In this document: piece after piece, positions 1-64,000 of the stretch
Numbering within the stretch: the stretch's first letter is position 1
Layout of the letters: every line of letters begins with the position of its first letter
Source: an uncultured Ignavibacteria bacterium
Lineage (GTDB): Bacteria > Zixibacteria > MSB-5A5 > DSPP01
DNA length: 64,000 nucleotides
Assembly: GCA_964607165.1 (NCBI GenBank)
Contig: CAZSIT010000003.1
Span: 78,384-142,383, forward strand
Direction of reading: 5' to 3'
Program-made: the position numbers and the translations under genes
Notes under the pieces: generated by a model
Told to the model about the DNA's origin: nothing
Database searches by the model: none
The model's input: only the letters and a program-made list of their open reading frames with translations

Positions 1-295
1 AAAATCAGCGCTTTCGCTCAAAGCAAGTGAAGGAAAGTTGCATTTACTGGAGGATTTTGATTTGGAGGTGCCCAGGACCAAAACGATGATGGAGCTTTTC
101 GGCAAAATTGGAGTTGGCAATGATAAGATTCTTTTCCTCTGGGAAGGGAAAAATAATTTGGATAAGTCGAGCCGGAATTTGCGCAACGTGGTTTCGCGAC
201 GGGCGATTTTGGTCAATCCGTATGAACTTTTGTGGGCTGACTCCGTGGTTGTAACCCAATCCGGATACCAAGCGATTGCGGAGACCTTTGTATGA
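1..295 (+). CDS. rplD: 50S ribosomal protein L4 (uL4), C-terminal part; gene begins upstream of window
   Basis: Frame is open from the window edge to TGA 293-295 (..SLKASEGKLHLLEDFDLEVPRTKTMMELF..). ATGA overlap with the next gene. Canonical position before L23. Confidence 0.85.
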   Translation, partial: KSALSLKASEGKLHLLEDFDLEVPRTKTMMELFGKIGVGNDKILFLWEGKNNLDKSSRNLRNVVSRRAILVNPYELLWADSVVVTQSGYQAIAETFV

Positions 296-588
296 AAGAG
301 CCCAAGGAAGTAATCGTGACCCATCTCATCACGGAAAAAGGGGTTTTGCAGAAAGAGAAGGATAACAAGCATCTTTTTCACGTGGCGATGGATGCGAATA
401 AGTTTGATATTAAGCGGGCCGTTGAGCAGCTTTTTAAGGTCAACGTTACTATGGTTGCGACGATGGTGGTACGCGGCAAAACCAAACGGTTTGGTTTCCG
501 CCGCGAAGAAGGGAAGCGGCCGAATTGGAAAAAGGCGGTTGTGACCTTGAAAAAAGGGGAAAAAATAGAGGCCTTTGAGACGTTATAA
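292..588 (+). CDS. rplW: 50S ribosomal protein L23 (uL23)
   Basis: 98 aa, ..[24 protein letters not shown].. is typical of uL23. Order is L4-L23-L2. Confidence 0.95.
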
Positions 589-1412
589 TGGCGATTAAGA
601 GTTATAAACCGGTTACCCATACCCTGCGGTTCAGGACGACTTCGACCTTCGAGGAAATTACCAAAACCGTTCCAGAAAAGTCGCTTTTAGAACCTTTGCG
701 CAAAACCGGCGGGCGAACCAACAACGGGCGGATGACCTCGCGTTACATCGGCGGCGGGCACCGCCAGCGGTATCGGCTTATTGATTTCCGCCGCGATAAA
801 CGGGAGATACCGGCAAGGGTGGCGGCCATCGAGTATGATCCCAACCGGACCTGTCGAATCGCGCTTTTACACTATGCCGATGGGGAGAAGCGCTACATTT
901 TAGCCCCGGAAGGATTGGCAGTCGGGCAAACGGTTACGGCAGGGGAGAATGCCGAAATTGCAGTCGGAAACGCGGTGCCTTTGGCCAAACTGCCCTTGGG
1001 AACATTTGTTCACAATGTAGAGTTAAGGGCGGGACGAGGCGGACAGCTGGCGCGTGCGGCCGGGACAATGGTGCAGGTGATGGCCAGGGAAGGAGATTTT
1101 GCTCATCTGCGGCTGCCTTCGGGAGAAATCCGTTTAGTGCGTTCGGAAAACTATGCCACCATCGGCCAGCTCGGCAACATAGACCATGAGAACATTTCCA
1201 TTGGCAAAGCGGGAAGAACCCGCTGGCTGGGGCGGCGCCCCCGCGTTCGTGGCGTAGCGAAAAACCCGATCGACCATCCGATGGGCGGCGGCGAAGGGAA
1301 ATCCTCCGGCGGGCGGCACCCCTGCAGTCCGTGGGGACAGTTAGCCAAGGGGTTAAAGACGCGCAAGAAAAAGAAATTGTCCTCGAAATACATTTTGAGA
1401 AGGCGGAAGTAA
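588..1412 (+). CDS. rplB: 50S ribosomal protein L2 (uL2)
   Basis: 274 aa with [13 protein letters not shown] and [21 protein letters not shown] signatures. Confidence 0.98.
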
Positions 1413-1413
1413 G

Positions 1414-1776
1414 ATGACCCGTTCCCTTAAAAAAGGCCCTTCTATCGATGAGAAGCTTTTGGCAAAAGTTAAAAAATTGGTTGAGTCGAAGACCAAAACG
1501 GTTGTTAAAACTTGGTCGCGGCGTTCGACCATACCGCCCGAGTTTGTAGGACAAACTTTTGCCGTGCATAACGGCAACAAATTTATCCCGGTCTATGTGA
1601 CCGAAAATATGGTGGGCCACAAGTTGGGCGAGTTTGCGCCGACGCGCACTTTTCGTGGGCATTCGGGCAGGTTAGCTAAAGCAGCGGAGACGGCCGCCGT
1701 TCCGACCGGACCAAAAGGAGCACCGGGACAACCTACACCGGCGCCTTCCGGCGAGGCGAAGAAGGGTAAAGAGTAA
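1414..1776 (+). CDS. rpsS: 30S ribosomal protein S19 (uS19) with extended C-terminal tail
   Basis: SLKKGPSID.. and [16 protein letters not shown] signatures. About 30 extra Pro/Ala/Lys-rich residues at the C-terminus. Confidence 0.96.
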
Positions 1777-2234
1777 TGGAGGCGGTTGCACGCGCCCGGT
1801 TCGTTCGGATGTCGGCAAGCAAGGTTCGCCGCGTGGCGGAGTTGGTGCGCGGGAAGGTAGTTAACGAAGCGATTGAAATCTTGAATTTCGTCCCAAAAGC
1901 GGCGGCGCTGCCTTTGCAGAAATCTATTAAATCAGCGGCGTCGAACATCTTGGCAGAAGAAGGAACCACCAAGATTCATCCCGAAGATTTGAAGGTAAAA
2001 ACGTTGTTTATAGACGGCGGGCCGATTTGGAAACGCTTTCGGGCTGTGGGTATGGGCCGGGCGTATCGGATTAGAAAAAGGACCTGCCACATCACCGTTG
2101 TTGTCGAAGGGGAACCGCGAGCGGAAACGGCTAAGGTTGCATCATCGGCCAAGGCAAAAGTATCCAAAGCTGAACCGATAACGGACGAAATTCACAAGAA
2201 AGCGGTAAAGAAAGGTAAGAAAGCGGAAGGGTAA
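1776..2234 (+). CDS. rplV: 50S ribosomal protein L22 (uL22) with Lys/Ala-rich tail
   Basis: [21 protein letters not shown].. core. C-terminal ~40 aa are Lys/Ala-rich. Confidence 0.96.
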
Positions 2235-3049
2235 TGGGACAGAAGGTTCATCCAATCGGGTTGCGGCTGGGAATTATTCGTTCCTGGAGTTCAAAATGGT
2301 TTACCCAGCGGGGGTTTGCCGGTTTGTTGCAGGAAGACCATTTGATTCGGCGTTACACCCACCGCCGGCTGGAGAATGCCGGTATTGCCGAAGTCGAGAT
2401 TCTGCGCTATCCCAAAAAAGTTACCGTGAACATTCACACCTCGCGTCCGGGTATTGTCATCGGGCGCAAGGGGGTGGAGGTGGATAAGCTGAAAGAAGAG
2501 TTGGCGCTTTTGACCAAAAAAGATATCACCATCAACATTGTGGAAGTGAAGCGGCCGGAGCTTTCGGCGAAGTTGACTGCCGATTCGATTGCCCGCCAGC
2601 TGGAGGGGCGAGTTTCCTATCGGCGGGCGATGAAAAAAGCGATTCAGTCGGCAAGAAAGATGGGCGCCGAAGGAATCAAAATCATGTGCGGCGGACGTTT
2701 GGCCGGAGCCGAGATTGCCCGCAGCGAAAAATATATGGAGGGGCGGGTGCCTCTGCATACGCTGCGGGCGGACATCGATTTTGCAACTTCCACAGCCCAC
2801 ACCACCTATGGCACCATTGGAGTAAAGTGTTGGATTTGCCGCGGAGAAATTTTGGACTACGGAACGCGTGATGAGATTTACGCGGCACCCCGCTTCCAGG
2901 AAGAGCCGCGGCGACGCGGCGAACGGAGCGATGGCCGGGAACGGGGCGAACGCGGTTCACCCGGCCGTCCTCCCAGAAGAGGCCCGAGAAGAGAAGATCG
3001 AGTTGTTGAAAAACCAGTGGCAGCAGCCGAAAAGGAAACGAAAAGCTAA
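2234..3049 (+). CDS. rpsC: 30S ribosomal protein S3 (uS3) with Arg/Glu/Pro-rich tail
   Basis: [14 protein letters not shown].. KH-domain core. ~55-aa C-terminal tail ([33 protein letters not shown]..). Confidence 0.97.
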
Positions 3050-3468
3050 TGCTTTTGCCCAAACGCGTTAAATACCGCAAGCAACAACGCGGCCGTCGGC
3101 GCGGCAAGGCATACCGCGGTTCCACGGTCGCGTTCGGGGAATACGGCCTAAAAGCTTTGGAGGCGGCCTGGATAACCAATAAGCAGATTGAAGCGGCACG
3201 AGTAGCTTTGACCCGTTACATCAAGCGCGGCGGAAAGGTTTGGATTCGGATTTTCCCCGATAAGCCGGTCACCGTCAAGCCGGCGGAAACGCGAATGGGA
3301 AAAGGTAAGGGAAACCCGGAGTACTGGGTGGCGGTCGTCAAGCCGGGCCGGGTGCTTTTTGAATTAGAGGGGGTTTCGTTGGATTTGGCGAAGGAGGCTT
3401 TGGGTTTAGCGGGGCGCAAATTGCCGATTAGGTCGCGCTTTGTTTCGCGGGCGGACACGGGAGCGTAA
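3049..3468 (+). CDS. rplP: 50S ribosomal protein L16 (uL16)
   Basis: [19 protein letters not shown].. signature; 139 aa. Confidence 0.98.
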
Positions 3469-3728
3469 TGGAAAAGTTGGAACGGTTGCGGGAATTGACC
3501 CGCGAGGAATTGCTGCAGAAAATAACGGATTATAAGGACGAACTTTTTAATCTACGGCTCTCGCGCGCAACCAAAGATTTAGACAATCCGATACGGTTGC
3601 GAACGTTACACCGGGAGATTGCCAAAATAAAGACGGTTCTGCGCGAGGATGAATTGAAAATCCGTCAATTAGCCGAGGAGCGCTCGCCTGCTGGTGCCTC
3701 GCCGGCCGAAAAGGAAAAGAAAAGTTAG
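3468..3728 (+). CDS. rpmC: 50S ribosomal protein L29 (uL29)
   Basis: REELLQKITDYKDELFNLRL core plus ~20-aa tail. Canonical position. Confidence 0.93.
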   Translation: MEKLERLRELTREELLQKITDYKDELFNLRLSRATKDLDNPIRLRTLHREIAKIKTVLREDELKIRQLAEERSPAGASPAEKEKKS

Positions 3729-3731
3729 TGT

Positions 3732-3995
3732 ATGACAGAAAAAATTGAACGGAACGAAAGAAAAACCCGGGTGGGGACGGTGCTTTCCGCAAAAATGCTG
3801 AAAACCGTGGTGGTCGGCGTATCGCAAACTTTTCGCCATCCGGTATATGGAAAAGTAATTAAACGCACGGCCAAGATGTACGCCCATGATCTGCTCGGCG
3901 CCAAGGAAGGCGACCGTGTCTTAATCGTCGAGACGCGGCCCTTCTCCCGTTTAAAGCGCTGGCGGGTGGCGGAGGTTTTGGAGCGGGCGAAATGA
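3732..3995 (+). CDS. rpsQ: 30S ribosomal protein S17 (uS17)
   Basis: [25 protein letters not shown].. is typical of uS17. Confidence 0.95.
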
Positions 3996-4360
3996 TTCAG
4001 GAGTACACCCGTTTAACCGTGGCGGACAATTCGGGAGCGCGGATTTTGATGTGTTTTAGAATTTTGGGGCATTCCGGGCAGCGCTATGCCCGCATCGGCG
4101 ATATCATCGTGGGAACCGTCAAGGAAGCGATTGCCGGCGCTCCGGTGAAAAAAGCGGATATCGTCAAAGCGGTGGTGGTGCGCACGACGCGAGAGACCCG
4201 CCGCAAAGACGGTTCTTATATCCGTTTTGCAGACAATGCCGCAGTTCTAATCGATGAGCAGAAAGAGCCGCGCGGGACGCGCATTTTTGGACCGGTGGCG
4301 CGGGAGCTGCGCGATAAACAGTTTACCAAAATTATTTCGCTAGCGCCGGAAGTGTTGTAA
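3992..4360 (+). CDS. rplN: 50S ribosomal protein L14 (uL14)
   Basis: [17 protein letters not shown].. 122 aa. Confidence 0.98.
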
Positions 4361-4361
4361 A

Positions 4362-4685
4362 ATGCGAGTGAAAAAAGGAGACATCGTCAAGGTCCTGACC
4401 GGCGCAGACCGGGGCAAGACCGGAAAAATTTTGAAGGTTTTCCCGGAGAAGCTCCGGGTGGTGGTGGAGGGCACAACTTTAATCAAGCGCCACACCCGCC
4501 CGAGCCAGAGAAACCCGAAGGGCGGAATTGTGCAGCGGGAGCGCTCGATGGCGATTTCCAACGTGCGTTTGGTATGCCCCAAATGTTCCCAACCAACCCG
4601 CATCGGAACGCGGCGTTCGGAAAAGTCGGAAATCGGGCATTCCGACCGGGTAAGAATTTGTAAGAAATGTGGAGAGATGATTTAA
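4362..4685 (+). CDS. rplX: 50S ribosomal protein L24 (uL24), variant with CxxC..CxxC C-terminal segment
   Basis: KOW motif [24 protein letters not shown]-terminus has CPKC...CKKC. Confidence 0.95.
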
Positions 4686-4732
4686 TGATTCAATCGTCCG
4701 ATGCGACTTGCCTTAAACGGAGTTTAGCCTAA

Positions 4733-5410
4733 ATGGCGGAAGAAAAGAAAAAACAGCCGGCGCCGGCCAAGCCGCCTAAAAAAGAGCAGAGGATTCAGAA
4801 AGAAGCGAAAGCGGAAGGGCCCAAGGAGAAAGCCCCCCCCCGGCAACGCATAATTCCGCGTCTTTTGACCCAGTATCGCAGCCGGGTAGTTCCGGCCCTT
4901 TCTTCGCGTTTTGGCTATACTAACGCCTTAGAAGTTCCGCGGCTGATCAAGATAGTTTTGAACGTTGGTTTAGGCGAGGCCATCGCCAATGCCAAGGCTT
5001 TGGATACAGCCACGGCCGACCTTTCCGCCATTACCGGACGCAAACCAGCTGTCCGCCGCGCGAAGAAATCGATATCGAATTTCAAATTGAGAATGGGTGT
5101 CCCCATTGGTCTTATGGTGACGTTGCGGGGAGACACGATGTATGAGTTTTTTGACCGGCTGGTGAACGTGGCCGTGCCGCGCATTCGCGACTTTCGAGGT
5201 TTGCCGGCGGACGGGTTTGACGGGCGGGGAAACTACACGCTCGGTTTGAAAGAGCAGATAATTTTCCCGGAAATCGATTATGACAAGGTGGAGAAAATCA
5301 GGGGTATGAATGTTACTTTGGTTACTACCGCTTCCTCCGATGAGGAAGGTTTTGAGTTGTTGAAAGAGATGGGGATGCCATTTACATCCGCCGGCGGAGG
5401 AAGAAATTAG
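4733..5410 (+). CDS. rplE: 50S ribosomal protein L5 (uL5) with Lys/Pro-rich N-terminal extension
   Basis: Core from ..[21 protein letters not shown].. to ..[11 protein letters not shown]... About 45 extra N-terminal residues ([19 protein letters not shown]..). An internal start cannot be excluded. Confidence 0.93.
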
Positions 5411-5596
5411 ATGGCCCGTACCTGTATGATTGAAAAAAACAAGCGGACACCCAAGTTCAAAGTCCGCCAGCACAACCGCTGCTGGCGCTGCGGGCGGCCG
5501 CGGGCGTTTCTTCGCAAATTTGGCATCTGCCGCATCTGTTTTAGGCAGATGGCCTTGTCCGGGGAGATTCCGGGCGTGGTGAAAGCGAGTTGGTGA
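5411..5596 (+). CDS. rpsN: 30S ribosomal protein S14 type Z (zinc-binding form)
   Basis: 61 aa with CWRC..CRIC and the ending ..[11 protein letters not shown]. Confidence 0.96.
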
Positions 5597-5597
5597 A

Positions 5598-5990
5598 ATG
5601 CTGACCGACCCAATTGCCGATATGCTGGCGCGGGTGCGCAACGCCTCCAAGGCGCGCCATCCGCGGGTGGAGTTCCCATACTCTCGAGTGAAAGAAGATG
5701 TCTTAAAAGTTCTGTATGAACACCGCTTTATCCGCGGTTTCGCCCGCTTGGGGGATAAAAAGCCGGTGCTGCGGGTGGCCTTGCGCTATGGCCGGGATGA
5801 GATGCCGATGATTACCGGTCTTAGGCGGATTTCCACGCCCGGACGGCGCGTCTATGCCGACCGCGAGCGGTTGGTAAATTATGGACGGCGGTTGGGCATT
5901 ACCGTAGTTTCCACTTCTAAAGGAGTTTTGCCCCATACGGAAGCGTTAAAACAGGGTGTGGGGGGAGAGATTTTATTTCAGGTTTGGTGA
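5598..5990 (+). CDS. rpsH: 30S ribosomal protein S8 (uS8)
   Basis: [16 protein letters not shown].. 130 aa. Confidence 0.98.
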
Positions 5991-5991
5991 T

Positions 5992-6528
5992 ATGTCGCGA
6001 ATAGGAAAGTTGCCGGTTCAGATTCCACGGGGCGTTACCGTTACCCTGGCGGGAGGTGCCGTAACGGTAAAGGGGCCGAAAGGAACCTTAACCAGATCCA
6101 TTCGGCCGGAAGTAACTATCGATCAGGCGGAGGGGAGTTTAGCGGTCAAACGTAACGGCGAAAGCCGCTTTCATCGGAGTGTCCACGGTTTGACGCGCGC
6201 ACTTTTGGCCAATATGGTCACGGGTGTAACCAAAGAATTTGCCAAGGTTCTGATTATTATAGGTGTTGGATATCGCGCCGAGGCTGTCGGCAAACTGGTT
6301 AGTTTTGCTTTAGGGTATTCCCATCCAATCTTAATACGGCCGCCGGAGGGAGTGAAAATAACGGTGGAAAACCAGACCCGGGTTGTCGTTTCCGGGCCGG
6401 ATAAAGAATTGGTCGGAGAAACAGCGGCGAAAATTCGAGCGTTTCGCCCCCCGGAGCCGTACAAAGGCAAGGGTATTCAGTACGAAGGTGAAATAATTCG
6501 GAGAAAAGCTGGAAAGACGGCGGCGTAG
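5992..6528 (+). CDS. rplF: 50S ribosomal protein L6 (uL6)
   Basis: MSRIGKLPVQIPRGVTV... I chose ATG 5992 rather than the track start 5956, which would overlap rpsH by 35 nt. Confidence 0.96.
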   Translation: MSRIGKLPVQIPRGVTVTLAGGAVTVKGPKGTLTRSIRPEVTIDQAEGSLAVKRNGESRFHRSVHGLTRALLANMVTGVTKEFAKVLIIIGVGYRAEAVGKLVSFALGYSHPILIRPPEGVKITVENQTRVVVSGPDKELVGETAAKIRAFRPPEPYKGKGIQYEGEIIRRKAGKTAA

Positions 6529-6530
6529 CT

Positions 6531-6908
6531 ATGGCGGAAGGAAGCAAATTTTTACAACAGAAAGCGGAACGAAAGAAAAGCCGGGTGCGGGCCCGTATTG
6601 TCGGCACGCCGGAAAAACCGCGGCTTTCGGTCTTCCGCAGCCTGAAGGAACTCTACGTTCAATTAGTGGACGACTTGAGCGGTAAAACCATTACCGGGCT
6701 TTCGACTCTTTCGCCCGCCGTTAGGGAAAAATTGACAAGCTCCAAGCATACCAAAAGCGAGGAAGCTAAACTGTTGGGTAAGATTTTTGCCGAAGCCGCC
6801 AAAGCCAAAGGGATTGAAAAAGTTGTTTTTGACCGGAACCGCTATCTGTATCACGGCCGGGTGAAGTCATTGGCGGACGGAGCGCGGGAAGGAGGACTCA
6901 AGTTTTGA
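6531..6908 (+). CDS. rplR: 50S ribosomal protein L18 (uL18)
   Basis: ..[18 protein letters not shown].. and ..[26 protein letters not shown]. Confidence 0.96.
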
Positions 6909-7432
6909 AACCGAGAAGAGAGCGGGCAAGAGAGTCGGAGTTCGCTGGTGAAGGGCTCGATTTTGAAGAGCGCGTTATTCACATCAACCGTGTTGCGAAG
7001 GTGGTGAAGGGCGGAAGAAGGTTTTCTTTTACCGCGCTAGTTGCGGTTGGGGACAAAAAGGGACAGGTTGGCGTTGGTTTAGGCAAGGCCGGCGAGGTGG
7101 CGGATGCCATCCGAAAGGGACACGAGGCGGCGCGCAAGGGAATGTTGAAAGTTCCTTTGGCCGAAGGAACCCTGCCGCACGAGATCTTGGGAATATTCGG
7201 TTCGGCTAAGGTGCTTTTACGGCCGGCATCACCGGGAACCGGTGTGATTGCCGGCGGTCCGGTTCGGGCCGTGTTGGAAGTGGCCGGCGTGCAGGACATT
7301 TTGACCAAGTCGCTCGGTTCGGCCAATCCTCACAACGTGGTAAAAGCGACTTTACAAGGATTGAAAGATATGATTGCATTCGTTGAAAAATCAAAAATAA
7401 AAGATGTCGAGGAGGCAACCGATGGCCGGTAA
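6905..7432 (+). CDS. rpsE: 30S ribosomal protein S5 (uS5)
   Basis: ..[27 protein letters not shown]... TTG start overlaps the rplR stop. Confidence 0.95.
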
Positions 7433-7604
7433 GCTAAAAATTACCTTGAGGCGCAGCTTATCCGGCCAGATTGAACCGCACAGGCGGATAGTAAAGGCCT
7501 TAGGATTGCGCCGTATCCGGCATTCGGTAGTGCGCAGCGATTCCCCGCAAATTAGGGGAATGGTGGAGTCGATTCGCCACCTGGTGACGGTGGAGAAAGA
7601 GTAG
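7422..7604 (+). CDS. rpmD: 50S ribosomal protein L30 (uL30)
   Basis: [15 protein letters not shown]... ATG 7422 is preceded by GAGGAGG (7409-7415). The track start 7404 is less likely. Confidence 0.9.
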
Positions 7605-8051
7605 ATGAAACTTTCCGAATTACATCCGGCCAAAGGCTCCCTTAAAAACCGCAAGCGAGTCGGACGTGGGCCCGGCTCCGGCCAAGGGAAAACGTCCGGA
7701 CGCGGACACAAAGGACAGCTGGCGCGTTCGGGGGGGCATTCCAAGCCCTACAGCGAAGGCGGGCAGATGCCCCTGCAGCGGCGAGTGCCCAAGCGGGGTT
7801 TTAGAGCGTTTGACAAAAAAGTTTATCAGGTGGTAAATCTTTCCGACTTGGCGCGCTTGAAAAATCTGGAGTCGGTAAATCCGTTGGCCTTGCAAAACGC
7901 CGGCTTAATTCGGCGGGCTGATTTTCCGGTTAAAATTTTAGGGGACGGCGAAGCTTTAGCCAATCTCACCGTTCTGGCACATGCTTTTTCCCGTGCGGCC
8001 AAAGAAAAAATCGAGGCCAAAGGGGGAAAGGTAGTCGTTCTGAATGCTTAG
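7605..8051 (+). CDS. rplO: 50S ribosomal protein L15 (uL15)
   Basis: MKLSELHPAKGSLKNRKRVGRGPGSGQGKTSGRGHKGQ.. Confidence 0.97.
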   Translation: MKLSELHPAKGSLKNRKRVGRGPGSGQGKTSGRGHKGQLARSGGHSKPYSEGGQMPLQRRVPKRGFRAFDKKVYQVVNLSDLARLKNLESVNPLALQNAGLIRRADFPVKILGDGEALANLTVLAHAFSRAAKEKIEAKGGKVVVLNA

Positions 8052-9363
8052 CGCCGTAGGCTCGATTTTCAAAATTAAAGAGCTGCGCGACCGTTTGCTG
8101 TTCACGGTGGCCCTGTTAGTCGTTTACCGCATCGGCGGGCATATTCCGGCACCCGGCATCGATTCTACCGCGTTGAGCCAGTTTTTTGCATCCGGTGGGG
8201 GGGGCGGGCTTTTCGGCCTGTACGATCTTTTTGTTGGCGGTTCGTTCATCAAGATGTCGATTTTCGCTCTGGGAATTATGCCCTATATCTCTTCTTCCAT
8301 CATTATGCAGTTGATGACCGCAGTGGTTCCGTACTTCCAGCGCTTGCAAAAAGAGGGAGAAGAAGGGCGGAAGAAAATTGTCCAGTACAGCCGTTACGGC
8401 ACGGTGCTTTTGGGGGCGGCCCAATCGGCCGGAACAGCCCAGTGGCTGGCCGCACAGACGGCGGGGGGAATACCCATTGTTCCCTACCCCGGCCTGGGTT
8501 TTACCTTGGTAACCATGCTCACCTTTACAGCCGGCACGATTTTCATTATGTGGCTGGGGGAGCAGATTACGGACAAAGGTATCGGGAACGGAATTTCGCT
8601 AATCATTTTCATCGGCATCGTGGCACGCTTTTTCCCGGGCATTATTCAGGAAGTGGAAGAACTTTTTGCCGGGAGGCGGAATCTCTTTTCGGAACTGCTT
8701 TTGGTCTTGGTTATGGTGGCTATGGTGGCGGCGGTGGTGTTGGTAACGCGCGCCCAGCGCAGAATTCCGGTGCAGTACGCCAAGCGGGTGGTCGGGCGGA
8801 AAATCTATGGCGGGCAGTCCACCCATATTCCACTCTCCGTGAACACGGCCGGTATCATCCCGATTATTTTTGCCCAGTCGATTATGTTTGCGCCCTCCAC
8901 CTTGGCGTCTTTTATCCCGATCAGCGGACTGGTGGATGTAGTAAATGCCATTTTTGATCCGGGTGGGGTTTTGTATTCTATGATTTACGGGTTACTCATC
9001 GTCTTTTTCGCCTATTTCTATACGGCAATAGTTTTTAATCCCATCGATTTGGCGGACAATATGCGCAAAGGAGGCGGATTTATTCCCGGCATCCGCCCCG
9101 GAAAGAAGACTTCGGAGTATATTGACCGCGTTTTAACCCGGATAACACTGCCGGGAGCCATATTTTTTGCACTAATTGCCATCGTTCCTCAAATTCTCAT
9201 CCGTCAGTTTGGAATAACCTTTTATTTTGGTGGAACCTCCATCCTTATCGTGGTGGGCGTTGCTTTAGACACTTTGCAGCAGATTGAATCGCATCTTCTG
9301 ATGCGCCACTACGAAGGGTTTATGAAGAAGGGAAGAATCCGGGGACGGAGTTTGGTCGGTTAA
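8044..9363 (+). CDS. secY: Preprotein translocase subunit SecY
   Basis: 439 aa, multi-TM, ..LRDRLLFTVALLVVYRIGGHIPAPGID.. Canonical position after L15. Confidence 0.97.
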   Translation: MLSAVGSIFKIKELRDRLLFTVALLVVYRIGGHIPAPGIDSTALSQFFASGGGGGLFGLYDLFVGGSFIKMSIFALGIMPYISSSIIMQLMTAVVPYFQRLQKEGEEGRKKIVQYSRYGTVLLGAAQSAGTAQWLAAQTAGGIPIVPYPGLGFTLVTMLTFTAGTIFIMWLGEQITDKGIGNGISLIIFIGIVARFFPGIIQEVEELFAGRRNLFSELLLVLVMVAMVAAVVLVTRAQRRIPVQYAKRVVGRKIYGGQSTHIPLSVNTAGIIPIIFAQSIMFAPSTLASFIPISGLVDVVNAIFDPGGVLYSMIYGLLIVFFAYFYTAIVFNPIDLADNMRKGGGFIPGIRPGKKTSEYIDRVLTRITLPGAIFFALIAIVPQILIRQFGITFYFGGTSILIVVGVALDTLQQIESHLLMRHYEGFMKKGRIRGRSLVG

Positions 9364-10028
9364 TGCAGGCGGTGCTGTTGGGCCCGCCCGGAAGCGGTAA
9401 AGGGACGCAGGCGGTGGAACTTTCCTCCCGCTTGGTTTTTTTTCATTTGGCTACCGGCGACATTTTGCGCCAGGAAGTGAAAAACCAAACCTCTTTAGGC
9501 CAAGAAGCCAAAGCTTTTATGGAGAAAGGGGAGTTGGTCCCGGATAAATTAATTTTAGCGATGGTTTCTTCGCGGTTGGAGTCTGGCCGAGACTATCTGT
9601 GGGATGGTTTTCCGCGCACCGAAGAGCAGGCGGTAGGCCTGGATGCCCTTTTGGCGGTGCGCAGTTCGGTTGTTGATATCGCCGTATTATTGGAAGTTTC
9701 AGATGAAGTCATAGTGGAGCGAATCTCGGGCAGAATGTTTTGTCCTGGATGCGGGGCCAATTATCACCGCCAGTCCAAACCGCCCAAAAAAGCGGGAATC
9801 TGCGACCAATGCGCCAAAGGTCTACAGGTTCGGCCCGACGACCGGGCTGAAGTAGTGGAGAATCGGTTGCGCGTGTACCGGGAACGGACCGAGCCTTTGG
9901 TATTGTTTTATGAAAAAAAAGGGATTTTGGCTCGGGTGGATGGGAATCGGGATCCGCAGGCGGTCACGGCTGATTTGGCAACCCTCCTGGAGAAAGTTCG
10001 CCGGGGACAAAAAGCCTTGAATGGTTGA
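9363..10028 (+). CDS. adk: Adenylate kinase (Cys4 zinc-lid type)
   Basis: P-loop GPPGSGKGTQA. Lid has CPGC...CDQC. Confidence 0.96.
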   Translation: MQAVLLGPPGSGKGTQAVELSSRLVFFHLATGDILRQEVKNQTSLGQEAKAFMEKGELVPDKLILAMVSSRLESGRDYLWDGFPRTEEQAVGLDALLAVRSSVVDIAVLLEVSDEVIVERISGRMFCPGCGANYHRQSKPPKKAGICDQCAKGLQVRPDDRAEVVENRLRVYRERTEPLVLFYEKKGILARVDGNRDPQAVTADLATLLEKVRRGQKALNG

Positions 10029-10767
10029 ATTGAAATCGAAACGGGAAATAGAAATTATGCGGGAATCGGGACGAATCGTGGCGGAAACTTTGGAGACGCT
10101 CAAAGAGAAAGTGAAGCCCGGAATTAAAACCAAAGAACTCGACCGTTTGGCCGATGAGTTCATCCGCAAGCGGGGCGGAGTGCCGGCTTTCAAGGGCTAC
10201 AGAGGGTATCCGGCTTCCATATGCGTCTCGATTGACGAAGAGGTGGTGCACGGAATCCCGGGGGAACGTGAAATCCGGGAAGGTCAGATTGTTTCCCTTG
10301 ACGTAGGGGTTTTGAAAGACGGTTATTATGCGGACGGGGCAAGCTCCGTGGCGGTCGGCGAGGTGTCGGAAAACTTGTCAAAACTCTTGCGGGTAACGGA
10401 AGAAGCATTATATTTGGGGGTTGACTTTTTCCGGGTGGGAAACCGCCTGGGGGATGTATCCTCCGCCGTGGAGCATAAAGCGGAGGAAAATAGTTTTTCG
10501 GTGGTGCGCGAGTTGGTCGGCCACGGCATCGGCCGCCAAATGCACGAAGAACCGGCTGTTCCAAATTACGGAAATCCGAATTCCGGGATGGCGATTAAGC
10601 CCGGTCTGGTTATAGCGATTGAGCCTATGGTCAACGTGGGTGATTGGCCGGTGGAAATAAAATCGGACGGCTGGACCATGGTTACCAGGGATGGCTCGTT
10701 TTCGGCGCATTTTGAGCATACCGTTGCGGCAACCGAAGAAGGACCTTTGGTTTTAACCAAAGTATAG
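10021..10767 (+). CDS. map: Type I methionine aminopeptidase
   Basis: ..VHGIPG.., ..SLDVG.., ..[12 protein letters not shown].., ..IEPM.., ..FEHTV.. metal-ligand blocks. Confidence 0.96.
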
Positions 10768-10768
10768 G

Positions 10769-10987
10769 ATGGCAAAAGAGGATACCATACAGGTAGAAGG
10801 AAAGGTTTTGGAGCCTTTACCGAACGCAATGTTTAAAGTGGAACTGGACAACGGACATCAGGTTTTGGCCCATATTTCGGGCAAGATGCGGATGCATTTC
10901 ATCCGGATTCTGCCGGGAGATAAAGTTACCGTGGAGCTTTCGCCCTACGATTTGACCCGGGGGCGGATTGTGTATCGGTACAAGTGA
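10769..10987 (+). CDS. infA: Translation initiation factor IF-1
   Basis: 72 aa, [30 protein letters not shown].. Confidence 0.98.
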
Positions 10988-10994
10988 GAGAAAA

Positions 10995-11108
10995 ATGAAA
11001 ATACGTTCATCCATAAAAAAGCGCTGTGAAAACTGCAAAATCATCCGCCGCAAAGGGAATTTGGTGGTGATTTGCAAAAATCCGCGCCACAAACAGAGAC
11101 AGGGTTAA
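10995..11108 (+). CDS. rpmJ: 50S ribosomal protein L36 (bL36), zinc-ribbon form; absent from ORF track (<60 aa)
   Basis: Hand translation gives [37 protein letters not shown]. Canonical infA-rpmJ-rpsM position. Confidence 0.95.
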
Positions 11109-11111
11109 ACT

Positions 11112-11498
11112 ATGGCACGCATTGCAGGCGTGGATTTGCCGCGCGACAAACGGATAGAAATCGGATTGCGCTATCTTTTCGGCATCGGCCCGACTACGGC
11201 GCGAGAAATTTTGGGTAAAACGGGCGTCAATCCAAACACCCGCGTGCAGGCTTTGTCTGAAGAAGACGTGGCCAAGCTACGTTCGGTCATTGAGGCGGAA
11301 TACAAAGTCGAAGGGGCTCTGCGGGCGGAAATATCTCAAAACATCAAACGCCTGGTCGATATCGGCAGCTATCGCGGACTTAGGCATCGGCGCGGGCTTC
11401 CGGTTCGCGGACAGCGCACCAAAACCAATGCGCGCACCCGTAAAGGGCCGCGCAAGACCGTGGGCGGGATGAAAAAGCCGCCTCCGGGACCCACCTAA
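11112..11498 (+). CDS. rpsM: 30S ribosomal protein S13 (uS13)
   Basis: [26 protein letters not shown].. Confidence 0.98.
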
Positions 11499-11503
11499 AA
11501 CAG

Positions 11504-11531
11504 GGATTAGGGATTAGAGATTAGTGATTAA
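11504..11531. repeat. Four tandem heptamers GGATTAG/GGATTAG/AGATTAG/TGATTAA in the rpsM-rpsK spacer
   Basis: Read directly: cagGGATTAGGGATTAGAGATTAGTGATTAaaaaa. Confidence 0.7.
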
Positions 11532-11569
11532 AAAATCAAAAATGTTCTTATTCAATTAGCGGGAGAAAA

Positions 11570-11962
11570 ATGGCAGAAGAAGTTAAAAAGAAACCGAAAA
11601 AGAAACATCGCCGAATTGAGGGTCTTGGGGTGGTGCACATTAAGGCCACGTTCAACAACACCATTGTTACCATAACCGACTCGACCGGGGCGGTTTTGTC
11701 CTGGTCATCGGCGGGACGCAACGGGTTTAAAGGTTCTAAGAAAAGCACTCCTTTTGCCGCGCAGATAGCGGCGGAGGCCGCCGCAAAAGAAGCTTTGGAG
11801 GTGGGCCTAAAGAGAGTGGAGGTTTGGGTGAAAGGGCCGGGGGCAGGTCGGGAAGCCGCTATCCGCTCTTTGGCCGCGGCCGGTTTGGAAGTTACGGCGA
11901 TAAAAGACGTAACGCCTTTGCCGCATAACGGCTGCCGACCGCCGAAGCGTAGAAGGGTATAG
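11570..11962 (+). CDS. rpsK: 30S ribosomal protein S11 (uS11)
   Basis: ..[30 protein letters not shown].. Confidence 0.98.
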
Positions 11963-11972
11963 GGGAGAAAAA

Positions 11973-12611
11973 ATGGCACGTTATATTGGTCCTTCCTGCA
12001 AGCTTTGCCGCCGTGAAGGGGAAAAACTGTTTTTAAAGGGAAGTCGCTGCTATACAGAGAAATGTGCTTTCGAGCGGCGCGGCTATTCGCCGGGCGAGCA
12101 TGGTCAATCCAGAGGTGGGCGGCGCAGAGGTTCTTCGGAATATTCCCAGCAACTGCGTGAAAAGCAGAAGGTGCGCCGTTTGTACGGACTTTTGGAGACT
12201 CAGTTTGCCAATATTTTTTCAGAAGCAGATCGATTGAAAGGTATCACCGGTGAAAATCTTCTGGCGCTTTTGGAACGGCGATTGGACAACGTGGTGTACC
12301 GTTTGGGTTTTGCCCCTTCCCGAAAATCGGCTCGCCAATTGGTTCTTCATCGGCATTTCACCGTAGATGGACAGACGGTGAATATCCCCTCCTACCTGGT
12401 GCGTCCCGGTCAGGTAATAAAAGTTCGCGAAGGGAGCCGGAATCTAGATCTTATCCATCAGGCCTTAAAGGAGCAGGGCCGGGAGTTGGCGCTGCCGTAT
12501 CTTCGATTGGATAAAGCCCGGTTGGAAGGACAAATGTTGGAGATGCCCAAGAGGGCGGAAATTCCTACTCTCTGTTCGGAGCAGTTGATAGTTGAGCTGT
12601 ACTCTAAATAA
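11973..12611 (+). CDS. rpsD: 30S ribosomal protein S4 (uS4)
   Basis: MARYIGPSCKLCRREGEKLFLKGSRC.. with S4 domain ..RLDNVVYRLGFA.. Confidence 0.98.
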   Translation: MARYIGPSCKLCRREGEKLFLKGSRCYTEKCAFERRGYSPGEHGQSRGGRRRGSSEYSQQLREKQKVRRLYGLLETQFANIFSEADRLKGITGENLLALLERRLDNVVYRLGFAPSRKSARQLVLHRHFTVDGQTVNIPSYLVRPGQVIKVREGSRNLDLIHQALKEQGRELALPYLRLDKARLEGQMLEMPKRAEIPTLCSEQLIVELYSK

Positions 12612-12626
12612 AGCGAGGGAAAATAG

Positions 12627-13601
12627 ATGAAGTGGAAAAGTATTCAAATGCCCAAAGAAGTTGAAGCGGAGGAAGCTTCCCGAACCTACGGTCGTTTTGT
12701 TCTGGAACCTTTGGAGCGAGGGTTTGGTATTACGCTTGGAAACGCGCTGCGCCGGGCTTTGCTTTCCTCCATACAGGGGGCGGCGGTTACAGCGGTTCGA
12801 TTCGAAGGGGTTTTACATGAATTTTCGACCATTTCGGGTGTTTATCAAGACGTTACCGAAATTTGGCTGAACTTGAAAAAGCTTCGCCTGAAACTTTCGG
12901 GAGAGGCGCCTAAAACCGTTCACCTTAAGGCGACCCGCAAAGGAAAGCTTTTGGCCTCCCATATCGAAGCGGGGGGAGATATTGAGATCTTGAATCCGGA
13001 TTTGTTCATCTGCGAACTGACGGAAGAGACCAAGTTCTCGGCTGAAATCGAAGTCGGGTTTGGGCGTGGCTACGTTGCGGCCGAGCAAAACAAACGCCCA
13101 GGGGCACCGGTGGGAACCATCTTTTTGGATTCTCTTTTTTCACCCGTTTATAAGGTTAACTATCAGGTCGAAAACACTCGCCTTGGGCAGCGGGTGGATT
13201 ACGAGCGGCTGATTTTGGAAATTTGGACCGATGGGGGCGTGACCGCAGAGGAGGCACTAAGCTATGCCGGAAGAATTTTGGCCGAGCACTTGTCGATTTT
13301 GATTAAAACCGACGGCCCCATTCAGACCGACGAAGTGCAAAAAGTTGACGAAGAGTCCTCGCGGATGTTCAATCTTTTAAAAACTCGGGTGGATGAACTG
13401 GAGCTTTCCGTGCGATCGGCCAACTGCCTGCGTGCCGCCGGAATTAACACATTGGGTGATCTGGTGCGGAAATCCGAGGCGGAAATGCTGGAGTTTCGCA
13501 ATTTCGGGCGCAAGTCCTTAACCGAGCTGCATCAGGTTTTGGGCGATTTGGGCCTTTCTTTTGGCATGGATGTTTCCCGTTATTTGGCGGAGAGTAAATG
13601 A
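12627..13601 (+). CDS. rpoA: DNA-directed RNA polymerase subunit alpha
   Basis: ..FVLEPLERGFGITLGNALRRALLSS.. and C-terminal domain ..ELELSVRSANCLRAAGINTLGDLV.. Confidence 0.98.
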   Translation: MKWKSIQMPKEVEAEEASRTYGRFVLEPLERGFGITLGNALRRALLSSIQGAAVTAVRFEGVLHEFSTISGVYQDVTEIWLNLKKLRLKLSGEAPKTVHLKATRKGKLLASHIEAGGDIEILNPDLFICELTEETKFSAEIEVGFGRGYVAAEQNKRPGAPVGTIFLDSLFSPVYKVNYQVENTRLGQRVDYERLILEIWTDGGVTAEEALSYAGRILAEHLSILIKTDGPIQTDEVQKVDEESSRMFNLLKTRVDELELSVRSANCLRAAGINTLGDLVRKSEAEMLEFRNFGRKSLTELHQVLGDLGLSFGMDVSRYLAESK

Positions 13602-14104
13602 GGCACGGGCGAAGAGTTCCCAAATTAGGACGGACGGCTGCACATCGAAACGCCATGCTTTCTAACCTGGCGGCCAGCTTGATTATGCACCATCGGATTG
13701 TGACTACCCGTCAAAAGGCGCGCGCAGTGGCTCCTATTGTTGACCGATTAATCCAAACCGCAAAAAACGGTGACACCCTTTCGGCCCGGCGTTTGGTGGC
13801 CAGCCGGCTTTATTCTCCGGAAGCGGTCCAAAAACTTTTTGAAGAGACGGCCAAAAAACTTTCCGATCGGGAGGGTGGCTACACGCGCATTTATCATTTG
13901 GGCCGCCGGATGGGTGACGGCGCCGAGACGGCGGTAGTCAGCATAGGACTGGAACCGGTGCGGTTGGGGAAAAAAGAAAAAAAAGAAGAGAAGAAAAAGG
14001 GGGAACGGCCAGCCGGGTATGACCGGGTTGCCGACAAGGAAATTTTCAAAGAAAAGGCGGCCGCCAAAGAAAAACCGCAAGAGGCAGAAGCCTCGGCTCC
14101 TTAG
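13598..14104 (+). CDS. rplQ: 50S ribosomal protein L17 (bL17) with Lys/Glu-rich tail
   Basis: MRHGRRVPKLGRTAAHRNAML.. core plus ~50-aa KE-rich C-terminal extension. Confidence 0.96.
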   Translation: MRHGRRVPKLGRTAAHRNAMLSNLAASLIMHHRIVTTRQKARAVAPIVDRLIQTAKNGDTLSARRLVASRLYSPEAVQKLFEETAKKLSDREGGYTRIYHLGRRMGDGAETAVVSIGLEPVRLGKKEKKEEKKKGERPAGYDRVADKEIFKEKAAAKEKPQEAEASAP

Positions 14105-14122
14105 CAACTAACCTCTAAATAA

Positions 14123-14548
14123 ATGAATCAGCTTCTACCAAGTGAAGCGCCGCTCCCTAAGAAAGGACTAAAAAAGGGCTGCTTGGTGGCTTTGATTATT
14201 ACCGGGGCATTCCTTTTGTTGGCTGTTTTGCTTATGGTTCTCTGCTATACCAATCGAGAAAAATTAATGAACTGGGGGGTGGGGCAGGGAACAGCGCAAA
14301 TGGAGCGAATTTTGGCAAGGCGAGCCAGCCCGGGATACGATACCACCAGAATTCATTCTACTTTTGCCGAATATCGTCTGGCCACGCATGAAGGGCGGGT
14401 AAATTTAGACAGTCTCCGCAACATAGTTATTTATATGAAAATCATTGGGGATACCGTTCAACCGTTAGATACGTTTCAAATTAATCAAATACTCTCCAAC
14501 TTTAAAGGATCAATTCTTTCCGAACCGGACCCGCGCTGGAAAAAGTAA
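14123..14548 (+). CDS. Hypothetical single-pass membrane protein
   Basis: 141-aa ORF with one N-terminal hydrophobic helix (CLVALIITGAFLLLAVLLMVLC). Stop overlaps the deoB start. No recognisable family. Confidence 0.6.
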   Translation: MNQLLPSEAPLPKKGLKKGCLVALIITGAFLLLAVLLMVLCYTNREKLMNWGVGQGTAQMERILARRASPGYDTTRIHSTFAEYRLATHEGRVNLDSLRNIVIYMKIIGDTVQPLDTFQINQILSNFKGSILSEPDPRWKK

Positions 14549-15720
14549 TGCGGGTTATCGTCATAGTTTTAGACTCCTGCGGGGTTGGCGAGCTTCCCGA
14601 TGCCGGAGCTTACGGGGACAAAGGCTCCAACACGCTGGGAAATTTAGCTCAAGCAGTTGGCGGTTTTTCCGTTCCAAATTTAGAAAGACTGGGCATTGGG
14701 AAAATCATCCCGATTGCAGGGGTTCGCTCCAACGTCCCCGCCTTGGGAGCATACGGTAAAATGACCTGTTTTTCGGCTGGAAAGGATTCCACGAATGGGC
14801 ATTGGGAGTTGATGGGAGTGGCGGTTACCAAACCGCTTCCGCTTTTCGCAAAAGGTTTTCCATCAGAAGTTATGAAGGAATTTGAAAGAATTTCCGGGCG
14901 CGGTTATCTCGGCAATAAGCCCGCTTCCGGCACGGAAATCATTGTTGAATTGGGAGAAATGCACGTCGCCACCGGTAAGCCGATTGTGTACACCTCCGCC
15001 GATTCGGTTTTTCAGATTGCCGCTCACGAAGAGGTTATCCCGCTCAACGAACTATATCGTATTTGCTCTGAAATGCGCAAAGTTTTAGTTGGCGATTGGG
15101 GAGTGGGGCGGGTGATTGCCCGGCCGTTTGTGGGAACTTCGAGAGAAGATTTTAAGCGCACAACCAACCGCAAGGATTTTTCGCTGTCTTGCCCGGAAGA
15201 AAATGTTTTGGACCGATTGTATTCGATAGGAATACCGACCATCGGCATCGGCAAAATCGGAGATTTATTCGCCGAGCAGGGATTATCAAAGATTGTTCAC
15301 ACCAACAGCAACCGCGATGGGATGGAAAAGCTCTACGACGAATTAAGTTATACAAGAGAGGGTTTAATTTTCATAAATTTAGTTGATTTTGATATGCTGT
15401 GGGGGCATCGGAATGACTTGGAAGGGTTCGCCAAAGGAGTTGAAGAGTTCGATCGGCTGCTTTCCGGAATAGATCAGCGGTTTCGTAGAGAAGATGTCGT
15501 TTTCATAACCGCGGATCATGGTTGCGACCCGACCACTCCTTCCACCGACCATTCGCGGGAGTATGTTCCTATTTTAGTTTATGGCGCTCAAATCAAGTCA
15601 GATGTAAATTTAGGAACACGAAGAACGATGGCCGATTTGGGTGCAACCGTGGCGGAGTTATTGGGTATCGAATGGAAAGGAGCGAGTGAAAGCTTTGTCA
15701 AAGAAATCCTGGCCGATTAA
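14548..15720 (+). CDS. deoB: Phosphopentomutase
   Basis: MRVIVIVLDSCGVGELPDA..YGDKGSNTLGN.. and ..ITADHGCDPT.. metal-site blocks. Confidence 0.95.
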   Translation: MRVIVIVLDSCGVGELPDAGAYGDKGSNTLGNLAQAVGGFSVPNLERLGIGKIIPIAGVRSNVPALGAYGKMTCFSAGKDSTNGHWELMGVAVTKPLPLFAKGFPSEVMKEFERISGRGYLGNKPASGTEIIVELGEMHVATGKPIVYTSADSVFQIAAHEEVIPLNELYRICSEMRKVLVGDWGVGRVIARPFVGTSREDFKRTTNRKDFSLSCPEENVLDRLYSIGIPTIGIGKIGDLFAEQGLSKIVHTNSNRDGMEKLYDELSYTREGLIFINLVDFDMLWGHRNDLEGFAKGVEEFDRLLSGIDQRFRREDVVFITADHGCDPTTPSTDHSREYVPILVYGAQIKSDVNLGTRRTMADLGATVAELLGIEWKGASESFVKEILAD

Positions 15721-16096
15721 GAAACTGATTGCCGCCGCTCGGCGGGCACAGAAAAATTCTTATTCGCCCTATTCAAAATTTGCCGTTGGCGCTGCTTTCT
15801 TCGGGGAGGACGGCAAGATTTATTCCGGCACGAACGTTGAGAACGGGTCTTATGGCTTGACCATTTGCGCGGAGAGAACCGCGGTTTTCGCCGGAGTTTC
15901 GGCCGGATGCAGGAAATTTCAAGTAGGGGTTATCGTTTCAAATTCCGAGCGGTTTCCAACTCCTTGTGGGGCTTGTTTGCAGGTTTTGACCGAATTTTCT
16001 CCAAAGCTCCCTTTGATATTGGTGAATCGGGACGGAATCGCCAAAGAAACTTCGGTCGAAAAACTTTTGACAGCCCCTTTTCGGCGGGGGAGTTAA
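15686..16096 (+). CDS. cdd: Cytidine deaminase
   Basis: Zinc motifs CAERTAVF and PCGACLQVL. I chose GTG 15686, preceded by AAGGAG, over the track start 15641, which overlaps deoB by 80 nt. Confidence 0.9.
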   Translation: MKALSKKSWPIKKLIAAARRAQKNSYSPYSKFAVGAAFFGEDGKIYSGTNVENGSYGLTICAERTAVFAGVSAGCRKFQVGVIVSNSERFPTPCGACLQVLTEFSPKLPLILVNRDGIAKETSVEKLLTAPFRRGS

Positions 16097-16097
16097 T

Positions 16098-16922
16098 TTG
16101 GCCGACCTGGAGGTCCTGGAGCCGGGAAGGCTGGCCCGTTTGATGGAACAGGCGGATGAAACCTGGCTTTTAACTCTTCGGCAACTGGGCAGGGAGGAAA
16201 TCTGGGAAAAAAAGAGGAAGACACGGATGGAGTCAAAAAATACCGAAACATTCATCCGCAGCGTCTTGGAACTCAACCGCTCCTCGGTAGCCGCACGCCT
16301 CGAGTCCACCAATCTCGATTTTAAAGCAACTTCCAAGGAAGTTGAAAAACTTTGCGCCGATGCCCTGGAAAATAATATAGGAGCGGTTTGCGTTTCACCC
16401 TTCTGGACTTCCCTGACGGCTTTCTTGGTAGGCCGAAAACTTCGAGTTGTTTCAACCTTGGATTTTCCTTTAGGCCAGAACAAAACGGCGGTGAAAGTAA
16501 AACAGGCGTTGGAGGCCTGCCAGGATGGCGCCTCCGAATTGGATATGGTGGTAAATCATTCTTTTCTTGTCGAAAATAAACTGGCCGATTTTTTTAACGA
16601 TATTGCCGAGGTCAAAGCGGCATTGTGGGAAGGAGTGGGGTTGAAAGTCATTGTTGAATTTTCTTTGCTTGCTCCGGACCAAAAAGTTTTGGGTGCTCTG
16701 GGAGTTTTCTATGCCGGAGCCGATTTGATTAAGACCTCTACAGGTGTTTTGGGCAAAACCGCACGGGAAGATGTGGAGCTTTTGTTTCGAATCTTTGGCC
16801 CATCTTTCCCCATCAAAGCGGCCGGCGGCATTCGCACTCGCAAGGATGTGGAATCGCTTTACGAAGCCGGGGCCGAGCGATTGGGCACTTCCACGGCAGC
16901 TTCCTTGTTGAAAGAATTCTGA
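16098..16922 (+). CDS. deoC: Deoxyribose-phosphate aldolase (start uncertain: TTG 16098 or ATG 16227)
   Basis: Schiff-base lysine block ..ADLIKTSTGV.. and ..IKAAGGIRT... The N-terminal ~45 aa are atypical for DeoC. Confidence 0.88.
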   Translation: MADLEVLEPGRLARLMEQADETWLLTLRQLGREEIWEKKRKTRMESKNTETFIRSVLELNRSSVAARLESTNLDFKATSKEVEKLCADALENNIGAVCVSPFWTSLTAFLVGRKLRVVSTLDFPLGQNKTAVKVKQALEACQDGASELDMVVNHSFLVENKLADFFNDIAEVKAALWEGVGLKVIVEFSLLAPDQKVLGALGVFYAGADLIKTSTGVLGKTAREDVELLFRIFGPSFPIKAAGGIRTRKDVESLYEAGAERLGTSTAASLLKEF

Positions 16923-18217
16923 TGTTTCTAACCGCCGAACTGATTGCTAAAAAACGGGACGGCAAGAAACTGTCAGAAGAGGAAATTTCTTTTTTAGTCT
17001 CGGAGTTTACCTCTGCCGCTATACCCGATTATCAGATGGCCGCCTTTTTGATGGCCGCTTTTATTCAGGGTTTAGACCGCAGGGAAACTTACTATCTGAC
17101 CAAGGCGATGCTTGAGTCGGGCCGAAGTTTTGATTTGTCTTCGATAAAGTTGCCCAGAGTGGACAAACATTCCACCGGAGGGGTTGGCGATAAGGTTTCG
17201 CTGATTCTGGCTCCCTGGGTGGCGGCTTGCAACGTGGCGGTGCCTATGATTTCCGGGCGAGGGCTTGGCCATACCGGCGGCACGCTGGACAAACTTGCCT
17301 CCATTCCGGGTTTCCGCACCGATTACTCCATTGAAGAGTTCACCGAAATTCTACGGCGTAATAATTTCTTCATGGCTGGGCAGACGGTGGAGATTGCTCC
17401 GGCCGATAAAAAAATCTACGCTTTGCGGGACGTGACCGGCACAGTGCCTTGCATTCCCCTTATCACCGCTTCGATTTTGAGCAAAAAGTTAGCCGGTGGG
17501 GCGCAGGCGATTTTGTTTGACGTCAAAGTCGGCCGCGGCGCCTTTATGCGCACTACAAGAGAAGCCAGAGAGCTGGCACGCTGGCTCTCTTCGGTTTCCC
17601 GGCAGTTCGGCGTCAAAGCAGAAGCGGTTTTGACCCGAATGGATCAGCCCTTGGGCCGTTTCGTCGGCAATCTTTTGGAAGTGCGTGAGGCGCTCGATTT
17701 TCTTTCCAGTAAATTCGAGTCGGACTTGTATCAAGTTACCGAACATCTGGCGGTACGAATGCTTGCATTAGCGGGTATTGCGATAAAAGATGCGCGCAGG
17801 CTTTTATCTGCCCGCTTGGCAAATGGTTCAGCTCGGCAGCGTTTCCGGGAGTTGGTGCGGCAGCAAGGGGGATTTGTGGGAGCCATCGACAATCCCGATT
17901 TATTGCCAAAAGCGACCTATCAGATTCCCGTTCGCGCTCTTCGCAACGGCTGGGTTTGGTCGTTGGATGCCCGCGAAGTCGGCCTGCTCGCCATCCAGTT
18001 GGGCGCCGGTCGAAAAACCGTTCAGGATAGAATCGATTACACGGTCGGGTTTGAGTTTTTAAAGAAAATAGGTTCGAGAGTTGAGAAGGATGAAATTCTG
18101 GCCTACGTTTATTCCAACAGCAACTTGGTTGGAAAAGAAGTGGCTATGGAGTTGGAGCAACTGTATGAAATTAGAAAAGGAAAGAAAAAACTACTAAGCC
18201 TAATTTTAGGCAAATAA
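16922..18217 (+). CDS. pdp: Pyrimidine-nucleoside (thymidine) phosphorylase
   Basis: ..DKHSTGGVGDKVS.. and ..SGRGLGHTGGTLDKL.. signatures; 431 aa. Confidence 0.95.
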   Translation: MFLTAELIAKKRDGKKLSEEEISFLVSEFTSAAIPDYQMAAFLMAAFIQGLDRRETYYLTKAMLESGRSFDLSSIKLPRVDKHSTGGVGDKVSLILAPWVAACNVAVPMISGRGLGHTGGTLDKLASIPGFRTDYSIEEFTEILRRNNFFMAGQTVEIAPADKKIYALRDVTGTVPCIPLITASILSKKLAGGAQAILFDVKVGRGAFMRTTREARELARWLSSVSRQFGVKAEAVLTRMDQPLGRFVGNLLEVREALDFLSSKFESDLYQVTEHLAVRMLALAGIAIKDARRLLSARLANGSARQRFRELVRQQGGFVGAIDNPDLLPKATYQIPVRALRNGWVWSLDAREVGLLAIQLGAGRKTVQDRIDYTVGFEFLKKIGSRVEKDEILAYVYSNSNLVGKEVAMELEQLYEIRKGKKKLLSLILGK

Positions 18218-18267
18218 AGGCCGAACGGCCACCCAACCTTCGCTTTCGTGAGATTCGAAAAGCGGGG

Positions 18268-18294
18268 GCCCGGGAGACCCGGCTTTTCATTTTA
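18268..18294 (+). terminator. Possible intrinsic terminator after pdp
   Basis: Short GC stem CCGGG-aga-CCCGG followed by CTTTTCATTTT, between convergent genes. Confidence 0.4.
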
Positions 18295-18300
18295 CAAAAA

Positions 18301-19290
18301 TCACTTCAGCAAGTTTACGTTCGCCGACAGTCCAACCTGTAAATTCAACTTTGCCACTTGCTGAATCCCATTCACCTTCTGGTAAACCGGCAGCTGGGCG
18401 TAGCTATAAGCAGAAAAAGCTTCACCGAACTGGAAACTGGCGCCGGGGCTTAAGAAAATCCACGTTCCACCGGTGTTGGAGCGGAACTCGCCGGTCGTTC
18501 CCACATCGGCAAAGTCCTGCCAGCGGCCGTTGGCCTGAAACAAAAGCGAGAATTTGGGGAAAATCTGGTATTCCGTACCCAGGTGGGCCATTATCTGTTT
18601 TCCGAATCGGTAATCGTTTTTTCCTTTTCCATTGACCCGGTAATTCAAGCTGGCGTTTATCGGGAGAGTGCTGTAAAGCCCTCCAGCCAGCGTGCGCACA
18701 CTTGCAAGCGGCAGATGCAAGTTCATTCCAAAAAAGCCGTCCCACGAGCCAGTGCCCGGCTGGATGGTCACTTCTGCTTCTTCGGTCCCTTCGTCGTTTT
18801 TTACGTCGGTAACTCCCGTTGGGGTTTTAATTCCCGCCAATAGGCTCAACTCGCCGGTCGAATTGGCAGCGGAAAAGGCCATCGAATACTGACCGCTTAC
18901 CGTCACATCCCCCAGCCCATCGAAATGAAAGGTTTCCAGTGAGCTATCCTCAATGTGGCTGTGGTCGCGGATGATGAAAGGGACTTCCACGCTCACTCCC
19001 AACGAACGGGTAAGGCCGTATTGGGCCGCCAAAAGGGCGCGCTGGTTTTTGGTCTGCACCTCGTCGTGGGGATTTGGAAGCGCGCCGACAAACGATTTTT
19101 TGGAGCCGACGTTAATCTGGTTCTCGTTGATGTACTCGTGCGAAAGCTGGAGCTGCAACAGCCCCTTGCTGAAGCCGCGGTGGGTGTTCAAAGGACAAAC
19201 CGCCGCGCCGCAGCTGGCACCGGCGGTTTTGATTGAAACTCCGACGCAAAAAGTCAAAAACAATAATAAAAGAAAATTTTTTCTTTTCAT
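18301..19290 (-). CDS. Putative outer-membrane beta-barrel protein
   Basis: Signal peptide MKRKNFLLLLFLTFCVGVSIKTAGA, alternating beta-strand-like pattern, aromatic-rich strands. Family is uncertain; it resembles the transporter / MetA-pathway-like OM family only by general features. Confidence 0.7.
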   Translation of the reverse strand: MKRKNFLLLLFLTFCVGVSIKTAGASCGAAVCPLNTHRGFSKGLLQLQLSHEYINENQINVGSKKSFVGALPNPHDEVQTKNQRALLAAQYGLTRSLGVSVEVPFIIRDHSHIEDSSLETFHFDGLGDVTVSGQYSMAFSAANSTGELSLLAGIKTPTGVTDVKNDEGTEEAEVTIQPGTGSWDGFFGMNLHLPLASVRTLAGGLYSTLPINASLNYRVNGKGKNDYRFGKQIMAHLGTEYQIFPKFSLLFQANGRWQDFADVGTTGEFRSNTGGTWIFLSPGASFQFGEAFSAYSYAQLPVYQKVNGIQQVAKLNLQVGLSANVNLLK

Positions 19291-19369
19291 CTTCTCCTCG
19301 CTTTAGAGGTTAGAAAATCCAAAGCCGACAGCCGGTTTGACCGTCAACCGAAATAGTTGGAATTAAAAA

Positions 19370-19798
19370 TTAAGCGGGAGGAGGATGAAAGACGGGATTT
19401 TGGAAGTCCGTTTTTAAAGCCGCAGATTCAACCGGCTCGAAATAGGATGCTTGGACGAAACGGAGAATTTCGCTGTTTCCCGTTACATTACCAAAATTTT
19501 TATCAGCCGTTGGTACGGGAACACTTTTTGCCGGGTTGCAGTCAGCGGCATAAAGGCAACAGGTTTCATTGCTTGAAGAAGGCTGTGTTGGGCTATTTGA
19601 TGGCGAGTAACACATTTCACATTTGGCCTCTTGGCCGTCCGGGCCGCTGTGGTCGCAGCAGCATTTTTTGTTCTGGCAAACCCCGCCGTTTTTTTGGGTT
19701 TGTGACTTGACGCCGGCTACGACAAAAATTAGGTCGCACTGGCTAAAAATAAAACTGGCAAGCAACAGGGTTGGAACCATCTTAGCAAACGGCTTCAT
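19370..19798 (-). CDS. Hypothetical secreted Cys-rich protein
   Basis: N-terminal hydrophobic signal (MVPTLLLASFIFSQC). Cys cluster ..GGVCQNKKCCCDHSGPDGQEAKCEMC..ETCCLYAADC... Sits directly upstream of the OM barrel on the same strand. Confidence 0.55.
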   Translation of the reverse strand: MKPFAKMVPTLLLASFIFSQCDLIFVVAGVKSQTQKNGGVCQNKKCCCDHSGPDGQEAKCEMCYSPSNSPTQPSSSNETCCLYAADCNPAKSVPVPTADKNFGNVTGNSEILRFVQASYFEPVESAALKTDFQNPVFHPPPA

Positions 19799-19866
19799 AT
19801 ATTCCTTAGTATAAATATGCAGGTTTGTGGAAGATTGTCAAACTATTTTAGTTAAAAGTTGAGATG

Positions 19867-21306
19867 TTAACAGGGAAACGGATTGCCCAAAAAGACGGTG
19901 TTGAGCAGAATCACCGGGTCGGGAGGGTTGGGAGTGCCGGAGCAGTCGAAATCGCAGGCGGCTGTGCCGGCAGGGGGGGCGATTCCCAGAAAAACGCAAT
20001 TCAACAACAGCACCACGTCGGCGGAGGTTAAAACGCCATCGCCATTCAAATCTCCTCTCAAAAAAATTATCCGGCGCAATGAGCCTGTGTTGGGAGCAAA
20101 GTTGATAAACTGTTGGAGCCAATATAGTGCCCCGTCCGGGCCGACTTGAAAATCGCCGCCGGAAACCAGGCCGGCGGCCCAGGTGGTGTCATTGGGTTGT
20201 CCCGGCACGGGAGGGGCAAAATTCCAGACCGAGCCCGATTTTTTAATCCGGCGCATAAAACCCTGATAGTAGTCGATGTAAAAATAGTCGCTGTTGTATT
20301 CCGCCGGAAAGTTGTAAAAATTAGGCCCGTTTGTGGGGCGATATAAACCGGCGGAGATTATCGAGGCGGTGAATCCCGAGCGGTCGTAATAGATAATCGG
20401 CGCAATAAAGCTTCCGTTGCCTGAACCGCCCGGTTCGCTACATCCGCCGACCACACGCACCATAGGACCTTCCCTAAACGGCCAGCCAAAGTTTTCGCCG
20501 CCGGAACATTCGTCGGCTTCTTCATAGTTGTTCTGACCGACGTCAGCGATGTAAAGCTTACCGGTTTGGGGGTCAACGTTAAAACGGAACGGATTGCGCA
20601 GGCCGCAGCACCAGGCCAGCCGGGCGTTATCTGAACCGGGGAAAGGATTATCGGACGGAATCAACAATGATTTGAGGGCTGGACCGCTGCCGGGTTGGGG
20701 CAGGCTATCCACCGAAATACGCAGAATCACTCCTTTGAGTGAACTGGAATCCTGCGCTTTACAAAAATCGGCATCTTCTCCCAGCGAAGCGTAGAGCCGT
20801 CCATCCGTGCCAAAGCGCAAGGTCCCGCCGTTGTGATTGCTGGCGTTGTCGGGAATATCGGTGATGATGTTATAGCGGCTTCCCAGAGAAAGATTGTGAC
20901 TGTTCGGATTGGACAAATCCCCGGTAGCGGTGAACATCGCGATGTAAATCGTAGAGGTGCCGGTGTGGTCGAAATAGACGTAAACATACGGTCGGGACGG
21001 CCACTGGGGATCAATGGCAATGCCCAAAAGCCCTTGCTCGTTACCGATCGTATTCACGTCCGCAATCGTTGTAATCGGGTCGGTGGTGCTTATCGCTCCA
21101 TTAACCACCATCCGGATTTTTCTGGTTTTCTGCTCGGTGAAAAGTATCCGCCCATCCGGCAGAAAAGCGAAAGAGGATGGCTGGGATAAACCGGGTTCGA
21201 TTACCTGATCGTAAAAACCGGTAGGGACGGTGGCGGCGGTTAAAAAACTTTTAAGACAAAAGACGAGAATAACAGTTGTGCTGAAGATTCCAGTTGTCTT
21301 TTTCAT
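19867..21306 (-). CDS. PQQ-dependent (soluble glucose/sorbosone-type) sugar dehydrogenase with dockerin-like C-terminal module
   Basis: Signal peptide. Blocks ..[11 protein letters not shown].., ..[15 protein letters not shown].. and ..[29 protein letters not shown].. are typical of the SGDH beta-propeller. C-terminus is [46 protein letters not shown]. Confidence 0.88.
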
Positions 21307-21348
21307 AAAACTTTATACGGTGGAAAATTGGATTGGTTGAAAATTAAA

Positions 21349-22171
21349 TCAGCAGGGAAACGGTTGCCCAAAGAAGATTGCGAGCAATTCAAGAACCACG
21401 TCCGCCGGAGTGAACAGCCCATCACAATTCACGTCACACAATTCCGTGCCGCCTTCTGGGGGAATGCCCAGAAAAGTACAGTTCATAAGCAAAATTGCAT
21501 CTTCGGCAGTCAAAGCACCATCCATATTCAAGTCACCTTTGTTTACGACCGTAATAACGCCTTTGACGAAGTTGACGGGTACGTCGGTGCCTTGCGAATC
21601 GATGAAACGAATAATTCTGGTCGGTAAACCGACCACCGAATCCAATGTATTCCGAGGAATTGTCACAGAATCTAACTCAAATTGGCCTGGGAAGGATAGT
21701 ATTGTATCAAATTTGATGTCAACAAATGGCAGGCGGCTGGGGTTAGGGCCAATCGGAGGTGAATCAATCCCCGGCTCAGCTATGGTTGTGATACCAAAGC
21801 TGTCAGGACTATTGCTATGATAGTAGGAAAAATTGGGAATTCTGGTCGGAAAAGTCGGCTCACCAAAAGGCCCCGGCGGAATCAGAAAGTTAAAAACCCC
21901 TGAAAAAAATCTTGTGTCGCTGCAATTAACAATGCGGGAGAGAGTAGCATAGGCCCCGGCGGAAATCGACTTTGTTACTATGAGGTAGAATAATCATGCT
22001 CACACTATCTTTGTTTGTAATCCAGACCCGCACTTTCAGCACTGCCGATTGGCACGGCCCGGCCTCGGGGAAAACAGTTTTGGATTCGATGATGATGGAA
22101 TCGCGGGGGTCGGGGGTGGCGGAGGCAATAGTTGCCCCCAAGAGAATTAAACCGGCGAGGAGGGTTTTCAT
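21349..22171 (-). pseudogene. Frameshifted paralog of the 22305-23093 gene (cohesin-like + dockerin-like protein)
   Basis: The N-terminal ORF 21926-22171 matches the neighbour in its first 34 aa. The homologous reading frame continues in another frame (..AYATLSRIVNCSDTRFF...NFVKGVITVVNKGDLNMDG...FGQPFPC). A one-nt indel near 21970 is inferred by hand alignment. Confidence 0.7.
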
Positions 22172-22191
22172 CTTCGGCTTTTCCTTTCCGA

Positions 22192-22223
22192 CTAAAGGTA
22201 AGCGTGAACAGGAGTTTAGTCAA
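22192..22223 (-). promoter_or_regulatory. Candidate promoter of the frameshifted copy (TTGACT-17 nt-TACCTTTAG)
   Basis: On the minus strand: TTGACT, 17-nt spacer, then TAccTTTag, which resembles the TAnnTTTG -7 box. About 20 nt upstream of ATG 22171. Confidence 0.35.
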
Positions 22224-22255
22224 GGAATTTCGGAAACTTTTTGGTGTGTGGTAGT

Positions 22256-22271
22256 CGAGGCTTTAGCCTCG
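22256..22271. repeat. GC hairpin CGAGGC-ttta-GCCTCG in duplicated spacer
   Basis: Perfect 6-bp stem with 4-nt loop. T-run follows on the plus strand, A-run precedes on the minus strand. Confidence 0.6.
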
Positions 22272-22304
22272 GATTTTTCTAAGAAAGGGGGAGGGGTTGG
22301 AAAA

Positions 22305-23093
22305 TCAGCAGGGAAACGGTTGCCCAAAGAAGATTGCGAGCAATTCAAGAACCACGTCCGCCGGAGTGGATAGCCCATCGCAGTTCACGTCGCATAGTTC
22401 AACCCCGCCGTCCGGCGGGATGCCTAGAAAGGTGCAATTCAAAAGCAACACTCCATCTTCTGCAGTCAAAGTGCCATCCATATTCAAGTCACCTCTGTTA
22501 ACAACAGTGATTGTGCCTTTGACGAAGTTGACATTGACTGTTTTGCCCTGAAGGGTAATGAACTCAATCGTTCTATTGGGTGGAATGGTTACTGAATCCA
22601 ATTCAAATTGGCCGGGGAATGAAAAAACAGTGTCGAATTTGATATTCAACAGAGGAGTACGGGTAAGAGTGGGTGGTAATTCACTGCACTCAATCGGGTC
22701 ATAAGTTCCCGTGAACATGAACGAGTCGGGCGGGTTGCTATGGTAACGTGAAAAATCGGGGACACGGTTTCCCAACGGCGGACAGTCACTGGCGTCGGGC
22801 GGGTACAGGAATTCAAAGACGGTTGAGCTGACCCTCGTTGCGCTACAATTGGCTGGGCGAGAAATTGTGGCGTAGGCATTGCCGGTTAAGGTTTTTGACT
22901 CGAAAGGAAGAGTGACATTGCCTAAGGTATCCTTGTTGGTAATCCAAACGCGCACTTTCAACACGGCCGATTGACACGGCCCGGCTTTGGAAAAAACAGT
23001 TTTGGATTCGATGATAATAGAGTCGCGGGGGTCGGGGGTGGCGGAGGCAATAGTTGCCCCCAAGAGAATTAAACCGGCGAGGAGGGTTTTCAT
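22305..23093 (-). CDS. Secreted protein: cohesin-like N-terminal beta-sandwich (inferred) + dockerin-like C-terminal module
   Basis: Signal peptide MKTLLAGLILLGATIASA. ..IIIESKTVFSKAGPCQSAVLKVRVWITNKD..VTLPFE.. and ..LLNIKFDTVFSFPGQFELDSVTIP..VNVNFVKGTITV resemble the first and last strands of cohesins. C-terminus is GDLNMDGTLTAEDGVLLLNCTFLG..CDVNCDGLSTPADVVLELLAIFFGQPFPC. Confidence 0.8.
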   Translation of the reverse strand: MKTLLAGLILLGATIASATPDPRDSIIIESKTVFSKAGPCQSAVLKVRVWITNKDTLGNVTLPFESKTLTGNAYATISRPANCSATRVSSTVFEFLYPPDASDCPPLGNRVPDFSRYHSNPPDSFMFTGTYDPIECSELPPTLTRTPLLNIKFDTVFSFPGQFELDSVTIPPNRTIEFITLQGKTVNVNFVKGTITVVNRGDLNMDGTLTAEDGVLLLNCTFLGIPPDGGVELCDVNCDGLSTPADVVLELLAIFFGQPFPC

Positions 23094-23113
23094 CTTCGGC
23101 TTTTCCTTTCCGA

Positions 23114-23145
23114 CTAAAGGTAAGCGTGAACAGGAGTTTAGTCAA
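23114..23145 (-). promoter_or_regulatory. Candidate promoter of 22305-23093 gene (TTGACT-17 nt-TACCTTTAG)
   Basis: Identical to the element at 22192-22223. Confidence 0.35.
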
Positions 23146-23176
23146 GGAATTTCGGAAACTTTTTGGTGTGTGGTAG

Positions 23177-23194
23177 CCGAGGCTTTAGCCTCGG
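23177..23194. repeat. GC hairpin CCGAGGC-ttta-GCCTCGG in duplicated spacer
   Basis: 7-bp stem. Copy of the 22256-22271 hairpin with one substitution that lengthens the stem. Confidence 0.6.
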
Positions 23195-23226
23195 GTTTTT
23201 CTAGGAAAGGGGGAGGGGTTGGAAAA

Positions 23227-24843
23227 TCAGCAGGGAAAAAGCGTTCCCAGGAAAATGACGTTTAGCATAACCACAATATCGGATGAGGTGGCAAGGCCAT
23301 CGCAGTTGACGTCGCAAAAAGCAAAGCCCGACTGCGGCTCGATTCCCAAAAAGATGCAGTTTAAGGCCAGCACTACGTCAACGGGACTTAAGGCGCCATC
23401 GCCGTTCAAATCGCCTTTGATACCATTAAAATTGAGATAACAACGGGAAGTGGCCCCGCAAAGGTCGGTGATTTGGACGCAGGCAGAGAAAATCCCGGTT
23501 TGAAAAGAAGTCGGCGTCCACTGCACCAAACCGGAAGGAGAAACGGTCAAGCCGTTTGGGCCGGAAAGGAGCGTGAAAGTTAGATTCCCGGCGTCGGCAG
23601 GGTCGGGGTCGCTTCCATTGAGCTGTAGTGAGAGAGGAACGTTGGGCGGAGCAGAGATAGCACTACTTGGGCAGTTGGATACGGTTGGGGCGGCATTGGT
23701 CACCACCAATTGAAATTCGCAGGTGTCGGCAGCCGGGCCGGGATTGCAGCTTCCAAAGCGGTCAAAAACTTTTACTCTAACGGTTTGGGGCGAAGCGGTA
23801 ATATCGGTGCAGGAAGTTTGGTAAGACCAGTTGCCGGAAGAATTAGTCGTCCCCGGGCCGTTTAATTGGACAGTGGTAAGCACATCGCTGGCGTCCGGGT
23901 CGGAAAGCACAAGCTGGTTGGTTGCCAAAGCGCCGTGAGAAAAAGTTATCGTTGCCGGGGTAGAGCACACGGGAGGGTTGTCTATCACGTTTAAACTAAA
24001 AGAACATTCTGCGGCGATGCTGGAAGGATTGCAGCCTCCGCAGTCGCCGATGGCGCGCACGGTAATCGGAATGCGGCCAAGAGGACACTGGCCGGAGAAA
24101 CCGTAAAGACCGCTCGATAGATTAATCGTTCCCGGTCCGGAAACGACCGACCAAGTGACCGGGCTGCAGGGAGTGTCGAAGTCATAACTGAAAGTCCGCC
24201 CGTAAAGGAGATTGGAAGAGGCGGGACAATTTGGTGGAACATAGGGTGAAGCAGGGTTGCAAACGTTTATGAAACCTTTGACAAAGCTAACTTCGATTTT
24301 GTTGCCGTTCCGGTCAACAAATTGGATAGTGGAGGCGGGAGCAATTAAGGAGGAATCCAATTGCACCTGTCCCAGGCCGGAGGCGCCGACCGAATCAAAT
24401 TTGATATCCAGGAGCGGAACTCTGGTTGCGTTTTGTGGAACCTTAGAAGCGGCGTCAGTAGGGTCGTGGGTGCCGGCCCAGAGAAAAGTATCGGGGGAGT
24501 TGCTGTGGTAGTTGTTAAAATTTCCAATTCGAGTGGGAAGCTGCCCGGCCGGGAGCAAAATGTCAAATACCGCCGCCGCGGTGCGTGCGCCGCAGCCAGC
24601 TGGCCGAGAAAGCGTTGCATAGCCCGCCCCGGCGGTGATTTTCGATTCAAGTGGCAGAGTAATATTTGCCAACGAATCTTTGTTGGTGATATAGACTCTG
24701 ATTTTCAGTCCGGCCGAAGCGCAAGCGCCGCTTATCGGCTGCACGGTTTTGGATTCGATGATGACCGAATCGCGGAAGTCGGGATAAGATTTTGCAATGG
24801 TTGTTAAAGCAAGCAGGAAAAGCACCGTCAGCCCGATTTTCAT
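23227..24843 (-). CDS. Secreted protein: cohesin-like N-domain + Cys-rich Ig-like (He_PIG/cadherin-like) repeats + dockerin-like C-terminal module
   Basis: The N-terminal 190 aa are paralogous to 22305-23093 (..FRDSVIIESKTVQPISGACASAGLKIRVYITNKDSLANITLPLESK.., ..LLDIKFDSV..IEVSFVKGFINV). Middle repeats carry ..LLSGPNGLTVSPSGLVQWTP... C-terminus is GDLNGDGALSPVDVVLALNCIFLG..CDVNCDGLATSSDIVVMLNVIFLGTLFPC. Confidence 0.85.
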   Translation of the reverse strand: MKIGLTVLFLLALTTIAKSYPDFRDSVIIESKTVQPISGACASAGLKIRVYITNKDSLANITLPLESKITAGAGYATLSRPAGCGARTAAAVFDILLPAGQLPTRIGNFNNYHSNSPDTFLWAGTHDPTDAASKVPQNATRVPLLDIKFDSVGASGLGQVQLDSSLIAPASTIQFVDRNGNKIEVSFVKGFINVCNPASPYVPPNCPASSNLLYGRTFSYDFDTPCSPVTWSVVSGPGTINLSSGLYGFSGQCPLGRIPITVRAIGDCGGCNPSSIAAECSFSLNVIDNPPVCSTPATITFSHGALATNQLVLSDPDASDVLTTVQLNGPGTTNSSGNWSYQTSCTDITASPQTVRVKVFDRFGSCNPGPAADTCEFQLVVTNAAPTVSNCPSSAISAPPNVPLSLQLNGSDPDPADAGNLTFTLLSGPNGLTVSPSGLVQWTPTSFQTGIFSACVQITDLCGATSRCYLNFNGIKGDLNGDGALSPVDVVLALNCIFLGIEPQSGFAFCDVNCDGLATSSDIVVMLNVIFLGTLFPC

Positions 24844-24937
24844 AGCAGTTTTTTCTCCAGAGCCAAACTACGCTGGCGGGGAATTAAAGTCAAGCTTTAA
24901 TGAGAAATGTAAACGTTGTGGTTTGACCCCCTCTTAG

Positions 24938-24962
24938 TCTCCCCCTTAAATACAGGGGGAGA
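24938..24962. repeat. REP-like perfect hairpin TCTCCCCCT-taaatac-AGGGGGAGA
   Basis: 9-bp perfect stem read directly, in an ORF-poor spacer. Confidence 0.55.
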
Positions 24963-25259
24963 GAATGAGTTTGTCTGGGACTAAAGCCTCGACTCACAAT
25001 AGGAGTTTAATAAGTAGGTGAAAAAAAGAGGCCTTGGCAGCGCCCCCCGCACCTTTCTTAGCTTTGGGTTTTCCTTGTGTCATCCCTAATCTGAATCCCC
25101 CGGCCCAAAGCATCCCCCGTGGTGCACAAGCCGCCAAGGCCTGTATTTTTTGTATCGGCAGGATTGAGAAATGGTTAACTCTGGAGCGATGTGCGGGTTA
25201 CAAAAACCCCTGGCCGGGCAGGCAACCTGCACTACGAAACTCCACGTTGTGGTGAGGAA

Positions 25260-25281
25260 GGGCAACCACAGGGGGTTGCCC
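25260..25281. repeat. REP-like hairpin GGGCAACC-acaggg-GGTTGCCC
   Basis: 8-bp perfect stem followed by ctacggaTTTGTTTTT. Confidence 0.55.
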
Positions 25282-25303
25282 CTACGGATTTGTTTTTGGG
25301 TAG

Positions 25304-25323
25304 GGGCGGTTCGCGAACCGCCC
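25304..25323. repeat. REP-like 20-nt perfect palindrome GGGCGGTTCG/CGAACCGCCC
   Basis: Read directly. GC-rich palindrome with no loop. Confidence 0.55.
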
Positions 25324-25354
25324 TTGTGGCGTGCACCTACAAAAAGACGGGGTG

Positions 25355-25382
25355 AGGAGAAATGCGGCATTGAAAATGCCGC
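25355..25382 (-). terminator. Probable intrinsic terminator of the 25418-26392 gene
   Basis: On the minus strand: GCGGCATT-ttc-AATGCCGC followed by ATTTCTCCTC, about 35 nt after the stop codon. Confidence 0.5.
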
Positions 25383-25417
25383 CTGCTAATAGAAAGAATT
25401 TTCGGAAACGATTTACG

Positions 25418-26392
25418 TTACAGGCTGGCGGAGGAATTCAGGGGGCAGCCGTCGCCGTCCACCTTGGTTCCGCGCGGAGTATCAGGACACAAATCCAACC
25501 GGTCGAGAATGCCGTCGGCATCCTGATCAATTGAGCAGCCGTCGGCATCCACCACTTCGCCGGGTCGCGTGTTGTTGTTCAAATCACGTTTGTCGGGGAC
25601 TCCGTCACCGTCCGAGTCGGCATCCTTGCCAAAGTAAAAGTTCAAACGGGTGTGGAAATTGGTGACGGCGTTGAAGAGCCCGTAGCCGTTTTTGCTTTTG
25701 ATGTTTTGGTCGCCTTGGAATTTTGAGAGGATTTTGGTGTTGTAATATAAATCCCCGCCAAAATCGAGGGCGACAAATTTGTTCAGGAAAATTTCCCCGC
25801 CGGCGCCGAAGGATAAAATTATGCGTTGGTCCTTTGCGGTGAAGATCTGGCCGTTCAAATCTTCCAGCATTTTCAGCTGTCCGGAAGCGTCGGTCATTTT
25901 CCAGCTGTTGTAGCCCAGCCCGAAACTTATATAATTATCAAATTTCCAGAACGAGCGGGAGGGGCGTTGGAGGGATAAAACGTAGAAGTTGTTGACCAGC
26001 CGTTCGGAGCTGTCGGTGGTGGCAAAGGTGAAACCGGCGGTTTGATTGGGGCCGATGCTTGCCCGGCGGGATTGAGCCTGGAAGTAATGGAAGGCAAGAG
26101 CCTGGTCGTTTAACTCCCGTTTGAGAATAAACCCTTTGGGAAAAGCGACCGTCCAGGCATCGGCGTTTTCGGTCAAAACCGGCTTGGAGAGGCCCGATTC
26201 CAGCGACAGAGCTGAATGGCCCAATAAAGTCGAATGCCAGGAGATAGCATTGGCAGATGAATTGGGCAAAAACAAGCCCAAAGCTGCCAGTATGGCCTGA
26301 AAAGCGTATCTGTTTATGCGTTTCTTCAGCACTCTATTAGCATTATCGGCCTTTTGGGGGTAAATTTTCACCCCTTTAGTTTCCGATACCAT
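25418..26392 (-). CDS. Outer-membrane protein with C-terminal thrombospondin type-3 (Ca-binding) repeats, lacking an OmpA_C domain
   Basis: Hydrophobic signal region (..AFQAILAALGLFLPNSSANA) and a beta-rich body. C-terminus is DADSDGDGVPDKRD..VVDADGCSIDQDADGILDRLDLCPDTPRGTKVDGDGCP. The true start may be internal (GTG 26332). Confidence 0.75.
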   Translation of the reverse strand: MVSETKGVKIYPQKADNANRVLKKRINRYAFQAILAALGLFLPNSSANAISWHSTLLGHSALSLESGLSKPVLTENADAWTVAFPKGFILKRELNDQALAFHYFQAQSRRASIGPNQTAGFTFATTDSSERLVNNFYVLSLQRPSRSFWKFDNYISFGLGYNSWKMTDASGQLKMLEDLNGQIFTAKDQRIILSFGAGGEIFLNKFVALDFGGDLYYNTKILSKFQGDQNIKSKNGYGLFNAVTNFHTRLNFYFGKDADSDGDGVPDKRDLNNNTRPGEVVDADGCSIDQDADGILDRLDLCPDTPRGTKVDGDGCPLNSSASL

Positions 26393-26566
26393 TAATAAAG
26401 GGCTTCGGTGGAGCCCCGGAAGGAGGGTGAGGTCGATTTTTTTACTTGCAACCAGCTTTTAACTTCGTATTATTGTGGGTGGGAGTGGTTGGAATTTTAC
26501 AGCAAGTGGTTGTCACCAACGAGTGTGATAGTTGATAATATCAGGGGTTATAGGTTTGGAGGATTG

Positions 26567-29467
26567 GTGAAAAAGCGCCTTTTTTGGTTTACAGTTTTAC
26601 TTCTCGGAATTTTTTCTTCTGCTTTTGCGGTCGCGCCGCATCCCGATTTGGTCAAAAAATTAAAAGAAACCGGAGAGTGGGACGAGTTTTTGGCGCATTA
26701 TAAAAGCTTGGGGGACTTTGACCAGCCAACTTCCCATCGGTATCGTTTTACCCTTTCCCTAAGAACGACCGCTGGCGCGGTTCCGCCCGATACCTTGAAG
26801 GCGGTGGTGATTTATGCCTATCCGTCCGACCGCCCGCCTTCCGCGGACGGGATAAACGTCAGTCGGGCGAAATTGGACTCGATTCTGTTTATCTCCAACC
26901 CGACTGGCACGGTGACCGATTATTATAAAGAAATTTCTTATGGTCAGACGGTAGTGGTTGGAACCGTTTTCGGACCTTATCAGCTTCCGGGGACGAATGC
27001 CGCTTACACATTTGGTGCTTATGGTATTCCCGCTACTAATTTTACCACGGATGCCATTCGGGCGGCGGATTCCGCGGGGGTTGATTTTTCACAGTTTGAC
27101 GCCGACGGGGATGGGGTTGTGGATGCGCTCTTTATCGTTCATAGCGGCCCAGGAGCGGAGGAAACCGGGCGGCTTACAGATATCTGGTCGCACGCTTCGA
27201 GCATCGCGCCACAGAAGAGAGATGGAAAGTGGCTAAGCGATTATTCCATCGAACCGGAGCAGCAGTCCGGGCCGATACCGATACAGATTGGTGTCTTTTG
27301 CCACGAAGCCGGCCACGCTCTTTTTGGCCTGCCCGATTTGTATGACACTGATGGCACTTCGCAAGGAGCGGGGGCGTGGTGTTTGATGAGCTCGGGCAAC
27401 TACAACAACAGCAGCAAAACCCCCACGCATATGTCGGCATGGTGCAAAAAACAGGTGGGGTGGCTGACTCCCATCAGTTTATCTGCTAATCAAAACAACG
27501 TTTCTCTTCCCGCCGTGGAGTTTACTCCGACCATTTATCGGCTTTGGACCAACGGCACAGGCGGATCCGAATATTTTCTTTTGGAAAACCGCTATCGACG
27601 CGGTTTTGACGCTTACAATCCCGGGGGCGGGCTTTTAATCTGGCACATCGACGAAGCAGCCGGGAGCAACAACAACGAAAACCGGTATATGGTCGGTTTG
27701 ATGCAAGCAGATGGTCTGCGGAATCTGAATTTAAATGCAAATCGGGGAGATGCGGGGGACCCATTTCCGGGCAACACTAATAATCGAAATTTTGATGAAT
27801 TTTCCAATCCAAACAGTAAGAAGAATGTTCCCGTTCAGGCCGCGCAGGTGGCGGTATTTAACATTTCCAACGCCGATTCGGTGATGACCGCCGATATGGA
27901 GGTTACGTATGGAAGGCCAAGGGTGACTTCTTTCAGCCCCACGCTGAACGAGATTTCAGGAAACGGGAACGGTGTCCCCGATCCGGGAGAAACTATTACT
28001 TACTATTTTTCCTTTATAAATGCCTGGCTTGCCACGCCTAACTGGAACGTTTTAGTTCGATGCAACGATACAGCCATTCATTTTGCCGACAGCACGGCTT
28101 TGATAAGTTCTTTGGTTGGGTTGGGGGCCTCCACTTCCACATCGCCTGACCCGGTTACTTTTACTGTTTCTTCCGGCATCGATCGCTCTAAGCTGGACAG
28201 CTTTTTCGTTTATGCCTGGAACTTTGACAGCTCCTACACCTATCAAACCGCCTACGTCCAGCAAATCGGGCCGACGCAGATTCTGATTGTGGATGACGAC
28301 CACGGGCGGGCGCTGGAGAATTACTACAAGCTATCATTCGACACAGTTTTGGTGCCGACCCGCATCTGGAGCGTGACAGTGCGGGGCGTTCCGCCGGCGG
28401 AAAGCCTTTCGCTCTACCGCTACGTGGTTTGGTACACGGGCAACGATTCGACTTCACTTTTGAATAGCTCGCGTATTGCCTCCTTGTCCGGCTATATGAA
28501 CAGTGGAGGGCGTCTATTTTTGACCGGCCAGGGAATGGCTCAATCGCTTTGGAGCACGGCGGATTCCGTATTCCTGCGGAACTATTTTCACTGCCGGTTC
28601 ACCAACGCCCAGCCCGTATCCGTCTATGCCGAAGGGGTGAGCAGCGAGCCGATTTCCGATAGTGTCCGAATGGTCTTGTTGGCCGGTGACGGGGCCGGCA
28701 ACCAAACTCAAGTGGATCGTCTTACTTTTGTCGATGGCCGGGCGGACAAGCTTTTTACTTATACCAGCACCAAGGGAGATACGACCGGGCCGGTAGGGGG
28801 GGTGGCCTATGCCGACTCAATTTATCGAGCGGTTTTTCTGGGATTTGGTTTTGAGGCAGTTAATTCATCCGCGCCTTCTGTTCATAGCGCAAAGACGCGC
28901 TCTTTTGTTTTGCGCCGGATATTGGACTGGTTTGACAGCGCCAGCCCGACTGGACTGGCGGTTCCCTTTATCTCCTCTCTGCCGCAAACGTTTTCCTTTT
29001 CAGCCATCAGTGGCGGAGCTTTGCCTCCGGCGCAGAATTTAAACATTGAAAACACCGGCGGAGGCACACTGGTCTGGACGGCGGCGGAAAATCCGGCGGT
29101 CGGCTGGCTTTCGATAACTCCGAGCAGCGGCACTGCCGCGCCCGTTTCCAATGTCTCTATTTCGATAGATTCGACCAATTTGGTTCCGGGAACGTATATC
29201 GATACGATTGTCATCAGCTCTCCGGGAGCTTTTAATAACCCGCACAAGACCGTGGTCACCTTTACGGTGAACGCCGGGCGGGGCGATATGGACCAGGATG
29301 GGGTTTTAGAATTGGCGGATGTGGTGTTGCTGTTGGACTGTACTTTTCTGGGCGTAGGCACCTGTCCGCTTTCCATTGCCGACATCAACTGCGATGGAAT
29401 TTTAACCTCTGCCGATGTTGTGTTGCTTCTTATCGAATTGTATTACATTACGCCTCCGCCTTGTTAA
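26567..29467 (+). CDS. M6 (immune inhibitor A-like) secreted metalloprotease with Ig/BACON-like domain and dockerin-like C-terminal module
   Basis: GTG 26567 is preceded by GGAGG and gives signal peptide VKKRLFWFTVLLLGIFSSAFA. Zinc site is ..FCHEAGHALFGLPDLYDTDG.., with ..GGGLLIWHIDE... C-terminus is [53 protein letters not shown]. The track start 26408 was rejected because it would leave only 15 nt to the divergent gene. Confidence 0.88.
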   Translation: MKKRLFWFTVLLLGIFSSAFAVAPHPDLVKKLKETGEWDEFLAHYKSLGDFDQPTSHRYRFTLSLRTTAGAVPPDTLKAVVIYAYPSDRPPSADGINVSRAKLDSILFISNPTGTVTDYYKEISYGQTVVVGTVFGPYQLPGTNAAYTFGAYGIPATNFTTDAIRAADSAGVDFSQFDADGDGVVDALFIVHSGPGAEETGRLTDIWSHASSIAPQKRDGKWLSDYSIEPEQQSGPIPIQIGVFCHEAGHALFGLPDLYDTDGTSQGAGAWCLMSSGNYNNSSKTPTHMSAWCKKQVGWLTPISLSANQNNVSLPAVEFTPTIYRLWTNGTGGSEYFLLENRYRRGFDAYNPGGGLLIWHIDEAAGSNNNENRYMVGLMQADGLRNLNLNANRGDAGDPFPGNTNNRNFDEFSNPNSKKNVPVQAAQVAVFNISNADSVMTADMEVTYGRPRVTSFSPTLNEISGNGNGVPDPGETITYYFSFINAWLATPNWNVLVRCNDTAIHFADSTALISSLVGLGASTSTSPDPVTFTVSSGIDRSKLDSFFVYAWNFDSSYTYQTAYVQQIGPTQILIVDDDHGRALENYYKLSFDTVLVPTRIWSVTVRGVPPAESLSLYRYVVWYTGNDSTSLLNSSRIASLSGYMNSGGRLFLTGQGMAQSLWSTADSVFLRNYFHCRFTNAQPVSVYAEGVSSEPISDSVRMVLLAGDGAGNQTQVDRLTFVDGRADKLFTYTSTKGDTTGPVGGVAYADSIYRAVFLGFGFEAVNSSAPSVHSAKTRSFVLRRILDWFDSASPTGLAVPFISSLPQTFSFSAISGGALPPAQNLNIENTGGGTLVWTAAENPAVGWLSITPSSGTAAPVSNVSISIDSTNLVPGTYIDTIVISSPGAFNNPHKTVVTFTVNAGRGDMDQDGVLELADVVLLLDCTFLGVGTCPLSIADINCDGILTSADVVLLLIELYYITPPPC

Positions 29468-29521
29468 AAACTTAGTTGCGGGTGCCTTATTAGATGTCAG
29501 CGAGGGCTTTTTGTTTCAAGC

Positions 29522-29875
29522 TTACTTTTTTTCTGCTGCTTTGGGCTTGGGATTTCCCCCGTGGCAATAAACGCAGCTTACTTTGGGAGCGTCTTTGTAA
29601 TTAAAATACTTCTCATTGATTTCATTTACCATTGTCTGCATTACCCGCGCTTTTTTGAACTCCTCTTTCGATTCGTCGGCATAATCTTTGGTGTGGCAGT
29701 GCTCGCACTTCACCCCCAGCTCTTTGTTGTAGGCAGCCATTATCCGCATCATCTCCGCCTTGTTGGCCGGTTTTAGCACCTTCAGGTTTTTGAAGCCTCC
29801 ATCCTGCGGGATGACTTGAGAAGCGAAGAAGACGGCTGCGCAGAGCATCAAGAAAAAAGGGGTAATTTTTTTCAT
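29522..29875 (-). CDS. Small secreted c-type cytochrome, two CxxCH sites
   Basis: Signal peptide. CEHCH and CVYCH. ..FKNLKVLK..M..IM..LGVKCEHCH.. resembles reaction-centre-cytochrome-type small cytochromes. Confidence 0.8.
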   Translation of the reverse strand: MKKITPFFLMLCAAVFFASQVIPQDGGFKNLKVLKPANKAEMMRIMAAYNKELGVKCEHCHTKDYADESKEEFKKARVMQTMVNEINEKYFNYKDAPKVSCVYCHGGNPKPKAAEKK

Positions 29876-29885
29876 TTTAACTCCC

Positions 29886-30974
29886 TTAGATGGTCAGGGT
29901 TGGTTTTAAAAAGCTTTTGGGTAAATGGTTTAGCGGGTAGTTAGCGGCCAACTGTCCGCAGGCGGCTTCCACCTCGCCTCCTTTGCTAAAGCGCACGGTC
30001 ACCGCCGGAGTTCGAGGATACAGAACTTCGCGAAAGCGATTAATGCGTTCCAAGGAAGGGCGTTTATAGGGAGCAAAGGGCGTCGGATTGTACGGAATCA
30101 AGTTAATTTTGCAAGGAATCGAGGCTACTTTTTTGGCCAAAAGCCTTGCGTCCTCCGGCGTATCGTTTACATCCTGAATCAAAATATATTCAAATGTGAC
30201 GCGCCGATGCCTCCTTCTGGCGAACGCTTCAGCCGCAGGCAGAAGTTGTTCAAGCGGATACTTTTTGTTCAACGGCACCAACAAATCTCTTTTTTCATTG
30301 GTGGCGGCGTGCAAGCTTATCGCCAGTTTCAGCTTTATATTCTCATCTGCCAGTTCATAAATTTTTGGCACAATACCGGCTGTTGAGAGGGTAATTCTTC
30401 GGGCGGCCAGACCTGGACCCAACTCGGAGGTGACGATACGCATCGCTTTCAAGGTGTTGTCATAATTCAACAGCGGCTCGCCCATTCCCATCAAAACGAT
30501 GTTGCGCACGGTTTCACCGGCTTCGAGATGTTTTTGTGCCAGAAGGAATTGGGCGACAATTTCTCCGGCTGTCAGATGCCGCTTGAAGCCCATCGCCCCG
30601 GTCATACAGAACGTGCAGCCGAGCGGGCAGCCCACTTGGGTAGAAAGACAATAGGTAATTTTGCCTCTGTCCCGAATAATCACGGTTTCAGCTTCCTGAT
30701 TGTCCGAATATTTCAAAAGTAACTTGGCAGTGCCATCTCCCGCCGCCGTGACCGTCCGTACCACCTTGGGAATTCCAACTTGAATCTCCTTTTCAAAAGT
30801 TTTTCTTAACGTTTTCGACAAATCAGTCATTTGCTCAAAATTAAAGACTCCCCGCTGGTTCACCCATCGAAAAATTTGTTGACCGTGAAACGATTTGCCG
30901 CCCAAATTTTTTGCCAACTGGGCCAATTCGCTTGGGGTTAGGCCTAAAATGTCCAATCGACCATTGGATTCCAT
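29886..30974 (-). CDS. rlmN: 23S rRNA/tRNA (adenine-C2)-methyltransferase RlmN (radical SAM)
   Basis: CPLGCTFC radical-SAM cluster and ..IVLMGMGEPLLNYDN.. typical of RlmN/Cfr; 362 aa. Confidence 0.92.
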   Translation of the reverse strand: MESNGRLDILGLTPSELAQLAKNLGGKSFHGQQIFRWVNQRGVFNFEQMTDLSKTLRKTFEKEIQVGIPKVVRTVTAAGDGTAKLLLKYSDNQEAETVIIRDRGKITYCLSTQVGCPLGCTFCMTGAMGFKRHLTAGEIVAQFLLAQKHLEAGETVRNIVLMGMGEPLLNYDNTLKAMRIVTSELGPGLAARRITLSTAGIVPKIYELADENIKLKLAISLHAATNEKRDLLVPLNKKYPLEQLLPAAEAFARRRHRRVTFEYILIQDVNDTPEDARLLAKKVASIPCKINLIPYNPTPFAPYKRPSLERINRFREVLYPRTPAVTVRFSKGGEVEAACGQLAANYPLNHLPKSFLKPTLTI

Positions 30975-31078
30975 ACCCTAATTATACGCAACCTGGTCGG
31001 AAAAGGGAATCTGTGAAATAAGGTTAAAGATTCGTTTCAGTAAGCCGAAATAAAATAAGGGGGGAGCTTATATAGAAG

Positions 31079-31486
31079 ATGACGACTGCAAAAATAAAGA
31101 TTAAAACCGGCAAGGTTCTGGTCATCGACGATGAGCCGGAAATCACCGAAATCATCCAGACCTTTCTAGAAAACTCCGGCTATTCCGTTGTGGCGGAAAA
31201 CTCGGCGATGATGGGGGTGGAGCGTGCCAAAACTTTTGGGCCGGATTTAATTTTGCTCGACATTACGATGCCCTTTATGGACGGTTACGATGTTTGCACG
31301 GAATTGAAAAAGGGTATCAGCACCGCTAGTATCCCGGTGGTTTTTCTTTCTGGCAAGGATTCCAAAGAGGACTCCGGCCGCAGTTTTCGAGTCGGCGGTG
31401 ATATGTTCATCAAAAAGCCGTTTTCCTGCGAACGGCTTTTGGACATCGTCAAAATCGTTTTAGCTTCCAGCGCGAGCAACCGGTAG
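31079..31486 (+). CDS. Stand-alone response regulator receiver protein (CheY-like)
   Basis: ..VLVIDDEPEI.., ..DLILLDITMPFMDGYDV.., ..PVVFLSGKD.., ..KKPF... No output domain. Confidence 0.9.
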   Translation: MTTAKIKIKTGKVLVIDDEPEITEIIQTFLENSGYSVVAENSAMMGVERAKTFGPDLILLDITMPFMDGYDVCTELKKGISTASIPVVFLSGKDSKEDSGRSFRVGGDMFIKKPFSCERLLDIVKIVLASSASNR

Positions 31487-31512
31487 CTGCTTTTAAAATT
31501 TAACGTATATTT

Positions 31513-31544
31513 CCCGCGTGAGAGTTCGCGCGGGTTTTTTATTT
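31513..31544 (+). terminator. Terminator-like hairpin + T-run after the response regulator, overlapping the next GTG start
   Basis: CCCGCG-(10 nt)-CGCGGG followed by TTTTTTATTT. The T-run also encodes the Phe/Leu-rich signal peptide of the TPM protein, so it may be coincidental. Confidence 0.3.
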
Positions 31545-32282
31545 CTGTTTTTAGTTTTTCTTTTTTGGGCAGCGAGCCAGGCTCAAAAATATCCCACTCC
31601 GCTTGGGGCGGCCAATGACTTTGCGGGACTTTTAAGCTCTTCTCAACGGAACCAGCTCGAGACCGAATTGCGCGGTTTCTTTGATCGCACCGGTGCCGCC
31701 GTCGTGGTTGCTACAGTTGAATCGCTGGACGGTGTTCCCATCGAAGATTTTGCCGTCGGGCTTTTTGAAAAGTGGAAAATCGGCCAAAAAGGTTTAGATA
31801 ACGGGCTTTTGATTGTAATCGCCAAATCAGAGCGGAAAATCCGCTTTGAAGTCGGCTACGGGCTCGAAGCGGTGCTGCCCGATGGCCGCTGCGGCGAAAT
31901 CATCCGCACTAAAATGACACCGCGCTTCAAAGAAGGTGACTATGCTGCCGGCATCTTTGCCGCGATGGCTGAAGTGGAACAAATTCTGGAGAAATATTTC
32001 GCCACCGGTGAGATTCCAAAACAAAAAACGGGAGCGCAAGATTGGCTGCCAGTGCTTCCCCTTTTTTTAGTTGGTGGAATTATCATGCTTTTTGTCCTGA
32101 ATGCCGTTAGAAAGGCAGCCCGCTATCCGGGATATTACGGGAGGCGCTCCGGCAGAGGTGGATTTTGGATGGGGGGCGGTTTGGGTGGGTGGTCGAGTGG
32201 TGGTGGAGGTGGCTTCAGCGGCGGCTTTGGCGGGTTTGGTGGCGGTTCCTCCGGAGGGGGAGGGGCGACGGGAGGCTGGTAA
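31518..32282 (+). CDS. TPM-domain protein (YgcG-like) with TM helix and Gly-rich tail
   Basis: ..VVVATVESLDGVPIEDFAVGLFEKWKIGQKGLDNGLLIVIAKSERKIRFEVGYGLE.. is typical of the TPM domain. C-terminal poly-Gly/Ser. Confidence 0.88.
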   Translation: MRVRAGFLFLFLVFLFWAASQAQKYPTPLGAANDFAGLLSSSQRNQLETELRGFFDRTGAAVVVATVESLDGVPIEDFAVGLFEKWKIGQKGLDNGLLIVIAKSERKIRFEVGYGLEAVLPDGRCGEIIRTKMTPRFKEGDYAAGIFAAMAEVEQILEKYFATGEIPKQKTGAQDWLPVLPLFLVGGIIMLFVLNAVRKAARYPGYYGRRSGRGGFWMGGGLGGWSSGGGGGFSGGFGGFGGGSSGGGGATGGW

Positions 32283-32415
32283 CTATCGGCCAGCTTCACA
32301 TCTATTTTTCCTTTAGCGTAAATCGGCCGTTCAGAACTGAAAATTAAGAACCGAACTTCTTGACCTCTGTAGAAAATTTGGATACTTTTCACAGAACGGT
32401 GAAGGTTAAACGAGC

Positions 32416-33117
32416 GTGAGTTTGGCAGTTTTCGATGGGGGATGGATTGGCTCCCAATTTGAAATTTTATGGAAAATCCTGGCCTATCTTTTGCCGGTCG
32501 TTCCAGTTACTATTGAGCTGACGCTTTTATCCTTTGGTTTGGCGATAATAATGGGTCTTTTTGTCGGCATCGCCCGGATTTCGCACAACCCTTTCATTGA
32601 GAAAAGTTCAAAGGCTTACGTTGATATCCTGCGCGGGGTGCCGCTTTTGGTGCAGATTTTTTTTATTTACTTCGGGCTGGGAAAAATTTTAAATCTTTCC
32701 AGTTTTTTGGCGGGGGTTTTGGCGATTGGCATCGGGTATTCGGCCTACCTGGCGGAGACGATTAGAGCGGGAATTCAATCGATTCACAAGGGACAATACG
32801 AGGCGGCGCTTTCACTTGGGATGACGCGCGGACAGATGATGCGTTATGTGATTCTGCCGCAATCTATGCGGGTGGTGGTGCCGCCGATGGCCAACGATTT
32901 TATCGCCTGTTTGAAAGACACGTCCTTAGTTTCAGTCATCGGCCTGCGGGAATTAACCCGGGCCGGCAGGGAGTTTTACTCACAATTTTTTGTTGATTTC
33001 CAAACCTGGCTGGTGGTGGGGATTTTGTATTTAATAATGACCTTGGGGCTTTCACGACTGGTAGCATGGCTGGAACGAAAATTCAAAGTGCACGGATATG
33101 GAGAGCGGCCGGCGTGA
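32416..33117 (+). CDS. Polar amino-acid ABC transporter permease
   Basis: His/Glu/Gln/Arg-type permease blocks ..[28 protein letters not shown].. and ..[10 protein letters not shown].. (EAA loop). Confidence 0.92.
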
Positions 33118-33839
33118 TAATTCAAATTGGCAATTTGGTCAAGCGGTTTGGAAAACATACGGTTCTTGATGGCGTTTCGCTTTTGGTTGAAGTGGGCGAG
33201 GTTCTGGTCATTTTTGGCCCTTCCGGTTCGGGGAAATCGACCTTGTTGCGTTGTATCAATGGTCTCGAAAGGGCCGACAGCGGTCACATCGTCGTTGATG
33301 GAATTGAATTAGACCATAACAAAGAGCACATTCGTCAAGTCCGCGCCGAATGCGGGATAGTCTTTCAGCAGTTTAATCTTTTTCCGCATCTTTCGGCAAT
33401 GGAGAATCTTTGTCTGCCGCAGCGCATCGTGCGGGGGCGCGCACCCGAAGAGGCGGAAGCAATCGGGAAAAAACTATTGGAGCGGGTCGGTTTGCTGGAT
33501 AAAAAGGATGCCTTTCCGGCGCAGCTTTCGGGTGGACAGCAGCAGCGGGTGGCGATTGCTCGTGCGCTTGCAATGAACCCAAAGATTATGCTTTTTGACG
33601 AGCCGACTTCGGCTTTGGACCCGGAGATGATAGGGGAAGTCCTGGACGTAATGAAAACTCTGGCCAAAGAGGGGATGACGATGCTGGTGGTGACGCACGA
33701 AATTGGGTTTGCGCGGGAAGTGGCTCATCGGCTTATATTCATTGATGAGGGGAAAATAGTGGAAGAAGGCCGGCCGGAAGAGATTTTAAACCGGCCGAAA
33801 AACAAGCGAACGGCGGAGTTTTTGGGGAAGGTTTTATGA
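33114..33839 (+). CDS. Polar amino-acid ABC transporter ATP-binding protein
   Basis: Walker [10 protein letters not shown], signature [15 protein letters not shown], Walker [15 protein letters not shown] 33114 overlaps the permease stop (GTGA). Confidence 0.93.
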
Positions 33840-33854
33840 GACTAATGCTCTTTG

Positions 33855-33879
33855 TCATGCTGAGCGAAGCGAAGCATCT
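33855..33879. repeat. REP-like element gtcATGCTgagcgaagcgaAGCATc
   Basis: Short imperfect hairpin in the spacer after the ABC ATPase. Same general kind of GC-rich extragenic hairpin as at 24.9-25.3 kb. Confidence 0.35.
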
Positions 33880-33959
33880 GGGTGGGGGAGTGAGCATTTT
33901 CCGGGTCGCGACGGGAGCTACTTCTGACAAAACAACGATGGATTTTTAAGAAAGGTGCT

Positions 33960-36900
33960 ATGAAAAAAATTGTTTTGAGTTCATTGATGTTAGTGACGGT
34001 TGTATCGGCTCAAGCCGAGTGGAAAGCCAACCGCTGGCAGCAATGGGTGGACTACACTGTTGAGGTTACTATAGACGCCAAGAATAAAATTTTGACTGGC
34101 ACAGAAAAATTGGTTTATACCAATAACTCTCCGGACACGCTTCGCACAGTTTATTTCCACTTGTATCTCAACGCCTTTCAGCCGGGAAGTTACACCGATC
34201 TGCGCCTGCGGCAGTTTGGGTTTTTTGACACCAAGGATTTGCCGCTCAAAGAACAGGGAGCCGAGTCGCTTTCTTACTTTGCCGTCTCCGGCGTGGAAAC
34301 GCCCTTTACTATGGACAACACCATTATGAAAGCGGATTTGCCCCAGCCGCTTTTGCCGGGGAAATCGGTCACTTTTGACATTAGATTCAAAGATAAAATT
34401 CCGCCCGATGGAGATAGAATGGGCTTTCGAGGAAAGCATATCGATATGGGCCAGTGGTATCCACGTATGGCGGTTTATGACCATAAAGGCTGGCACGCCG
34501 ACCAGCATATGGGACACGAGTTTTATGCCGATTACGGGCGGTTTAACGTGAGCGTTACCCTGCCCAAAGAATACATTCTGGGGCACACGGGGAAATTGAT
34601 GAACGAGGAGGAGCTTTTTCCGGGCGGCTTGCCGGTGCCCGGGGGGGATACGGTTCTGGTAGATATTCTCAAAATCTACAAGGAGCGGCAAAAAAAAGAA
34701 AAAGCAGATACTTTGGCCGGTGATTCCACGGCGCAAGGGACAGAGTCGCTGAAGAAAATGGCGGGGGGACGCCCGAACCGAAAGCAAAACGATGAGGATG
34801 GGAACTCCCTTAGCCGTCGGGAAATGCGCCGGGGCGGGTCGGGGGGCGATAATCGGAGGAGCAGAGAAAGGGGCGAAGCGCGCGATTCATCCAGTGGGAA
34901 AGACAGTGTGGAAGTGCGAACCTGGAAAATGTTCGCCGATACGGTTTTTGATTTCGCCTTTGCCGCCGACCCCGGCTACCTCTGGGACCGGGCGCAATGG
35001 AACGGAATTATCATCAATTCGCTCTATACCCCCGACCGGAAACGTTTCTGGGCCGATTCGGGAGCGGTATATACCCGCTTCATTATCAAATTCTACTCGG
35101 AAACTTTTGGAATGTGGCCCTACCCACAGTTCACTTCCTGTGTGGGCGACGTGGGGGGTGGGATTGAATATCCCCAGATGACCATTATAACGCGCCGCTC
35201 AGGGCGGGATTTCTCCCACGGCCTTTTCTCCATCCTGGCGCACGAAATCGGGCACAACTGGTTTTACGGACTTATCGGCAACAACGAAACGTATGAGGCG
35301 TTTTTGGATGAGGGATTCACCTCCTTTGCCACCTGTTTGGTGATGGAGGACCGCTATGGACGGTATGAAAATGCCAATGCCTGGGGAAAGTGGTATCAGA
35401 AAAAGTTTTTTTACAATGATGATGAGCGGCAGGGGGAACAGCGAAGCTACATCCGCTTTTCCAAAACGGGCGCGGAAGAGCCGATAGATACCCATTCCGA
35501 CCAGTTCTTGGGAGGCGGAGCTTATAACATTGCCGTTTATCAAAAAACCGCTTCGATGCTGTTTATGCTGCAATACACGCTGGGAGACTCGGTTTTTGAC
35601 CGGGCGATGAAGGAGTATTACCGGCAATGGCATTTCCATCACCCGTATCGCGACGATTTTGTGTCCTCGATGGAGAAATCGTCCGGCCGGCATTTGGAAT
35701 GGTTTTTCCGGCAGTGGCTGGATAGAACTTTCACGGTAGACTACGCTCTGGACAAAGTTAAATCAAAGAAAAACGGCAAGAGTTATACGGCAGAAGTGAA
35801 AGTTAAACGCAAGGGACGAGCGATAATGCCTTTGGATTTGGATTTGCGGCTGGAAAACGGGCAGGTGGTTAACCAAAAGATTCCGGTCGATTTTTGGCAG
35901 AATAGCGAAGCAGAGCGAACCTTCAGCTACGAAGTCCTGGCCAAGGTTCGTTCGGCGGAACTGAATCCGGATTCGCGGATTGCCGACGTTAATCGGCTGA
36001 ATAACACCTATCCGGTGCCGCGGGTGCGCACCAATTTTGACCCGCCGCGAATGTTTTTTCCATCCACACCAACGCGCAATCCGATTGACGCCTATCAAAT
36101 CGTCTGGCGGCCGAATATCTGGTATAACCGCGTCGATTTCTTGAAATTGGGTCTTAATTTTTCCGGCAGTTACATCGGAGTTGACCATAATACTAACTTT
36201 GAGCTCTGGGGGGGAACTAAGAGCGGAAATTTTGACTTCGATTTAAGATATAATTCCCGGCTGTATGCCTTTGGGCCGCGCTGGAACTGGAATTTTTCGG
36301 CCTACAACGTGGAAGGGAGGCAGGGAGGAAACGTCGGCTTAACGAAACAGCTGGGACAAACCCGCTTTTTCGGGGGAGGGGCGCCCAAACAGGTTTCGGC
36401 GGGGTTCAGCTTTTCTCGTCTCTCCAAAGGCGAGTACTTGCCGGCTTTCTCGCAGTACGGTTTGGGGCGGGTAGCGAATCTGTATTTCAACTTAAGCACC
36501 AGTTGGACGAAAGGAAAAATTTCTTCCCAATTTGACGGCGGTCTGACCACCAGTTTGCCCCGCTCCCGTTTCGCGTACAGCAAACTCTGGCTGGAGTTGA
36601 ACAATACGCTGGATTTAATAAAAAAATTCCCGACCTCGTTTAGGATTTTTGCCGGAACTTCCGATGGTCTTGTGCCTTTGCAAAATCGGTATTATCTGGC
36701 AACCGCGTCACCCTCGGAAATTTTCGCTTCCCGCTGGTATCGTTCCAAGGAAACGTTGCCGGAAGAATGGAAAAACTCCGGGCATCTGTATCCACCCGGC
36801 GGCGGTGATTTGCACGGTTATCTTTTCGCCAATCGGGATGCCCGCCACATAGCTGCCTTGAACGCGCGGGTTGGTTTTGACAACCCATTAACCTGGTCGT

Positions 36901-37193
36901 TGGATAAATTGAAAATCGGATTGGGCGAAGTTAGCAAAAATTTGAATGCGATTACCACCGAAGCATTTTTGGATTTCGGACAGGGGTGGAACTCCACCAA
37001 AACCCCGCCGTCGGCCGATTTTCTGGCCGATTTCGGGCTGGCCGCCAGCTACCGCATTCCTTACCAATGGCTGCGAAACGGTCTGGGAAACGAGTCGATT
37101 CGCTTTTACGTCCCACTCTATCTTTCCGACCCCCCCTCTGGTGAAAGGCCTTGGAAATTTCGCTGGCTTTTTGCCTATTCGGTGAAATTCTAA
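33960..37193 (+). CDS. M1-family zinc metallopeptidase fused to a C-terminal Omp85-like beta-barrel
   Basis: Signal peptide. ..GGGIEYPQMTII.. (GxMEN-equivalent), HEIGHNWFYG and ..AFLDEGFTSF.. (HEXXH-18-E). C-terminal ~390 aa are beta-rich with ..GGGDLHGYLF.. and end ..FAYSVKF. Confidence 0.85.
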   Translation: MKKIVLSSLMLVTVVSAQAEWKANRWQQWVDYTVEVTIDAKNKILTGTEKLVYTNNSPDTLRTVYFHLYLNAFQPGSYTDLRLRQFGFFDTKDLPLKEQGAESLSYFAVSGVETPFTMDNTIMKADLPQPLLPGKSVTFDIRFKDKIPPDGDRMGFRGKHIDMGQWYPRMAVYDHKGWHADQHMGHEFYADYGRFNVSVTLPKEYILGHTGKLMNEEELFPGGLPVPGGDTVLVDILKIYKERQKKEKADTLAGDSTAQGTESLKKMAGGRPNRKQNDEDGNSLSRREMRRGGSGGDNRRSRERGEARDSSSGKDSVEVRTWKMFADTVFDFAFAADPGYLWDRAQWNGIIINSLYTPDRKRFWADSGAVYTRFIIKFYSETFGMWPYPQFTSCVGDVGGGIEYPQMTIITRRSGRDFSHGLFSILAHEIGHNWFYGLIGNNETYEAFLDEGFTSFATCLVMEDRYGRYENANAWGKWYQKKFFYNDDERQGEQRSYIRFSKTGAEEPIDTHSDQFLGGGAYNIAVYQKTASMLFMLQYTLGDSVFDRAMKEYYRQWHFHHPYRDDFVSSMEKSSGRHLEWFFRQWLDRTFTVDYALDKVKSKKNGKSYTAEVKVKRKGRAIMPLDLDLRLENGQVVNQKIPVDFWQNSEAERTFSYEVLAKVRSAELNPDSRIADVNRLNNTYPVPRVRTNFDPPRMFFPSTPTRNPIDAYQIVWRPNIWYNRVDFLKLGLNFSGSYIGVDHNTNFELWGGTKSGNFDFDLRYNSRLYAFGPRWNWNFSAYNVEGRQGGNVGLTKQLGQTRFFGGGAPKQVSAGFSFSRLSKGEYLPAFSQYGLGRVANLYFNLSTSWTKGKISSQFDGGLTTSLPRSRFAYSKLWLELNNTLDLIKKFPTSFRIFAGTSDGLVPLQNRYYLATASPSEIFASRWYRSKETLPEEWKNSGHLYPPGGGDLHGYLFANRDARHIAALNARVGFDNPLTWSLDKLKIGLGEVSKNLNAITTEAFLDFGQGWNSTKTPPSADFLADFGLAASYRIPYQWLRNGLGNESIRFYVPLYLSDPPSGERPWKFRWLFAYSVKF

Positions 37194-37204
37194 GAGTACA
37201 AGTG

Positions 37205-38947
37205 ATGAAAACCCTCTTTTTATTTCTTGTCGGGACTCTATTATCCATGCCTGTTTCAGCCGAAGTGAAAATCGCTTTTGGCGTGGAAGAAAGGCTGGCC
37301 AGGCAGGACTCCGTGAAAGTGTGGGTATTTTTTAAAGATAAAGGGGTTGAATTCCAGGATAACGTTCTTTTGCGAAAGGCGGCGGAAGCGACTGTAAGCA
37401 ATGAAAGCCTGCGGCGGAGGGTTAACCGCTTGGGAAACAGGCCGCTTTTTGATTATTCGGATTTGCCTTTGAATCGAGTGTATCTGGAGCAGATTTTGAA
37501 CGCCGGCTGTCTAATCGACAACGTTTCGCGCTGGCTGAATGCCGCTTCGGTTTGGATGGATAAAACAGCCTTGGACAAAGTGAAACAATTATTCATCGTT
37601 GATTCGGTGAAATTGGTGCTTTCGGCAAAGAGATTGGAACCGAAGCCAACCGGAGAGCCCTTATTCCGTCCGGTTCAGCCAGACAGTTTCGTTTTGAATT
37701 ATGGGCCATCGCTGGACCAGCTGCAACAGATAAACGTGCCAATTTTGCATCGGTTGGGTTATTCGGGGAAGGGGGTAAGAGTGGCTATGTTTGACACCGG
37801 TTTTTTGTTATCCCATATAGCGTTTGATTCCTTGCGGCTGACCGGGAGAATTTTGGCCACGCGGGATTTTATTCACGACGATACGGACGTGGTAGATTTA
37901 AACGATGCTGACGGGGCTGCACAGCGGTTTCACGGAACTTTGACCTTTTCTGCAATGGCTGGATTTACCGAGGGTTCGCTTGTTGGGCCGGCATTTGGGG
38001 CATCTTTCCTTCTGGCAAAAACCGAAGTTGTGGCGACCGAGACGCTCTTGGTAGAGGAAGACAATTGGGTGGCAGCTTTGGAATGGGCGGACAGTATGGG
38101 GGCGGAAGTCGTTTCCTCCTCGGTGGGTTATTTCATCGGGGATGACGGAATCGGCTATACTCAAAGTCAGATGGATGGGAACACGGCGGTCACGACAGTG
38201 GCGGCGGATATGGCAATGGCTAAAGGGATTTTGGTGGTAAATGCAGCTGGAAACGAGCGAGGCAACTCCTGGGGCACGCTTATCGCTTCGGCTGATGGCG
38301 ATTCGGTTTTGGCGGTAGGCGCGGTCAACAACCTGGGACAGATTGCCAGCTTCAGTTCGCCCGGGCCCTCGGCGGATGGTCGGATTAAACCGGATGTCTG
38401 CGCGCGTGGGGTTGCCACGGTTTGCGCCTCCTCTTTTTCCAATACAAGCTTTGGATTTGCATCGGGAACTTCCCTTTCAACCCCACTGGTAGCGGGGGCG
38501 GCGGCTTTGCTTTTTGAAATCGATACGACTTTGTCGCCGTTTGCGGCCTACACCCGTTTACGTCAAACGGCAAGTCAGGCCTCGAGTCCGGATAATGATT
38601 TGGGGTATGGGATTATCAATGCGCTTTCGGCTTCAGGGTTGGCCTCGCAGATAGTGAACGGTGGGAGAGAGCCGATTGAAATTAAGGTTTTTCCGAACCC
38701 CTCTTTTGGACGGATGATACTGCGGATTAGCACGCAGAACAGACGGAACGTGAAAGTGGCGATTTTTTCGACAGCCGGGGAAGTGGTCAGGCAATTGCAG
38801 GTCGAGACTTTCGGCAGTATGGTGCCCTCGGATTTGGTTTGGAATGGGGAGAATCAGAAAGGGGAACCAGTCTCCGCAGGGATTTATTTTGGAGTGGTAA
38901 AAGCGGGTGAAACCGAGGAAAGTTTTAAATTGGCGGTGGTGCATTAA
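37205..38947 (+). CDS. S8 subtilisin-like serine protease with T9SS-type C-terminal sorting domain
   Basis: ATG 37205 gives signal MKTLFLFLVGTLLSMPVSA. Triad blocks VAMFDTGF, HGTLTFS and SGTSLSTPLVAGAAALL. CTD is ..IKVFPNPSFGRMILRI..VAIFSTAGEVV..SAGIYFGVVKAG..KLAVVH. Confidence 0.9.
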   Translation: MKTLFLFLVGTLLSMPVSAEVKIAFGVEERLARQDSVKVWVFFKDKGVEFQDNVLLRKAAEATVSNESLRRRVNRLGNRPLFDYSDLPLNRVYLEQILNAGCLIDNVSRWLNAASVWMDKTALDKVKQLFIVDSVKLVLSAKRLEPKPTGEPLFRPVQPDSFVLNYGPSLDQLQQINVPILHRLGYSGKGVRVAMFDTGFLLSHIAFDSLRLTGRILATRDFIHDDTDVVDLNDADGAAQRFHGTLTFSAMAGFTEGSLVGPAFGASFLLAKTEVVATETLLVEEDNWVAALEWADSMGAEVVSSSVGYFIGDDGIGYTQSQMDGNTAVTTVAADMAMAKGILVVNAAGNERGNSWGTLIASADGDSVLAVGAVNNLGQIASFSSPGPSADGRIKPDVCARGVATVCASSFSNTSFGFASGTSLSTPLVAGAAALLFEIDTTLSPFAAYTRLRQTASQASSPDNDLGYGIINALSASGLASQIVNGGREPIEIKVFPNPSFGRMILRISTQNRRNVKVAIFSTAGEVVRQLQVETFGSMVPSDLVWNGENQKGEPVSAGIYFGVVKAGETEESFKLAVVH

Positions 38948-38965
38948 AACATTTGCTGTTTTTCT

Positions 38966-38996
38966 TTGACAGTTTAGCATAAAAAAGCTAATTTTG
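38966..38996 (+). promoter_or_regulatory. Candidate promoter TTGACA-17 nt-TAATTTTG upstream of the aminotransferase operon
   Basis: Consensus -35, 17-nt spacer, then TAATTT / TAnnTTTG-type box, about 150 nt before ATG 39148. Confidence 0.4.
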
Positions 38997-39083
38997 TGGT
39001 TATGCAGGTAGTTATGCGTAAGATTCTGTTGTGCATCTGGCTGAAATGCCAGACCTAAACTTTCCTCCTCACCCGACGTTTTA

Positions 39084-39112
39084 GTTGTGTCAGGAGTAAC
39101 TCCCGACACAAC
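39084..39112 (+). other. Long leader hairpin GTTGTGTCaGGAG-taa-CTCCcGACACAAC
   Basis: 12 paired positions read directly, lying between the candidate promoter and the SD (AAGGAGG) of the aminotransferase gene. Confidence 0.45.
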
Positions 39113-39147
39113 AGAAAAAAACTGCAAACCGATTTTAAGGAGGAAAA

Positions 39148-40488
39148 ATGTTTGTAAATCCATTACTTAAGACCCGCTTACCTGGGCCGAAGTCCAAGAA
39201 AATTATCAAACAGGATGAAAAATTCGTCTCGCCGTCCTATACGCGCACCCATCCGGTGGTGATTGAAAAGGGAGCAGGGGCGCTTCTCTGGGATGTGGAT
39301 GGAAACCGGTTTTTGGATTTTCATTCCGGCATCGGCGTGACTTCCACCGGCAGCGTGCATCCGCGCGTGGTCAATGCCGCCGTGCGGCAGATGAAGAAAG
39401 CGATGCACATCGCCACGGCCGATTTTTATCATCAACCGGTAGCGGAATTAGCGAAGAAGATTACTTCCATTACGCCGGGGAGATTCCCCAAGCGCGTTTT
39501 TTTCACCAATTCCGGCACGGAGGCGGTGGAAGCGGCCTTCAAGCTGGCACGCTACAACCGGCGCCGGCCAAGAACGATTGCTTTCATAAACTCTTTTCAC
39601 GGCCGCACGATGGGAGCGCTTTCGCTTACCTGCAGCCGCTTGCGCCAGCGTGAGCGGTTTGCGCCGCTCGTGCCGGAGGTTACCCACGTTCCGTATGCTT
39701 ACTGCTACCGCTGCCCGTATAACTTAAAATTCCCTTCCTGCAACTTCCACTGTGTACAGGTTATCGAAGACGTTTATCTCAATAAAGTTGCTCCCGCTGA
39801 TGAGGTGGCTGCTATGTTTGTCGAACCGATTCAGGGAGAGGGAGGGTACGTGGTTCCTCCTCCGGGGTATCATCAACGGCTGAAAAAGATGTGTGAAAAA
39901 TATGGGATCCTATTTGTCGCCGATGAAGTGCAATCGGGAATGGGAAAGACGGGAAAAATGTTTGCCATCGAGCATTGGGATGTCGTGCCGGATATTATTG
40001 CCACCGCGAAGGCCTTGGGCTCTGGTTTGCCGATTGGGGCCGCCATTGCTTCCGCCAAGTTGATGAGCTGGGAGCCGGGTGCGCATTCCACCACCTTTGG
40101 CGGGAACCCGGTCGCCTGTGCCGCGGCTTTGGAGACCATCAAACTGCTCGAGAATGGATTGATGAAAAACGCCGAGCGGGTGGGAAAATTGATGATGACC
40201 GAGCTCGACCGGATGATGGAGCGGCACGAGATTATCGGCGACGTGCGCGGCAAGGGGTTGATGATTGGAATTGAAATCGTCAAGGACAGGAAATCCAAAA
40301 AGCCGATGCCGGAATGGGCAGAGGGAATTATGATGGAGGCCTTCCGGCGAGGGCTTATGATGCTGACCTGCGGGCCCAACAGCTTGCGCATCGTGCCGCC
40401 CTTGGTCATCACGGTCGAGCAGGCAATGGCGGGTCTGGGCATTTTGGAAAAGAGCATTATGGCGTTTGAATCGAAAAAGAAAAAGTAA
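39148..40488 (+). CDS. Class-III PLP-dependent aminotransferase (4-aminobutyrate/acetylornithine aminotransferase-like)
   Basis: ..FTNSGTEAVEAAFKLAR.., ..ADEVQSGMGKTGKMFA.., ..IATAKALGSGLP.. (PLP lysine block). Confidence 0.9.
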   Translation: MFVNPLLKTRLPGPKSKKIIKQDEKFVSPSYTRTHPVVIEKGAGALLWDVDGNRFLDFHSGIGVTSTGSVHPRVVNAAVRQMKKAMHIATADFYHQPVAELAKKITSITPGRFPKRVFFTNSGTEAVEAAFKLARYNRRRPRTIAFINSFHGRTMGALSLTCSRLRQRERFAPLVPEVTHVPYAYCYRCPYNLKFPSCNFHCVQVIEDVYLNKVAPADEVAAMFVEPIQGEGGYVVPPPGYHQRLKKMCEKYGILFVADEVQSGMGKTGKMFAIEHWDVVPDIIATAKALGSGLPIGAAIASAKLMSWEPGAHSTTFGGNPVACAAALETIKLLENGLMKNAERVGKLMMTELDRMMERHEIIGDVRGKGLMIGIEIVKDRKSKKPMPEWAEGIMMEAFRRGLMMLTCGPNSLRIVPPLVITVEQAMAGLGILEKSIMAFESKKKK

Positions 40489-41518
40489 CGGGTCGAAGGT
40501 GCATGACGCCCGCTCCGCGGTACTGGCGCAGGTTTTCAGAGGAGGCGTGGTCGAGTCGGTTCATTACGGCTCGGTGGCGGTTGTCGATTCGAACGGCAAG
40601 CTGCTTTATTATTCTGGCAATCCGGAATTCGTTACCTTTTTTCGCTCCGCTTCCAAGCCGTTTCAGGTTTTGCCGTTGATTGAAGAAGGCGGGGTCGAAA
40701 AATATGGTTTCGCTTCTGAAGAGATTGCAATAATGGCCGGGTCGCATTCGGGTCAGCCGGAACACATTGCCGTTATTGATCGAATCCTGCAAAAAGTCGG
40801 AATTTCAGAGAGCGATTTGCAGTGTGGGACACATATTCCGCATTTCTACACGGTCCATAACAAGGCTTCCGAGCCGAATCGGAAATTTGATCAGCGCTAT
40901 CATAACTGTTCGGGAAAACATTCTGGAATGATTGCCTTGAGTTTGATGATGGGAGAAGATAAAGCGGATTATTTAAACCCAAAAAGCAAGACGCAGAAAC
41001 GGATTTTGAAAAGCGTCGCGGAGGCGTGCCGGATTTCGGTCACCAAAATCGGGATGAGTACAGATGGCTGTTCGGCCCCCAATTTTGCCGTGCCATTGAA
41101 AAATATGGCGTGGGGGTTTGCTCAATTGGTAATTGCTCAAAAGCTTAAGGGAAAATTTGGGAATGCAATGCATACGGTCTTGTCCGCGATGGTTAAACAC
41201 CCGCTTATGGTTTCGGGAGAAAAGCGGCTGGACTTTATTTTGGCCCAAAATTTTGGCGGCAAAGTCGTCGCCAAAGCAGGGGCAGAAGCAGTAGAGTGCT
41301 TTGGGCTGACGGATAATGGATGGGGTGTGGCCGTAAAGATTGCGGACGGTTCTTCCAGAGGAATGGCGCCGATAGTTTTTTCGGTTCTACGACAATTGGG
41401 ATACAAGTATGATCCGGAAAACTTGAGGGATTACGTTTGTGTGCCGGTTAAGAATTACCGACAAACGGTTGTCGGGAAAATCGAAGCGGCGATTAGATTG
41501 GAGAAAGTAGGGGTTTGA
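40466..41518 (+). CDS. Asparaginase II family protein (start uncertain; GTG 40499 possible)
   Basis: ..ESVHYGSVAVVDSNGKLLYYSGNPEFVTFFRSASKPFQ.., ..GSHSGQPEH.., ..NCSGKHSGM.. are typical of the Rhizobium-type asparaginase II family. Confidence 0.82.
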   Translation: MNRKRKSNGSKVHDARSAVLAQVFRGGVVESVHYGSVAVVDSNGKLLYYSGNPEFVTFFRSASKPFQVLPLIEEGGVEKYGFASEEIAIMAGSHSGQPEHIAVIDRILQKVGISESDLQCGTHIPHFYTVHNKASEPNRKFDQRYHNCSGKHSGMIALSLMMGEDKADYLNPKSKTQKRILKSVAEACRISVTKIGMSTDGCSAPNFAVPLKNMAWGFAQLVIAQKLKGKFGNAMHTVLSAMVKHPLMVSGEKRLDFILAQNFGGKVVAKAGAEAVECFGLTDNGWGVAVKIADGSSRGMAPIVFSVLRQLGYKYDPENLRDYVCVPVKNYRQTVVGKIEAAIRLEKVGV

Positions 41519-41534
41519 TTAATCAAACCCCTAC
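41507..41534. repeat. 28-nt perfect palindrome GTAGGGGTTTGATT/AATCAAACCCCTAC spanning the asparaginase stop codon
   Basis: Read directly. No mismatch and no loop. Lies 10 nt before the next ATG. Confidence 0.8.
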
Positions 41535-41544
41535 GAATAAATAG

Positions 41545-42228
41545 ATGAAGGGAACTATAGTAAACACGGCTACAGTTTTGATTGGAGCGTCTATTGGATA
41601 TTTCGCGGGAGCGCGGCTGCCGGAACGAATCCGAACCATAGTCATGCAAGCGTTGGGTTTGGTGACTTTGCTTATAGGTGTGCGGATGATTTTGGCGGCA
41701 CAGGGTTCGGATGCGGTTCTGAAGGTGGCCGGTGCTTTGCTGTTGGGGGGAATTGCCGGAGAGCTTTTGAGAATTGAGCAGGGGTTGGAACGAACAGGAG
41801 AATATCTTAAAGTAAAAATGCAATCGAGTTCCTCCACCTTCGTTTTGGGGTTCGTTTCCGCTTCGCTTCTGTTTTGCGTGGGGCCGATGACCATTGTCGG
41901 TTCGATTGAAGACGGCGTGCGCGGAAATGCAACTATACTTTACACCAAATCGATTATGGATGGGGTGGCGGCGATTGCTTTGACTTCGAGTTTGGGTGTA
42001 GGAGTTTTCTTTTCGGCAATTACCGTTTTGGTCATCCAGGGCGGCCTGACGCTTTTGGGGGCTCATATTGGAGTTTTGTCCCAACCTGCAGTTATTGACA
42101 ATCTGACCTCCACCGGCGGAGCGATGATTCTGGGGATTTCCTTTAAGCTTTTGAATATCGCCGCCATCCGGGTGGCCAATTTCCTACCCGCCCTGGTGTT
42201 TGTGATTTTCTTTTCGCTCTGGTTGTAG
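41545..42228 (+). CDS. DUF554-family (YqgA/YdfK-like) membrane protein
   Basis: MKGTIVNTATVLIGASIGYFAGARLPERIRTIVMQALGLVTLLIG.. is typical of the DUF554 N-terminus. Polytopic. Confidence 0.85.
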   Translation: MKGTIVNTATVLIGASIGYFAGARLPERIRTIVMQALGLVTLLIGVRMILAAQGSDAVLKVAGALLLGGIAGELLRIEQGLERTGEYLKVKMQSSSSTFVLGFVSASLLFCVGPMTIVGSIEDGVRGNATILYTKSIMDGVAAIALTSSLGVGVFFSAITVLVIQGGLTLLGAHIGVLSQPAVIDNLTSTGGAMILGISFKLLNIAAIRVANFLPALVFVIFFSLWL

Positions 42229-42242
42229 TCTATGGTGAGATT

Positions 42243-42273
42243 AAAAAAGCCCCGCCTTCCGGCGGGGCTTTTT
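42243..42273. terminator. Bidirectional intrinsic terminator
   Basis: AAAAAAGCCCCGCC-ttcc-GGCGGGGCTTTTT: 9-bp GC stem flanked by A-run and T-run, between convergent units. Confidence 0.85.
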
Positions 42274-42298
42274 CCGAATGAGCCTTTTTGCGCCCTGC

Positions 42299-42370
42299 TC
42301 AGGGCTCGGTAGTGCTGCCGCAGGAACAGTTACAGACAGGCCGCAGCATATACCGTCTGGTCCAGTTCAT
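42299..42370 (-). CDS. Unannotated micro-ORF, 23 aa, MNWTRRYMLRPVCNCSCGSTTEP
   Basis: Hand translation. ATG is preceded by AAGGAGGTGAgttt. Last ORF before the terminator. Not in the ORF track (<60 aa). Confidence 0.5.
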   Translation of the reverse strand: MNWTRRYMLRPVCNCSCGSTTEP

Positions 42371-42420
42371 AAACTCACCTCCTTAATGCAAAGCAGGTTG
42401 GATATTCAACCGCGTCAAGT

Positions 42421-42516
42421 TCAGCCGCACTTGCAAGAGCAGCAGTTACATTTCGATTCAGCTCCGGGCTTGGAAGCAGCCTCGTCGCAGGTGCAGCAAC
42501 AGCAGGATTGTGACAT
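42421..42516 (-). CDS. Unannotated Cys-rich micro-ORF, 31 aa, MSQSCCCCTCDEAASKPGAESKCNCCSCKCG (metallothionein-like composition)
   Basis: Hand translation. 10 of 31 residues are Cys. ATG is preceded by AAGGAGGTGAaaacg. Lies 72 nt downstream of the ArsR/SmtB regulator on the same strand. Confidence 0.6.
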   Translation of the reverse strand: MSQSCCCCTCDEAASKPGAESKCNCCSCKCG

Positions 42517-42588
42517 CGTTTTCACCTCCTTTCCAAATACCGTCATATTGATATATTCGTATTTATGTATAAGTCATACTAAAAAAAT

Positions 42589-42948
42589 TCAGCCGTTTTT
42601 GTATTTGGTTGAAAAGTTTAAAAGCACCGGCTGGCAGCAGGCGAAGCTGGAAAAAAAGCCGATGCAGCAGGCTTTAATTTTAACCTCGGCGACGTCGTAA
42701 TAGACATTCTGGCCTTTCCGCTCGGCGGTCACCAGCCCGGCATTTTTCAAAACCGATAAATGACGGGAGATGGTGGGCTGGGAGAGGTTGAAAAAGTTCA
42801 CGATTTCATTCACCGCGCGCTTCTTCCCCTCCAGCATCAAAAGGATTTTCTGGCGGGTGGGGTCGGCCAAGGCCTTGAAAATGGGGGCGAATTGCCGGGC
42901 AGTTTCTTCGGTTTTGGTTTTCATATTCTCTAATAGCAATATACGCAT
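42589..42948 (-). CDS. ArsR/SmtB-family metalloregulator
   Basis: Winged-helix block ..FKALADPTRQKILLMLEGKKRAVNEIVNFFNLSQPTISRHLSVLKNAGLV... No ELCVCDL-type site. C-terminal CC..CC (..KACCIGFFSSFACCQP..). Confidence 0.9.
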   Translation of the reverse strand: MRILLLENMKTKTEETARQFAPIFKALADPTRQKILLMLEGKKRAVNEIVNFFNLSQPTISRHLSVLKNAGLVTAERKGQNVYYDVAEVKIKACCIGFFSSFACCQPVLLNFSTKYKNG

Positions 42949-43161
42949 AAATCAATGAAAAGTTTAGGATTTTTTAAAAACCTGATAGGACCGTTATCCA
43001 AAGAAAAATGAGGAACTCGGCAAAAAGTTTCACGATAAAGGGCGGAAAATGTTAGAGGGTGGATTTTACATAAAGATAAGTCATTGAAAATGAATCGGAT
43101 TTGCAGATTGCAAGGATTGGCAGGCAGGTTGCTTCAAATGCACTTTTTTGGGGGTAGGGGC

Positions 43162-43189
43162 TTGACATTTCATTTTGGTGTAGTATCTT
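43162..43189 (+). promoter_or_regulatory. Candidate promoter TTGACA-16 nt-TATCTT upstream of the porU-like operon
   Basis: Consensus -35 at 43162-43167 and -10-like TATCTT at 43184-43189. Confidence 0.4.
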
Positions 43190-43279
43190 AGCTACTGTAG
43201 AAAGGAGATTTGCCGAGAAGGTTTAGTTAAAGGTTTGTCGGCCAACAACGGAAGGCCGTAGAAAATATTGGAATTAAAG

Positions 43280-43313
43280 CCGAAAGGGCGACAACCCCCT
43301 TTTCGGTTTTTTT
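43280..43313 (+). terminator. Terminator/attenuator-like hairpin + T8 immediately upstream of the porU-like ATG
   Basis: CCGAAAGGG-(8 nt)-CCCTTTTCGG (9 bp, one bulge) followed by TTTTTTTT, 7 nt before ATG 43321. Confidence 0.45.
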
Positions 43314-43320
43314 TATCGGA

Positions 43321-46300
43321 ATGAGGACGATTGTAACGATAGTAACCCTTCTTTTGGCTCCAGGGGCTTGGGCCGGGGAATATGATGATGTTGAGATTGT
43401 ACGGATGGATGATAGAGGAATAGTATTTGAGTATCGGCCGGTTGATGTTCGATTGGAATTATCGGGAGCAGCGCGTGCAAGCGATGGAGGCAGCGCCCGG
43501 CACGGCAATCTTAAATGTTTGTTTATCGACAATTGTGCCCGCACGGCGGGAGAAGGAAATTTTGATTTGCCGGTGAGAGTTGTGCTATTGGGAATTCCAG
43601 CAGATGCAAAGCCGGAAGTGAATGCTTGGGTCGATGGAGAAACTATAGTTTCAGGAGGGAGTGCCGCTGTTATTGAACAAAGTCTTCCAGGGCTTGGACA
43701 ATCGGCGTCGGAGTTTGCTTTAAAAGAAAAATCCGAGGTTGAGAAACGTGTAGCCATTGAAAATCCTTTTTGGATTGGAAACCAGCGGGTTTTAAGGATA
43801 AAGGTTTTTCCGGCGAATTATGATATTTCGACAAAGCAGTACCGTGTGGCTGGGAAATTACAGGTAGAGGTTAGATTCAACTCGTCGGGTCACCTGGCTT
43901 CAAGTTTGACGGCCAATGCTTGGGACAAAGTTTTGAAAAAGGGGTTGTTGAATTATGAGCAAGCAAAAGAATTCCGCACCGAACCGCAGGAAAGTGGGAA
44001 GCTGGCAAAAGCTATAGCGTTTTCCTCTCCTTTTGATAGTTCAACTAACTGGGTGAAGCTAACTTTTCAGGAGAACGGTATTTACAAAATTGACCGTGCG
44101 ATGCTTTCGGCTGCCGGCGTTCCAGTTTCAACCATTGGCCCACAAACATTTCGAATCTTTTCTATGGGCGGGAGAGCATTACCGGCTTTCAACAATGTAC
44201 CGAGACCGGCTTGGCAGGAGCATTCTATTGAGGTTACGGGGGAACAGGATGGAATTTTTGATACGGGAGATGAAATCCATTTCTATGGTTGGGCGGTAGT
44301 GGGGTGGGATTACGATACTCTTTCCGCAACTTTCAAGTTTGTCAAAAACAATTACACTACGAGTCAAGTGTTCTGGTTAACCTGGGGAGGGAGTTTTGGC
44401 AATGCTCCTTTAAGAATAGCCAGATCTTTCGTTGTGGGGAGTGGATCTCCGGTTACTTCTTTCCCCGCCCATTATAGGTTTGAACAGGACCGATTTTTGG
44501 CAGTAGATAGATTTTCTGAAATCAACGATTATTACACCTGGTACGGCGGGAAAGGAAATTCGCAAACTTATTTTTTTAATTTGCCTGGTTTGGTATCAAA
44601 TCCTGATACAATAATAGTTGGGCATCTCTCCGGCGGGGTTTCTTTGTTGGTTAATAATTCATTTGCGACTACCAATAATCCGATTTTGCAGCCGGCAGCA
44701 TTCATTACATCTGCTTTAAAAGCAGGTTTGAATAGAGTTGATTTGGGAGTCACGACCAATGGCAGCGGGTTAAATCATTTTGATTATCTGGAGATTTTTT
44801 ACAATCGGCTGCCGGTCTATACCCCTCCGTTTATGGAGTTCGAGACGCCGAATATCTCGGGGCTGGTTGAATTTCAGATTAGCAGCACTCCCGTAAATTT
44901 TGTGTGCTGGGGTATAAGTAATCGCTTTAGGCCGGGAGTTGTGCAAGCGACACGAAATTCTTCGGGTGTTTTGTCGTTGGTCGATGATGCTTCCATTAAA
45001 CGATCCTACATACTTACTTCTATAGCTGACTTTAAGCGGCCCACCCTTTCCCGGGAAAGCCCGGTTGACTTGATGACCGGGCCGAATCAAGGGGAGTTTG
45101 TCCTTATCGCTCCTACCTTGTTTCAGCCAGCGCTTTCGATTTATGCAGCCCATCGGGCAGACTCTAGCGGGGTAACAGTTAAGCAAGTTGACGTGGAGCA
45201 GATTTACAACAACTTTTCGGGCGGGCTGCCGGACCCGGTAGCCATTCGAGATTTCTTGAAATTTGCACGGGAGAATTGGGGAAATCCCAAACCGCGCTAC
45301 GTGCTTTTGGCTGGAGACGGGACCTACGATTTCCGAAATATAGAAGGGACGGGAGCGGTCAACTACGTGCCACCGTTTATCGTGGATCAGGCGTTTGATG
45401 CTTCCAGTAATTCGGATGAAGGGTATCTATATTTTGGCAACCCCGGCTTTCTGGATTCGGCCGACCAAACTTTGGATATGACGGTTGCCCGCTGGCCGGT
45501 GAAAAACGTTTCCGAATTGCAGGTGGTGGCCGATAAAATTATGCGCTATGAAAGTTCGCCCGAATATGGGGTATGGAGGAATCGCGTCACGCTGGTGGCT
45601 GATGATGAATTTGGAACGTTTGACAACGAAGGGTTTCATACCGCCAGCAGTGAGCAATTGGCCTCTCGGTACACTCCCAGGCGGTTCGATCAGAAAAAAA
45701 TCTATCTGTTCGATTATCCTTTTAACGGCCTTAGAGAAAAACCGGAAGCGGAACAAGCGATTTTGCGGGCTTGGAACGAAGGTCAATTGCTTATCAATTA
45801 CGTAGGTCACGGCAGCCCGAATCTTTGGGCACATGAGCATGTTTTAAAGCGGGAAGAAGATGTGCCGCAGATGGTCAATAGCAACCGGTTGCCATTAGTT
45901 TATGCTGCGTCCTGCAATATCAATTCGTTCGTTGAGCCTCTGTCGGAGGGGATGGGAGAGGATTTATTAAAAAGCCCGGCTGGCGGGGCGGTGGCTGTCA
46001 TTGCCGCCGTGCGGGTTGTTTTTGCCGGTCCGAATAACGATCTAAACGATAGTACTTTTAATTTGCTGTTAGGTTCTGACTCTCTTTCTATCGGCGAAGC
46101 CTTTTATTTGGCTAAACTGCTGCGGCAGCCGAACGGTAACGATCGCCGCTTTCTGTTGTTTGGCGACCCGGCCATGCATTTGGCCAGACCGACCTACAAC
46201 ATCTGCCTGACCGCTCCGGATACGCTTTCGGCTTTGACCGTCGCTACCGTATCGGGCGAAGTAACCGCCGGCAAAGTAACCGATACCGCTTGTACCGCCG

Positions 46301-47247
46301 GTGTTCCCTTGAGCAGCTTTAATGGAACAGTCAAGCTCTCGGTTTTTGACGGCCTGCGCTCCAAGTCCCATCCGTTAGTCCCCACGCCGCTGTCGTATTC
46401 CCTGCCGGGGAATATGATTTATCGAGGAGATGCTCAGGCAACGAATGGCCGGTTCAGCTTTTCGTTTATAGTTCCCAAAGATATAAGTTACGGTTCAAAA
46501 ACTGGGAAGATTTCGGTGTATGCCTTTGACGCAACCGGTGATGCGGTTGGATTCAAAGATTCAATGGCTTTGGGCGGCTCGGTGGCCGTTACCACCGATA
46601 CCGTTGGGCCAAAGATTTCTGTGACCGTCGTAGGCGGCGGGTCGGTGGGCGCCGGAGACGTCATTTCGGTTGGAGTCAATCTGTCGGTGAAATTGGAAGA
46701 TTCCTCCGGCATCAACATTACCGGCGAGCCGGCACATTCAATAACGGCGGAGTTTGATTTTCCATCCGGGCTAACGCTGGACATAACAAGCAGTTTTCGC
46801 TATGAGCAACGGTCGTTTTCAAGCGGGGAGGCCTTTTTCACCGTGCCGGCGGTTTCTACGGGAAGACATGCGTTGAGGATAAAAGCCTGGGATTCGGCTA
46901 ATAATTCCTCGGTTTTGGAGTTTCCGATTGAAGTAGCCGCCTCCGGAAAACTTTTGCTTTCGAATGTCTTGAACTATCCCAACCCGATGAAGGATAAAAC
47001 GAATTTTTGCTATACCCTTTCGGCGCCGGCGGATGAGGTGATGATTGAAATCTTTTCGGAAGCGGGAAGGTCAATAAAGACCATCCGTTCCGCTTCGGTG
47101 AAAGCCGGATACAATTTTCAGACCGAATGGAACGGCCGAGATAACGACGGAGACGTTGTGGCATCCGGGATTTACCTTTACAAAGTTTGGGCCAGACAGG
47201 CTTCGAAAGAAGCGGAAGAGTTTGGCAAAATCGTGGTAATGAGATGA
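43321..47247 (+). CDS. porU: C25 (gingipain-family) cysteine peptidase with T9SS-type CTD; candidate T9SS sortase PorU
   Basis: Signal peptide. ..RYVLLAGDGTYDFRN.., ..LINYVGHGSPNLWAHE.. (His) and ..LVYAASCNINSF.. (Cys). CTD is ..LNYPNPMKDKTNFCYTL..SGIYLYKVWAR..KIVVMR. About 1300 aa and directly upstream of a PorV-like gene, as porU-porV are in Porphyromonas. Confidence 0.6.
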   Translation: MRTIVTIVTLLLAPGAWAGEYDDVEIVRMDDRGIVFEYRPVDVRLELSGAARASDGGSARHGNLKCLFIDNCARTAGEGNFDLPVRVVLLGIPADAKPEVNAWVDGETIVSGGSAAVIEQSLPGLGQSASEFALKEKSEVEKRVAIENPFWIGNQRVLRIKVFPANYDISTKQYRVAGKLQVEVRFNSSGHLASSLTANAWDKVLKKGLLNYEQAKEFRTEPQESGKLAKAIAFSSPFDSSTNWVKLTFQENGIYKIDRAMLSAAGVPVSTIGPQTFRIFSMGGRALPAFNNVPRPAWQEHSIEVTGEQDGIFDTGDEIHFYGWAVVGWDYDTLSATFKFVKNNYTTSQVFWLTWGGSFGNAPLRIARSFVVGSGSPVTSFPAHYRFEQDRFLAVDRFSEINDYYTWYGGKGNSQTYFFNLPGLVSNPDTIIVGHLSGGVSLLVNNSFATTNNPILQPAAFITSALKAGLNRVDLGVTTNGSGLNHFDYLEIFYNRLPVYTPPFMEFETPNISGLVEFQISSTPVNFVCWGISNRFRPGVVQATRNSSGVLSLVDDASIKRSYILTSIADFKRPTLSRESPVDLMTGPNQGEFVLIAPTLFQPALSIYAAHRADSSGVTVKQVDVEQIYNNFSGGLPDPVAIRDFLKFARENWGNPKPRYVLLAGDGTYDFRNIEGTGAVNYVPPFIVDQAFDASSNSDEGYLYFGNPGFLDSADQTLDMTVARWPVKNVSELQVVADKIMRYESSPEYGVWRNRVTLVADDEFGTFDNEGFHTASSEQLASRYTPRRFDQKKIYLFDYPFNGLREKPEAEQAILRAWNEGQLLINYVGHGSPNLWAHEHVLKREEDVPQMVNSNRLPLVYAASCNINSFVEPLSEGMGEDLLKSPAGGAVAVIAAVRVVFAGPNNDLNDSTFNLLLGSDSLSIGEAFYLAKLLRQPNGNDRRFLLFGDPAMHLARPTYNICLTAPDTLSALTVATVSGEVTAGKVTDTACTAGVPLSSFNGTVKLSVFDGLRSKSHPLVPTPLSYSLPGNMIYRGDAQATNGRFSFSFIVPKDISYGSKTGKISVYAFDATGDAVGFKDSMALGGSVAVTTDTVGPKISVTVVGGGSVGAGDVISVGVNLSVKLEDSSGINITGEPAHSITAEFDFPSGLTLDITSSFRYEQRSFSSGEAFFTVPAVSTGRHALRIKAWDSANNSSVLEFPIEVAASGKLLLSNVLNYPNPMKDKTNFCYTLSAPADEVMIEIFSEAGRSIKTIRSASVKAGYNFQTEWNGRDNDGDVVASGIYLYKVWARQASKEAEEFGKIVVMR

Positions 47248-47281
47248 AGAAAATACAACTAACCATAATAGGGAGGTTTTA

Positions 47282-49867
47282 ATGAAAAGGGTGCTTTTCG
47301 TAGGGGCCGCTTTGGCCATTTTGTTTGCAGCCGTCCAGCCGGTTTCGGCTTCGTTGCGGCAGGCGGGAGCTCTGTCTTTGCGCATTTCCACCGGAACGCG
47401 GCCGGCTGGAATGGGTGATGCTTTTGTCGGTTTGGCGGATGATTACACGGCCACGCATTTTAATCCCGCCGGATTGGGACGGTATCCGATGAGTCCGGAC
47501 TGGATTACCCATTCGCTTCCGCCCGGGAAGGGGCCGATTCGCCAGATTGCCCTTTTGCGCAACAACGTGCCGGAACAAAATTACAAGCGCTACGACATCT
47601 GGGTTTTGGCTGGTAACGAGCTTTTGCACTGGAACGGCGTTGAGTGGGTGAGCGGGACCTATCACCAGGTGGAAGGCAGCGAGACTTTGGAGGGAATTGT
47701 TTCGCGCTGGATGAAAAATGTTTCCGACGAAAGGCTGCGAGCAGTCACCCGCCAGGTGGCGGAGGCCAACAGTCGGATTACCTATGCCGAGCTGGCCGGC
47801 CTTAAGGACAAAGTGCTGACCGCTTTGCCTCCGGATTTTGTTGATTCGGAAAAAGAGAAGTTAGCAGTTGCCTTTGATAATCTTTTGGAGCGGTTTGACA
47901 AAGGATTGGGTGTGCCGGCCGGGTTGATTTCATTGAAAACAATTGCCGTACGAGCGCTGGAAGATGAAAGAATTTCGGTGCAGGAAGCCTCTAATATCTT
48001 ATCTGTTTTAGGAAAAGCTTCTGGTAATCTCTTGCCGGATAAGGTCTTTTTGTGGTACGGTTTGGCGTTTTCCGATATGATTGAATCAATTGCTTCGGAT
48101 GAACGGGCCTTGTGGGTGGCTACGCAAACCGGCGTTGCGCGCTATGACGGCGAAAGCTGGAACAGTTTCGGCTCGGAGGAGGGGTTGCCGGAAGGGCCTT
48201 TTAGATACATGGCTGTGAGCCCGGCAAAAACCGCCTGGCTGGCGAATCAAAAAGGACTTTTCTCTTTTACCGGCGGACACTGGACGCTATCCGAAATGGC
48301 TCCCGGGGTCTCGTTCCCAGAAGGTGGTCCAAAACGGATGGTTTTTTCGGGAGAGCGGGCTGGCTGGGCAATTTGTGACAACGACCTTTTCTTTTATGAC
48401 GGAAAAAAGTGGGACAATCGTTTTGAGGTGAGCGCGGGTGTTGCGCCGGAGCTGGAAAAGCTGGTTAACCGCTTTGCGCCGGGTGTGGATTCGGCTCGAA
48501 TGGCTGACGCCATTTCAGAGATTAGAACTATCAACAACTTCGGTGATTCGGCTATTGCGCCGGGGAAGAAAATATTGGTGCCCTTTAAGCTCGCATTCCG
48601 TGGAAGGCTGACCTCTGTTGCTGTTGACCCGTTGGAAGCGGTTTGGATTGGAACGGAGACCGGGCTTTTGCGCTTTGCCGAAGGGGAGTTCAACGTATTC
48701 GGATACGCCCCCTTTACAGTTACAAAAGAAAAGACACTTTTGGAGGTAGCCAAGCGCTATACCGGCGATTCCAATCCACAACGGTTGACGCGCTGGATAG
48801 AGCGGGTGAGAAATTACAATCGGTTAACTTCCGACGAAGTGGCGCCTGGCCAGAAGATCTGGTTATACCGGGGGCCAGCGGGGAGTAAAATCAGCTCAAT
48901 TTATGCCAATACCGAAGTTGTGTGGGTTGGCTCGGAGTTCGGAATTCTGAAATTTAACAAAATAGAATTTGAACGGTACGAACCGGCGGGGTTGGCGCGA
49001 ACTCCTACGGTGGACGTGCAGTTTAAAGGAGCAGATGGCTTTTTCGCCACCGCTAATCAGGTAACCGTTTATGCCCGGCCGTGGAGGCAATTTGGTTTAA
49101 TGCATTCCAACTGGCTGCCGGATCTGGCGGAAGATTTGTTCTTTGATTCACCGGCTTACGTGCAGCATTTTTCCGGCATCGGCACCTTCGGACTGCATAT
49201 GACCTTTCTCTCTTTGGGTCGCAACACCAGAATTAGCGAAACCGGGGATACCCTCGGTTTTTTCGACAGCTTTGAGGGTTCAATTGGCCTTTCTTATGGG
49301 ACGCGTTTGTCCAATTCACTGGCGGGAGGGTTGACCGGTAAATTTATTTTGAGCAAGCTGGCCACGGTCGGCACGGCGCGGGAACTTGGAAAAGGGCAGG
49401 GAACCTCATTTGCCGTGGATTTTGGATTGCTATACCAGACTCCCATTAAAAGGCTGACATTGGGTTCGGCTTTGACCAATATCGGGCCGAGGCTCCAGTT
49501 TATTGACGCTGATCAGGCCGACCCTCTGCCGCGAAATTTGGCCGTTGGATTCTCCTACAAAATCTTGGAATCGGCTTATAACAAGCTGACCTTGTTAACG
49601 GATTTCAACCGGGATCTGGTCAGTCTGAAAACAGACCGGGGATTTTTCAAAACCTCAATCGAAAATTTTGGGATTGAGTACTGGTACGGTTCGTATTTTG
49701 CCGGCCGCGCCGGTTACGTGTATGACCCGGACGGTCAATTGAAGTATTTGACTTTGGGCACCAGCTTACAATATCGGAATTTCCGGTTTGACCTCGCCTA
49801 CATTCCTTCTTCCAAAAATTTAGCGCTGGCCAATACCTTGCGTTTAGCTTTAATTGGCAAGTTTTAA
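47282..49867 (+). CDS. porV: PorV/PorQ-family outer-membrane barrel carrying a ~550-aa insertion (propeller-like and LysM-like segments)
   Basis: N-terminus is ..ALSLRISTGTRPAGMGDAFVGLADDYTATHFNPAGLG... The C-terminal ~240 aa form a barrel ending ..RLALIGKF. The middle has repeated [FY]xGxxW segments (RYDGESWNSF, FTGGHWT, FYDGKKWDN) and ..APGQKIWLY.. / ..APGKKILVP.. LysM-like ends. Confidence 0.6.
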   Translation: MKRVLFVGAALAILFAAVQPVSASLRQAGALSLRISTGTRPAGMGDAFVGLADDYTATHFNPAGLGRYPMSPDWITHSLPPGKGPIRQIALLRNNVPEQNYKRYDIWVLAGNELLHWNGVEWVSGTYHQVEGSETLEGIVSRWMKNVSDERLRAVTRQVAEANSRITYAELAGLKDKVLTALPPDFVDSEKEKLAVAFDNLLERFDKGLGVPAGLISLKTIAVRALEDERISVQEASNILSVLGKASGNLLPDKVFLWYGLAFSDMIESIASDERALWVATQTGVARYDGESWNSFGSEEGLPEGPFRYMAVSPAKTAWLANQKGLFSFTGGHWTLSEMAPGVSFPEGGPKRMVFSGERAGWAICDNDLFFYDGKKWDNRFEVSAGVAPELEKLVNRFAPGVDSARMADAISEIRTINNFGDSAIAPGKKILVPFKLAFRGRLTSVAVDPLEAVWIGTETGLLRFAEGEFNVFGYAPFTVTKEKTLLEVAKRYTGDSNPQRLTRWIERVRNYNRLTSDEVAPGQKIWLYRGPAGSKISSIYANTEVVWVGSEFGILKFNKIEFERYEPAGLARTPTVDVQFKGADGFFATANQVTVYARPWRQFGLMHSNWLPDLAEDLFFDSPAYVQHFSGIGTFGLHMTFLSLGRNTRISETGDTLGFFDSFEGSIGLSYGTRLSNSLAGGLTGKFILSKLATVGTARELGKGQGTSFAVDFGLLYQTPIKRLTLGSALTNIGPRLQFIDADQADPLPRNLAVGFSYKILESAYNKLTLLTDFNRDLVSLKTDRGFFKTSIENFGIEYWYGSYFAGRAGYVYDPDGQLKYLTLGTSLQYRNFRFDLAYIPSSKNLALANTLRLALIGKF

Positions 49868-49874
49868 GAGGAGG

Positions 49875-52800
49875 ATGTTGATACTTACGCAAAAAGCCGG
49901 CCGATTCATTTTGAGTATCGGCTGGCTTTTGCTTCTTGTGGTGAGCGGAGTCGAACTATTTTTTTCGGCAGCCTGGGGCGCCGACTGGCCGTTAAAAAAA
50001 GTTAAGCTTGAAAAGCCGGAAGCCCCTCCTGCTGTGGGATTTCATAGTTCGGTTTCGAAGAAAAATCTTTTGAAATTGACGCGGCTGTCTCCATCTGGAT
50101 TGCCTTTCGCCCGGCTTTCGACAGCTGCGCCAGTGGAGACCTTAAAGGTTTTGGCTCTTCGGGTGGAGTTTCAGAAAGAAGTGCCGGATGACCCAAGCAC
50201 CACCGGCCTCGGGGTCTTTGACCGACGCACCAAGCAGCAGTTTTTGGCCGCCGAGGGGCATCTGGTTGACCCGGCACCGCATAATAAAAAGTATTTTGAG
50301 AGCCATCTGGAAGCCTTGGACCGGTTCTATCAAGCCGTTTCCAACGGGAGAGTGAAGGTAATCGGAGATGTCTGGCCGCCCGTGGACTCGGAGGTCTATC
50401 AGCTCCCATATCCTTTGGCCTACTATGATTTGGCAGGCTGTAACTCTAATAGTTGTGTCGTTGGGCAAATTTCCCGTTTTTTTGTGGATGCTGTGCGGCT
50501 TGCCGACATGCTCTCGCCCCAGATTGATTTTTCAAACTATCAATCGCTGGTGATCTTCCATGCCGGGAGTAGCCGGCAGGATGACATTTTCGACAACACC
50601 CGCAATGATTTTTTTACCGGATTTCTGCGGCTGGGATTTGACAGTTTGCTTGTCGACAGCAGCCGTGATACCATCACCGAAGGGTTAATTCTCCCCGAAT
50701 CTCCTTCGCAGGACAATCGAATTGTAGCGTTGAATGCGACGTTCGCGCACGAATTTGGGCATCAGCTCGGTTTGGTTGACATCTACAATACCAGAACGAA
50801 TGTGACCCAGGTCGGAGATTTCTCTTTGATGGATAATAACGGCGCCGATATTGCAGCTGAATTGGATTTCACCAGTTTGGGTGGCCGTATTGTTTTGGCC
50901 TCCCAGCTTTTGCCGGTCTATCCGGATGCCTGGTCGCGCGCTTTTTTGGGTTTTTTGGACACGCTGGTTGTCACGCGAGGCCCGGATAGTTTGTCGCTTC
51001 TGGCAGCCGAACTTCAGCACACAGGTATCGAAGCAGTAAAAATCCCGATATCCGAGCAGGAATATTTCTTAATCGAAAACCGCTCGGTCGATTTTGATTC
51101 CTTTCCCGGTTCAGCTTTGAAAGTTGATGATTCCACCAACGTGGTCTTGGGCCCGGCGCGGCCGCAGGGTGGCAGTTCGGTTTTTACGGATGAATATGAT
51201 GCACTGTTGCCCGGCTCCGGCATACTCATCTGGCACGTGGATGAAGGTGTGGCATTTCTGGATGACGACGGAGATGGTTTCAACAATTTTGAAAGCAATA
51301 CGGTTAATACAAATCCGCAGCGAAGGTTTTTAGAACTTAAGGAAGCGGACGGTTTGGTCGATTTCGGGGGGAATTACTTCACCGGCTTCGGCCTTTCCGA
51401 GGATATGTACCGGGCGGGGAACAACTCCCGTTTTACGCCGACTTCCAATCCCTCCTCGCGCAATTCTTTCGGCGGGCAGACCGGTGTCTCGGTAACTGGT
51501 ATTACCCCTGCCGACACGGTGATGAATTTTGACGTCAATTCCGGCTATTTGCTTTCCGGCTGGCCGCAGTTTACCGGGCGGTTTTCGGTCGACCGCCCCC
51601 CCGTGTTGGGGGATTTAGATGGGGATGGTAAGGAAGAGGTTTTGGCTTTCTCCGGGCCCTTTATTCTAGCCTGGAGGCAGAACGGCACGGCTTTCATTCC
51701 GAACAATTTTACAGACACTAGCAGCGCTCTAAACGGCGATAGTCTGGAGTTTCCCATCGCTATTTTCAGCTTTGACCCAACCGACACCGCCCGGGATTCA
51801 GGGTTTACTTCCGGGCCGGTGGGAGCGGACCTTCTGGGAGATTCCCTAAAAGAGGTTTTTGCCGGTTCCCGCGACGGTTTGATTTGGGGGTTTGCTGCGG
51901 AGGATTTGAACGGCGACAGCTTAGCCGATTTTCTCCCCAGTTTCCCCGTTGACTTGAACAACGGAGCGGTTACCGTCATTTTAGTTGGAAAAATTAATCC
52001 TTTCAATTCTTTGGCCATCTTTGCCGGAACGGCTGCCGGAAAGGGATTTTTGATTTCGCCGGCTGGGACGGTTCTGGATTCCAATCTTTTCCGAGGGAGA
52101 ATTGTTGGGACGGCAGTGGATACCACCGGCAATCTTTTTGTGACTTCAGCAAAAAAAGATTCTGTCTTCGTTTATCGGGGCTTTCATCCAATTTGGGCGG
52201 ATACAATTCTGGATAGTCTGATTTCCGAGCCGGTGGTAGCTGAAAGCGACAGCGCGCTTCTGCTTGCCTTTGCCACCAGTGGAGGGAAACTATATCTGTA
52301 CGACCGGAATGACAACCTGGCGCCCCGATTTCCAGTTGATTTGGGGACCGGCGCAGCGCCTCAACCGGTTTGGGTGGTCAATCCGACCGGCGGGGAGCCG
52401 ATAATTTTGCTGGCCTTTGATAATAAAATCGTGGCTTATCAAACAAACGGTATTCTTGTGGAAGATTTTCCGAAATCTATCGACAGGCAGAGGCCTGCTA
52501 ACGGTTCGCAGTTGCCGTTGGCCGGTTTAGATAGGGCAGCCTTAAGTAGGCTTTCAAGGTATGTCCCTCGCAGTTCCGTTGAAGCCAGGTCTATTCCACC
52601 ACAGGGCCCTGAAATCGTTTTGGCGGTTGGGTCGGATAACGGCAATATTTATTTTCCTCAAGCAAGTGAGAGAGAAGCCTCTTTCGCTCTTGGAACGGGA
52701 GCGGAAATTTTGGCACCGCTGGCCGCCACAACCGTAGATAGTTTGTCATCAACCATTCGGGGCGCAAAAGTTTTTGCCCGCAGCACGGATGGTTTTATGT

Positions 52801-53210
52801 ATGGTTATCAGATTGACTATTTGGAGTTTGCTTCGAGAGCGAGTTGGACCCAGGTGCGGCACGATTTTGCCGGCTCCAACTTTTTGCCAAAAGTGAAGGT
52901 CCAAGGGATTGGCGGGGGAGAGTTAATTGCCGAAAAATCGTTTTACAACTATCCTAATCCGGCAACCGGAGGGAAAACTTACCTGCGTTATCGATTGACT
53001 GCGCAGTCAAAAGCTACCTTGACGGTTTATGATATGGCTGGCAATCAGATACAGAAGCCCAGAGATGATGTCCCCACGCGGATCGGTGATGACAACCAAG
53101 TGGAAATTGATTGCAGCGATTGGGCGGCGGGCGTGTATCTTTGCCGTCTGGAAGTGAATGGCGCAGGCAAAAAAGAGGTTGTATTTTGTAAGATGGCGGT
53201 TGTAAAATAG
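49875..53210 (+). CDS. M6-like metalloprotease with FG-GAP/VCBS-like repeats and T9SS-type CTD
   Basis: ATG 49875 is preceded by GAGGAGG. Signal/TM region present. ..AHEFGHQLGLVDIYN.., ..GSGILIWHVDE.., ..GDLDGDGKEEVL... CTD is ..FYNYPNPATGGKTYLRYRL..TVYDMAGNQI..AGVYLCRLEV..KMAVVK. Confidence 0.85.
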   Translation: MLILTQKAGRFILSIGWLLLLVVSGVELFFSAAWGADWPLKKVKLEKPEAPPAVGFHSSVSKKNLLKLTRLSPSGLPFARLSTAAPVETLKVLALRVEFQKEVPDDPSTTGLGVFDRRTKQQFLAAEGHLVDPAPHNKKYFESHLEALDRFYQAVSNGRVKVIGDVWPPVDSEVYQLPYPLAYYDLAGCNSNSCVVGQISRFFVDAVRLADMLSPQIDFSNYQSLVIFHAGSSRQDDIFDNTRNDFFTGFLRLGFDSLLVDSSRDTITEGLILPESPSQDNRIVALNATFAHEFGHQLGLVDIYNTRTNVTQVGDFSLMDNNGADIAAELDFTSLGGRIVLASQLLPVYPDAWSRAFLGFLDTLVVTRGPDSLSLLAAELQHTGIEAVKIPISEQEYFLIENRSVDFDSFPGSALKVDDSTNVVLGPARPQGGSSVFTDEYDALLPGSGILIWHVDEGVAFLDDDGDGFNNFESNTVNTNPQRRFLELKEADGLVDFGGNYFTGFGLSEDMYRAGNNSRFTPTSNPSSRNSFGGQTGVSVTGITPADTVMNFDVNSGYLLSGWPQFTGRFSVDRPPVLGDLDGDGKEEVLAFSGPFILAWRQNGTAFIPNNFTDTSSALNGDSLEFPIAIFSFDPTDTARDSGFTSGPVGADLLGDSLKEVFAGSRDGLIWGFAAEDLNGDSLADFLPSFPVDLNNGAVTVILVGKINPFNSLAIFAGTAAGKGFLISPAGTVLDSNLFRGRIVGTAVDTTGNLFVTSAKKDSVFVYRGFHPIWADTILDSLISEPVVAESDSALLLAFATSGGKLYLYDRNDNLAPRFPVDLGTGAAPQPVWVVNPTGGEPIILLAFDNKIVAYQTNGILVEDFPKSIDRQRPANGSQLPLAGLDRAALSRLSRYVPRSSVEARSIPPQGPEIVLAVGSDNGNIYFPQASEREASFALGTGAEILAPLAATTVDSLSSTIRGAKVFARSTDGFMYGYQIDYLEFASRASWTQVRHDFAGSNFLPKVKVQGIGGGELIAEKSFYNYPNPATGGKTYLRYRLTAQSKATLTVYDMAGNQIQKPRDDVPTRIGDDNQVEIDCSDWAAGVYLCRLEVNGAGKKEVVFCKMAVVK

Positions 53211-53227
53211 ACGGAAAGGTTTAATAG

Positions 53228-54151
53228 ATGATTGCGAAGATTACAGAGATTGCGAAAATTGGAAAAGTTTTATTGCTGGTCATAGCCGTTTTGCCGGGAG
53301 TTTTTGGGTCGGCGGTAGCAGAGAGTTCACCAATATCGATTGAACAGCTTTATCGACACCAAACAATGTATTCAGATGGTAAGCTCCTCCAGTTTACTCA
53401 AAACGACAGACAGGAAATCGCTCCAGCCATTACTGAAAAAGGTCAAAAACAAAAATCGGTGGCGATGGCGGCGGGGCTTTCGCTTTTGGTTCCCGGAGCG
53501 GGGCAATTTTACGTCGGCGAGAAAGTACGTGCCGCCCCCTTTTTCCTGGCTGACATAGGCGGTTGGGTTACCTACTTTGGTTTCCGAAGCCAGGGTAAGA
53601 GGCGGGAACGGGATTACCAGGCTTTTGCTGATATGCATTGGGACACCAGCCGGTATTTTGCTTTTCTGGATACAGCCCTCGGGATTTCTTCCCGTTCGGA
53701 CTTTGACCCGGTTACCCGAAATTACGACAGCCACGATTACTTTCCAGATTCAGTTGCCAACTTGGTGATAGATACAATTAAAAACCCTAATTTTGTTTTC
53801 GCTCATCATATTCCGGCTAAAGAGGGCGGTCGGTTGGAAAAAAATTTCGAGTATTATGAAAACTTTGGAAAATACGACCAGTTTTTTGCCGGGTGGGACG
53901 ATTACAGTACCGGTGTCAACAGAAGCACCTATAGAAGGATGCGCGCGAAGGCCAACGATTCATTTTCCAAATCCAAGATAGGCATTATTGTTTCTATGGC
54001 CGACCGGCTGGTGGCGGCCTTTGACGCCGCTCTGGCGGCCAAGCGATTTAACAAAAAAATAAACAAGACCAACGAAATCGAGATTGGTTTTCGAATGACT
54101 CGTTACAACGGCGCGCGGATGCCGAAACTTTTGGCCACTTATAAGTTTTAA
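53228..54151 (+). CDS. Hypothetical membrane protein, paralog A (LLVPGAGQFYVG motif)
   Basis: Signal/TM region. ..AAGLSLLVPGAGQFYVGEKVRAAPFFLADIGGWVTYFGF.. and C-terminal ..RLVAAFDAALAAKRFNKK... Resembles DUF5683/TM2-like small-helix proteins. Confidence 0.7.
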   Translation: MIAKITEIAKIGKVLLLVIAVLPGVFGSAVAESSPISIEQLYRHQTMYSDGKLLQFTQNDRQEIAPAITEKGQKQKSVAMAAGLSLLVPGAGQFYVGEKVRAAPFFLADIGGWVTYFGFRSQGKRRERDYQAFADMHWDTSRYFAFLDTALGISSRSDFDPVTRNYDSHDYFPDSVANLVIDTIKNPNFVFAHHIPAKEGGRLEKNFEYYENFGKYDQFFAGWDDYSTGVNRSTYRRMRAKANDSFSKSKIGIIVSMADRLVAAFDAALAAKRFNKKINKTNEIEIGFRMTRYNGARMPKLLATYKF

Positions 54152-54152
54152 A

Positions 54153-54902
54153 ATGAGAAGGCTGGCATTGTTTTTTCTTGTTTTTTTGATTTCCCCGGGT
54201 GCTTTTTCATTGGCGGCGGGGTCGGATAAGTCTTTGATTTTTCAAAATGCTTATCCTATTCAAGCCGAGCTTGCTTCTTTTAAGCTGGACACGCTTTCGG
54301 AAAAGGAGCCCACAAATTTATCCAAGGAAAAGGGTGCTATTTCGACCTGGAAGGCGGTTGGCCTCTCGGTGTTGTTACCGGGAAGCGGGCACTGGTATTT
54401 GGGAAACCGAAATCGGGCAAAAGTTTTCTTTGGCATCGAGGCGGCAGGATGGGGAAGTTTTGCCGGGTTTTTGTGGTTTTCGAATCAGCGGGAAAAAGAT
54501 TATCAAAATTATGCCGTAGCGCGCGCGGGTGTTTATGCGCTTGGCAAGGATGAACAGTTTTGGCGGAGTCTGACTTTTTACGAAAACCGGGACGAGTATA
54601 ACAAGCTTGGGCCGATTACCAGCGCAAACAACCCCTTTTACCCCGAAGACGCCTCGTACAACTGGCAGTGGGATTCTCCCGCCTCCCAGGCGCAATACCG
54701 GCTTTTGCGGAATTCGAGCAAAACGGCTCATCGGCGGGCTATTTTTACTTTGGCTTTGCTGGGGGTTGAGCGATTAGTCGCCGCTGCAGATGCCTATCGA
54801 ATTGCTAAAAAGATTAACTCCAAGAATAAAGCCGATAACTTGGAAGTCTATTTTGAGCCGGAGCCAACCGGAGGACGGTTGGTTCTTATACGCAGTTTTT
54901 GA
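54153..54902 (+). CDS. Hypothetical membrane protein, paralog B (LLPGSGHWYLG motif)
   Basis: ..AVGLSVLLPGSGHWYLGNRNRAKVFFGIEAAGWGSFAGF.. and ..RLVAAADAYRIAKKINSK.. parallel the preceding gene. 1-nt gap to it. Confidence 0.7.
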   Translation: MRRLALFFLVFLISPGAFSLAAGSDKSLIFQNAYPIQAELASFKLDTLSEKEPTNLSKEKGAISTWKAVGLSVLLPGSGHWYLGNRNRAKVFFGIEAAGWGSFAGFLWFSNQREKDYQNYAVARAGVYALGKDEQFWRSLTFYENRDEYNKLGPITSANNPFYPEDASYNWQWDSPASQAQYRLLRNSSKTAHRRAIFTLALLGVERLVAAADAYRIAKKINSKNKADNLEVYFEPEPTGGRLVLIRSF

Positions 54903-54904
54903 GA

Positions 54905-55837
54905 ATGAAAAACCTCTCTTCGATCGCAAAAAGAAGAGGGGCAATGCTGTTGCTGCTCATTTTTCACTTTTCTTCCGTTTTATCTCAACCAAATGGCTCA
55001 AAACCCAATTTCCAGATTCGGAAAGTTGCGACCATTCAGCTTGATTTTGGAAAGGAAAAAGTATCCGGGCCGACCGATTTTAGAGTCGACCTAAACGGCA
55101 ATATTTATTTGCTGAACTACTCTTCAGGGAAGCTTTTCAGGATGGATTCAACCGGCAAATTTTTGCGCAGCGTGGCAGTTGCCAGTACTTTTTACCCAAC
55201 CGAGGTTGGCTTTACAATAAGCCGGGAGGGGGACCTTTTCATTGCCGATTCAAAGGAAAAGTTTATCTATCGTTATGATGCCGGGTTGGACTTAATTGGC
55301 AAACTACGATTGGTCGGCTCCGACCAATTTGAAAACATCTATGATTTTTTAGCCGTTTCCTGGGGAGATTTGCTTTTGAGTTGCGGGAAAAAGCCGGAGT
55401 TGTGGCGGCTGGAACCTGCCGGTAAAAGCTTCACTTTTGAAGAGGTCGGCAGTCACGAGCCGCAGTTTTACTTTTCTCTTTCAGAAATCCCAGGAAAAAA
55501 ATTGGTCGCTTATGACAATTTTAACAAGGCTCTGGTGTTTCTGGATCGGTTTGGGAATCGGGTGAAAGAAGTTCCGTCCCGACCGCTTATGAAACTGGGG
55601 GGCACGGACCTCGGCTTAATTTGCACCTCCTGGTCAGATGACAGCCTTACCATTATGGATTCCAGCGGTTATGCCGCCGTTAGCTTCACGCCGCGGCAAC
55701 TGGCTTTGGGATTTGAAAAGGTTAAAAACTTTGTGACCGTAGGAAAAAGAGTATATCTGTTGGGGGATTCGCTTAAAATTGAGGTTTTAGAGCTCTTAGA
55801 AGCCAAACCTGAAGATTCAATCCCTGGAAAAAAATGA
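54905..55837 (+). CDS. Hypothetical secreted protein, NHL/beta-propeller-like
   Basis: Signal peptide ..GAMLLLLIFHFSSVLSQP. Repeated ..G.I(Y/F)..D.. strands (NGNIYLLN, EGDLFIADS). ATG 54905 lies just after the preceding stop. Confidence 0.65.
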   Translation: MKNLSSIAKRRGAMLLLLIFHFSSVLSQPNGSKPNFQIRKVATIQLDFGKEKVSGPTDFRVDLNGNIYLLNYSSGKLFRMDSTGKFLRSVAVASTFYPTEVGFTISREGDLFIADSKEKFIYRYDAGLDLIGKLRLVGSDQFENIYDFLAVSWGDLLLSCGKKPELWRLEPAGKSFTFEEVGSHEPQFYFSLSEIPGKKLVAYDNFNKALVFLDRFGNRVKEVPSRPLMKLGGTDLGLICTSWSDDSLTIMDSSGYAAVSFTPRQLALGFEKVKNFVTVGKRVYLLGDSLKIEVLELLEAKPEDSIPGKK

Positions 55838-56373
55838 TTGAATTAGAGCCGCTGAAACGGAGCGACCTGCCGCTTTTGGCCAGCTGGGGCGGGCAGTCAG
55901 AGTTTTTGATTCAATGGGCGGGGCCGATTTTTGACCATCCTTTGGATGAAAAACAACTTGAAAAATATTTCGACGCCATGGAGGCAAGTCCAGACGCGAG
56001 AAAAATGTACAAAGCGGTCCGGGTTGGTTCGGAAGAAATGGTCGGTCACATAGAACTGGATAGAATCAATCCCAAGACCGGTTCGGCCATCGTGGAGCAC
56101 GTTATCGTAGGCGATCCGGCTATGCGGGGGAAAGGGGTTGGCGGGTTGATGATGAAAAAGATTTTGGAAGTTGGATTTGGGCAGTTGGGGCTGCACCGGA
56201 TTTCCCTTAATGTTTACGATTTCAACCATTCCGCTATCGCCTGCTATGAAAAAGCCGGTTTCATCAAAGAAGGGCTTTTGCGCGAAGCGGTTCGGGTGGG
56301 AAATCAATACTGGAGCGTTTTCTTGATGAGCGTTTTGGAGACGGAGTGGAGGAGCTTACAGGCGGCAGGGTGA
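55834..56373 (+). CDS. GNAT-family N-acetyltransferase (RimJ/RimL-like)
   Basis: ..GHIELDRINPKTGSAIVEHVIVGDPAMRGKGVGGLMMKKILEVGF..LHRISLNVYDFNHSAIACYEKAGF... ATGA overlap upstream. Confidence 0.88.
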   Translation: MIELEPLKRSDLPLLASWGGQSEFLIQWAGPIFDHPLDEKQLEKYFDAMEASPDARKMYKAVRVGSEEMVGHIELDRINPKTGSAIVEHVIVGDPAMRGKGVGGLMMKKILEVGFGQLGLHRISLNVYDFNHSAIACYEKAGFIKEGLLREAVRVGNQYWSVFLMSVLETEWRSLQAAG

Positions 56374-59300
56374 TGCTGGCAGAAGTAAAAATTCGCGGTT
56401 TTGCGATTCTTCTGGTGGTTGCGCTCTCCTGTTTTGCTTTAGTTCACTCACCGGAAGCTAAACCAGCTTTCTTTTTCGAATCGGATTTGAATATTGAAAA
56501 TTATCAAGATGCAGTAGGATTTTTTTCAGTTGCCCAAAAAACTACCGATTATCAAATCGATTACGAGTCGGGCTTTATCTCTGGGGGGGCCACAAATCTT
56601 TTGGGGGGAGGTTCGGGTAGAACTCCAATTCTTTCGCTTAACCTGTTGCCCCGCTATCAATTGCGGAGCCTTCCCGTGTCGGGAAATGAAAATCAAGTTT
56701 CAACCCTTACAACATCGCCAACTCTGCCGAAAATTCGACAACCGACGGTTAGCAAAGAAGAGTTGTTCATCTCCGGTCGGAAATCTTTTGGATTTTCCTA
56801 TTCCCCATCCGGCGAGGCTGGTTTTCAACAAAGCCTGGCGTTGGCCTTAAAGGGTAAGCTTTCCGAAAAGGTCGGTTTTGCGGCCAACTTATCCGACCGG
56901 AACCTACCTTCCGGCTCAGGCAGTTTTTCCAAACGAATAGACCAATTCGACCAGCTTGGGTTAGCATTTGACTTTCCGCAAGGGAGCTTGAGTCTTGGAG
57001 ACGTTTTCTTTAAAAGCAATTCAGGCAATTTATTGAATTTTGAGCGAAAAATTTCGGGGCTTGGTTTCGCTTTTAACGATTCCAGGGAAAGCTTGGGTGT
57101 AGCTTTTGGCTCCGGGCCGGGGGAATTTCGAACAGTCGAACTGTCCGGTCAGGAAGGAAAACAGGGGCCGTATAGTATTGCATCGAGCCGGATATTTATA
57201 ATTCCTGGAAGCGAGAAGGTTTATTTGGATGGAGAACTTTTGACATCCGGGCGGGAAGCGGATTATGAGATGGATTCCGAGCGCGGCGCCCTGACTTTTT
57301 CGCCTCGGCATCCCATAAGTAATTTCTCGCGCATACGCTTGGAGTACGAATTTCAAAGCGGGCCGTATGCCAAAAATATCTCGGCCGCGCGTTCAGCAAC
57401 CGGTTTGTTCAATAACAAGTTCAAGTTTCGCGCAGGATATCTTGGCAGCAAGGACAAGCTGGATTCTCCTCTGATGAAAAGTTTAAGCTCCGAGGAAAGG
57501 GAGCGGCTGGCAAGCACCGGGGCGGATTCATCGGAAGCGGTTAGAGATGGGGCAGTATTCGTTGGAGCCGGCAAGGGAGATTACTCGGCCTTTTTAGATT
57601 CAACGGGCAATCGGCAATACCGGTACGTCGGAAGCAGTAAAGGAGATTACAGCGTCAGTTTTTCCTTAGCTCGGGGGGGGCCGGGAGATTATCGGTATTT
57701 GGGCGGAGGGATTTACGAGTTTGTGGGCACAGGCAGAGGTTCTTACCTCCCGATTCTGTATTTACCGGTTCCTACTTCACAAACTGGGGCTAACCTAGGA
57801 ATCGAGTTTGCTCCTACCAACCTCGCTACTTTTTTAGAATTGTCTCTCGGAGAAACAAATCGAAATCTATTTTCCAGCCAAGGGGGGGTCAAGTCAAGCG
57901 GCACAGCCTTTTTGGGAGGGATTAGCTGGCAGAATTCCGATGAGCAAAGTCTGAAAGTTGAGGCAAAATTCAGAGGGCGGGAAGCGGATTATCAATTCCT
58001 CGGTAATAAAGATGAAAGCGATTTCGCCTACCGCTGGAATCTTTCTCTCTCGGAGGAGCGATTAGGTCAAACCCAAGGGGTAGTTTCGATGACGTCCAAA
58101 TGGAGTTGGGGCCAAAGCTGGTTGAATTTGGGGGGGCTTTCACTTTCGAATCAAAAGCAGAGAGGATTGGGAGAATCGGAATTCTTGTTATCTCCTTTGA
58201 CCTGGCTTGCGTTCAAAACCGAAACGCAAGTTGGAGGTTCAGGTTCCCGGTCCGGTTTTTATCGAACAAAGAATTCGGTAACCCTCCGTTGGGGAAACCT
58301 TGCCTTATCATCGGCCATCGAGCGCGAGCGGGCCTATCCTTATCTTGGGAGCAACTTTGAAATTAGACAGAGCCTAGGCCAGCGGTTGGAATATAAAACC
58401 TATTTTTTGGAAGCTTCACTTGGAAACAGGGATGGATATGGGAATTCAATCAATTCCGCTGGAACGAGTAGTCGAAACTGGGGACGATTATCCCGTTTTA
58501 ACGCAATTCGTTTGGGGAGCAAGCCGGTCAGTTGGAAAGGCAAATTTACCAGCGAAGGGAATTTGGGTTGGAGGCAAACCACTTTGGAGAGCAAAAAAAT
58601 TAATCGACTCTATCTTTTTTTAAAGCAAAGCTATCAAGAAGGAGGGTGGAGAGTAAACTATTCACAAGAACTGATGCCAATTCAGTCCCCAAATGAAATT
58701 TATTCTTACCTGGATGTCGGTCGTGGCAACGGCAACTATCGATATGAAAATGGCGGATACGTTTCCGACCCATACGGCAATTTTACTTTAGTTTCGGAGG
58801 CGGCGGGTGAGACTTTGGCCGTTTCGCGAACGAGGCAGAATTGGGAGGTAGTCTGGGAACCGTATCGTAATTTTGCTTCTACTCCTACTTTCTGGTCGCA
58901 GGTTTCGTACAGGGCATTATTTAGCTTTGATGGAAACTTCAGTAAGACTATGGGAGCTGTTAATATCTTTCCAGTCTTTGGTATTAAAAATAGCCGCCGG
59001 CACGAATTAGAATTTCGCCAAACCGCAAGTTATTTGCCGATATCGCGCAAGCTTAGAATCGATTTTTCTTGGACTGAAAAAAGCAGCAAGCGGAGCTATT
59101 CGGCTTTTAGTGCCAGTTTGCCTTTATCTTCTACCGGCACCCTTAGAAGCGAACGCAGGGTCGAATTGAATAGCTCGCTATATGGGCAGAAAATTACGCA
59201 AAATTACAGCCTTGGTTATCTGAAAAAAAATTCCGGTTCAGATTTTTGGTTGCCTTACCAAATACAAGGGGGAGATATTAAATGCGAATGGTTGTATTCC

Positions 59301-59645
59301 TTCAACCGCACCGTTACCACTTCTTGCGGGGGCCGATTTTATCAGGATAAAGAGCGAATTAGTGGAAAACAAGCCCGTTTGGTTTCCGCTTCTCCCAAGC
59401 TAATTATCTCACTTCCCGAAAAAGGGAGGGCGGAAGCTGGAATTTCTGTCGCCTCTGTTTCCGGCAATCCTGTTTCCTTTGAACAGGCGGAAGGAAATTT
59501 GAAGGGATTGAATTGGGACTATAACTTGACTTTTGATTACCGTTTGGGGTCAAAAGTTTCGGCTTCCTTATCGTATGTTGCCAGCCAGAGGCCGGTTTTG
59601 GGTAAAAGCCAGCGAGCCAACACCCATTTGAGCTATCTTTTCTAA
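56373..59645 (+). CDS. Large (~1090 aa) hypothetical outer-membrane protein
   Basis: ATG 56373 gives signal MLAEVKIRGFAILLVVALSCFALVHS. Beta-rich and Gly/Ser/Tyr-rich throughout. C-terminus ..NTHLSYLF has the OMP-type terminal Phe. TGATG and TAATG overlaps with the neighbours. Confidence 0.7.
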   Translation: MLAEVKIRGFAILLVVALSCFALVHSPEAKPAFFFESDLNIENYQDAVGFFSVAQKTTDYQIDYESGFISGGATNLLGGGSGRTPILSLNLLPRYQLRSLPVSGNENQVSTLTTSPTLPKIRQPTVSKEELFISGRKSFGFSYSPSGEAGFQQSLALALKGKLSEKVGFAANLSDRNLPSGSGSFSKRIDQFDQLGLAFDFPQGSLSLGDVFFKSNSGNLLNFERKISGLGFAFNDSRESLGVAFGSGPGEFRTVELSGQEGKQGPYSIASSRIFIIPGSEKVYLDGELLTSGREADYEMDSERGALTFSPRHPISNFSRIRLEYEFQSGPYAKNISAARSATGLFNNKFKFRAGYLGSKDKLDSPLMKSLSSEERERLASTGADSSEAVRDGAVFVGAGKGDYSAFLDSTGNRQYRYVGSSKGDYSVSFSLARGGPGDYRYLGGGIYEFVGTGRGSYLPILYLPVPTSQTGANLGIEFAPTNLATFLELSLGETNRNLFSSQGGVKSSGTAFLGGISWQNSDEQSLKVEAKFRGREADYQFLGNKDESDFAYRWNLSLSEERLGQTQGVVSMTSKWSWGQSWLNLGGLSLSNQKQRGLGESEFLLSPLTWLAFKTETQVGGSGSRSGFYRTKNSVTLRWGNLALSSAIERERAYPYLGSNFEIRQSLGQRLEYKTYFLEASLGNRDGYGNSINSAGTSSRNWGRLSRFNAIRLGSKPVSWKGKFTSEGNLGWRQTTLESKKINRLYLFLKQSYQEGGWRVNYSQELMPIQSPNEIYSYLDVGRGNGNYRYENGGYVSDPYGNFTLVSEAAGETLAVSRTRQNWEVVWEPYRNFASTPTFWSQVSYRALFSFDGNFSKTMGAVNIFPVFGIKNSRRHELEFRQTASYLPISRKLRIDFSWTEKSSKRSYSAFSASLPLSSTGTLRSERRVELNSSLYGQKITQNYSLGYLKKNSGSDFWLPYQIQGGDIKCEWLYSFNRTVTTSCGGRFYQDKERISGKQARLVSASPKLIISLPEKGRAEAGISVASVSGNPVSFEQAEGNLKGLNWDYNLTFDYRLGSKVSASLSYVASQRPVLGKSQRANTHLSYLF

Positions 59646-61144
59646 TGATTAAAAAAGTGTTTATACCTGGTTCTTTTATTTTTGGAATTTGCTTGCACGT
59701 TGTCTCCGGGAGCGAAATGTCCATCGGGTCACCCGATTCCTCACTGATTCTCAAGGAAGTAGGTTCAGTTCAAAGCGATTCCACTTTTGAGCATTGGAAA
59801 AGAAACTCACTTGAGCAATGGGCTGGAAAGCCGGCAACCAGGGAAAATGTAGAGACTCTTATTGATGAGCTATTGCATTTTTATTCCCAGAGAGGTTTTC
59901 CATTTGCCGAAGTTACTCCTTCGGTCACAAAGAGCGGTGACAACTGGGCTGAACTGCGGCTTTCAATAATTACCGGGCCGGAAGTTTATATCTCCCAGCT
60001 TGGTTTTGCCGGTTTCTCTTCAGGGGAGCAAAAACAGTTGTCACGGATGCTGGATTTTTATCCCGGTGTTTTTGATGAGCGGGAAATTGATGATTGGAAA
60101 AGACAGCTCGAACGCTATCCCCAATTTGCCTGGAAAGGAGAAACCAAAATCGTTCCCGTTCCGGATTTTTCTTCAAGCCGGCTGGAAGCGCCCGTGGTGC
60201 GGAAGGAAAAGAACAAAGTAGAAGGAGGATTGGGTTATTTGCCATCCAATTCCGAAAAAGGCCCATTCGGAGACCTTTCCATCCGGCTGGTCACCCTGGG
60301 GAAAATCGGGCGGGAGGTTAGTTTTGATTGGCGAAAACCGAATTCCGGCTCGCGGCTCTTGTCGGTCGGGTACCAGGATTTCTTCCTGTCTCCATCTCCA
60401 TTTTATGTTTTGGCGAATATTGGAGAAGAAGAGAAGGAAAATCGATATTTTAAATTTTCTGCCGGCGGCGAAATTTCAGCGGTTTTGACGAGCCGATGGA
60501 AGTGGGGCTTGGGTTTCAGCTACGAAAAAATCACCCCCCGGTTTGAAAGCGGCATACAAGACTCGAGTTATCCAGCGCGTCAGTATTCTTTCGCAGGGAA
60601 ATTGGAGTTAGGGAAAAGTTCTTTAGCTTCCGAAGGGCTATTTTTGAGCGCTGGCGGCCGGATTGCTCAAAAAAAGGTTTTTTCTCCTATCGGACCAAAA
60701 AGCGGGATGCCCGCAAGGTTGGAATTGCAAGCGGCCGGGGCCGTGAAGCTTTCGGGAAGTTGGAGGCTGTATCTGGAGGGAAAAGGAAAGGCGCTTTTTA
60801 TTCCTTCTTTTCTTTTTACCCCTTCAGATTTGTTCTATTTGGGAGGGTTTGGCACCTTGCGCGGCTATCCCGATGAAAGCTTGGTGGCCACTCGTTACTT
60901 GCTTGGACGGGCAGAGCCCCGGTTTTATTTTGGTACCGACAATTTTTTGTTCGGATTTTTTGACTATGGGTACTTGTCGGTTGCCAAAAACTTACCCGGA
61001 GTTTTAGCTTCCAATAGATTTAAACTGTCCAGAGGCCTGGGGATTTCGGCCGGTAGCGGTCGTTTGATTCTCGCTTTTGGATGGAGTGAAAAGGCGAAAT
61101 TGAAGGATGGAATGGTCTACGTTCGTTTGTCGGGTGAACTGTAG
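59645..61144 (+). CDS. Omp85/BamA-family protein (POTRA + surface-antigen barrel)
   Basis: POTRA-like ..ENVETLIDELLHFYSQRGFPFAEVTP... Barrel motif ..DLFYLGGFGTLRGYPDESL... Confidence 0.85.
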   Translation: MIKKVFIPGSFIFGICLHVVSGSEMSIGSPDSSLILKEVGSVQSDSTFEHWKRNSLEQWAGKPATRENVETLIDELLHFYSQRGFPFAEVTPSVTKSGDNWAELRLSIITGPEVYISQLGFAGFSSGEQKQLSRMLDFYPGVFDEREIDDWKRQLERYPQFAWKGETKIVPVPDFSSSRLEAPVVRKEKNKVEGGLGYLPSNSEKGPFGDLSIRLVTLGKIGREVSFDWRKPNSGSRLLSVGYQDFFLSPSPFYVLANIGEEEKENRYFKFSAGGEISAVLTSRWKWGLGFSYEKITPRFESGIQDSSYPARQYSFAGKLELGKSSLASEGLFLSAGGRIAQKKVFSPIGPKSGMPARLELQAAGAVKLSGSWRLYLEGKGKALFIPSFLFTPSDLFYLGGFGTLRGYPDESLVATRYLLGRAEPRFYFGTDNFLFGFFDYGYLSVAKNLPGVLASNRFKLSRGLGISAGSGRLILAFGWSEKAKLKDGMVYVRLSGEL

Positions 61145-61531
61145 TTATTGTTTCTCGGTGACGGAATAGGTGGGAATGGAAGCTTTTTCCAAAAGCTGCT
61201 GACAGGTGGCCTGGTGACGGCGGCAGATTTCGAACGGGCGCTCTCCAAACTTTAGTTTTCCTTCCAGAGTTTCGCGAACCTTAAAAAGATTCTCCAGGGT
61301 TGGCATATGGTAGTCGGCGCCGATTTCGCGGAAGGTGGCCTTTACCAGAGCCGCGGTCATACGGTCCAGCTCGCATACTTTGGAGTCGTGTCTTACAACC
61401 GCCTTGCCATTCTCCATTATGGTGCGATTGGTCAAACAGAAACTTTCCAAAAGCCCGTCGCGCGCTTCCAGAATGGAAAGGTTGTTTTTCTGCAACCGGG
61501 CGTTCAGGTTTTTCTGCGTCAAATCTTCCAT
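61145..61531 (-). CDS. Hypothetical protein (128 aa)
   Basis: Intact ORF with no recognisable motif. Its stop abuts the stop of the convergent Omp85 gene with zero spacing. Confidence 0.5.
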   Translation of the reverse strand: MEDLTQKNLNARLQKNNLSILEARDGLLESFCLTNRTIMENGKAVVRHDSKVCELDRMTAALVKATFREIGADYHMPTLENLFKVRETLEGKLKFGERPFEICRRHQATCQQLLEKASIPTYSVTEKQ

Positions 61532-61664
61532 CTCTATTTATTTTTCGTCTATTTGCTTGGTTTTCTTTAGCTTGGAACAACAAAAATTTGAGGAGGTAGG
61601 AAGTTCTTCTGCCGACAGCTTGCAAAATTTCAAACTTTAGGTTAAATTGTGCGTAAGAGTGAGT

Positions 61665-61949
61665 ATGGAGAAGCGATTGCAAGGTAAAGCGCGCTGGGTT
61701 CTGGCTGGCTGGATTTTATTTTTGGCGCTGGTCTTTCTGCACCCCTTATTTTTGGAAACCTTTGGCAAAGAGCACCCGCCCGATTGCCCGCTTTGCGTTC
61801 ATTATACTTCAGCTTCCGCCATTATCCTATCCATCTTTGTTCTTCCGTTTTTTGTCTTCCTCGCCTATTTTCTGTTTTCGGTTTTTCGGCCGTTAACTTC
61901 GGTTGTCTTTGTAGTTTCTCCTGGCCGGGCTCCGCCGACACTTCTCTAA
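61665..61949 (+). CDS. Hypothetical small membrane protein with CPLC motif
   Basis: Two hydrophobic helices flank ..HPPDCPLCVHY... Start ATG 61665 (MEKRLQGK..). Upstream of the OM protein and metal-binding protein. Confidence 0.5.
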   Translation: MEKRLQGKARWVLAGWILFLALVFLHPLFLETFGKEHPPDCPLCVHYTSASAIILSIFVLPFFVFLAYFLFSVFRPLTSVVFVVSPGRAPPTLL

Positions 61950-62067
61950 ATTTTCAGTAAGCAGTTTCTGCTTTCATAGTTTTAGCAACAACCCTGCATA
62001 GCTCTTGGTTTGTGGCGTTTGTTGCTTGTGAAAATCCGAGTCGTTGGAATTTGGAAAGGAGGAGAAT

Positions 62068-63129
62068 ATGTTTAAAAAGATTTTGTTTTTTGCAATACTA
62101 TTTTTTGGGCTGCTTGAGTTGGCTCCGGCGCAGCAGGCCCAGCCCGGCGCAAGCAAGGCGTTAAACCCAGATATTTCCGTTATCAGCAACTTTCTGGGCG
62201 GCTACAATTTCGACGCCGAGCAAAAGGGACGCTTCGACCTGGACGAAGTGGAAGCGAGCTTTCAGTCCAACGTTGACCCGTATTCGCGGGCAGATGTCTT
62301 TCTTTCAATCACGCCAGAAGCGGTAGAAATTGAGGAGGGGTATTTGACCCTGTTGAAGCTCCCCGGTCGGTTTGGTGCCAAAATCGGCAAAATGAGGGCA
62401 AATTTCGGAAAGGTTAACACTCAGCATACACACCTTGTTCCGTATACCGACCGGCCTTTGCCGGTTGTCCAATATTTCGGCCCGGAAGGTTTAGTGGAGG
62501 TGGGGATGTCTGTTTCGCGGACTTTACCGGTTCCCTTTTTCTTGGAGGCGACCGCCGAGGCCTTCTCTGGGGATAACGAGACGGCCTTCGGCTCCGGCGC
62601 TTTTAAAAAGCCGCTTTTTGTTGGCCATCTGAAAGGGTTCTGGGATTTGGGAGAGGCCTCCAACCTGGAAATCGGCGCTTCGGCAGCCCACGGCTACGGT
62701 GCGGAGCCGGATTTTACCCGGAATCTAATCGCAGGAGCCGACCTGACCTTCCGTCACAAACCTCTGATTCAGGGGCTTTACCATTCTCTTCTCTGGCGGA
62801 ACGAATTTTTCTATCGGCGCCCTTTCAACCAGGGGCCAAACCTGATTGCCCGGGGGTTTTATTCCTTTCTGCAGTACCAGACCGGGCGGCGATGGTATTG
62901 GGGAGCCCGCCTTGATTTTGCCCAGGAGCCGGAAAACAACGCTTTGGCGCCCGGAAAAATCTATCACCAACTTGCCTATTCCGGAATGGTTACCTTTACG
63001 CCCAGCGAGTTTTCCCGGTTTCGCTTGCAATACCGCCGGACGGACGACAACGCGGGGGCAGCCGGCGTAAACGAAATTCTGCTCCAGGCCAACTTTTCCA
63101 TCGGCGCCCACGGCGCCCACGTCTTTTAG
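62068..63129 (+). CDS. Hypothetical outer-membrane beta-barrel protein
   Basis: GGAGGAG SD then ATG 62068. Signal MFKKILFFAILFFGLLELAPAQQ. Beta-strand periodicity. C-terminus ..SIGAHGAHVF. Confidence 0.72.
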   Translation: MFKKILFFAILFFGLLELAPAQQAQPGASKALNPDISVISNFLGGYNFDAEQKGRFDLDEVEASFQSNVDPYSRADVFLSITPEAVEIEEGYLTLLKLPGRFGAKIGKMRANFGKVNTQHTHLVPYTDRPLPVVQYFGPEGLVEVGMSVSRTLPVPFFLEATAEAFSGDNETAFGSGAFKKPLFVGHLKGFWDLGEASNLEIGASAAHGYGAEPDFTRNLIAGADLTFRHKPLIQGLYHSLLWRNEFFYRRPFNQGPNLIARGFYSFLQYQTGRRWYWGARLDFAQEPENNALAPGKIYHQLAYSGMVTFTPSEFSRFRLQYRRTDDNAGAAGVNEILLQANFSIGAHGAHVF

Positions 63130-63138
63130 GAGGACAAA

Positions 63139-64000
63139 ATGAAAAAGATAATTTTCAATTTGATTCTTTCGCTAACCTTGGCCTCGGTTGCTTGGGCGAA
63201 GGTGAAAGTAGTTACCACCCTGCCGGATTTGGCCGCTTTGGTTTCGGCCGTCGGCGGCGACCGGGTTGAAGTTACCTCCATCGGCAAAGGGTATCAGGAC
63301 CCGCACTTCGTGGACCCCAGGCCCTCCTTTATTTTAAAAATCCAGTCGGCCGATTTGCTGTTCAAAATGGGTTTGGGTCTGGAACTCTGGCTGGACCCTT
63401 TGGTAATCGGGGCGCGCAATTCCAAGTTAAAGGTCGTGGACTGCTCGCGGGGCGTGCCGCTTTTGGAAATTCCGACCAGCGTGGACCGTTCGATGGGGGA
63501 CATTCATCCCTTTGGCAATCCGCACATCTGGCTCGACCCGGCCAACGGCAAAATCATCCTCGATTCGGTGGCCGCTGCTCTGGCACGCACCGACCCGCCT
63601 AACGCTTCTTTTTACGAGGCCAACCGAGCGGCTTACGGGAAAAAACTGGACTCCGCTTTGACAATATGGGAGGCAAAGTTGAAGCCGTACGCCGGCACGA
63701 AAGTGATTACCTATCACAACAGCTGGCCTTACTTTACCGAACGCTTCGGTCTGGTGCGGGCTGGATATTTGGAGCCCAAGCCGGGGATTCCTCCATCTCC
63801 GTCCCATCTGAACGAACTAATTGAACAGATGAAGCGTGAAAAAATTAAGTTTATTCTGATGGAGCCGTATTTTTCGGACAAAGACCCCAACCTGGTGGCC
63901 CGGCAAACCGGTGCCAAGGTTTTGGCTTTGGCTTCTTCGGTGGGGGCATTCAAAGGAACGGATGACTACATTGCGATGTTTGATTACGACGTAAACCTTC
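63139..64000 (+). CDS. ZnuA/TroA-family metal ABC transporter substrate-binding protein (3' end beyond window; not in ORF track)
   Basis: Hand translation gives MKKIIFNLILSLTLASVAWAKVKVVTTLPDLAALVSAVGGDRVEVTSIGKGYQDPHF...HPFGNPHIWLDP...ITYHNSWPYF...EPKPGIPPSPSHL... The frame is open to the window edge. Confidence 0.88.
   Translation, partial: MKKIIFNLILSLTLASVAWAKVKVVTTLPDLAALVSAVGGDRVEVTSIGKGYQDPHFVDPRPSFILKIQSADLLFKMGLGLELWLDPLVIGARNSKLKVVDCSRGVPLLEIPTSVDRSMGDIHPFGNPHIWLDPANGKIILDSVAAALARTDPPNASFYEANRAAYGKKLDSALTIWEAKLKPYAGTKVITYHNSWPYFTERFGLVRAGYLEPKPGIPPSPSHLNELIEQMKREKIKFILMEPYFSDKDPNLVARQTGAKVLALASSVGAFKGTDDYIAMFDYDVNL

Follow-up and report, generated by a model that had tools for sequence, protein, structure and literature searches.

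A cysteine-containing dockerin and cohesin-like paralogues point to a putative non-cellulosomal assembly system in a Zixibacteria-like bacterium

Why do a sugar dehydrogenase, a protease and three paralogous proteins encoded side by side all end in the same short module? We investigated this question in a 64-kb stretch of DNA (the window), in which a first-pass annotation had described five such proteins within 10 kb. A six-frame scan with a regular expression and a scan with a family HMM recovered the five ORFs between 19867 and 29467, with E-values of 2e-24 to 5e-32 for the modules, and no further copy in the window (Table 1). We conclude, with a probability of roughly two in three, that this region of a Zixibacteria-like diderm bacterium codes for a non-cellulosomal cohesin-dockerin assembly system. 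The evidence comprises the homology and predicted fold of the dockerin, the predicted fold of the cohesin, gene clustering, an exchange of dockerin for sorting domain, and Cys statistics. Cohesin-dockerin binding, the pairing of particular cohesins with particular dockerins, the surface location and the disulfide connectivity are what we infer from it.

Table 1. Genes of the cohesin-dockerin locus and of the T9SS region of the window.
Feature	Position	Strand	Domains and matches
GSDH/PQQ-type sugar dehydrogenase with C-terminal Cys-dockerin, 479 aa	19867-21306	-	Module 19870-20055; Pfam GSDH 9e-36, Dockerin_1 17.6 bits, family HMM 3.6e-28
Frameshifted Coh-Doc paralogue	21349-22171	-	Dockerin module 21352-21537; N-terminal piece 21926-22171 (-); C-terminal piece 21349-21666 (-), its frame open over 21349-21993
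Coh-Doc protein, 262 aa	22305-23093	-	Signal peptide; predicted cohesin fold ~22503-23036; Cys-dockerin 22308-22493
Coh-Ig-Doc protein, 538 aa	23227-24843	-	Cohesin-like (cohesin-family HMM 8.5e-53); Big_9/He_PIG Ig-like (Pfam Big_9 5e-10); Cys-dockerin 23230-23415 (Dockerin_1 24.0 bits, above cutoff)
Conserved neighbor, secreted or outer-membrane protein	25418-26392	-	C-terminal thrombospondin-type-3 Ca2+ repeats (weak TSP_3 match)
M6 metalloprotease + BACON with C-terminal Cys-dockerin	26408-29467	+	Cys-dockerin 29282-29464; TIGR03296 8.6e-60, Peptidase_M6, BACON_2, family HMM 2.3e-24
PorU-like C25 peptidase with sorting domain	43321-47247	+	Peptidase_C25 1.7e-84, FlgD_ig/Por_Secre_tail
PorV-like protein	47282-49867	+	PorV 1.1e-12

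A type I dockerin consists of two tandem segments of ~22 residues, each with a 12-residue Ca2+ loop (ligands at positions 1, 3, 5, 9 and 12) followed by a helix. Counted from the Gly that precedes the first Asp through the final Cys, the module has 62 residues in four copies and 61 in the M6 protein, with pairwise identities of 43–58%, or 87% between two recent paralogues. All ten loops of the five modules follow the Ca-ligand pattern D-x-[ND]-x-[DS]-G-x-x-[TSNEL]-x-x-D and precede a hydrophobic helix, which is nearly identical in both repeats (DVVLxLNxVFLG); the tail contains a conserved G-x-P-x-P-C. The component motifs of the composite pattern proposed in the first-pass annotation are all present, but the pattern fails literally because the spacer after FLG has 9–10 rather than 5–8 residues and because the 538-aa protein has L-A instead of L-L.

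Pfam Dockerin_1 scored the carriers at 24.0, 21.8, 17.6, 13.1 and 10.1 bits, only one of which passes the cutoff of 22.9. A profile of the five modules, searched against PDB sequences, matched 2y3n_B (1.6e-8), 3ul4_B (3.2e-6), another dockerin (9e-5) and 1ohz_B (8e-4), and the top of the list consisted of dockerins only. Precomputed PF00404 matches are present on many relatives of the carriers. The AlphaFold2 model of the module has a pLDDT of 94.2, and DSSP placed helices at residues 17–29, 37–40 and 51–62 of the module models. In a Foldseek search of the PDB, the first 39 matches were all dockerin chains; the best, 4uyq_B, superimposed with a TM-score of 0.80 and an rmsd of 1.8 Å on this predicted, not experimental, structure. 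Judged by profile homology and predicted fold, the module is a real dockerin of a Cys-containing subtype, type-I-like with two Ca2+-binding loop-helix (F-hand) repeats, as its earlier description as dockerin-like had suggested.

With the type I dockerins of clostridial and ruminococcal cellulosomes (PF00404; 1OHZ_B, 2Y3N_B, 4UYQ_B), the module shares the duplicated 12-residue Ca2+ loop and helix, a short middle helix, a length of about 60–70 aa, placement at the C-terminus of secreted proteins, near-symmetric helices compatible with dual binding, and a Pro-containing tail where the classical "clasp" (FPV) motif sits. In contrast to them, the module family has two to six Cys, namely an invariant one at loop-2 position 4, the near-terminal Pro-Cys, and an accessory pair, one at the end of helix 1 and one in the linker. 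Its Pfam score is only borderline, the host is a diderm Zixibacteria-like organism, and the cargo consists of proteases, a dehydrogenase, FG-GAP and BNR proteins instead of glycoside hydrolases.

The three paralogues had been described as surface proteins. They went unrecognized as cohesin carriers, and thus as the probable receptors. The cohesin fold is a nine-stranded beta-sandwich (jelly-roll). The two-domain AlphaFold2 model of the 262-aa Coh-Doc protein has a pLDDT of 89.8 and a pTM of 0.80, and Foldseek ranks 1–47 in the PDB were all cohesins with a probability of 1.00. The best matches were 4dh2_A (2.9e-7) and 2xdh, a non-cellulosomal Archaeoglobus cohesin (8.6e-7), and the target TM-scores to cohesins were 0.5–0.66. 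All three paralogues are therefore predicted to adopt, over their N-terminal ~180 aa, a cohesin fold undetected by Pfam. Pfam Cohesin (PF00963) gave no match in the carriers at E<=1, and the cohesin-family profile found no cohesin among PDB sequences; therefore, cohesin membership is assigned at the level of fold and context. Since Dockerin_1 passes once and Pfam Cohesin never, the two assignments depend on profiles and predicted structures. A search with the 262-aa protein found 120 homologues, mostly from Zixibacteria, and scaffoldin-like architectures (Coh-Coh-Doc and Doc-Doc-Coh-Doc) occur among the relatives.

With a dockerin tag throughout and a cohesin fold in three paralogues, the locus is therefore a cohesin-dockerin cluster of Coh-Ig-Doc, two Coh-Doc, GSDH-Doc and M6-Doc genes. 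Signal-peptide-like N-termini were recognized by eye in every carrier, as claimed before; in the M6 protein this requires a start at TTG 26564 or GTG 26567, which is therefore likely to be the true start rather than GTG 26408. In the frameshifted paralogue, cohesin HMM positions 2–48 and 47–168 fall in two different frames. Its DNA is a mosaic relative to the intact Coh-Doc gene, with identities of 91–93% at the 5' end, 84–85% in the dockerin and ~60% in the cohesin core.

The set of Coh-Ig-Doc, Coh-Doc, GSDH-Doc and M6-Doc occurs in the window and on three other contigs (L001, L014 and L034). In L001, the GSDH-Doc counterpart (12813-14363, 76.5% identity) lies in the same kind of cluster, the Coh-Ig-Doc orthologue is 6385-7986 (45%), and the counterpart of the conserved neighbor (15569-16531, 59%) likewise adjoins an M6-Doc gene. 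M6-Doc orthologues are found at L001 16648-18690 and in L014 and L034. Further recurrent pairings join Coh-Doc with M4-Doc, FG-GAP-Doc or BNR-Doc. Over 30 long related loci, dockerin-cargo genes reach 2.25 per 10 kb at <=2 kb from the cohesin block versus 0–0.44 further out, and one lies <500 bp from the block in 15 of the loci; the sequences behind these figures and the Cys statistics below are related, and there are overlapping assemblies among the loci (L015/L016, L011/L012, L018/L031). The cargo is not cellulolytic: it comprises the PQQ-type sugar dehydrogenase, M6 and M4 proteases, and FG-GAP, BNR and beta-helix proteins, and no CBM or glycoside-hydrolase was seen in it.

With the three paralogues as cohesin carriers, the shared tag would become part of a full docking system. 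Most likely, the module docks on the predicted cohesin-fold domains of the adjacent paralogues, and the adjacency and co-conservation of the cohesin-fold genes support Ca2+-dependent binding indirectly. The paralogues end in the same dockerin without a linker and therefore could serve as adaptors or form head-to-tail chains. Such a bacterium would possess a cellulosome-style docking kit that serves non-cellulolytic surface proteins, proteases among them.

The zero-linker Coh-Doc proteins might instead form a self-assembling surface polymer, binding head to tail or folding back to give a non-covalent fiber or sheath. Enzymes would then be only occasional chain terminators, and the tandem, fast-evolving paralogues would represent surface-layer variation. 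Coh-Doc is indeed the most frequent architecture, with 59 of 143 tagged ORFs, and forms tandem arrays of three to six genes (L001, L002). Between the window and L001, cohesin genes have diverged faster (43–45% identity) than neighboring genes (59–77%), the paralogues are mosaics in which conserved ends flank a variable cohesin core, and the pTM of the model suggests that its two domains have a defined orientation to each other. However, the cohesin genes show tight linkage to cargo genes that carry the same dockerin, and the analysis yielded no sign that a given dockerin binds the cohesin type of its own protein. We consider a polymer unlikely; it is a variation of the proposed assembly system, not another family assignment.

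The module could also be an orphan, a Ca2+-binding stabilizing or ligand-binding domain whose receptors are not the neighboring beta-sandwiches; these would be of adhesin or Ig type and merely cohesin-like. Peer and colleagues reportedly found in 2009 that many dockerin-bearing genomes have no recognizable cohesins, and the missing Pfam Cohesin match and moderate TM-scores fit such a case. However, all 47 best structural matches of the sandwich domains are cohesins, their genes cluster with dockerin cargo strongly and repeatedly, and scaffoldin-like architectures exist, which makes an orphan module quite improbable.

Among known cohesins (PF00963), those of Archaeoglobus fulgidus (2XDH) and the type III/autonomous ones of R. 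flavefaciens (2ZF9, 4N2O) in particular resemble the domain in its predicted beta-sandwich. It differs in its ~180 aa with insertions, in lacking a sequence-level match to Pfam and PDB cohesins, and in its linker-free fusion to a dockerin in tandem gene arrays. A. fulgidus, too, has proteins with cohesin and dockerin in one polypeptide, as Bayer in 1999 and Haimovitz in 2008 are said to have described. Non-cellulosomal cohesin and dockerin proteins have been reported in archaea (PMC9012536). In the Cloacimonadota, dockerin enzymes and a cohesin scaffoldin with a T9SS sorting domain have been inferred for "Ca. Stygibacter" (PMC8542988). That system is likewise uncultivated and known from metagenomes only, and it likewise combines dockerin-tagged enzymes, including peptidases, with cohesin proteins whose T9SS CTD serves surface attachment. 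However, it has one giant scaffoldin with Pfam-detectable tandem cohesins and CBMs, whereas the present system has many small single-cohesin Coh-Doc adaptors, cryptic cohesins, a Cys-bearing dockerin, and cargo in which neither CBMs nor glycoside hydrolases were seen.

T9SS sorting domains lie downstream of the locus, as noted earlier, in the genes at 37151-38947, 43321-47247 and 49854-53210. Pfam and NCBIfam searches found no match to the sorting-domain models (PF18962/TIGR04183) in any of the five carriers, in keeping with the earlier view of an attachment tag distinct from these domains. Some cohesin homologues carry a T9SS sorting domain instead of the dockerin, directly after the same last strand VNFVKSxxTV. 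One such gene (L004) belongs to the same genome as the L001 cluster; none was found in the window. The type A sorting domain takes the same C-terminal place on the same cohesin family, probably for surface localization, but it is a beta-sandwich unrelated in fold and sequence to the three-helix Ca2+ module. Its presence on cohesin paralogues suggests surface anchoring, and in the proposed assembly system these paralogues of related genomes, attached to the outer membrane by PorU/PorV, would be the anchor. The dockerin proteins carry only a Sec-type signal peptide; assembly could alternatively be periplasmic.

More speculatively, and with little likelihood in our view, the dockerin may be an indirect T9SS/surface-targeting device, a piggy-back branch of type IX secretion made from components of cellulosomes. 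In the periplasm, Sec-exported proteins that lack a T9SS sorting domain would dock onto cohesin proteins that carry such a domain, or that chain via Coh-Doc adaptors to one that does, and would be carried out and displayed as a complex. A disulfide-locked Pro-Cys tail would give the small domain mechanical and protease stability.

Four Cys occupy identical positions in four of the five modules. The claim of four conserved Cys including the last residue stands for these; in the M6 module, the second Cys has moved from just before loop 2 to a "GVGTC" position. All five modules end in Pro-Cys followed by the stop codon, the M6 protein in ...YITPPPC. The invariant terminal Pro-Cys holds for these five, but across the family a near-terminal Pro-Cys is conserved in 156 of 171 modules, with 1–3 residues beyond the Cys in 58 of 171; family-wide, the Cys is near-terminal rather than always the last residue. 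C-terminal processing, also proposed in the first-pass annotation, is disfavored because of these extensions. For the Cys/terminal-PC variant, no described anchor or sorting family exists in Pfam or in NCBIfam.

It is very improbable that a dedicated export or attachment enzyme reads the terminal Pro-Cys, e.g., for lipidation or a covalent link, as a signal functionally equivalent to the T9SS sorting domain that replaces the module in paralogues: the module is almost always C-terminal in the sequences examined, usually ends in Pro-Cys, swaps with the sorting domain and sits on carriers otherwise without an evident route across the outer membrane, but it is predicted to be a folded dockerin instead of a tripartite signal with a transmembrane segment, it may extend past the Cys, it has N-terminal copies in Doc-Doc-Coh-Doc proteins, no NCBIfam sorting-signal family (PEP-CTERM, GlyGly-CTERM, MYXO-CTERM, LPXTG type) matched the carriers, the cluster contains no conserved candidate for a processing enzyme, and the even Cys counts point to disulfides. 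An exosortase-, rhombosortase- or sortase-type signal, which consists of a short motif, a transmembrane helix and a basic tail, was also considered and rejected: the module is a soluble helical domain, has no transmembrane segment and finishes in Pro-Cys.

Of 181 distinct modules, 151 contain an even number of Cys, an argument in favor of disulfides. In 46 of 66 proteins, the cohesin part is free of Cys. Co-occurrence statistics favor a bond that joins the loop-2 Cys to the C-terminal one; together with the even counts, they give the "disulfide-stapled" description support that is statistical only. In the canonical dockerin topology these two Cys lie at opposite ends of the module, which counts against the favored bond. 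The cysteines most likely form intramodule disulfides, which would stabilize the small domain outside the cytoplasm.

All five proteins to which the first-pass annotation ascribed a common C-terminal module are present in the ORF list (see the table of features). The module is 61-62 aa long, and its sequence identity is 43-58%, rising to 87% between the two recent paralogues. No sixth copy was found in the 64 kb by a six-frame motif scan and an HMM scan of all ORFs. A stop codon directly follows Pro-Cys in all five modules, as had been described. The four cysteines reported as conserved (C26, C40, C44, and C68 in the 68-position alignment of the five modules) occupy the same positions in four modules, but the second Cys of the M6 protein is placed earlier in the linker. 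The component motifs of the composite pattern proposed for the module also hold, but its spacer lengths were slightly wrong. The N-termini of all carriers, judged by eye, are signal-peptide-like, in agreement with the earlier description. For the M6 gene, the most likely start is TTG 26564 or GTG 26567, not the listed GTG 26408. GGAGGA lies immediately 5' of these two codons, and the protein from the revised start has a normal signal peptide, KKRLFWFTVLLLGIFSSAFA/VAP.

Positions and strands of the module carriers, their neighbours, and the genes related to type IX secretion (T9SS) in the window
Feature	Position	Strand	Remark
142-aa Cys-rich ORF	19370-19798	-	adjoins GSDH-dockerin gene
Module carrier, 479 aa	19867-21306	-	ORF list
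Module carrier, C-terminal fragment of frameshifted gene	21349-21666	-	N-terminal fragment 21926-22171(-)
Module carrier, 262 aa	22305-23093	-	ORF list
Module carrier, 538 aa	23227-24843	-	ORF list
TSP3 protein	25418-26392	-	adjoins M6-dockerin gene
Module carrier, 1019 aa as listed (M6 protein)	26408-29467	+	ORF list
Small cytochrome c	29522-29875	-	just beyond M6 gene
S8 peptidase with sorting domain	37151-38947		
PorU-like C25 peptidase with sorting domain	43321-47247		
PorV-like protein	47282-49867		weak LysM match
M6-like protein with sorting domain	49854-53210		

The module is assigned to the dockerins on profile and model evidence. The scores of the five modules against Pfam Dockerin_1 are borderline (24.0, 21.8, 17.6, 13.1, and 10.1 bits; cutoff, 22.9), and an NCBIfam scan of the carriers gave no anchor or sorting family matching the module. 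The best PDB matches of the five-module profile are solved dockerins: 2y3n_B (1.6e-8), 3ul4_B (3.2e-6), 5lxv_B (9e-5), and 1ohz_B (8e-4). The profile of the 262-aa protein family likewise detected only dockerins above noise among PDB sequences, all via its last 60 positions. The Ca-ligand pattern expected of the two loops is kept in 10 of 10 loops. A dockerin fold is also predicted: the AlphaFold2 model (pLDDT 94.2; helices at 17-29, 37-40, and 51-62) superposes on dockerins only, which fill Foldseek PDB ranks 1-39, with 4uyq_B as the best match (TM 0.80, rmsd 1.8 Å). We rejected a variant of the T9SS sorting domain because the fold differs and no sorting-domain model matched.

The three paralogous carriers appear from structure prediction to be cohesin carriers, a partner overlooked in the first-pass annotation, which had described them as paralogous surface proteins. 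Most of the 120 homologues of the 262-aa protein come from Zixibacteria MAGs. The AlphaFold2 model of the protein, computed from an alignment of 66 homologues (pLDDT 89.8, pTM 0.80), consists of a beta-sandwich (residues ~24-197) directly adjoined by the three-helix module. Cohesins fill Foldseek ranks 1-47 against the PDB; their target TM reaches 0.66, and the list is headed by 4dh2_A (2.9e-7), 6kgf_C, and the Archaeoglobus fulgidus cohesin 2xdh (8.6e-7). An HMM scan located the same cohesin-fold domain in the 538-aa protein and the frameshifted gene. Pfam Cohesin matched none of the three paralogues, and the 262-aa family profile detected no cohesins among PDB sequences. A less likely rival reading takes the module as an orphan Ca2+ module beside look-alike sandwiches. 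The missing Pfam match speaks for it; the uniform Foldseek ranking and the gene linkage described below speak against it. The frameshifted paralogue (21349-22171) is a mosaic of its 262-aa neighbour: identity is 91-93% in the 5' UTR and signal peptide, 84-85% in the dockerin, and ~60% in the cohesin core, and the frameshift, at ~21926-21993, lies where the similarity breaks down. Possible causes are conversion between the gene ends, a diversifying cohesin core, and a chimeric assembly at a repeat.

Related proteins show a precise swap: their last cohesin strand (VNFVKSxxTV) leads either into KGDLN... of the dockerin (Doc) or into ...LSQNYPNPFNANTQITFALP...KKMLLIK, which is typical of T9SS type A sorting domains. 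One cohesin (Coh) with such a sorting domain, at locus L004, belongs to the genome PMV_8.32, which also carries the related locus L001. The window itself codes for a PorU-like and a PorV-like protein, and three of its cargo proteins carry T9SS sorting domains. M6-type proteins with a sorting domain and with a dockerin both occur in the window; therefore, the organism uses both tags on M6-type proteins. Predicted folds, homology, gene linkage, and the swap lead us to a reading to which we give roughly two chances in three. The Cys-dockerins on enzymes would bind neighbouring cohesins in a Ca2+-dependent and specific manner, Coh-Doc, Coh-Coh-Doc, and Doc-Doc-Coh-Doc proteins would act as adaptors or chains, and cohesins with T9SS sorting domains would tie the assembly to the outer membrane via PorU/PorV.

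A metagenome scan yielded 54 further loci. The architectures in 63 loci plus the window, a few loci being overlapping assemblies, were Coh-Doc (59), other-cargo-Doc (40), Coh-T9SS-sorting-domain (7), Doc-Doc-Coh-Doc (2), and Coh-Coh-Doc (1). The last two are scaffoldin-like: Doc-Doc-Coh-Doc is protein P0028 (L011/L012, 9749-11014), whose N-terminal dockerin also carries a Cys at position 4 of the loop in each repeat, and Coh-Coh-Doc is P0040 (L001, 10591-12033). Among the rivals, a mainly self-polymerising Coh-Doc surface fibre is best placed, with Coh-Doc as the most frequent architecture; against it stand the cargo-Doc genes and their position. Within 2 kb of the cohesin block their density is 2.25 per 10 kb, versus 0-0.44 per 10 kb at 2-10 kb, and 15 of 30 long loci have a cargo gene no more than 500 bp from that block. 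Recurrent sets are Coh-Ig-Doc, Coh-Doc, PQQ-type sugar dehydrogenase (GSDH)-Doc, and M6-Doc (window, L001, L014, and L034); Coh-Doc with M4 thermolysin-Doc (L003, L033, and L035); Coh-Doc with FG-GAP-Doc; and Coh-Doc with BNR-Doc.

In L001 (MAG PMV_8.32), Coh-Ig-Doc, several Coh-Doc, and one Coh-Coh-Doc are followed by GSDH-Doc, a TSP3-repeat protein, and M6-BACON-Doc, the last three with 76.5%, 59%, and 60% identity to the window proteins. The gene set is common to both, but the TSP3 and M6 genes flank the cohesin genes on opposite sides in L001 and the window. The most diverged genes between the two are those of the cohesins (43-45% identity). A database search found no contigs on record encoding the window's own 262-aa protein, and those encoding protein P0035 are only 2 kb long. 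Among the species representatives of the genome collection, the Coh/Doc family was found in only two, both Candidatus Zixiibacteriota.

At E<=1e-3, the five-module profile matched 7,776 clusters formed at 50% identity, and at E<=1e-10 it matched 599; the lower-scoring matches include other dockerin types, and the share with Cys and terminal PC is known for the best 150 of the 7,776 only. Protein searches with the module profiles gave 24 and 52 matches, short fragments only, and serve poorly as a carrier census. Named sources of the module proteins are Zixibacteria almost throughout. The cargo of 62 large carriers comprised FG-GAP (14), beta-helix/NosD (8), HYR (7), SBBP (6), Ig-like, BACON, BNR, M6, and S8 domains; no glycoside hydrolases were seen among them, and no more than 19 of these carriers had a Pfam Dockerin_1 match at E<1e-4.

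The first-pass annotation suggested a disulfide-stapled or C-terminally processed variant. The first part is argued for by Cys statistics, since Cys counts are mostly even, Cys residues co-occur, and the cohesin part is mostly Cys-free. From position -8 to the end, the count is even in 151 of 181 distinct modules (2 Cys in 21, 4 in 92, 6 in 37, and 10 in 1), and an upstream Cys at about -5 co-occurs with a second linker Cys (23 cases versus 2). Among 496 domain instances surveyed, C-terminal modules had four Cys (148), only loop-2 C44 and the terminal Cys (26), or three Cys (22). The core pair would consist of C44 and the terminal Cys, with C26 and the linker Cys as an accessory pair. This connectivity, read from co-occurrence and parity statistics, does not fit easily with the canonical fold. 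The C-terminal tail of canonical dockerins, often with a C-terminal Pro, contacts residues -1 to -3 at the end where loop 1 lies, in an 'intramolecular clasp' (PMC3821032). The conserved Pro of 'PC' aligns with the clasp Pro, and the antiparallel helices 1 and 3 would place loop 2 at the opposite module end; a G-x-P-x-P-C tail of six residues might be just long enough to run back along helix 3. The dockerin of 5LXV likewise has DLNCDG in loop 2, and the R. flavefaciens structure papers listing this entry mention no dockerin disulfide. An intermolecular disulfide to the cohesin was rejected because the cohesin part is Cys-free in 46 of 66 proteins.

The module is at the extreme C-terminus in 171 of 283 retrieved proteins, and 156 of the 171 have 'PC'. 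The conserved Cys ends the protein in 113 of them; 1, 2, or 3 further residues come after it in 32, 23, and 3, respectively. The suggested C-terminal processing is thus unlikely, because about one third of the modules run beyond the Cys and N-terminal copies exist; a Cys-dependent sorting signal, for which the prevalent terminal Cys might speak, faces the same two observations. Three module variants depart from the Cys pattern. P0245 lacks the loop-2 Cys and has Cys at -1 and at the terminus, possibly a covalent N-C clasp; P0020, also without the loop-2 Cys, carries a Cys in the opening turn of helix 3; and P0162 has lost both the loop-2 and the terminal Cys.

Cohesin-dockerin pairing is best known in Gram-positive cellulosomes. 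Non-cellulosomal modules of both kinds are known in bacteria and archaea (PMC9012536), and a dockerin-enzyme set with a T9SS-sorting-domain cohesin scaffoldin was already inferred in Cloacimonadota (PMC8542988). Some relatives already bear the automatic name 'dockerin type I repeat-containing protein'. The observation is real and coherent. New are the dockerin subtype with Cys and terminal PC, for which there is no described family, the predicted cohesin family undetected by sequence models, the tandem arrays of small Coh-Doc adaptors with zero linker, and Zixibacteria as the host. Within the library searched, no paper combined Zixibacteria and dockerin, and the 12 best-ranked papers of a looser search that included cohesin, scaffoldin, and cellulosome were also without Zixibacteria. 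A whole uncultivated lineage appears to pair a Cys-dockerin subtype with cohesins invisible to standard domain models, in a system that would expose proteases, a dehydrogenase, and proteins of adhesin type, with a probable tie to the outer membrane via type IX secretion. Proteins mostly labelled hypothetical are now given a domain type, and cohesin-dockerin systems are probably under-counted where cohesin searches use sequence alone. Small disulfide-containing Coh/Doc pairs are possible orthogonal parts for protein-assembly engineering in oxidising compartments.

Three other genes adjoin module carriers. The TSP3 protein is secreted or outer-membrane-like with C-terminal thrombospondin-type-3 Ca2+-binding repeats, and it adjoins the M6-dockerin gene in another Zixibacteria genome too (L001, 15569-16531, 59% identity). 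The 142-aa ORF has a signal peptide and no family match. The cytochrome c is CytoC_RC-like (4e-11) with two CxxCH motifs. The tRNA and Rfam scans of the 64-kb window gave no match. Outside 18-31 kb, nearly all long ORFs are on the + strand. The GC skew is positive in every 2-kb bin of 1-64000; therefore, the cumulative skew climbs monotonically.

Follow-up and report, generated by a model that had tools for sequence, protein, structure and literature searches.

Tandem genes for predicted cohesin-fold proteins with cysteine-rich dockerins: candidate adaptor scaffoldins in a Zixibacteria-like bacterium

The stretch of DNA analysed here, a 64-kb window from a Zixibacteria-like bacterium with an outer membrane, contains three adjacent minus-strand genes, A (23227–24843), B (22305–23093) and C (21349–22171), each specifying a ~180 aa N-domain directly behind a signal peptide and ending in a ~64 aa C-terminal module. 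A sequence-only reading had proposed three tandem genes sharing these parts; this holds for the intact ORFs of A (538 aa) and B (262 aa), but that reading missed that C, a third cohesin–dockerin (Coh-Doc) paralogue, is broken by a 1-nt insertion. In B, the signal peptide (aa 1–17) is followed by a cohesin-fold domain (aa 18–199; nt 22497–23042) that joins the dockerin (aa 200–262; nt 22308–22496) without a linker (junction …ITVVNRGDLNMDG…). In A, the signal peptide (aa 1–19) and cohesin-fold domain (aa ~20–197; nt 24253–24786) are separated from the dockerin (aa 473–538; nt 23230–23427) by the Cys-rich Ig-like repeats already noticed in this largest paralogue (aa ~198–472; nt 23428–24252); the insert as a whole (aa ~197–475) matches Big_9 (E-value 5e-10) and He_PIG (5e-8) in Pfam and aligns as about three repeats of ~90 aa with 14 cysteines; orthologues of the same architecture (531–538 aa) occur in loci L003, L007 and L015. 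Gene C begins with an 81-aa ORF (21926–22171), continues in the +1 frame to its end at 21349 and carries its dockerin at nt 21352–21540. Searching the window by tblastn with aa 18–199 of B returned exactly three N-domains, namely B itself, A (E-value 6e-53, 52 % identity) and C (1e-52, with the match split over two frames). With the C-terminal 63 aa of B as query exactly five modules were found, all within 10 kb of one another, in A, B, C and, as had been claimed, a dehydrogenase and an M6 protease on either side.

The dehydrogenase (19867–21306, minus strand) is a secreted PQQ-type glucose/sorbosone beta-propeller enzyme (Pfam GSDH, E-value 9e-36; TIGR03606 also matches), whose C-terminal dockerin (nt 19870–20058; E-value 1e-19 against that of B) has a variant sequence in its second Ca loop. 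Orthologues of 74–77 % identity lie directly behind Coh-Doc arrays in L007 and L015. On the plus strand, the M6 metalloprotease (26408–29467) is immune inhibitor A-like and has a BACON-like domain (Peptidase_M6, E-value 1.8e-17; BACON_2; TIGR03296, 203 bits); translation probably begins only near 26561, at the signal peptide VKKRLFWFTVLLLGIFSSAFA, and its dockerin (nt 29279–29464) matches that of B with an E-value of 8e-15. Its orthologue in L003 has 968 aa, and another, with a dockerin, is found in L007 (60 % identity). The window also encodes PorU (680.9 bits; cut-off 420) and a PorV-family protein (199.5 bits; cut-off 90), and two of its proteases carry a type IX secretion system (T9SS) sorting domain; no cohesin with such a domain was found within the 64 kb.

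Comparison with solved structures was the refutation test set beforehand for the proposal that the N-domain is cohesin-like. Its AlphaFold2 model, built on a 24-sequence alignment (pLDDT 90.6, pTM 0.87), retrieved cohesins as its 49 best PDB matches in Foldseek, led by the non-cellulosomal cohesin of Archaeoglobus fulgidus (2xdh, E-value 2e-7). TM-scores were moderate (0.44–0.68), and the rmsd of 5–8 Å for most matches reflects insertions of ~40 aa. Sequence methods were silent: the Pfam Cohesin profile did not match the N-domain, HMMER found nothing among PDB sequences at E ≤ 10, hhalign against CipA cohesins gave a probability of only 0.2 %, and the whole B protein matched nothing in Pfam or NCBIfam. 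The proposal thus withstood the structural test: the model predicts a cohesin fold for the N-domain, one that escapes sequence-based detection. The motifs quoted in the sequence-only reading (IIIESKTV..ITNKD.., IKFD.V and V.FVKG.I.V) are present and are among the positions that vary little or not at all across the wider family. The most conserved of all, PDPRDSIIIESK and ITNKD, correspond by position to strand 1 and the strand 2–3 turn, which in classical cohesins lie off the 8-3-6-5 dockerin-binding face; the strongest conservation therefore appears to lie away from that face, which counts against an adaptor function.

For the C-terminal module, which had been called dockerin-like, the AlphaFold2 model (pLDDT 92.9) had dockerins as its 32 best PDB matches (TM 0.54–0.86, identity 17–33 %, rmsd about 2 Å for most), and both EF-hand-like DxNxDGxxxxxD Ca loops are intact in its sequence. 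Against a Pfam cut-off of 22.9 bits, Dockerin_1 scored 24.0 on A, 21.8 on C and 17.6 on the dehydrogenase. The dockerin has four conserved cysteines, situated in helix 1, before loop 2, inside loop 2 and at the very last residue, in a ...PFPC motif; these probably form two disulfides. A sub-family lacking the second Ca loop also exists.

The wider family comprises 604 representatives. With our own HMMs we classified 167 proteins (the best 150 of these representatives plus the matches of one further search) and counted 74 Coh-Doc and 13 Coh-Coh-Doc architectures, along with several Coh3-Doc and some Doc-Coh-Doc forms, counts that are biased towards proteins with both domains because the search profile contained the dockerin. 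Such modular shuffling of cohesin and dockerin is typical of scaffoldin systems and was counted in favour of an adaptor role. Members that combine the cohesin with a type A sorting domain of the T9SS (TIGR04183, 39–47 bits; cut-off 23) are candidate cell-surface anchors; they comprise P0002, P0006, P0059 and P0075 and also occur in L009. They are mostly small (313–413 aa); P0002 is the closest relative of the B cohesin from another contig (59 % identity), and L009 shares a genome, MAG PMV_8.32, with Coh-Doc arrays. The absence of a glycoside hydrolase context, pointed out earlier for this locus, extends to other Zixibacteria genomes, where this dehydrogenase and M6 or M4 proteases, again tagged with dockerins, adjoin tandem Coh-Doc arrays. 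The order Coh-Ig-Doc, n Coh-Doc, GSDH-Doc is shared by the window, L003/L004, L007 and L015, and M6-Doc belongs to the cluster in the first three of these. In two genomes (L006 and L010) a Coh-Doc gene directly precedes the gene of a dockerin-bearing M4 protease, and there the Coh-Doc protein's own dockerin has one Ca loop and that of the enzyme two, a difference that would match the pattern of monovalent adaptors and was likewise counted for that role.

Taken together, these observations lead us to regard A and B, as well as C, should it prove intact in living cells, as reasonably likely to be monovalent adaptor scaffoldins of a non-cellulosomal cohesin–dockerin system. Each would be exported by its Sec signal peptide as one jelly-roll cohesin-fold domain followed, without a linker, by one Ca2+-type dockerin. 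The cohesin socket would capture the dockerin plug of secreted neighbouring enzymes, here the dehydrogenase and the M6 metalloprotease as putative cargo and, in relatives, M4 proteases and an LVIVD-repeat protein, whilst the adaptor's own dockerin would plug into another cohesin. The final socket would be provided by a family member with a T9SS type A sorting domain behind its cohesin. This domain would be cleaved off, and the PorU/PorV machinery would fix the protein to the cell surface. Dockerin-tagged proteins without a sorting domain would have an outer membrane to cross, and may instead be periplasmic. With a predicted cryptic cohesin joined to a Cys-rich dockerin, A, B and C probably represent cellulosome-style parts for assembling proteases and a dehydrogenase outside the cell; if the adaptor reading is true, such parts serve these enzymes in a non-cellulolytic bacterium.

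A duplicated unit (23425–22928 matches 22503–22006 with 82 % nucleotide identity) covers the 3′ end of the dockerin, the spacer and the first ~55 codons, and the homologous 133 bp A/B (23094–23226) and B/C (22172–22304) spacers contain, on the minus strand, the same conserved hairpin (CCGAGGCTTTAGCCTCGG at 23177–23194; TCGAGGCTTTAGCCTCGG at 22255–22272). B and C are 88 % identical in their dockerins and 93 % in their N-terminal strands, whereas the cohesin cores of the tandem copies have strongly diverged (43–55 % identity); between strains the central part of the N-domain is hypervariable and copy number changes, reaching six Coh-Doc genes. The array is probably a fast-evolving cassette, in which homogenisation between copies affects signal peptides, spacers and dockerins while the cohesin cores are old and divergent. 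Three-frame translation and tblastn against B revealed C as a third copy; its extra nucleotide lies near 21982, with the frame lost after codon 63, and removing one nucleotide restores a 273-aa Coh-Doc protein. Either C is a pseudogene, therefore, or the shift is an error of sequencing or assembly within repeated DNA. That the frameshift sits precisely at the end of the highly similar 5′ block, in a repeat of a kind prone to metagenome mis-assembly, might indicate that the array as a whole is decaying or artefactual, its copies being chimeras or pseudogenes without current function. We consider this highly improbable, given that A and B are intact, that the L003/L004 locus was assembled independently in two data sets with A and the Coh-Doc genes intact, that the family has hundreds of intact members, and that dN is far below dS between B and C (dN/dS 0.08–0.13 in the 5′ block and dockerin).

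The near-identity of the B and C dockerins and N-terminal strands, together with the arrays of up to six genes, would also suit a self-assembling polymer. In it, each dockerin would pair with the cohesin of a second molecule, either an identical protein or a sister one; rigid units would be strung head-to-tail as fibres or a coat on the surface, and enzymes would occupy the sockets left free. A chain with a single cohesin and a single dockerin and no linker fits this, as binding within one molecule is sterically ruled out, and the poly-dockerin (10–12 modules) and poly-cohesin proteins among the family-search matches make cross-linked networks conceivable. Characterised two-module proteins are, however, adaptors of differing specificity that do not bind themselves (PMC11557425), the dockerin type of the M4-linked proteins differs from that of the neighbouring enzyme, and diverged cohesin cores beside similar dockerins are a better fit for several sockets that differ in specificity than for a single unit complementary to itself. 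The comparative evidence thus favours an adaptor role over homopolymerisation, which we deem improbable. Alternatively, the N-domain could be cohesin-like in fold only, an adhesin or ligand-binding cargo domain (for glycan or protein, for example), with dockerin and T9SS sorting domain as alternative address tags to the cell surface or some scaffold. The same N-domain indeed carries either tag C-terminally, as cargo domains do; the missing sequence similarity to cohesins, the conservation apparently off the binding face, the adhesin-like hypervariability and the fusion of some members to FG-GAP and Ig domains all point this way. Nevertheless, 49 of the top 50 structural matches were bona fide cohesins rather than carbohydrate-binding modules or Ig domains, the N-domain shares both chains and gene neighbourhoods with dockerins across genomes, multi-cohesin-plus-dockerin architectures mirror scaffoldins, and many dockerins would be left without a cohesin partner in every locus examined, so that we find this alternative rather unlikely.

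Compared with known systems, the module resembles type I dockerins (PF00404; Clostridium thermocellum Xyn10B, C. acetobutylicum Doc0917; about 2 Å rmsd, 25–33 % identity) in its two ~22-residue repeats, each with a helix behind a DxNxDGxxxxxD Ca2+ loop, with internal two-fold symmetry, and differs in its four conserved cysteines and in the sub-family without the second loop. Monovalent adaptor scaffoldins such as ScaC of Ruminococcus flavefaciens are established (PMC11557425). Like A, B and C, these are secreted, non-catalytic proteins with one cohesin and one C-terminal dockerin, encoded near other cohesin and dockerin genes, and the role proposed here is also theirs: coupling enzymes that bear dockerins to a further cohesin, and switching specificity. 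They belong, however, to Gram-positive cellulolytic Firmicutes, have Pfam-visible cohesins and Pro/Thr linkers, and serve glycoside hydrolases rather than a PQQ dehydrogenase and metalloproteases; the terminal cysteine and its three partners, and the tandem arrays of varying copy number, set the present proteins apart. The A. fulgidus cohesin also comes from a non-cellulolytic organism, and its source protein reportedly carries a cohesin and a dockerin that bind. The pair is in use as a working orthogonal Coh-Doc pair (PMC9705933). In contrast to our N-domain, that cohesin is archaeal, recognisable by sequence and confined to a single locus, with no expanded family, T9SS link or Cys-stapled dockerin. 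Cloacimonadota and Zixibacteria are both members of the FCB superphylum. For the cloacimonadote Ca. Stygibacter, a cellulosome-like system has been inferred in which peptidases carry dockerins, the cohesin protein has a conserved domain at its C-terminus for attachment to the cell surface, and the proposed role is polypeptide/biopolymer degradation, not cellulose breakdown (PMC8542988). There, the cohesins reside in one giant, InterPro-detected scaffoldin of 3,755 aa with carbohydrate-binding modules, whereas the family described here consists of many small one-cohesin units in arrays, with a cohesin cryptic at the sequence level.

By tblastn with residues 18-199 of the gene B product as the query, we found exactly three copies of the N-terminal domain in the 64-kb window, contained in the tandem minus-strand genes A (23227-24843, an ORF of 538 aa; E 6e-53), B itself (22305-23093, an ORF of 262 aa) and C (21349-22171, a frameshifted third paralogue; E 1e-52, in two frames). 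The last 63 aa of B detected exactly five copies of the C-terminal dockerin-like module, at the ends of the A, B and C products and of those of two flanking genes: a secreted PQQ-type dehydrogenase (19867-21306, minus strand; Pfam GSDH, E 9e-36) and an M6 metalloprotease (26408-29467, plus strand; Pfam Peptidase_M6 and BACON_2). Signal peptides could be read off the sequence (…ASA/TPD and …AKS/YPD), and B and the corrected C each specify one cohesin-like domain (Coh) and one dockerin-like module (Doc) per secreted protein, as does A with the addition of three Ig-like spacer domains. In the alignment, the insert of A comprises approximately three Ig-like repeats of ~90 aa with 14 Cys, and Pfam returned Big_9 and He_PIG matches for it. 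In B and C, the last cohesin strand runs into the first Ca loop without a linker (…ITVVNRGDLNMDG…). The sequence-only reading had described three tandem genes sharing both domains, a dockerin-like module common to five proteins, and Cys-rich Ig-like repeats in the largest paralogue; the latter two hold, as does the sharing of both domains among A, B and C, with the correction that C is interrupted by a frameshift.

Our N-domain search returned 24 relatives, mostly metagenome proteins of ~260 aa, several of them named Zixibacteria by NCBI, and in all 24 the sequence (T)PDPRDS(I/V)IIESK opens the domain, immediately behind the signal peptide. The AlphaFold2 model built from the alignment of these relatives was confident and all-beta (pLDDT 90.6, pTM 0.87; all five models at least 79.9). 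The first 49 ranks of its Foldseek matches in the PDB were taken by cohesins, with types I, II and III represented (E 2e-7 to 3e-3), headed by the non-cellulosomal cohesin 2xdh of Archaeoglobus fulgidus (E 2e-7), with the first non-cohesin match at rank 50; target-normalised TM values against cohesins were mostly 0.44-0.68, being lower for multi-domain chains. As a predicted structure, the N-domain has the nine-stranded jelly-roll beta-sandwich of cohesins, resembling type I, and exceeds the length of classical type I cohesins by ~40 aa. Sequence comparison gave no Pfam or NCBIfam match at E ≤ 0.1, Cohesin (PF00963) included, so that the domain falls outside that sequence family; phmmer and a profile hmmsearch against all PDB sequences yielded nothing at E ≤ 10, and hhalign of the family profile with verified CipA cohesins reached a probability of only 0.2 %. 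As sequence methods are blind to a domain whose predicted structure matches cohesins, we regard it as a branch of the cohesin fold that is cryptic at the sequence level. The co-occurrence and synteny of this domain with dockerins provide circumstantial evidence for a putative function in Ca2+-dependent, high-affinity dockerin binding.

The C-terminal module was modelled by AlphaFold2 (pLDDT 92.9) as two long helices, assigned by DSSP to residues 15-27 and 48-60, and a short connecting one. All of its best 32 PDB matches in Foldseek were dockerins (TM 0.54-0.86, 17-33 % identity; rmsd 1.8-2.6 Å for most matches), with E-values that are modest (1e-2 to 1.9) because the domain has just 66 aa. The module therefore has, in predicted structure, the three-dimensional fold of a dockerin. 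It contains the duplicated segment of ~22 residues in which an EF-hand-like Ca2+ loop (D1, N/D3, D5, D12) is followed by a helix, and both loops are intact in B (DLNMDGTLTAED and DVNCDGLSTPAD), a pattern shared by A and C; the dehydrogenase dockerin has a variant second loop (DFDCSG…PD), and one sub-family has lost this loop. Pfam Dockerin_1 (PF00404, cut-off 22.9) recognised the module in A (24.0 bits), scored C (21.8) and the dehydrogenase (17.6) below threshold and gave no match to B or the M6 protease; a family relative, P0033, scored 29.4 bits, and one family fragment is named by NCBI as a 'dockerin type I repeat-containing protein'. Four Cys are conserved, in helix 1, before loop 2, inside loop 2 and as the C-terminal residue of a ...PFPC motif, and presumably form two disulfides. 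A dockerin-only profile search for cargo enzymes in a set of 5.8 billion proteins recovered short fragments only. The sequence-only reading had called the two domains cohesin-like and dockerin-like, and had set comparison of a predicted structure with known cohesins as a check on the former; the models and Foldseek matches uphold both assignments.

The tandem copies within the window are mosaics. B and C share 93 % identity over the first 58 aa, 55 % in the cohesin core and 88 % in the dockerin, with synonymous sites of the core so saturated that it has no dN/dS value. At the DNA level the repeated unit runs from the 3' end of one dockerin through a 133-bp spacer to the ~55 first codons of the next gene, with 82 % nt identity. 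Gene C contains 1 extra nt near 21982, shifting the frame after codon 63, and its deletion restores a Coh-Doc protein of 273 aa; C is thus either a pseudogene or the product of an assembly or sequencing error inside the repeat. The shift lies at the exact end of a 5' block homogenised with gene B. We considered programmed frameshifting and rejected it, as we saw no slippery motif at the site, stops follow it in both frames, and it coincides with the edge of the gene-converted block. Both 133-bp spacers hold a conserved perfect hairpin (C/TCGAGGCTTTAGCCTCGG, at 23177-23194 and 22255-22272), which we considered as an intrinsic terminator and discarded, since the genes and the T-run are on opposite strands, so that the hairpins are not canonical terminators for A, B or C.

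Related neighbourhoods were found in other genomes. RpoA of the window is 64-68 % identical to those RpoA proteins that are named as Zixibacteria. The syntenic locus L003/L004, from another metagenome, shows ~86 % nt identity to the window across A and the dehydrogenase gene, and contains between its dockerin-tagged M6 and dehydrogenase genes only an A orthologue and one Coh-Doc gene, which beyond its first ~200 nt is essentially not alignable to the DNA of B or C. The slot between A and the dehydrogenase gene (22006-23425 in the window vs 9680-10800 in L003) accordingly holds 2-3 Coh-Doc genes in one strain and 1 in the other, within flanks about 86-87 % identical in nt; judged from the two strains compared, it is a hypervariable cassette. 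The linkage to tagged enzymes recurs in other loci. In the Zixibacteria MAG PMV_8.32, a run of six cohesin-bearing genes, including a Coh-Coh-Doc one, precedes a dockerin-tagged dehydrogenase (77 % identical to that of the window) and M6 protease (60 %) at L007, and three tandem Coh-Doc genes occur at L008. At L015, four Coh-Doc genes, the 531-aa Ig form among them, are followed by genes for a dockerin-tagged dehydrogenase and a CARDB-Doc protein and by a further two Coh-Doc genes. In two different genomes (L006, 9862-14056; L010, 9881-14154), a Coh-Doc gene lies directly upstream of a gene for an M4 (thermolysin-like) protease ending in a dockerin; here the adaptor dockerin has one Ca loop and that of the protease two, a difference that hints at adaptor type switching.

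Several further genes of the neighbourhood were also observed. The gene at 25418-26392 (minus strand) specifies a protein of 324 aa, as does its syntenic counterpart in L003; thrombospondin type 3 Ca2+-binding repeats at its C-terminus resemble the ones in PA1041-type anchors and in TraB, and the protein may act as a partner of the cluster that is associated with the outer membrane. Downstream of the dehydrogenase gene lie those for a small, Cys-rich secreted protein of 142 aa (19370-19798, minus strand; 142 aa in L003) and a signal peptide-bearing protein of 329 aa (18301-19290, minus strand; 328 aa in L003), neither of which matched a family.

Searching 1.84 billion representative proteins with a profile, we identified 604 family members at E ≤ 1e-3, each counted as a representative cluster at 50 % identity; of these, 84 passed E ≤ 1e-30. 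We classified the architectures of 167 proteins, being the best 150 listed of the 604 plus the N-domain search matches, using our own cohesin and dockerin HMMs: 74 were Coh-Doc, 51 Coh only (many of them fragments), 13 Coh-Coh-Doc, several Coh3-Doc, Doc-Coh-Doc or similar, and two poly-dockerin, counts that lean towards proteins with both domains because the search profile contained the dockerin. The poly-dockerin proteins are P0091 (1187 aa), with 12 tandem dockerins (Pfam Dockerin_1, E 1e-104) and a peptidoglycan-binding PG_binding_1 domain, and P0108 (1006 aa), with 10; such proteins would cross-link many cohesins. Another member, P0007, occurs only on 2-kb contigs. A search of species-representative genomes matched 1 genome, a result that says little on phyletic breadth as the search patterns were narrow.

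An apparent link to type IX secretion (T9SS) emerged from the window and from the family alike. The window encodes a PorU sortase (43321-47247; NF033707, 680.9 bits, cut-off 420; Peptidase_C25) and, adjoining it, an 861-aa PorV-family protein with a long N-terminal extension (47282-49867; NF033709, 199.5 bits, cut-off 90). Two proteases or protease-like proteins carry T9SS sorting domains: an S8 protease (subtilase; 37151-38947) and an M6-like protein with a type A domain (49854-53210), which scored 267 bits, under the cut-off of 600, against the family 'T9SS-dependent M6-like inactivated metalloprotease'. The two M6-type paralogues of the window thus differ in their C-terminal tag, a dockerin on the product of 26408-29467 and a sorting domain on that of 49854-53210, so that paralogous proteases are tagged in either way. 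The same exchange is seen among cohesins: in P0002, P0006, P0059, P0075 and a protein of locus L009, the dockerin is replaced by a T9SS type A sorting domain (TIGR04183, 39-47 bits, cut-off 23). P0002 is the closest relative of the B cohesin from another contig (59 % identity), and the L009 protein belongs to MAG PMV_8.32, which also has Coh-Doc arrays. Within the 64-kb window, which is part of a contig of 192,666 bp, no cohesin with a sorting domain was found, although PorU and PorV are present. Just upstream of the S8 protease gene we also noted a gene for an M1-family peptidase of 1077 aa (33960-37193); peptidase genes abound in this neighbourhood, in keeping with a protein-degrading lifestyle.

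We consider it reasonably probable that A, B and possibly C are putative monovalent adaptor scaffoldins, anchored through a T9SS-tagged family member. Monovalent adaptor scaffoldins with one cohesin and one dockerin, e.g. ScaC, are an established class (PMC11557425). The adaptor cohesin would capture, presumably with some specificity, the dockerin of neighbouring secreted enzymes, i.e. the GSDH-type dehydrogenase and M6 protease here and M4 or other enzymes elsewhere, whilst a second cohesin would receive the dockerin of the adaptor itself. At the end of the chain, a family member with a T9SS sorting domain would provide the last socket; PorU and PorV would fix it to the outer membrane, where the assembly would then be localised. 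Our analysis shows the predicted folds, the domain architectures, the conserved gene linkage and the T9SS genes; the disulfides, the binding and its specificity, the location and the mode of anchoring are inferences. The sequence-only reading had offered head-to-tail polymerisation and an adaptor role side by side; we infer the latter and prefer it. A linker-less design of one cohesin and one dockerin does permit self-polymerisation, but precedent speaks against it, as do the differing dockerin types within the M4-linked pairs and the divergence of cohesin cores whose dockerins are similar, and we consider such polymers unlikely.

We give slightly more credence, though still little, to the proposal that the N-domain is a cohesin-fold adhesin or ligand-binding domain and thus cargo in its own right: the C-terminal tags of N-domain proteins are interchangeable, and the most strongly conserved motifs, PDPRDSIIIESK and ITNKD, seem to be placed away from the classical 8-3-6-5 face. 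That the array is simply an artefact or the outcome of decay seems highly improbable. As a bolder extension, which we put forward as speculation with low expectations, the hidden cohesin branch could underlie a hypervariable Zixibacteria surface-display network, in which T9SS-tagged cohesins, fixed to the outer membrane by PorU, would hold rigid, linker-less, disulfide-stapled Coh-Doc units, stacked or polymerised into fibres or a coat carrying proteases and the PQQ dehydrogenase. If true, type IX secretion would have been fused with the assembly principles of cellulosomes, and new orthogonal, redox-sensitive Coh-Doc pairs would be at hand.

Should the adaptor role hold, a whole cohesin family of 604 representative clusters would have been missed, as only structure prediction reveals it. 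Cohesin-dockerin assembly would reach an uncultured phylum of soils and sediments whose cells have an outer membrane, would be tied to surface anchoring by T9SS, and would have proteases and a dehydrogenase as cargo instead of cellulases. The conserved clustering also offers a hypothesis for how Zixibacteria organize extracellular protein degradation. Furthermore, their small size, the lack of a linker and the presumed Cys staples make these proteins candidates for new orthogonal pairs, possibly redox-responsive ones.

Cellulosomes, like many scaffolds in synthetic biology, are built from cohesin-dockerin pairs as standard parts, and a 2009 survey by Peer and colleagues reportedly covered non-cellulosomal cohesins and dockerins across the three domains of life. 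The existence of non-cellulosomal systems is already known and would not surprise a cellulosome specialist. The A. fulgidus cohesin and dockerin form a working, non-cellulosomal binding pair (PMC9705933; PMC6394049), and for Cloacimonadota a cellulosome-like system has been inferred from dockerin-tagged peptidases and a scaffoldin with a conserved C-terminal domain (PMC8542988). Our literature search returned no paper with both Zixibacteria and dockerin. New here are a cohesin family hidden from sequence searches, the expansion of that family in Zixibacteria and its apparent marriage with type IX secretion. Compared with known cohesin-dockerin systems, the one described here differs in a cohesin family undetected by any sequence profile, in small units without a linker, in a dockerin with four conserved Cys, one of them terminal, in tandem cassettes that differ in copy number from strain to strain, in conserved linkage to a PQQ dehydrogenase and metalloproteases, and in small relatives putatively anchored via a T9SS sorting domain.

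What the first reader, a model, noticed from the sequence alone, without database searches (positions are those of the whole stretch)
42299..42948. ArsR/SmtB regulator followed by two unannotated Cys-rich micro-ORFs with near-identical strong Shine-Dalgarno (SD) sites
Downstream of the ArsR/SmtB gene on the minus strand, and before a strong bidirectional terminator, I hand-translated two ORFs too short for the track. They are 42421-42516 (MSQSCCCCTCDEAASKPGAESKCNCCSCKCG, 10 Cys in 31 aa) and 42299-42370 (MNWTRRYMLRPVCNCSCGSTTEP). Each ATG sits 7 nt after AAGGAGGTGA, among the best SD matches in the window. An SmtB-type repressor next to a metallothionein is an established arrangement (smtB-smtA). 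The 31-aa peptide has metallothionein-like composition but no pattern I recognise. The regulator lacks the ELCVCDL-type site and instead has a C-terminal CC...CC cluster that could be its sensing site. The 140-aa plus-strand ORF reported here (42278-42700) is probably an antisense artefact.
Basis: partly seen in the sequence, partly recalled or inferred. Interest (0 to 1): 0.7.

Follow-up and report, generated by a model that had tools for sequence, protein, structure and literature searches.

The report
ArsR-controlled poly-cysteine micro-peptide gene
Next to a metal/arsenic-sensing repressor gene sits a tiny unannotated gene for a 16-31-residue peptide that is about one-third cysteine; it is kept in every related (Zixibacteria-type) genome examined and probably mops up arsenite or other thiol-loving metals, while a second nearby mini-ORF remains unproven.

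Summary
Micro-ORF1 (42421-42516, 31 aa, 10 Cys) looks like a real gene. In all 12 other loci carrying a close arsR (10 distinct versions) an invariant AAAGGAGGTGA plus a start codon opens a 16-31-aa peptide with 30-41% Cys, built from CC doublets (e.g. MKDCCGPGCCGGGSCCGSCCGD). Core variation is only synonymous. Shuffled sequence gives 0.03 such ORFs per 64 kb. A 59%-identical ArsR in a different neighbourhood carries the same module. In a syntenic genome that slot holds arsenite methyltransferase (arsM). The regulator's second Cys pair aligns with Cys95-Cys96 of the AfArsR As(III) site. One operator-like element precedes both arsR and the peptide gene. No protein or RNA family matches the peptide, and gene callers miss it. 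Best reading: an ArsR-derepressed cytosolic thiol sponge, a mini-metallothionein or gene-encoded phytochelatin analogue, most likely for As(III)/Sb(III). The metal and its binding are untested. Micro-ORF2 (42299-42370) occurs only in the window and its 94% relative. It lies in a block conserved at nucleotide level with no codon pattern, so it is unresolved. The 140-aa plus-strand ORF is an artefact.

The parts
42589..42924 (-). arsR: 111-aa ArsR/SmtB-family repressor with C-terminal Cys pairs C86-C87 and C96-C97. The 119-aa ORF reaching 42948 is probably an over-extension.
   Evidence: PF01022 E=8e-16 and NF033788 at 87.9 bits against a cutoff of 55. AF2 model with pLDDT 90 shows the ArsR fold. 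Closest structure is SrnR 7P6F. Homologues start at MKTK/MKAK.
42930..42956 (.). Operator-like element A, just upstream of the arsR start. It contains TTATGCGTATAT, 26 nt before the ATG.
   Evidence: The 12-bp box ATATGCG(T/C)ATA(T/C) lies at -26 in the nine close loci tested, with 0-3 mismatches. It forms a 27-nt inverted repeat with 42547-42573. The extended motif is found only at these two places in 64 kb.
42547..42573 (.). Operator-like element B, between the arsR stop and micro-ORF1. It is a degenerate inverted copy of element A (AAATACGAATAT core).
   Evidence: In the 70-77% relatives a perfect or near-perfect palindrome ATATGCGCATAT sits about 25 nt after the arsR stop.
42522..42531 (-). 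Shine-Dalgarno site of micro-ORF1 (AAGGAGGTGA), 5 nt before the ATG.
   Evidence: AAAGGAGGTGA is present in all 12 related loci with a close arsR, and is invariant at 11 of 11 positions among the four aligned loci while the adjacent spacer varies at 6 of 6 positions. Three copies in the window against 0.13 expected.
42421..42516 (-). Micro-ORF1: 31-aa poly-Cys peptide (10 Cys, CC doublets, no hydrophobic residues). This is the conserved cargo gene of the module.
   Evidence: An ORF is present after arsR in all 12 related loci with a close arsR, complete in 10, giving 10 distinct versions of 16-31 aa. Core variation is only synonymous. Indels are in frame. It is unique in the window.
42375..42384 (-). 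Shine-Dalgarno-like site of micro-ORF2 (AAGGAGGTGA), 4 nt before the ATG.
   Evidence: Retained in L009 only.
42299..42370 (-). Micro-ORF2: 23-aa ORF (MNWTRRYMLRPVCNCSCGSTTEP). Lineage-specific, and its coding status is unresolved.
   Evidence: Intact in L009 with 2 synonymous changes, R5K and S19C. Absent in L010, L013, L019, L021, L023, L024 and L027. It lies in a 192-nt block with 6 differences, against 37% neutral divergence.
42243..42273 (.). Bidirectional intrinsic terminator shared with the convergent DUF554 gene (41545-42228, plus strand).
   Evidence: the fold extends the 8-bp G+C stem to 14 pairs, flanked by A and T runs. The weak Rfam hits here are terminator matches only.
42278..42700 (+). 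140-aa plus-strand ORF: an antisense artefact, not part of the system.
   Evidence: No Pfam hit. It overlaps both micro-ORFs and the arsR 3' end. Its length is not conserved in L009 (117 aa) and it is absent in other relatives.

Best explanation
This is a compact metal(loid)-defence module.

- The ArsR/SmtB repressor binds a 12-bp palindrome-like box in front of its own gene, and a second copy in front of the micro-gene.
- A thiophilic ion binds the C-terminal Cys cluster. As(III)/Sb(III) or methylarsenite is most likely; Cd, Hg, Cu(I) or Zn are possible. The cluster is an AfArsR type-2-like vicinal pair, C96-C97, plus C86-C87.
- Binding releases the repressor.
- The very strong SD then drives high translation of a 16-31-aa, Gly/Pro-spaced poly-Cys peptide.
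- The peptide stays in the cytosol and chelates the ion through its CC pairs. It would act as a mini-metallothionein or a gene-encoded phytochelatin analogue.

What is shown: the gene pair, its conservation, the coding signature, the shared operator-like boxes, the position of the Cys pairs, and the swap with arsM.

What is inferred: repression and derepression, translation, metal binding, and which metal.

Micro-ORF2 may be a lineage-specific extra peptide. It is not needed for the model.
For: 1. Peptide gene retained next to arsR.
- All 12 other loci with a 70-94% identical ArsR have one (10 distinct peptide versions).
- The SD is invariant and the start sits 5-6 nt after it.
- Peptides are 30-41% Cys with almost no hydrophobic residues (one Tyr in one version), and length changes are all in frame.

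2. Coding signature.
- Among L013, L019, L021 and L023 the SD is 11/11 invariant and the spacer 6/6 variable.
- Codons 3-12 vary only at third positions (0/0/3), all synonymous.

3. Not chance.
- One such ORF in the 64-kb window against 0.03 in shuffles.
- In 192 kb of fetched loci the only real hits are directly after arsR.

4. Module behaviour.
- ArsR P0050 (59% identical) sits in a different neighbourhood (bshC, AhpC, LPG-synthase).
- It is followed 35 nt later by SD + MKKESQSCCCCCPPGCCGGRPAK.

5. Cargo swap.
- The syntenic locus L035 (LPG-synthase 51%, ArsR 62%) carries arsM in that slot, 302 bits against a cutoff of 263.
- Another sister ArsR (P0037) also precedes arsM, at 282 bits.

6. 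Sensor site.
- C96-C97 align with AfArsR Cys95-Cys96, and C97 is invariant in the subfamily.
- The type 2 site definition is taken from PMC11868830.
- The AF2 model puts C86/87 in helix 80-91 and C96/97 at the start of helix 95-110.

7. Shared operator-like boxes precede both genes.

8. CC-x(2-3)-CC resembles the CCPGCC tag that binds biarsenicals (PMC3665623). ArsD's vicinal Cys pairs come from my own knowledge.
Against: - There is no expression, translation or binding data.
- The peptide has no detectable homologue of known function.
- No ars transporter or reductase lies nearby in the window.
- Four Cys per monomer could equally suit Cd, Zn, Hg or Cu(I), or a redox or persulfide signal.
- The closest solved relative, SrnR, is a nickel-system regulator that needs a partner protein.
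- All loci come from one candidate phylum and mostly from one conserved neighbourhood, so part of the conservation reflects shared ancestry.
- The operator assignment rests on motif sharing only.
Confidence: 0.55

Rival explanations
1. Two-part sensor. The peptide is not cargo but the metal-binding partner of the repressor, as nickel-binding SrnQ is for SrnR. A metal-loaded peptide would dock on or bridge to the ArsR CC pairs and change DNA binding, and the real output genes would lie elsewhere.
For: The closest solved relative is SrnR (E=4e-20, 45% identity, TM 0.71), aligned through the C-terminal helix. SrnR acts in a complex with the separately encoded metal-binding SrnQ (PMC7055735). Both regulator and peptide are built around CC pairs.
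Against: This ArsR has its own Cys cluster aligned with a known direct As(III) site. Sister ArsRs control an enzyme (arsM) directly, with no peptide present. No further operator copies occur in 64 kb. The peptide varies widely in length and sequence, which is unusual for a specific protein partner.
Confidence: 0.12
2. Redox or reactive-sulfur module. The regulator senses oxidants or persulfides through its Cys pairs, as BigR and SqrR do, and the peptide is a sacrificial thiol or polysulfide buffer rather than a metal chelator.
For: BigR, SqrR and HlyU are among the structural and sequence relatives. The second context lies beside bshC and an AhpC/TSA peroxiredoxin. L035 also has AhpC upstream.
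Against: The invariant vicinal CC aligns with an As(III) ligand pair, not with the BigR/SqrR Cys positions. arsM, an arsenic-specific enzyme, occupies the same slot in relatives. Vicinal disulfides are strained and are poor redox switches (own knowledge).
Confidence: 0.12
3. Cysteine-sensing leader peptide. Ribosomes stall on the run of Cys codons when Cys-tRNA is scarce, and this controls termination or downstream translation, as in the mycobacterial polycysteine sORF attenuators. In the window it would gate micro-ORF2.
For: The ORF has runs of 2-5 consecutive Cys codons and ends shortly before an intrinsic terminator. Polycysteine attenuators are documented (bioRxiv 10.1101/834739). Weak Rfam similarity to Thr and Phe leaders occurs at the terminator.
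Against: In both genomic contexts the ORF is followed by a terminator and a convergent gene, so there is nothing to regulate. It is SD-led rather than leaderless. No cysteine-metabolism gene is linked. The mRNA fold is unremarkable (z=-1.9), with only the terminator stable. Micro-ORF2 exists only in one sub-lineage.
Confidence: 0.06
4. Precursor of a modified or secreted peptide (a RiPP or metallophore such as a methanobactin-like or MNIO product), processed by enzymes encoded elsewhere.
For: It is a small Cys-rich ORF, and methanobactin precursors are of similar size (own knowledge).
Against: No modifying enzyme, transporter or leader/core architecture is present. Neighbours are DUF554, asparaginase II, an aminotransferase and a C25 peptidase. 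Peptides as short as 16 aa leave no room for a leader. The only constant partner is arsR.
Confidence: 0.05
5. Micro-ORF2 specifically: not a gene, but part of a conserved 3' RNA or DNA element or a recent recombination tract.
For: The spacer, ORF2 and the stretch down to the DUF554 stop show 6 differences in 192 nt, against 37% third-position divergence in the flanking genes. ORF2 differences fall 2/1/1 by codon position, and the last 114 nt of DUF554 are also unusually conserved. ORF2 is absent from every other relative.
Against: It has a perfect 10-nt SD 4 nt before an ATG, which is very rare in this genome. The ORF is intact in L009, and two of the four changes are synonymous, one is conservative and one adds a Cys. 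It shares a CNCSC motif with the micro-ORF1 tail. No conserved RNA fold or Rfam family was found.
Confidence: 0.55

Closest known systems
smtB-smtA / BmtA (cyanobacterial ArsR/SmtB repressor with adjacent metallothionein)
   Same: An ArsR/SmtB-family repressor is encoded beside a small Cys-rich protein gene, with operator sites in the control regions. The inferred logic is derepression by the metal followed by sequestration.
   Different: The peptide is 16-31 aa against about 56 aa. It has no match to the prokaryotic metallothionein family in Pfam (the scans returned nothing). It has no His or aromatic zinc-finger-like core and is built from CC doublets. The genes are tandem rather than divergent. 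The regulator lacks the alpha3N and alpha5 His/Asp sites and instead has C-terminal Cys pairs.
AfArsR-type (type 2) As(III)-responsive ArsR controlling ars genes, including arsR-arsM operons
   Same: The C-terminal vicinal Cys pair aligns with Cys95-Cys96. Sister regulators with CC plus upstream Cys precede arsM. arsR is the first gene, followed by cargo.
   Different: There is no Cys102 equivalent; the extra ligands would come from an upstream CC pair 9-11 residues earlier. Identity to AfArsR is only 25%. The cargo is a micro-peptide rather than an enzyme or pump.
Phytochelatins, fungal 25-aa Cu-metallothioneins, and the engineered CCPGCC tetracysteine tag
   Same: These are short, flexible, Cys-dense peptides that chelate As(III), Cd or Cu(I). 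The CC-GPG-CC spacing resembles the biarsenical-binding CCPGCC tag (PMC3665623).
   Different: Phytochelatins are made enzymatically from glutathione, whereas this peptide is ribosomal. No homology exists. Binding here is untested.
Mycobacterial polycysteine leaderless sORF attenuators
   Same: Both are unannotated short ORFs with consecutive Cys codons.
   Different: This one is SD-led, followed by a terminator and a convergent gene, paired with arsR rather than cysteine-metabolism genes, and has no downstream gene to attenuate.
SrnR-SrnQ (Streptomyces griseus)
   Same: SrnR is the closest solved homologue of the regulator (45% identity). It is an ArsR-family protein that works with a separately encoded metal-binding partner.
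   Different: By my recollection SrnQ is far larger than the 16-31-aa peptide and is not Cys-repeat-like (its sequence was not compared here). SrnR has single Cys residues where this protein has pairs. The metal is nickel.

Membership tests
ArsR/SmtB metalloregulators (regulator) | Winged helix-turn-helix ArsR-type domain | tested here: met
   PF01022 E=8.4e-16. NF033788 at 87.9 bits against a cutoff of 55.
ArsR/SmtB metalloregulators (regulator) | alpha1-alpha4, beta-hairpin and C-terminal dimerisation helix fold | tested here: met
   AF2 model with pLDDT 90: H4-19, H22-31, H38-45, H49-61, E65-70, E73-78, H80-91, H95-110. Foldseek top hits are SrnR, HlyU, NolR, CzrA and AfArsR.
Type 1 ArsR (R773) / CadC alpha3 site | ELCVCDL-type CxCxxC motif in alpha3 | tested here: not met
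   The corresponding stretch is RAVNEIVNFF, and there is no Cys before residue 86.
Type 2 ArsR (AfArsR) | Three-Cys As(III) site Cys95-Cys96-Cys102 at the C-terminal helices | tested here: inconclusive
   C96-C97 align with Cys95-Cys96. There is no Cys at the Cys102 position, and an upstream pair C86-C87 is present instead. Site definition from PMC11868830.
ArsR/SmtB metalloregulators (regulator) | Metal(loid)-dependent release from an operator | not testable with these tools
   Only shared operator-like boxes were found.
Bacterial metallothionein (SmtA/BmtA, Pfam Metallothio_Pro) | Sequence membership in the family profile | tested here: not met
   None of five peptide versions hits any Pfam or NCBIfam model even at E<=10.
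Metallothioneins in the broad functional sense | Small size, at least ~15-30% Cys in CC/CxC/CxxC motifs, few or no aromatic or hydrophobic residues | tested here: met
   16-31 aa, 30-41% Cys, 0-1 hydrophobic residues.
Metallothioneins in the broad functional sense | Formation of metal-thiolate clusters and metal-induced expression | not testable with these tools
   Needs biochemistry and expression data.
Polycysteine sORF attenuators (mycobacteria) | Short ORF with consecutive Cys codons | tested here: met
   CCCC, CCCCC or repeated CC.
Polycysteine sORF attenuators (mycobacteria) | First gene of an operon whose downstream (cysteine-related) genes it controls; leaderless mRNA | tested here: not met
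   It is followed by a terminator and a convergent gene in both contexts. A strong SD is present. Definition from bioRxiv 10.1101/834739.
RiPP precursor peptides | Adjacent maturation enzyme and transporter; leader plus core | tested here: not met
   Neighbours are DUF554, asparaginase II, an aminotransferase and a C25 peptidase. Peptides as short as 16 aa.
SrnR/SrnQ two-protein sensor | Partner protein homologous to SrnQ that binds the metal and complexes with the ArsR protein | not tested
   No SrnQ sequence was compared. Only the SrnR-like nature of the regulator was shown.
Known RNA families (Rfam) | Match at or above the gathering score | tested here: not met
   Only sub-threshold terminator-type hits at 42106-42321.

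The most novel reading that the evidence does not exclude
These 16-31-aa CC-repeat peptides could be a previously unrecognised, ribosomally encoded arsenic or soft-metal resistance determinant. They would be a 'genetic phytochelatin' that is interchangeable with ArsM as the cargo of a type-2-like ArsR. That would make them, as far as I know, the smallest prokaryotic metallothionein-like gene products, and systematically invisible to annotation. A bolder variant is that the peptide hands the metalloid to, or shares it with, the CC pairs of its own repressor.
Probability: 0.3. Interest if true: 0.8.

Novelty: new variant of a known kind. Interest (0 to 1): 0.62.

Why it matters
If confirmed, this adds a new and very small gene product to the bacterial metal(loid)-defence repertoire. 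It would also give a concrete example of a conserved functional micro-gene that every gene caller and protein database misses: zero hits among 5.8 billion and 1.84 billion sequences. The module is only about 0.5 kb, so it can be synthesised and tested directly in E. coli. A natural CC-GPG-CC peptide with its cognate sensor could be useful for arsenic or heavy-metal biosensing and bioremediation. It would also inform how uncultured Zixibacteria in sediments and aquifers cope with arsenic.

Tried and rejected
- Pfam and NCBIfam scans of five peptide versions found nothing.
- A profile search of the peptide alignment against 5.8 billion proteins found nothing. It yielded 27 word candidates, none of which scored.
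- A full phmmer search of the 31-mer against 1.84 billion representatives gave 0 hits.
- The Rfam scan at a permissive E-value gave only terminator look-alikes.
- Folding the peptide mRNA gave z=-1.9 with only the terminator stable. A predicted hairpin inside ORF2 is broken by the L009 substitutions, judged by eye.
- The genome-contig scan with ArsR returned only distant ArsRs (Pseudomonas and others) with no CC tail, which was not informative.
- The hgcAB-linked ArsR2 of ND132 was considered as a model for the sensor, but its Cys layout (47/49/86/88) differs.
- The new ArArsR type (Cys41/80/82) does not match either.
- I considered sigma-70 and Bacteroidetes-type promoter assignment for the internal promoter, but no convincing conserved hexamers emerged, so no promoter is claimed.
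- P0042 (CC...CC tail, different phylum-level context) has no Cys-rich micro-ORF nearby, so the tail alone does not predict the peptide.
- A tandem-duplication origin of ORF2 from ORF1 was considered. They share the SD, a TGAACT(T/G)GAC stretch and a 17-nt Cys-block similarity, but the repeats are short and not collinear.
Full report
**1. What is in the sequence**

On the minus strand the region reads as follows:
- an ArsR-type gene (ORF 42589-42948);
- a 72-nt gap;
- AAGGAGGTGA, 5 nt, then ATG opening a 31-codon ORF (42421-42516, MSQSCCCCTCDEAASKPGAESKCNCCSCKCG, 10 Cys);
- a 50-nt spacer;
- AAGGAGGTGA, 4 nt, then ATG opening a 23-codon ORF (42299-42370, MNWTRRYMLRPVCNCSCGSTTEP);
- a strong hairpin with A and T runs on both sides (42243-42273), shared with a convergent DUF554 gene (41545-42228).

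The ATGs lie 5 and 4 nt after the 10-mer.

The exact 10-mer occurs three times in 64 kb, against 0.13 expected. The third copy is antisense inside an M1-peptidase gene and has no start codon after it. Ordinary genes in this window have weak or no SD.

A scan of both strands for SD-led ORFs of 12-80 aa with at least 25% Cys finds only micro-ORF1. Shuffled windows give 0.03.

The 140-aa plus-strand ORF has no family match and is not conserved.

**2. The regulator**

It is an ArsR/SmtB protein: PF01022, and NF033788 at 87.9 bits against a cutoff of 55.
- Homologues are 110-111 aa and start at MKTK/MKAK, so the true start is 42924.
- There is no Cys before residue 86. The four Cys are C86, C87, C96 and C97.
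- A confident AF2 model (pLDDT 90) places C86/87 in helix 80-91. C96/97 open the last helix, 95-110.
- The closest solved protein is SrnR (7P6F, 45% identity, TM 0.71).
- In a MAFFT alignment C96-C97 align with Cys95-Cys96 of AfArsR (6J05). Together with Cys102 these form the type 2 As(III) site (definition in PMC11868830).
- C97 is invariant across 47 subfamily members. A "FFxxFxCC" tail is widespread, and the extra upstream CC is specific to the close clade.

**3. Micro-ORF1 is conserved as a gene**

Loci fetched through ArsR relatives all show, directly after arsR, an invariant AAAGGAGGTGA, a start codon 5-6 nt later, and a poly-Cys ORF. No gene caller had called any of them (for the loci; for the ORFs).

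| Locus | Peptide |
|---|---|
| L009 | MSQSCCCCTCGESASKPEAEQKCNCSCKCG |
| L038 | MDCGCGPCCPGGCGCGCCGD |
| L010 / L024 | MKKCCDPCCGPGCCGSCCGD |
| L013 | MQDCCGPGCCGGGTCC |
| L019 / L020 | MQDCCGPGCCGGGSCCGCCGY |
| L021 / L022 | (GTG start) KDCCGPGCCGGGSCCGSCCGD |
| L023 | MKDCCGPGCCGGCCCSD |
| L011 / L012 | MKGCCDPCCGPGCCGS... (cut by a chimeric junction or contig end) |

- All length differences are in frame. Between the window and L009 one Cys codon is deleted, and the substitutions cluster in the non-Cys linker.
- Among L013, L019, L021 and L023 the SD is invariant at 11 of 11 positions and the 6-nt spacer varies at 6 of 6. Codons 3-12 vary only at third positions (0/0/3), all synonymous.
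- The peptides are 30-41% Cys, rich in Gly and Pro, and have 0-1 hydrophobic residues. They therefore look cytosolic and unstructured.

**4. It behaves as a two-gene module linked to arsenic**

- ArsR P0050 is 59% identical, with the tail CLGICACFDCC. It lies in a different neighbourhood (bshC and AhpC-TSA upstream, LPG-synthase convergent downstream). It is followed 35 nt later by SD + MKKESQSCCCCCPPGCCGGRPAK.
- Locus L035 is syntenic with that one (LPG-synthase 51%, ArsR 62%, TPR 37%, AhpC 34% identity). In the same slot it carries an arsenite methyltransferase, NF008823 at 302 bits against a cutoff of 263.
- Another sister ArsR (P0037) also precedes arsM, at 282 bits. A 9-Cys relative lies upstream of hgcA.
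- NCBI labels for both peptide-bearing clades are candidate division Zixibacteria.
- The window itself has no ars genes near the locus. Neighbours are an aminotransferase, asparaginase II, DUF554 and T9SS-type peptidases.

**5. Control elements**

- A 12-bp box ATATGCG(T/C)ATA(T/C) sits 26 nt before the arsR ATG in the nine close loci tested, with 0-3 mismatches. A perfect or near-perfect palindrome ATATGCGCATAT sits about 25 nt after the arsR stop, ahead of the peptide SD, in the 70-77% clade.
- In the window the two copies are 42930-42956 and 42547-42573. They form a 27-nt inverted pair, 74% complementary. They are the only matches to the extended motif in 64 kb.
- In L027 the peptide is close enough to arsR to be co-transcribed, and a different palindrome precedes arsR there.
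- That this box is the ArsR operator is an inference.

**6. Micro-ORF2**

It is present only in the window and L009.
- The 70-77% relatives have either a hairpin or nothing between the peptide gene and the terminator.
- The 80% relative L038 shows the start of that hairpin before its contig ends.
- Between the window and L009, ORF2 has four changes: R5K, a synonymous Arg, a synonymous Pro, and S19C.
- However, the spacer (96% identity), ORF2 (94%), the 70 nt after it (100%) and even the last 114 nt of DUF554 are all far more conserved than the 37% third-position divergence of the flanking genes. ORF2's changes fall 2/1/1 by codon position.
- The conservation is therefore not codon-patterned. 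It may reflect a recombination tract or a nucleotide-level constraint.
- No RNA family or convincing fold was found.
- Its perfect SD and the CNCSC motif shared with the micro-ORF1 tail keep the coding reading alive. I put it at roughly 40-45%.

**7. Mechanism and rivals**

The best-supported model is an ArsR-derepressed thiol sponge for a soft metal(loid), with As(III), Sb(III) or methylarsenite favoured. Three observations support the choice of metalloid:
- the alignment with the type 2 site;
- the arsM-linked sisters and the arsM/peptide swap at a syntenic locus;
- the known affinity of vicinal Cys pairs for arsenicals (CCPGCC tag, PMC3665623; ArsD from my own knowledge).

Rivals considered:
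- an SrnR/SrnQ-style co-sensor (PMC7055735);
- a redox or persulfide buffer;
- a polycysteine attenuator (10.1101/834739), disfavoured because nothing lies downstream in either context;
- a RiPP precursor, disfavoured because there are no maturation genes.

**8. Novelty**

The logic (an ArsR-family sensor plus a Cys-rich binder) is known from smtB-smtA. The peptide family is not known. No Pfam, NCBIfam or Rfam model matches, and there are no hits in two very large protein collections. My literature searches returned no paper describing an ArsR-linked poly-Cys micro-peptide. I therefore rate it a new variant of a known kind, of moderate to high interest and directly testable.

Noticed in passing
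L025:3451-3669 and L036:524-727: Two related ArsRs (P0026, P0027; tails CHGFFGSFDCC and CCGFFGAFQCC) are each followed by a 67-72-aa protein. The two proteins share a ...DDGL..L.G..ALK.LK...LCCCVP..C motif and have no Pfam or NCBIfam match. This is a second unnamed Cys-motif small protein tied to this ArsR subfamily.
   Followed up: partly
L030:2392-3715: A 9-Cys ArsR relative (RCCCADFFCCFSCCAP tail) is followed by a 152-aa membrane protein, a 57-aa ORF and the N-terminus of the mercury-methylation protein HgcA (NF040863, 178 bits, cut by the contig end).
   Followed up: partly
window 42115-42420 compared with L009: A hyper-conserved block runs from the last ~114 nt of DUF554 through the terminator, micro-ORF2 and the spacer. 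It has 6 differences in 192 nt outside DUF554, against 37% third-position divergence in the flanking genes. It may be a recombination tract or a nucleotide-level functional constraint.
   Followed up: partly
L011:430-700: This contig appears chimeric. After about 16 codons the CC-peptide ORF runs into high-GC foreign sequence that encodes hibernation-factor-like and RapZ-like ends.
   Followed up: no
window 35317-35326 (-): The third exact AAGGAGGTGA in the window lies antisense inside the M1-peptidase gene (33960-37193, plus strand) and has no start codon after it. It looks like a chance match.
   Followed up: yes
window 26408-53210: The neighbourhood is dense in large secreted peptidases and type IX secretion parts: M6 (26408-29467), M1 (33960-37193), S8 (37151-38947), C25 with a FlgD_ig tail (43321-47247), PorV-like (47282-49867) and a Por_Secre_tail protein (49854-53210). 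This fits an FCB-group (Zixibacteria) origin.
   Followed up: partly
L028:2554-2835 (-): A second small ArsR-family gene (93 aa) lies between the AhpC-TSA gene and the peptide-linked arsR in the P0050-type locus.
   Followed up: no
window 42578-42588 and the equivalent position in all close loci: A conserved A(2-6)T(5-7) run directly follows the arsR stop codon (TGAATTTTTTT or TGAAAATTTTTT). Its role (UP element, spacer or bend) is unknown.
   Followed up: no
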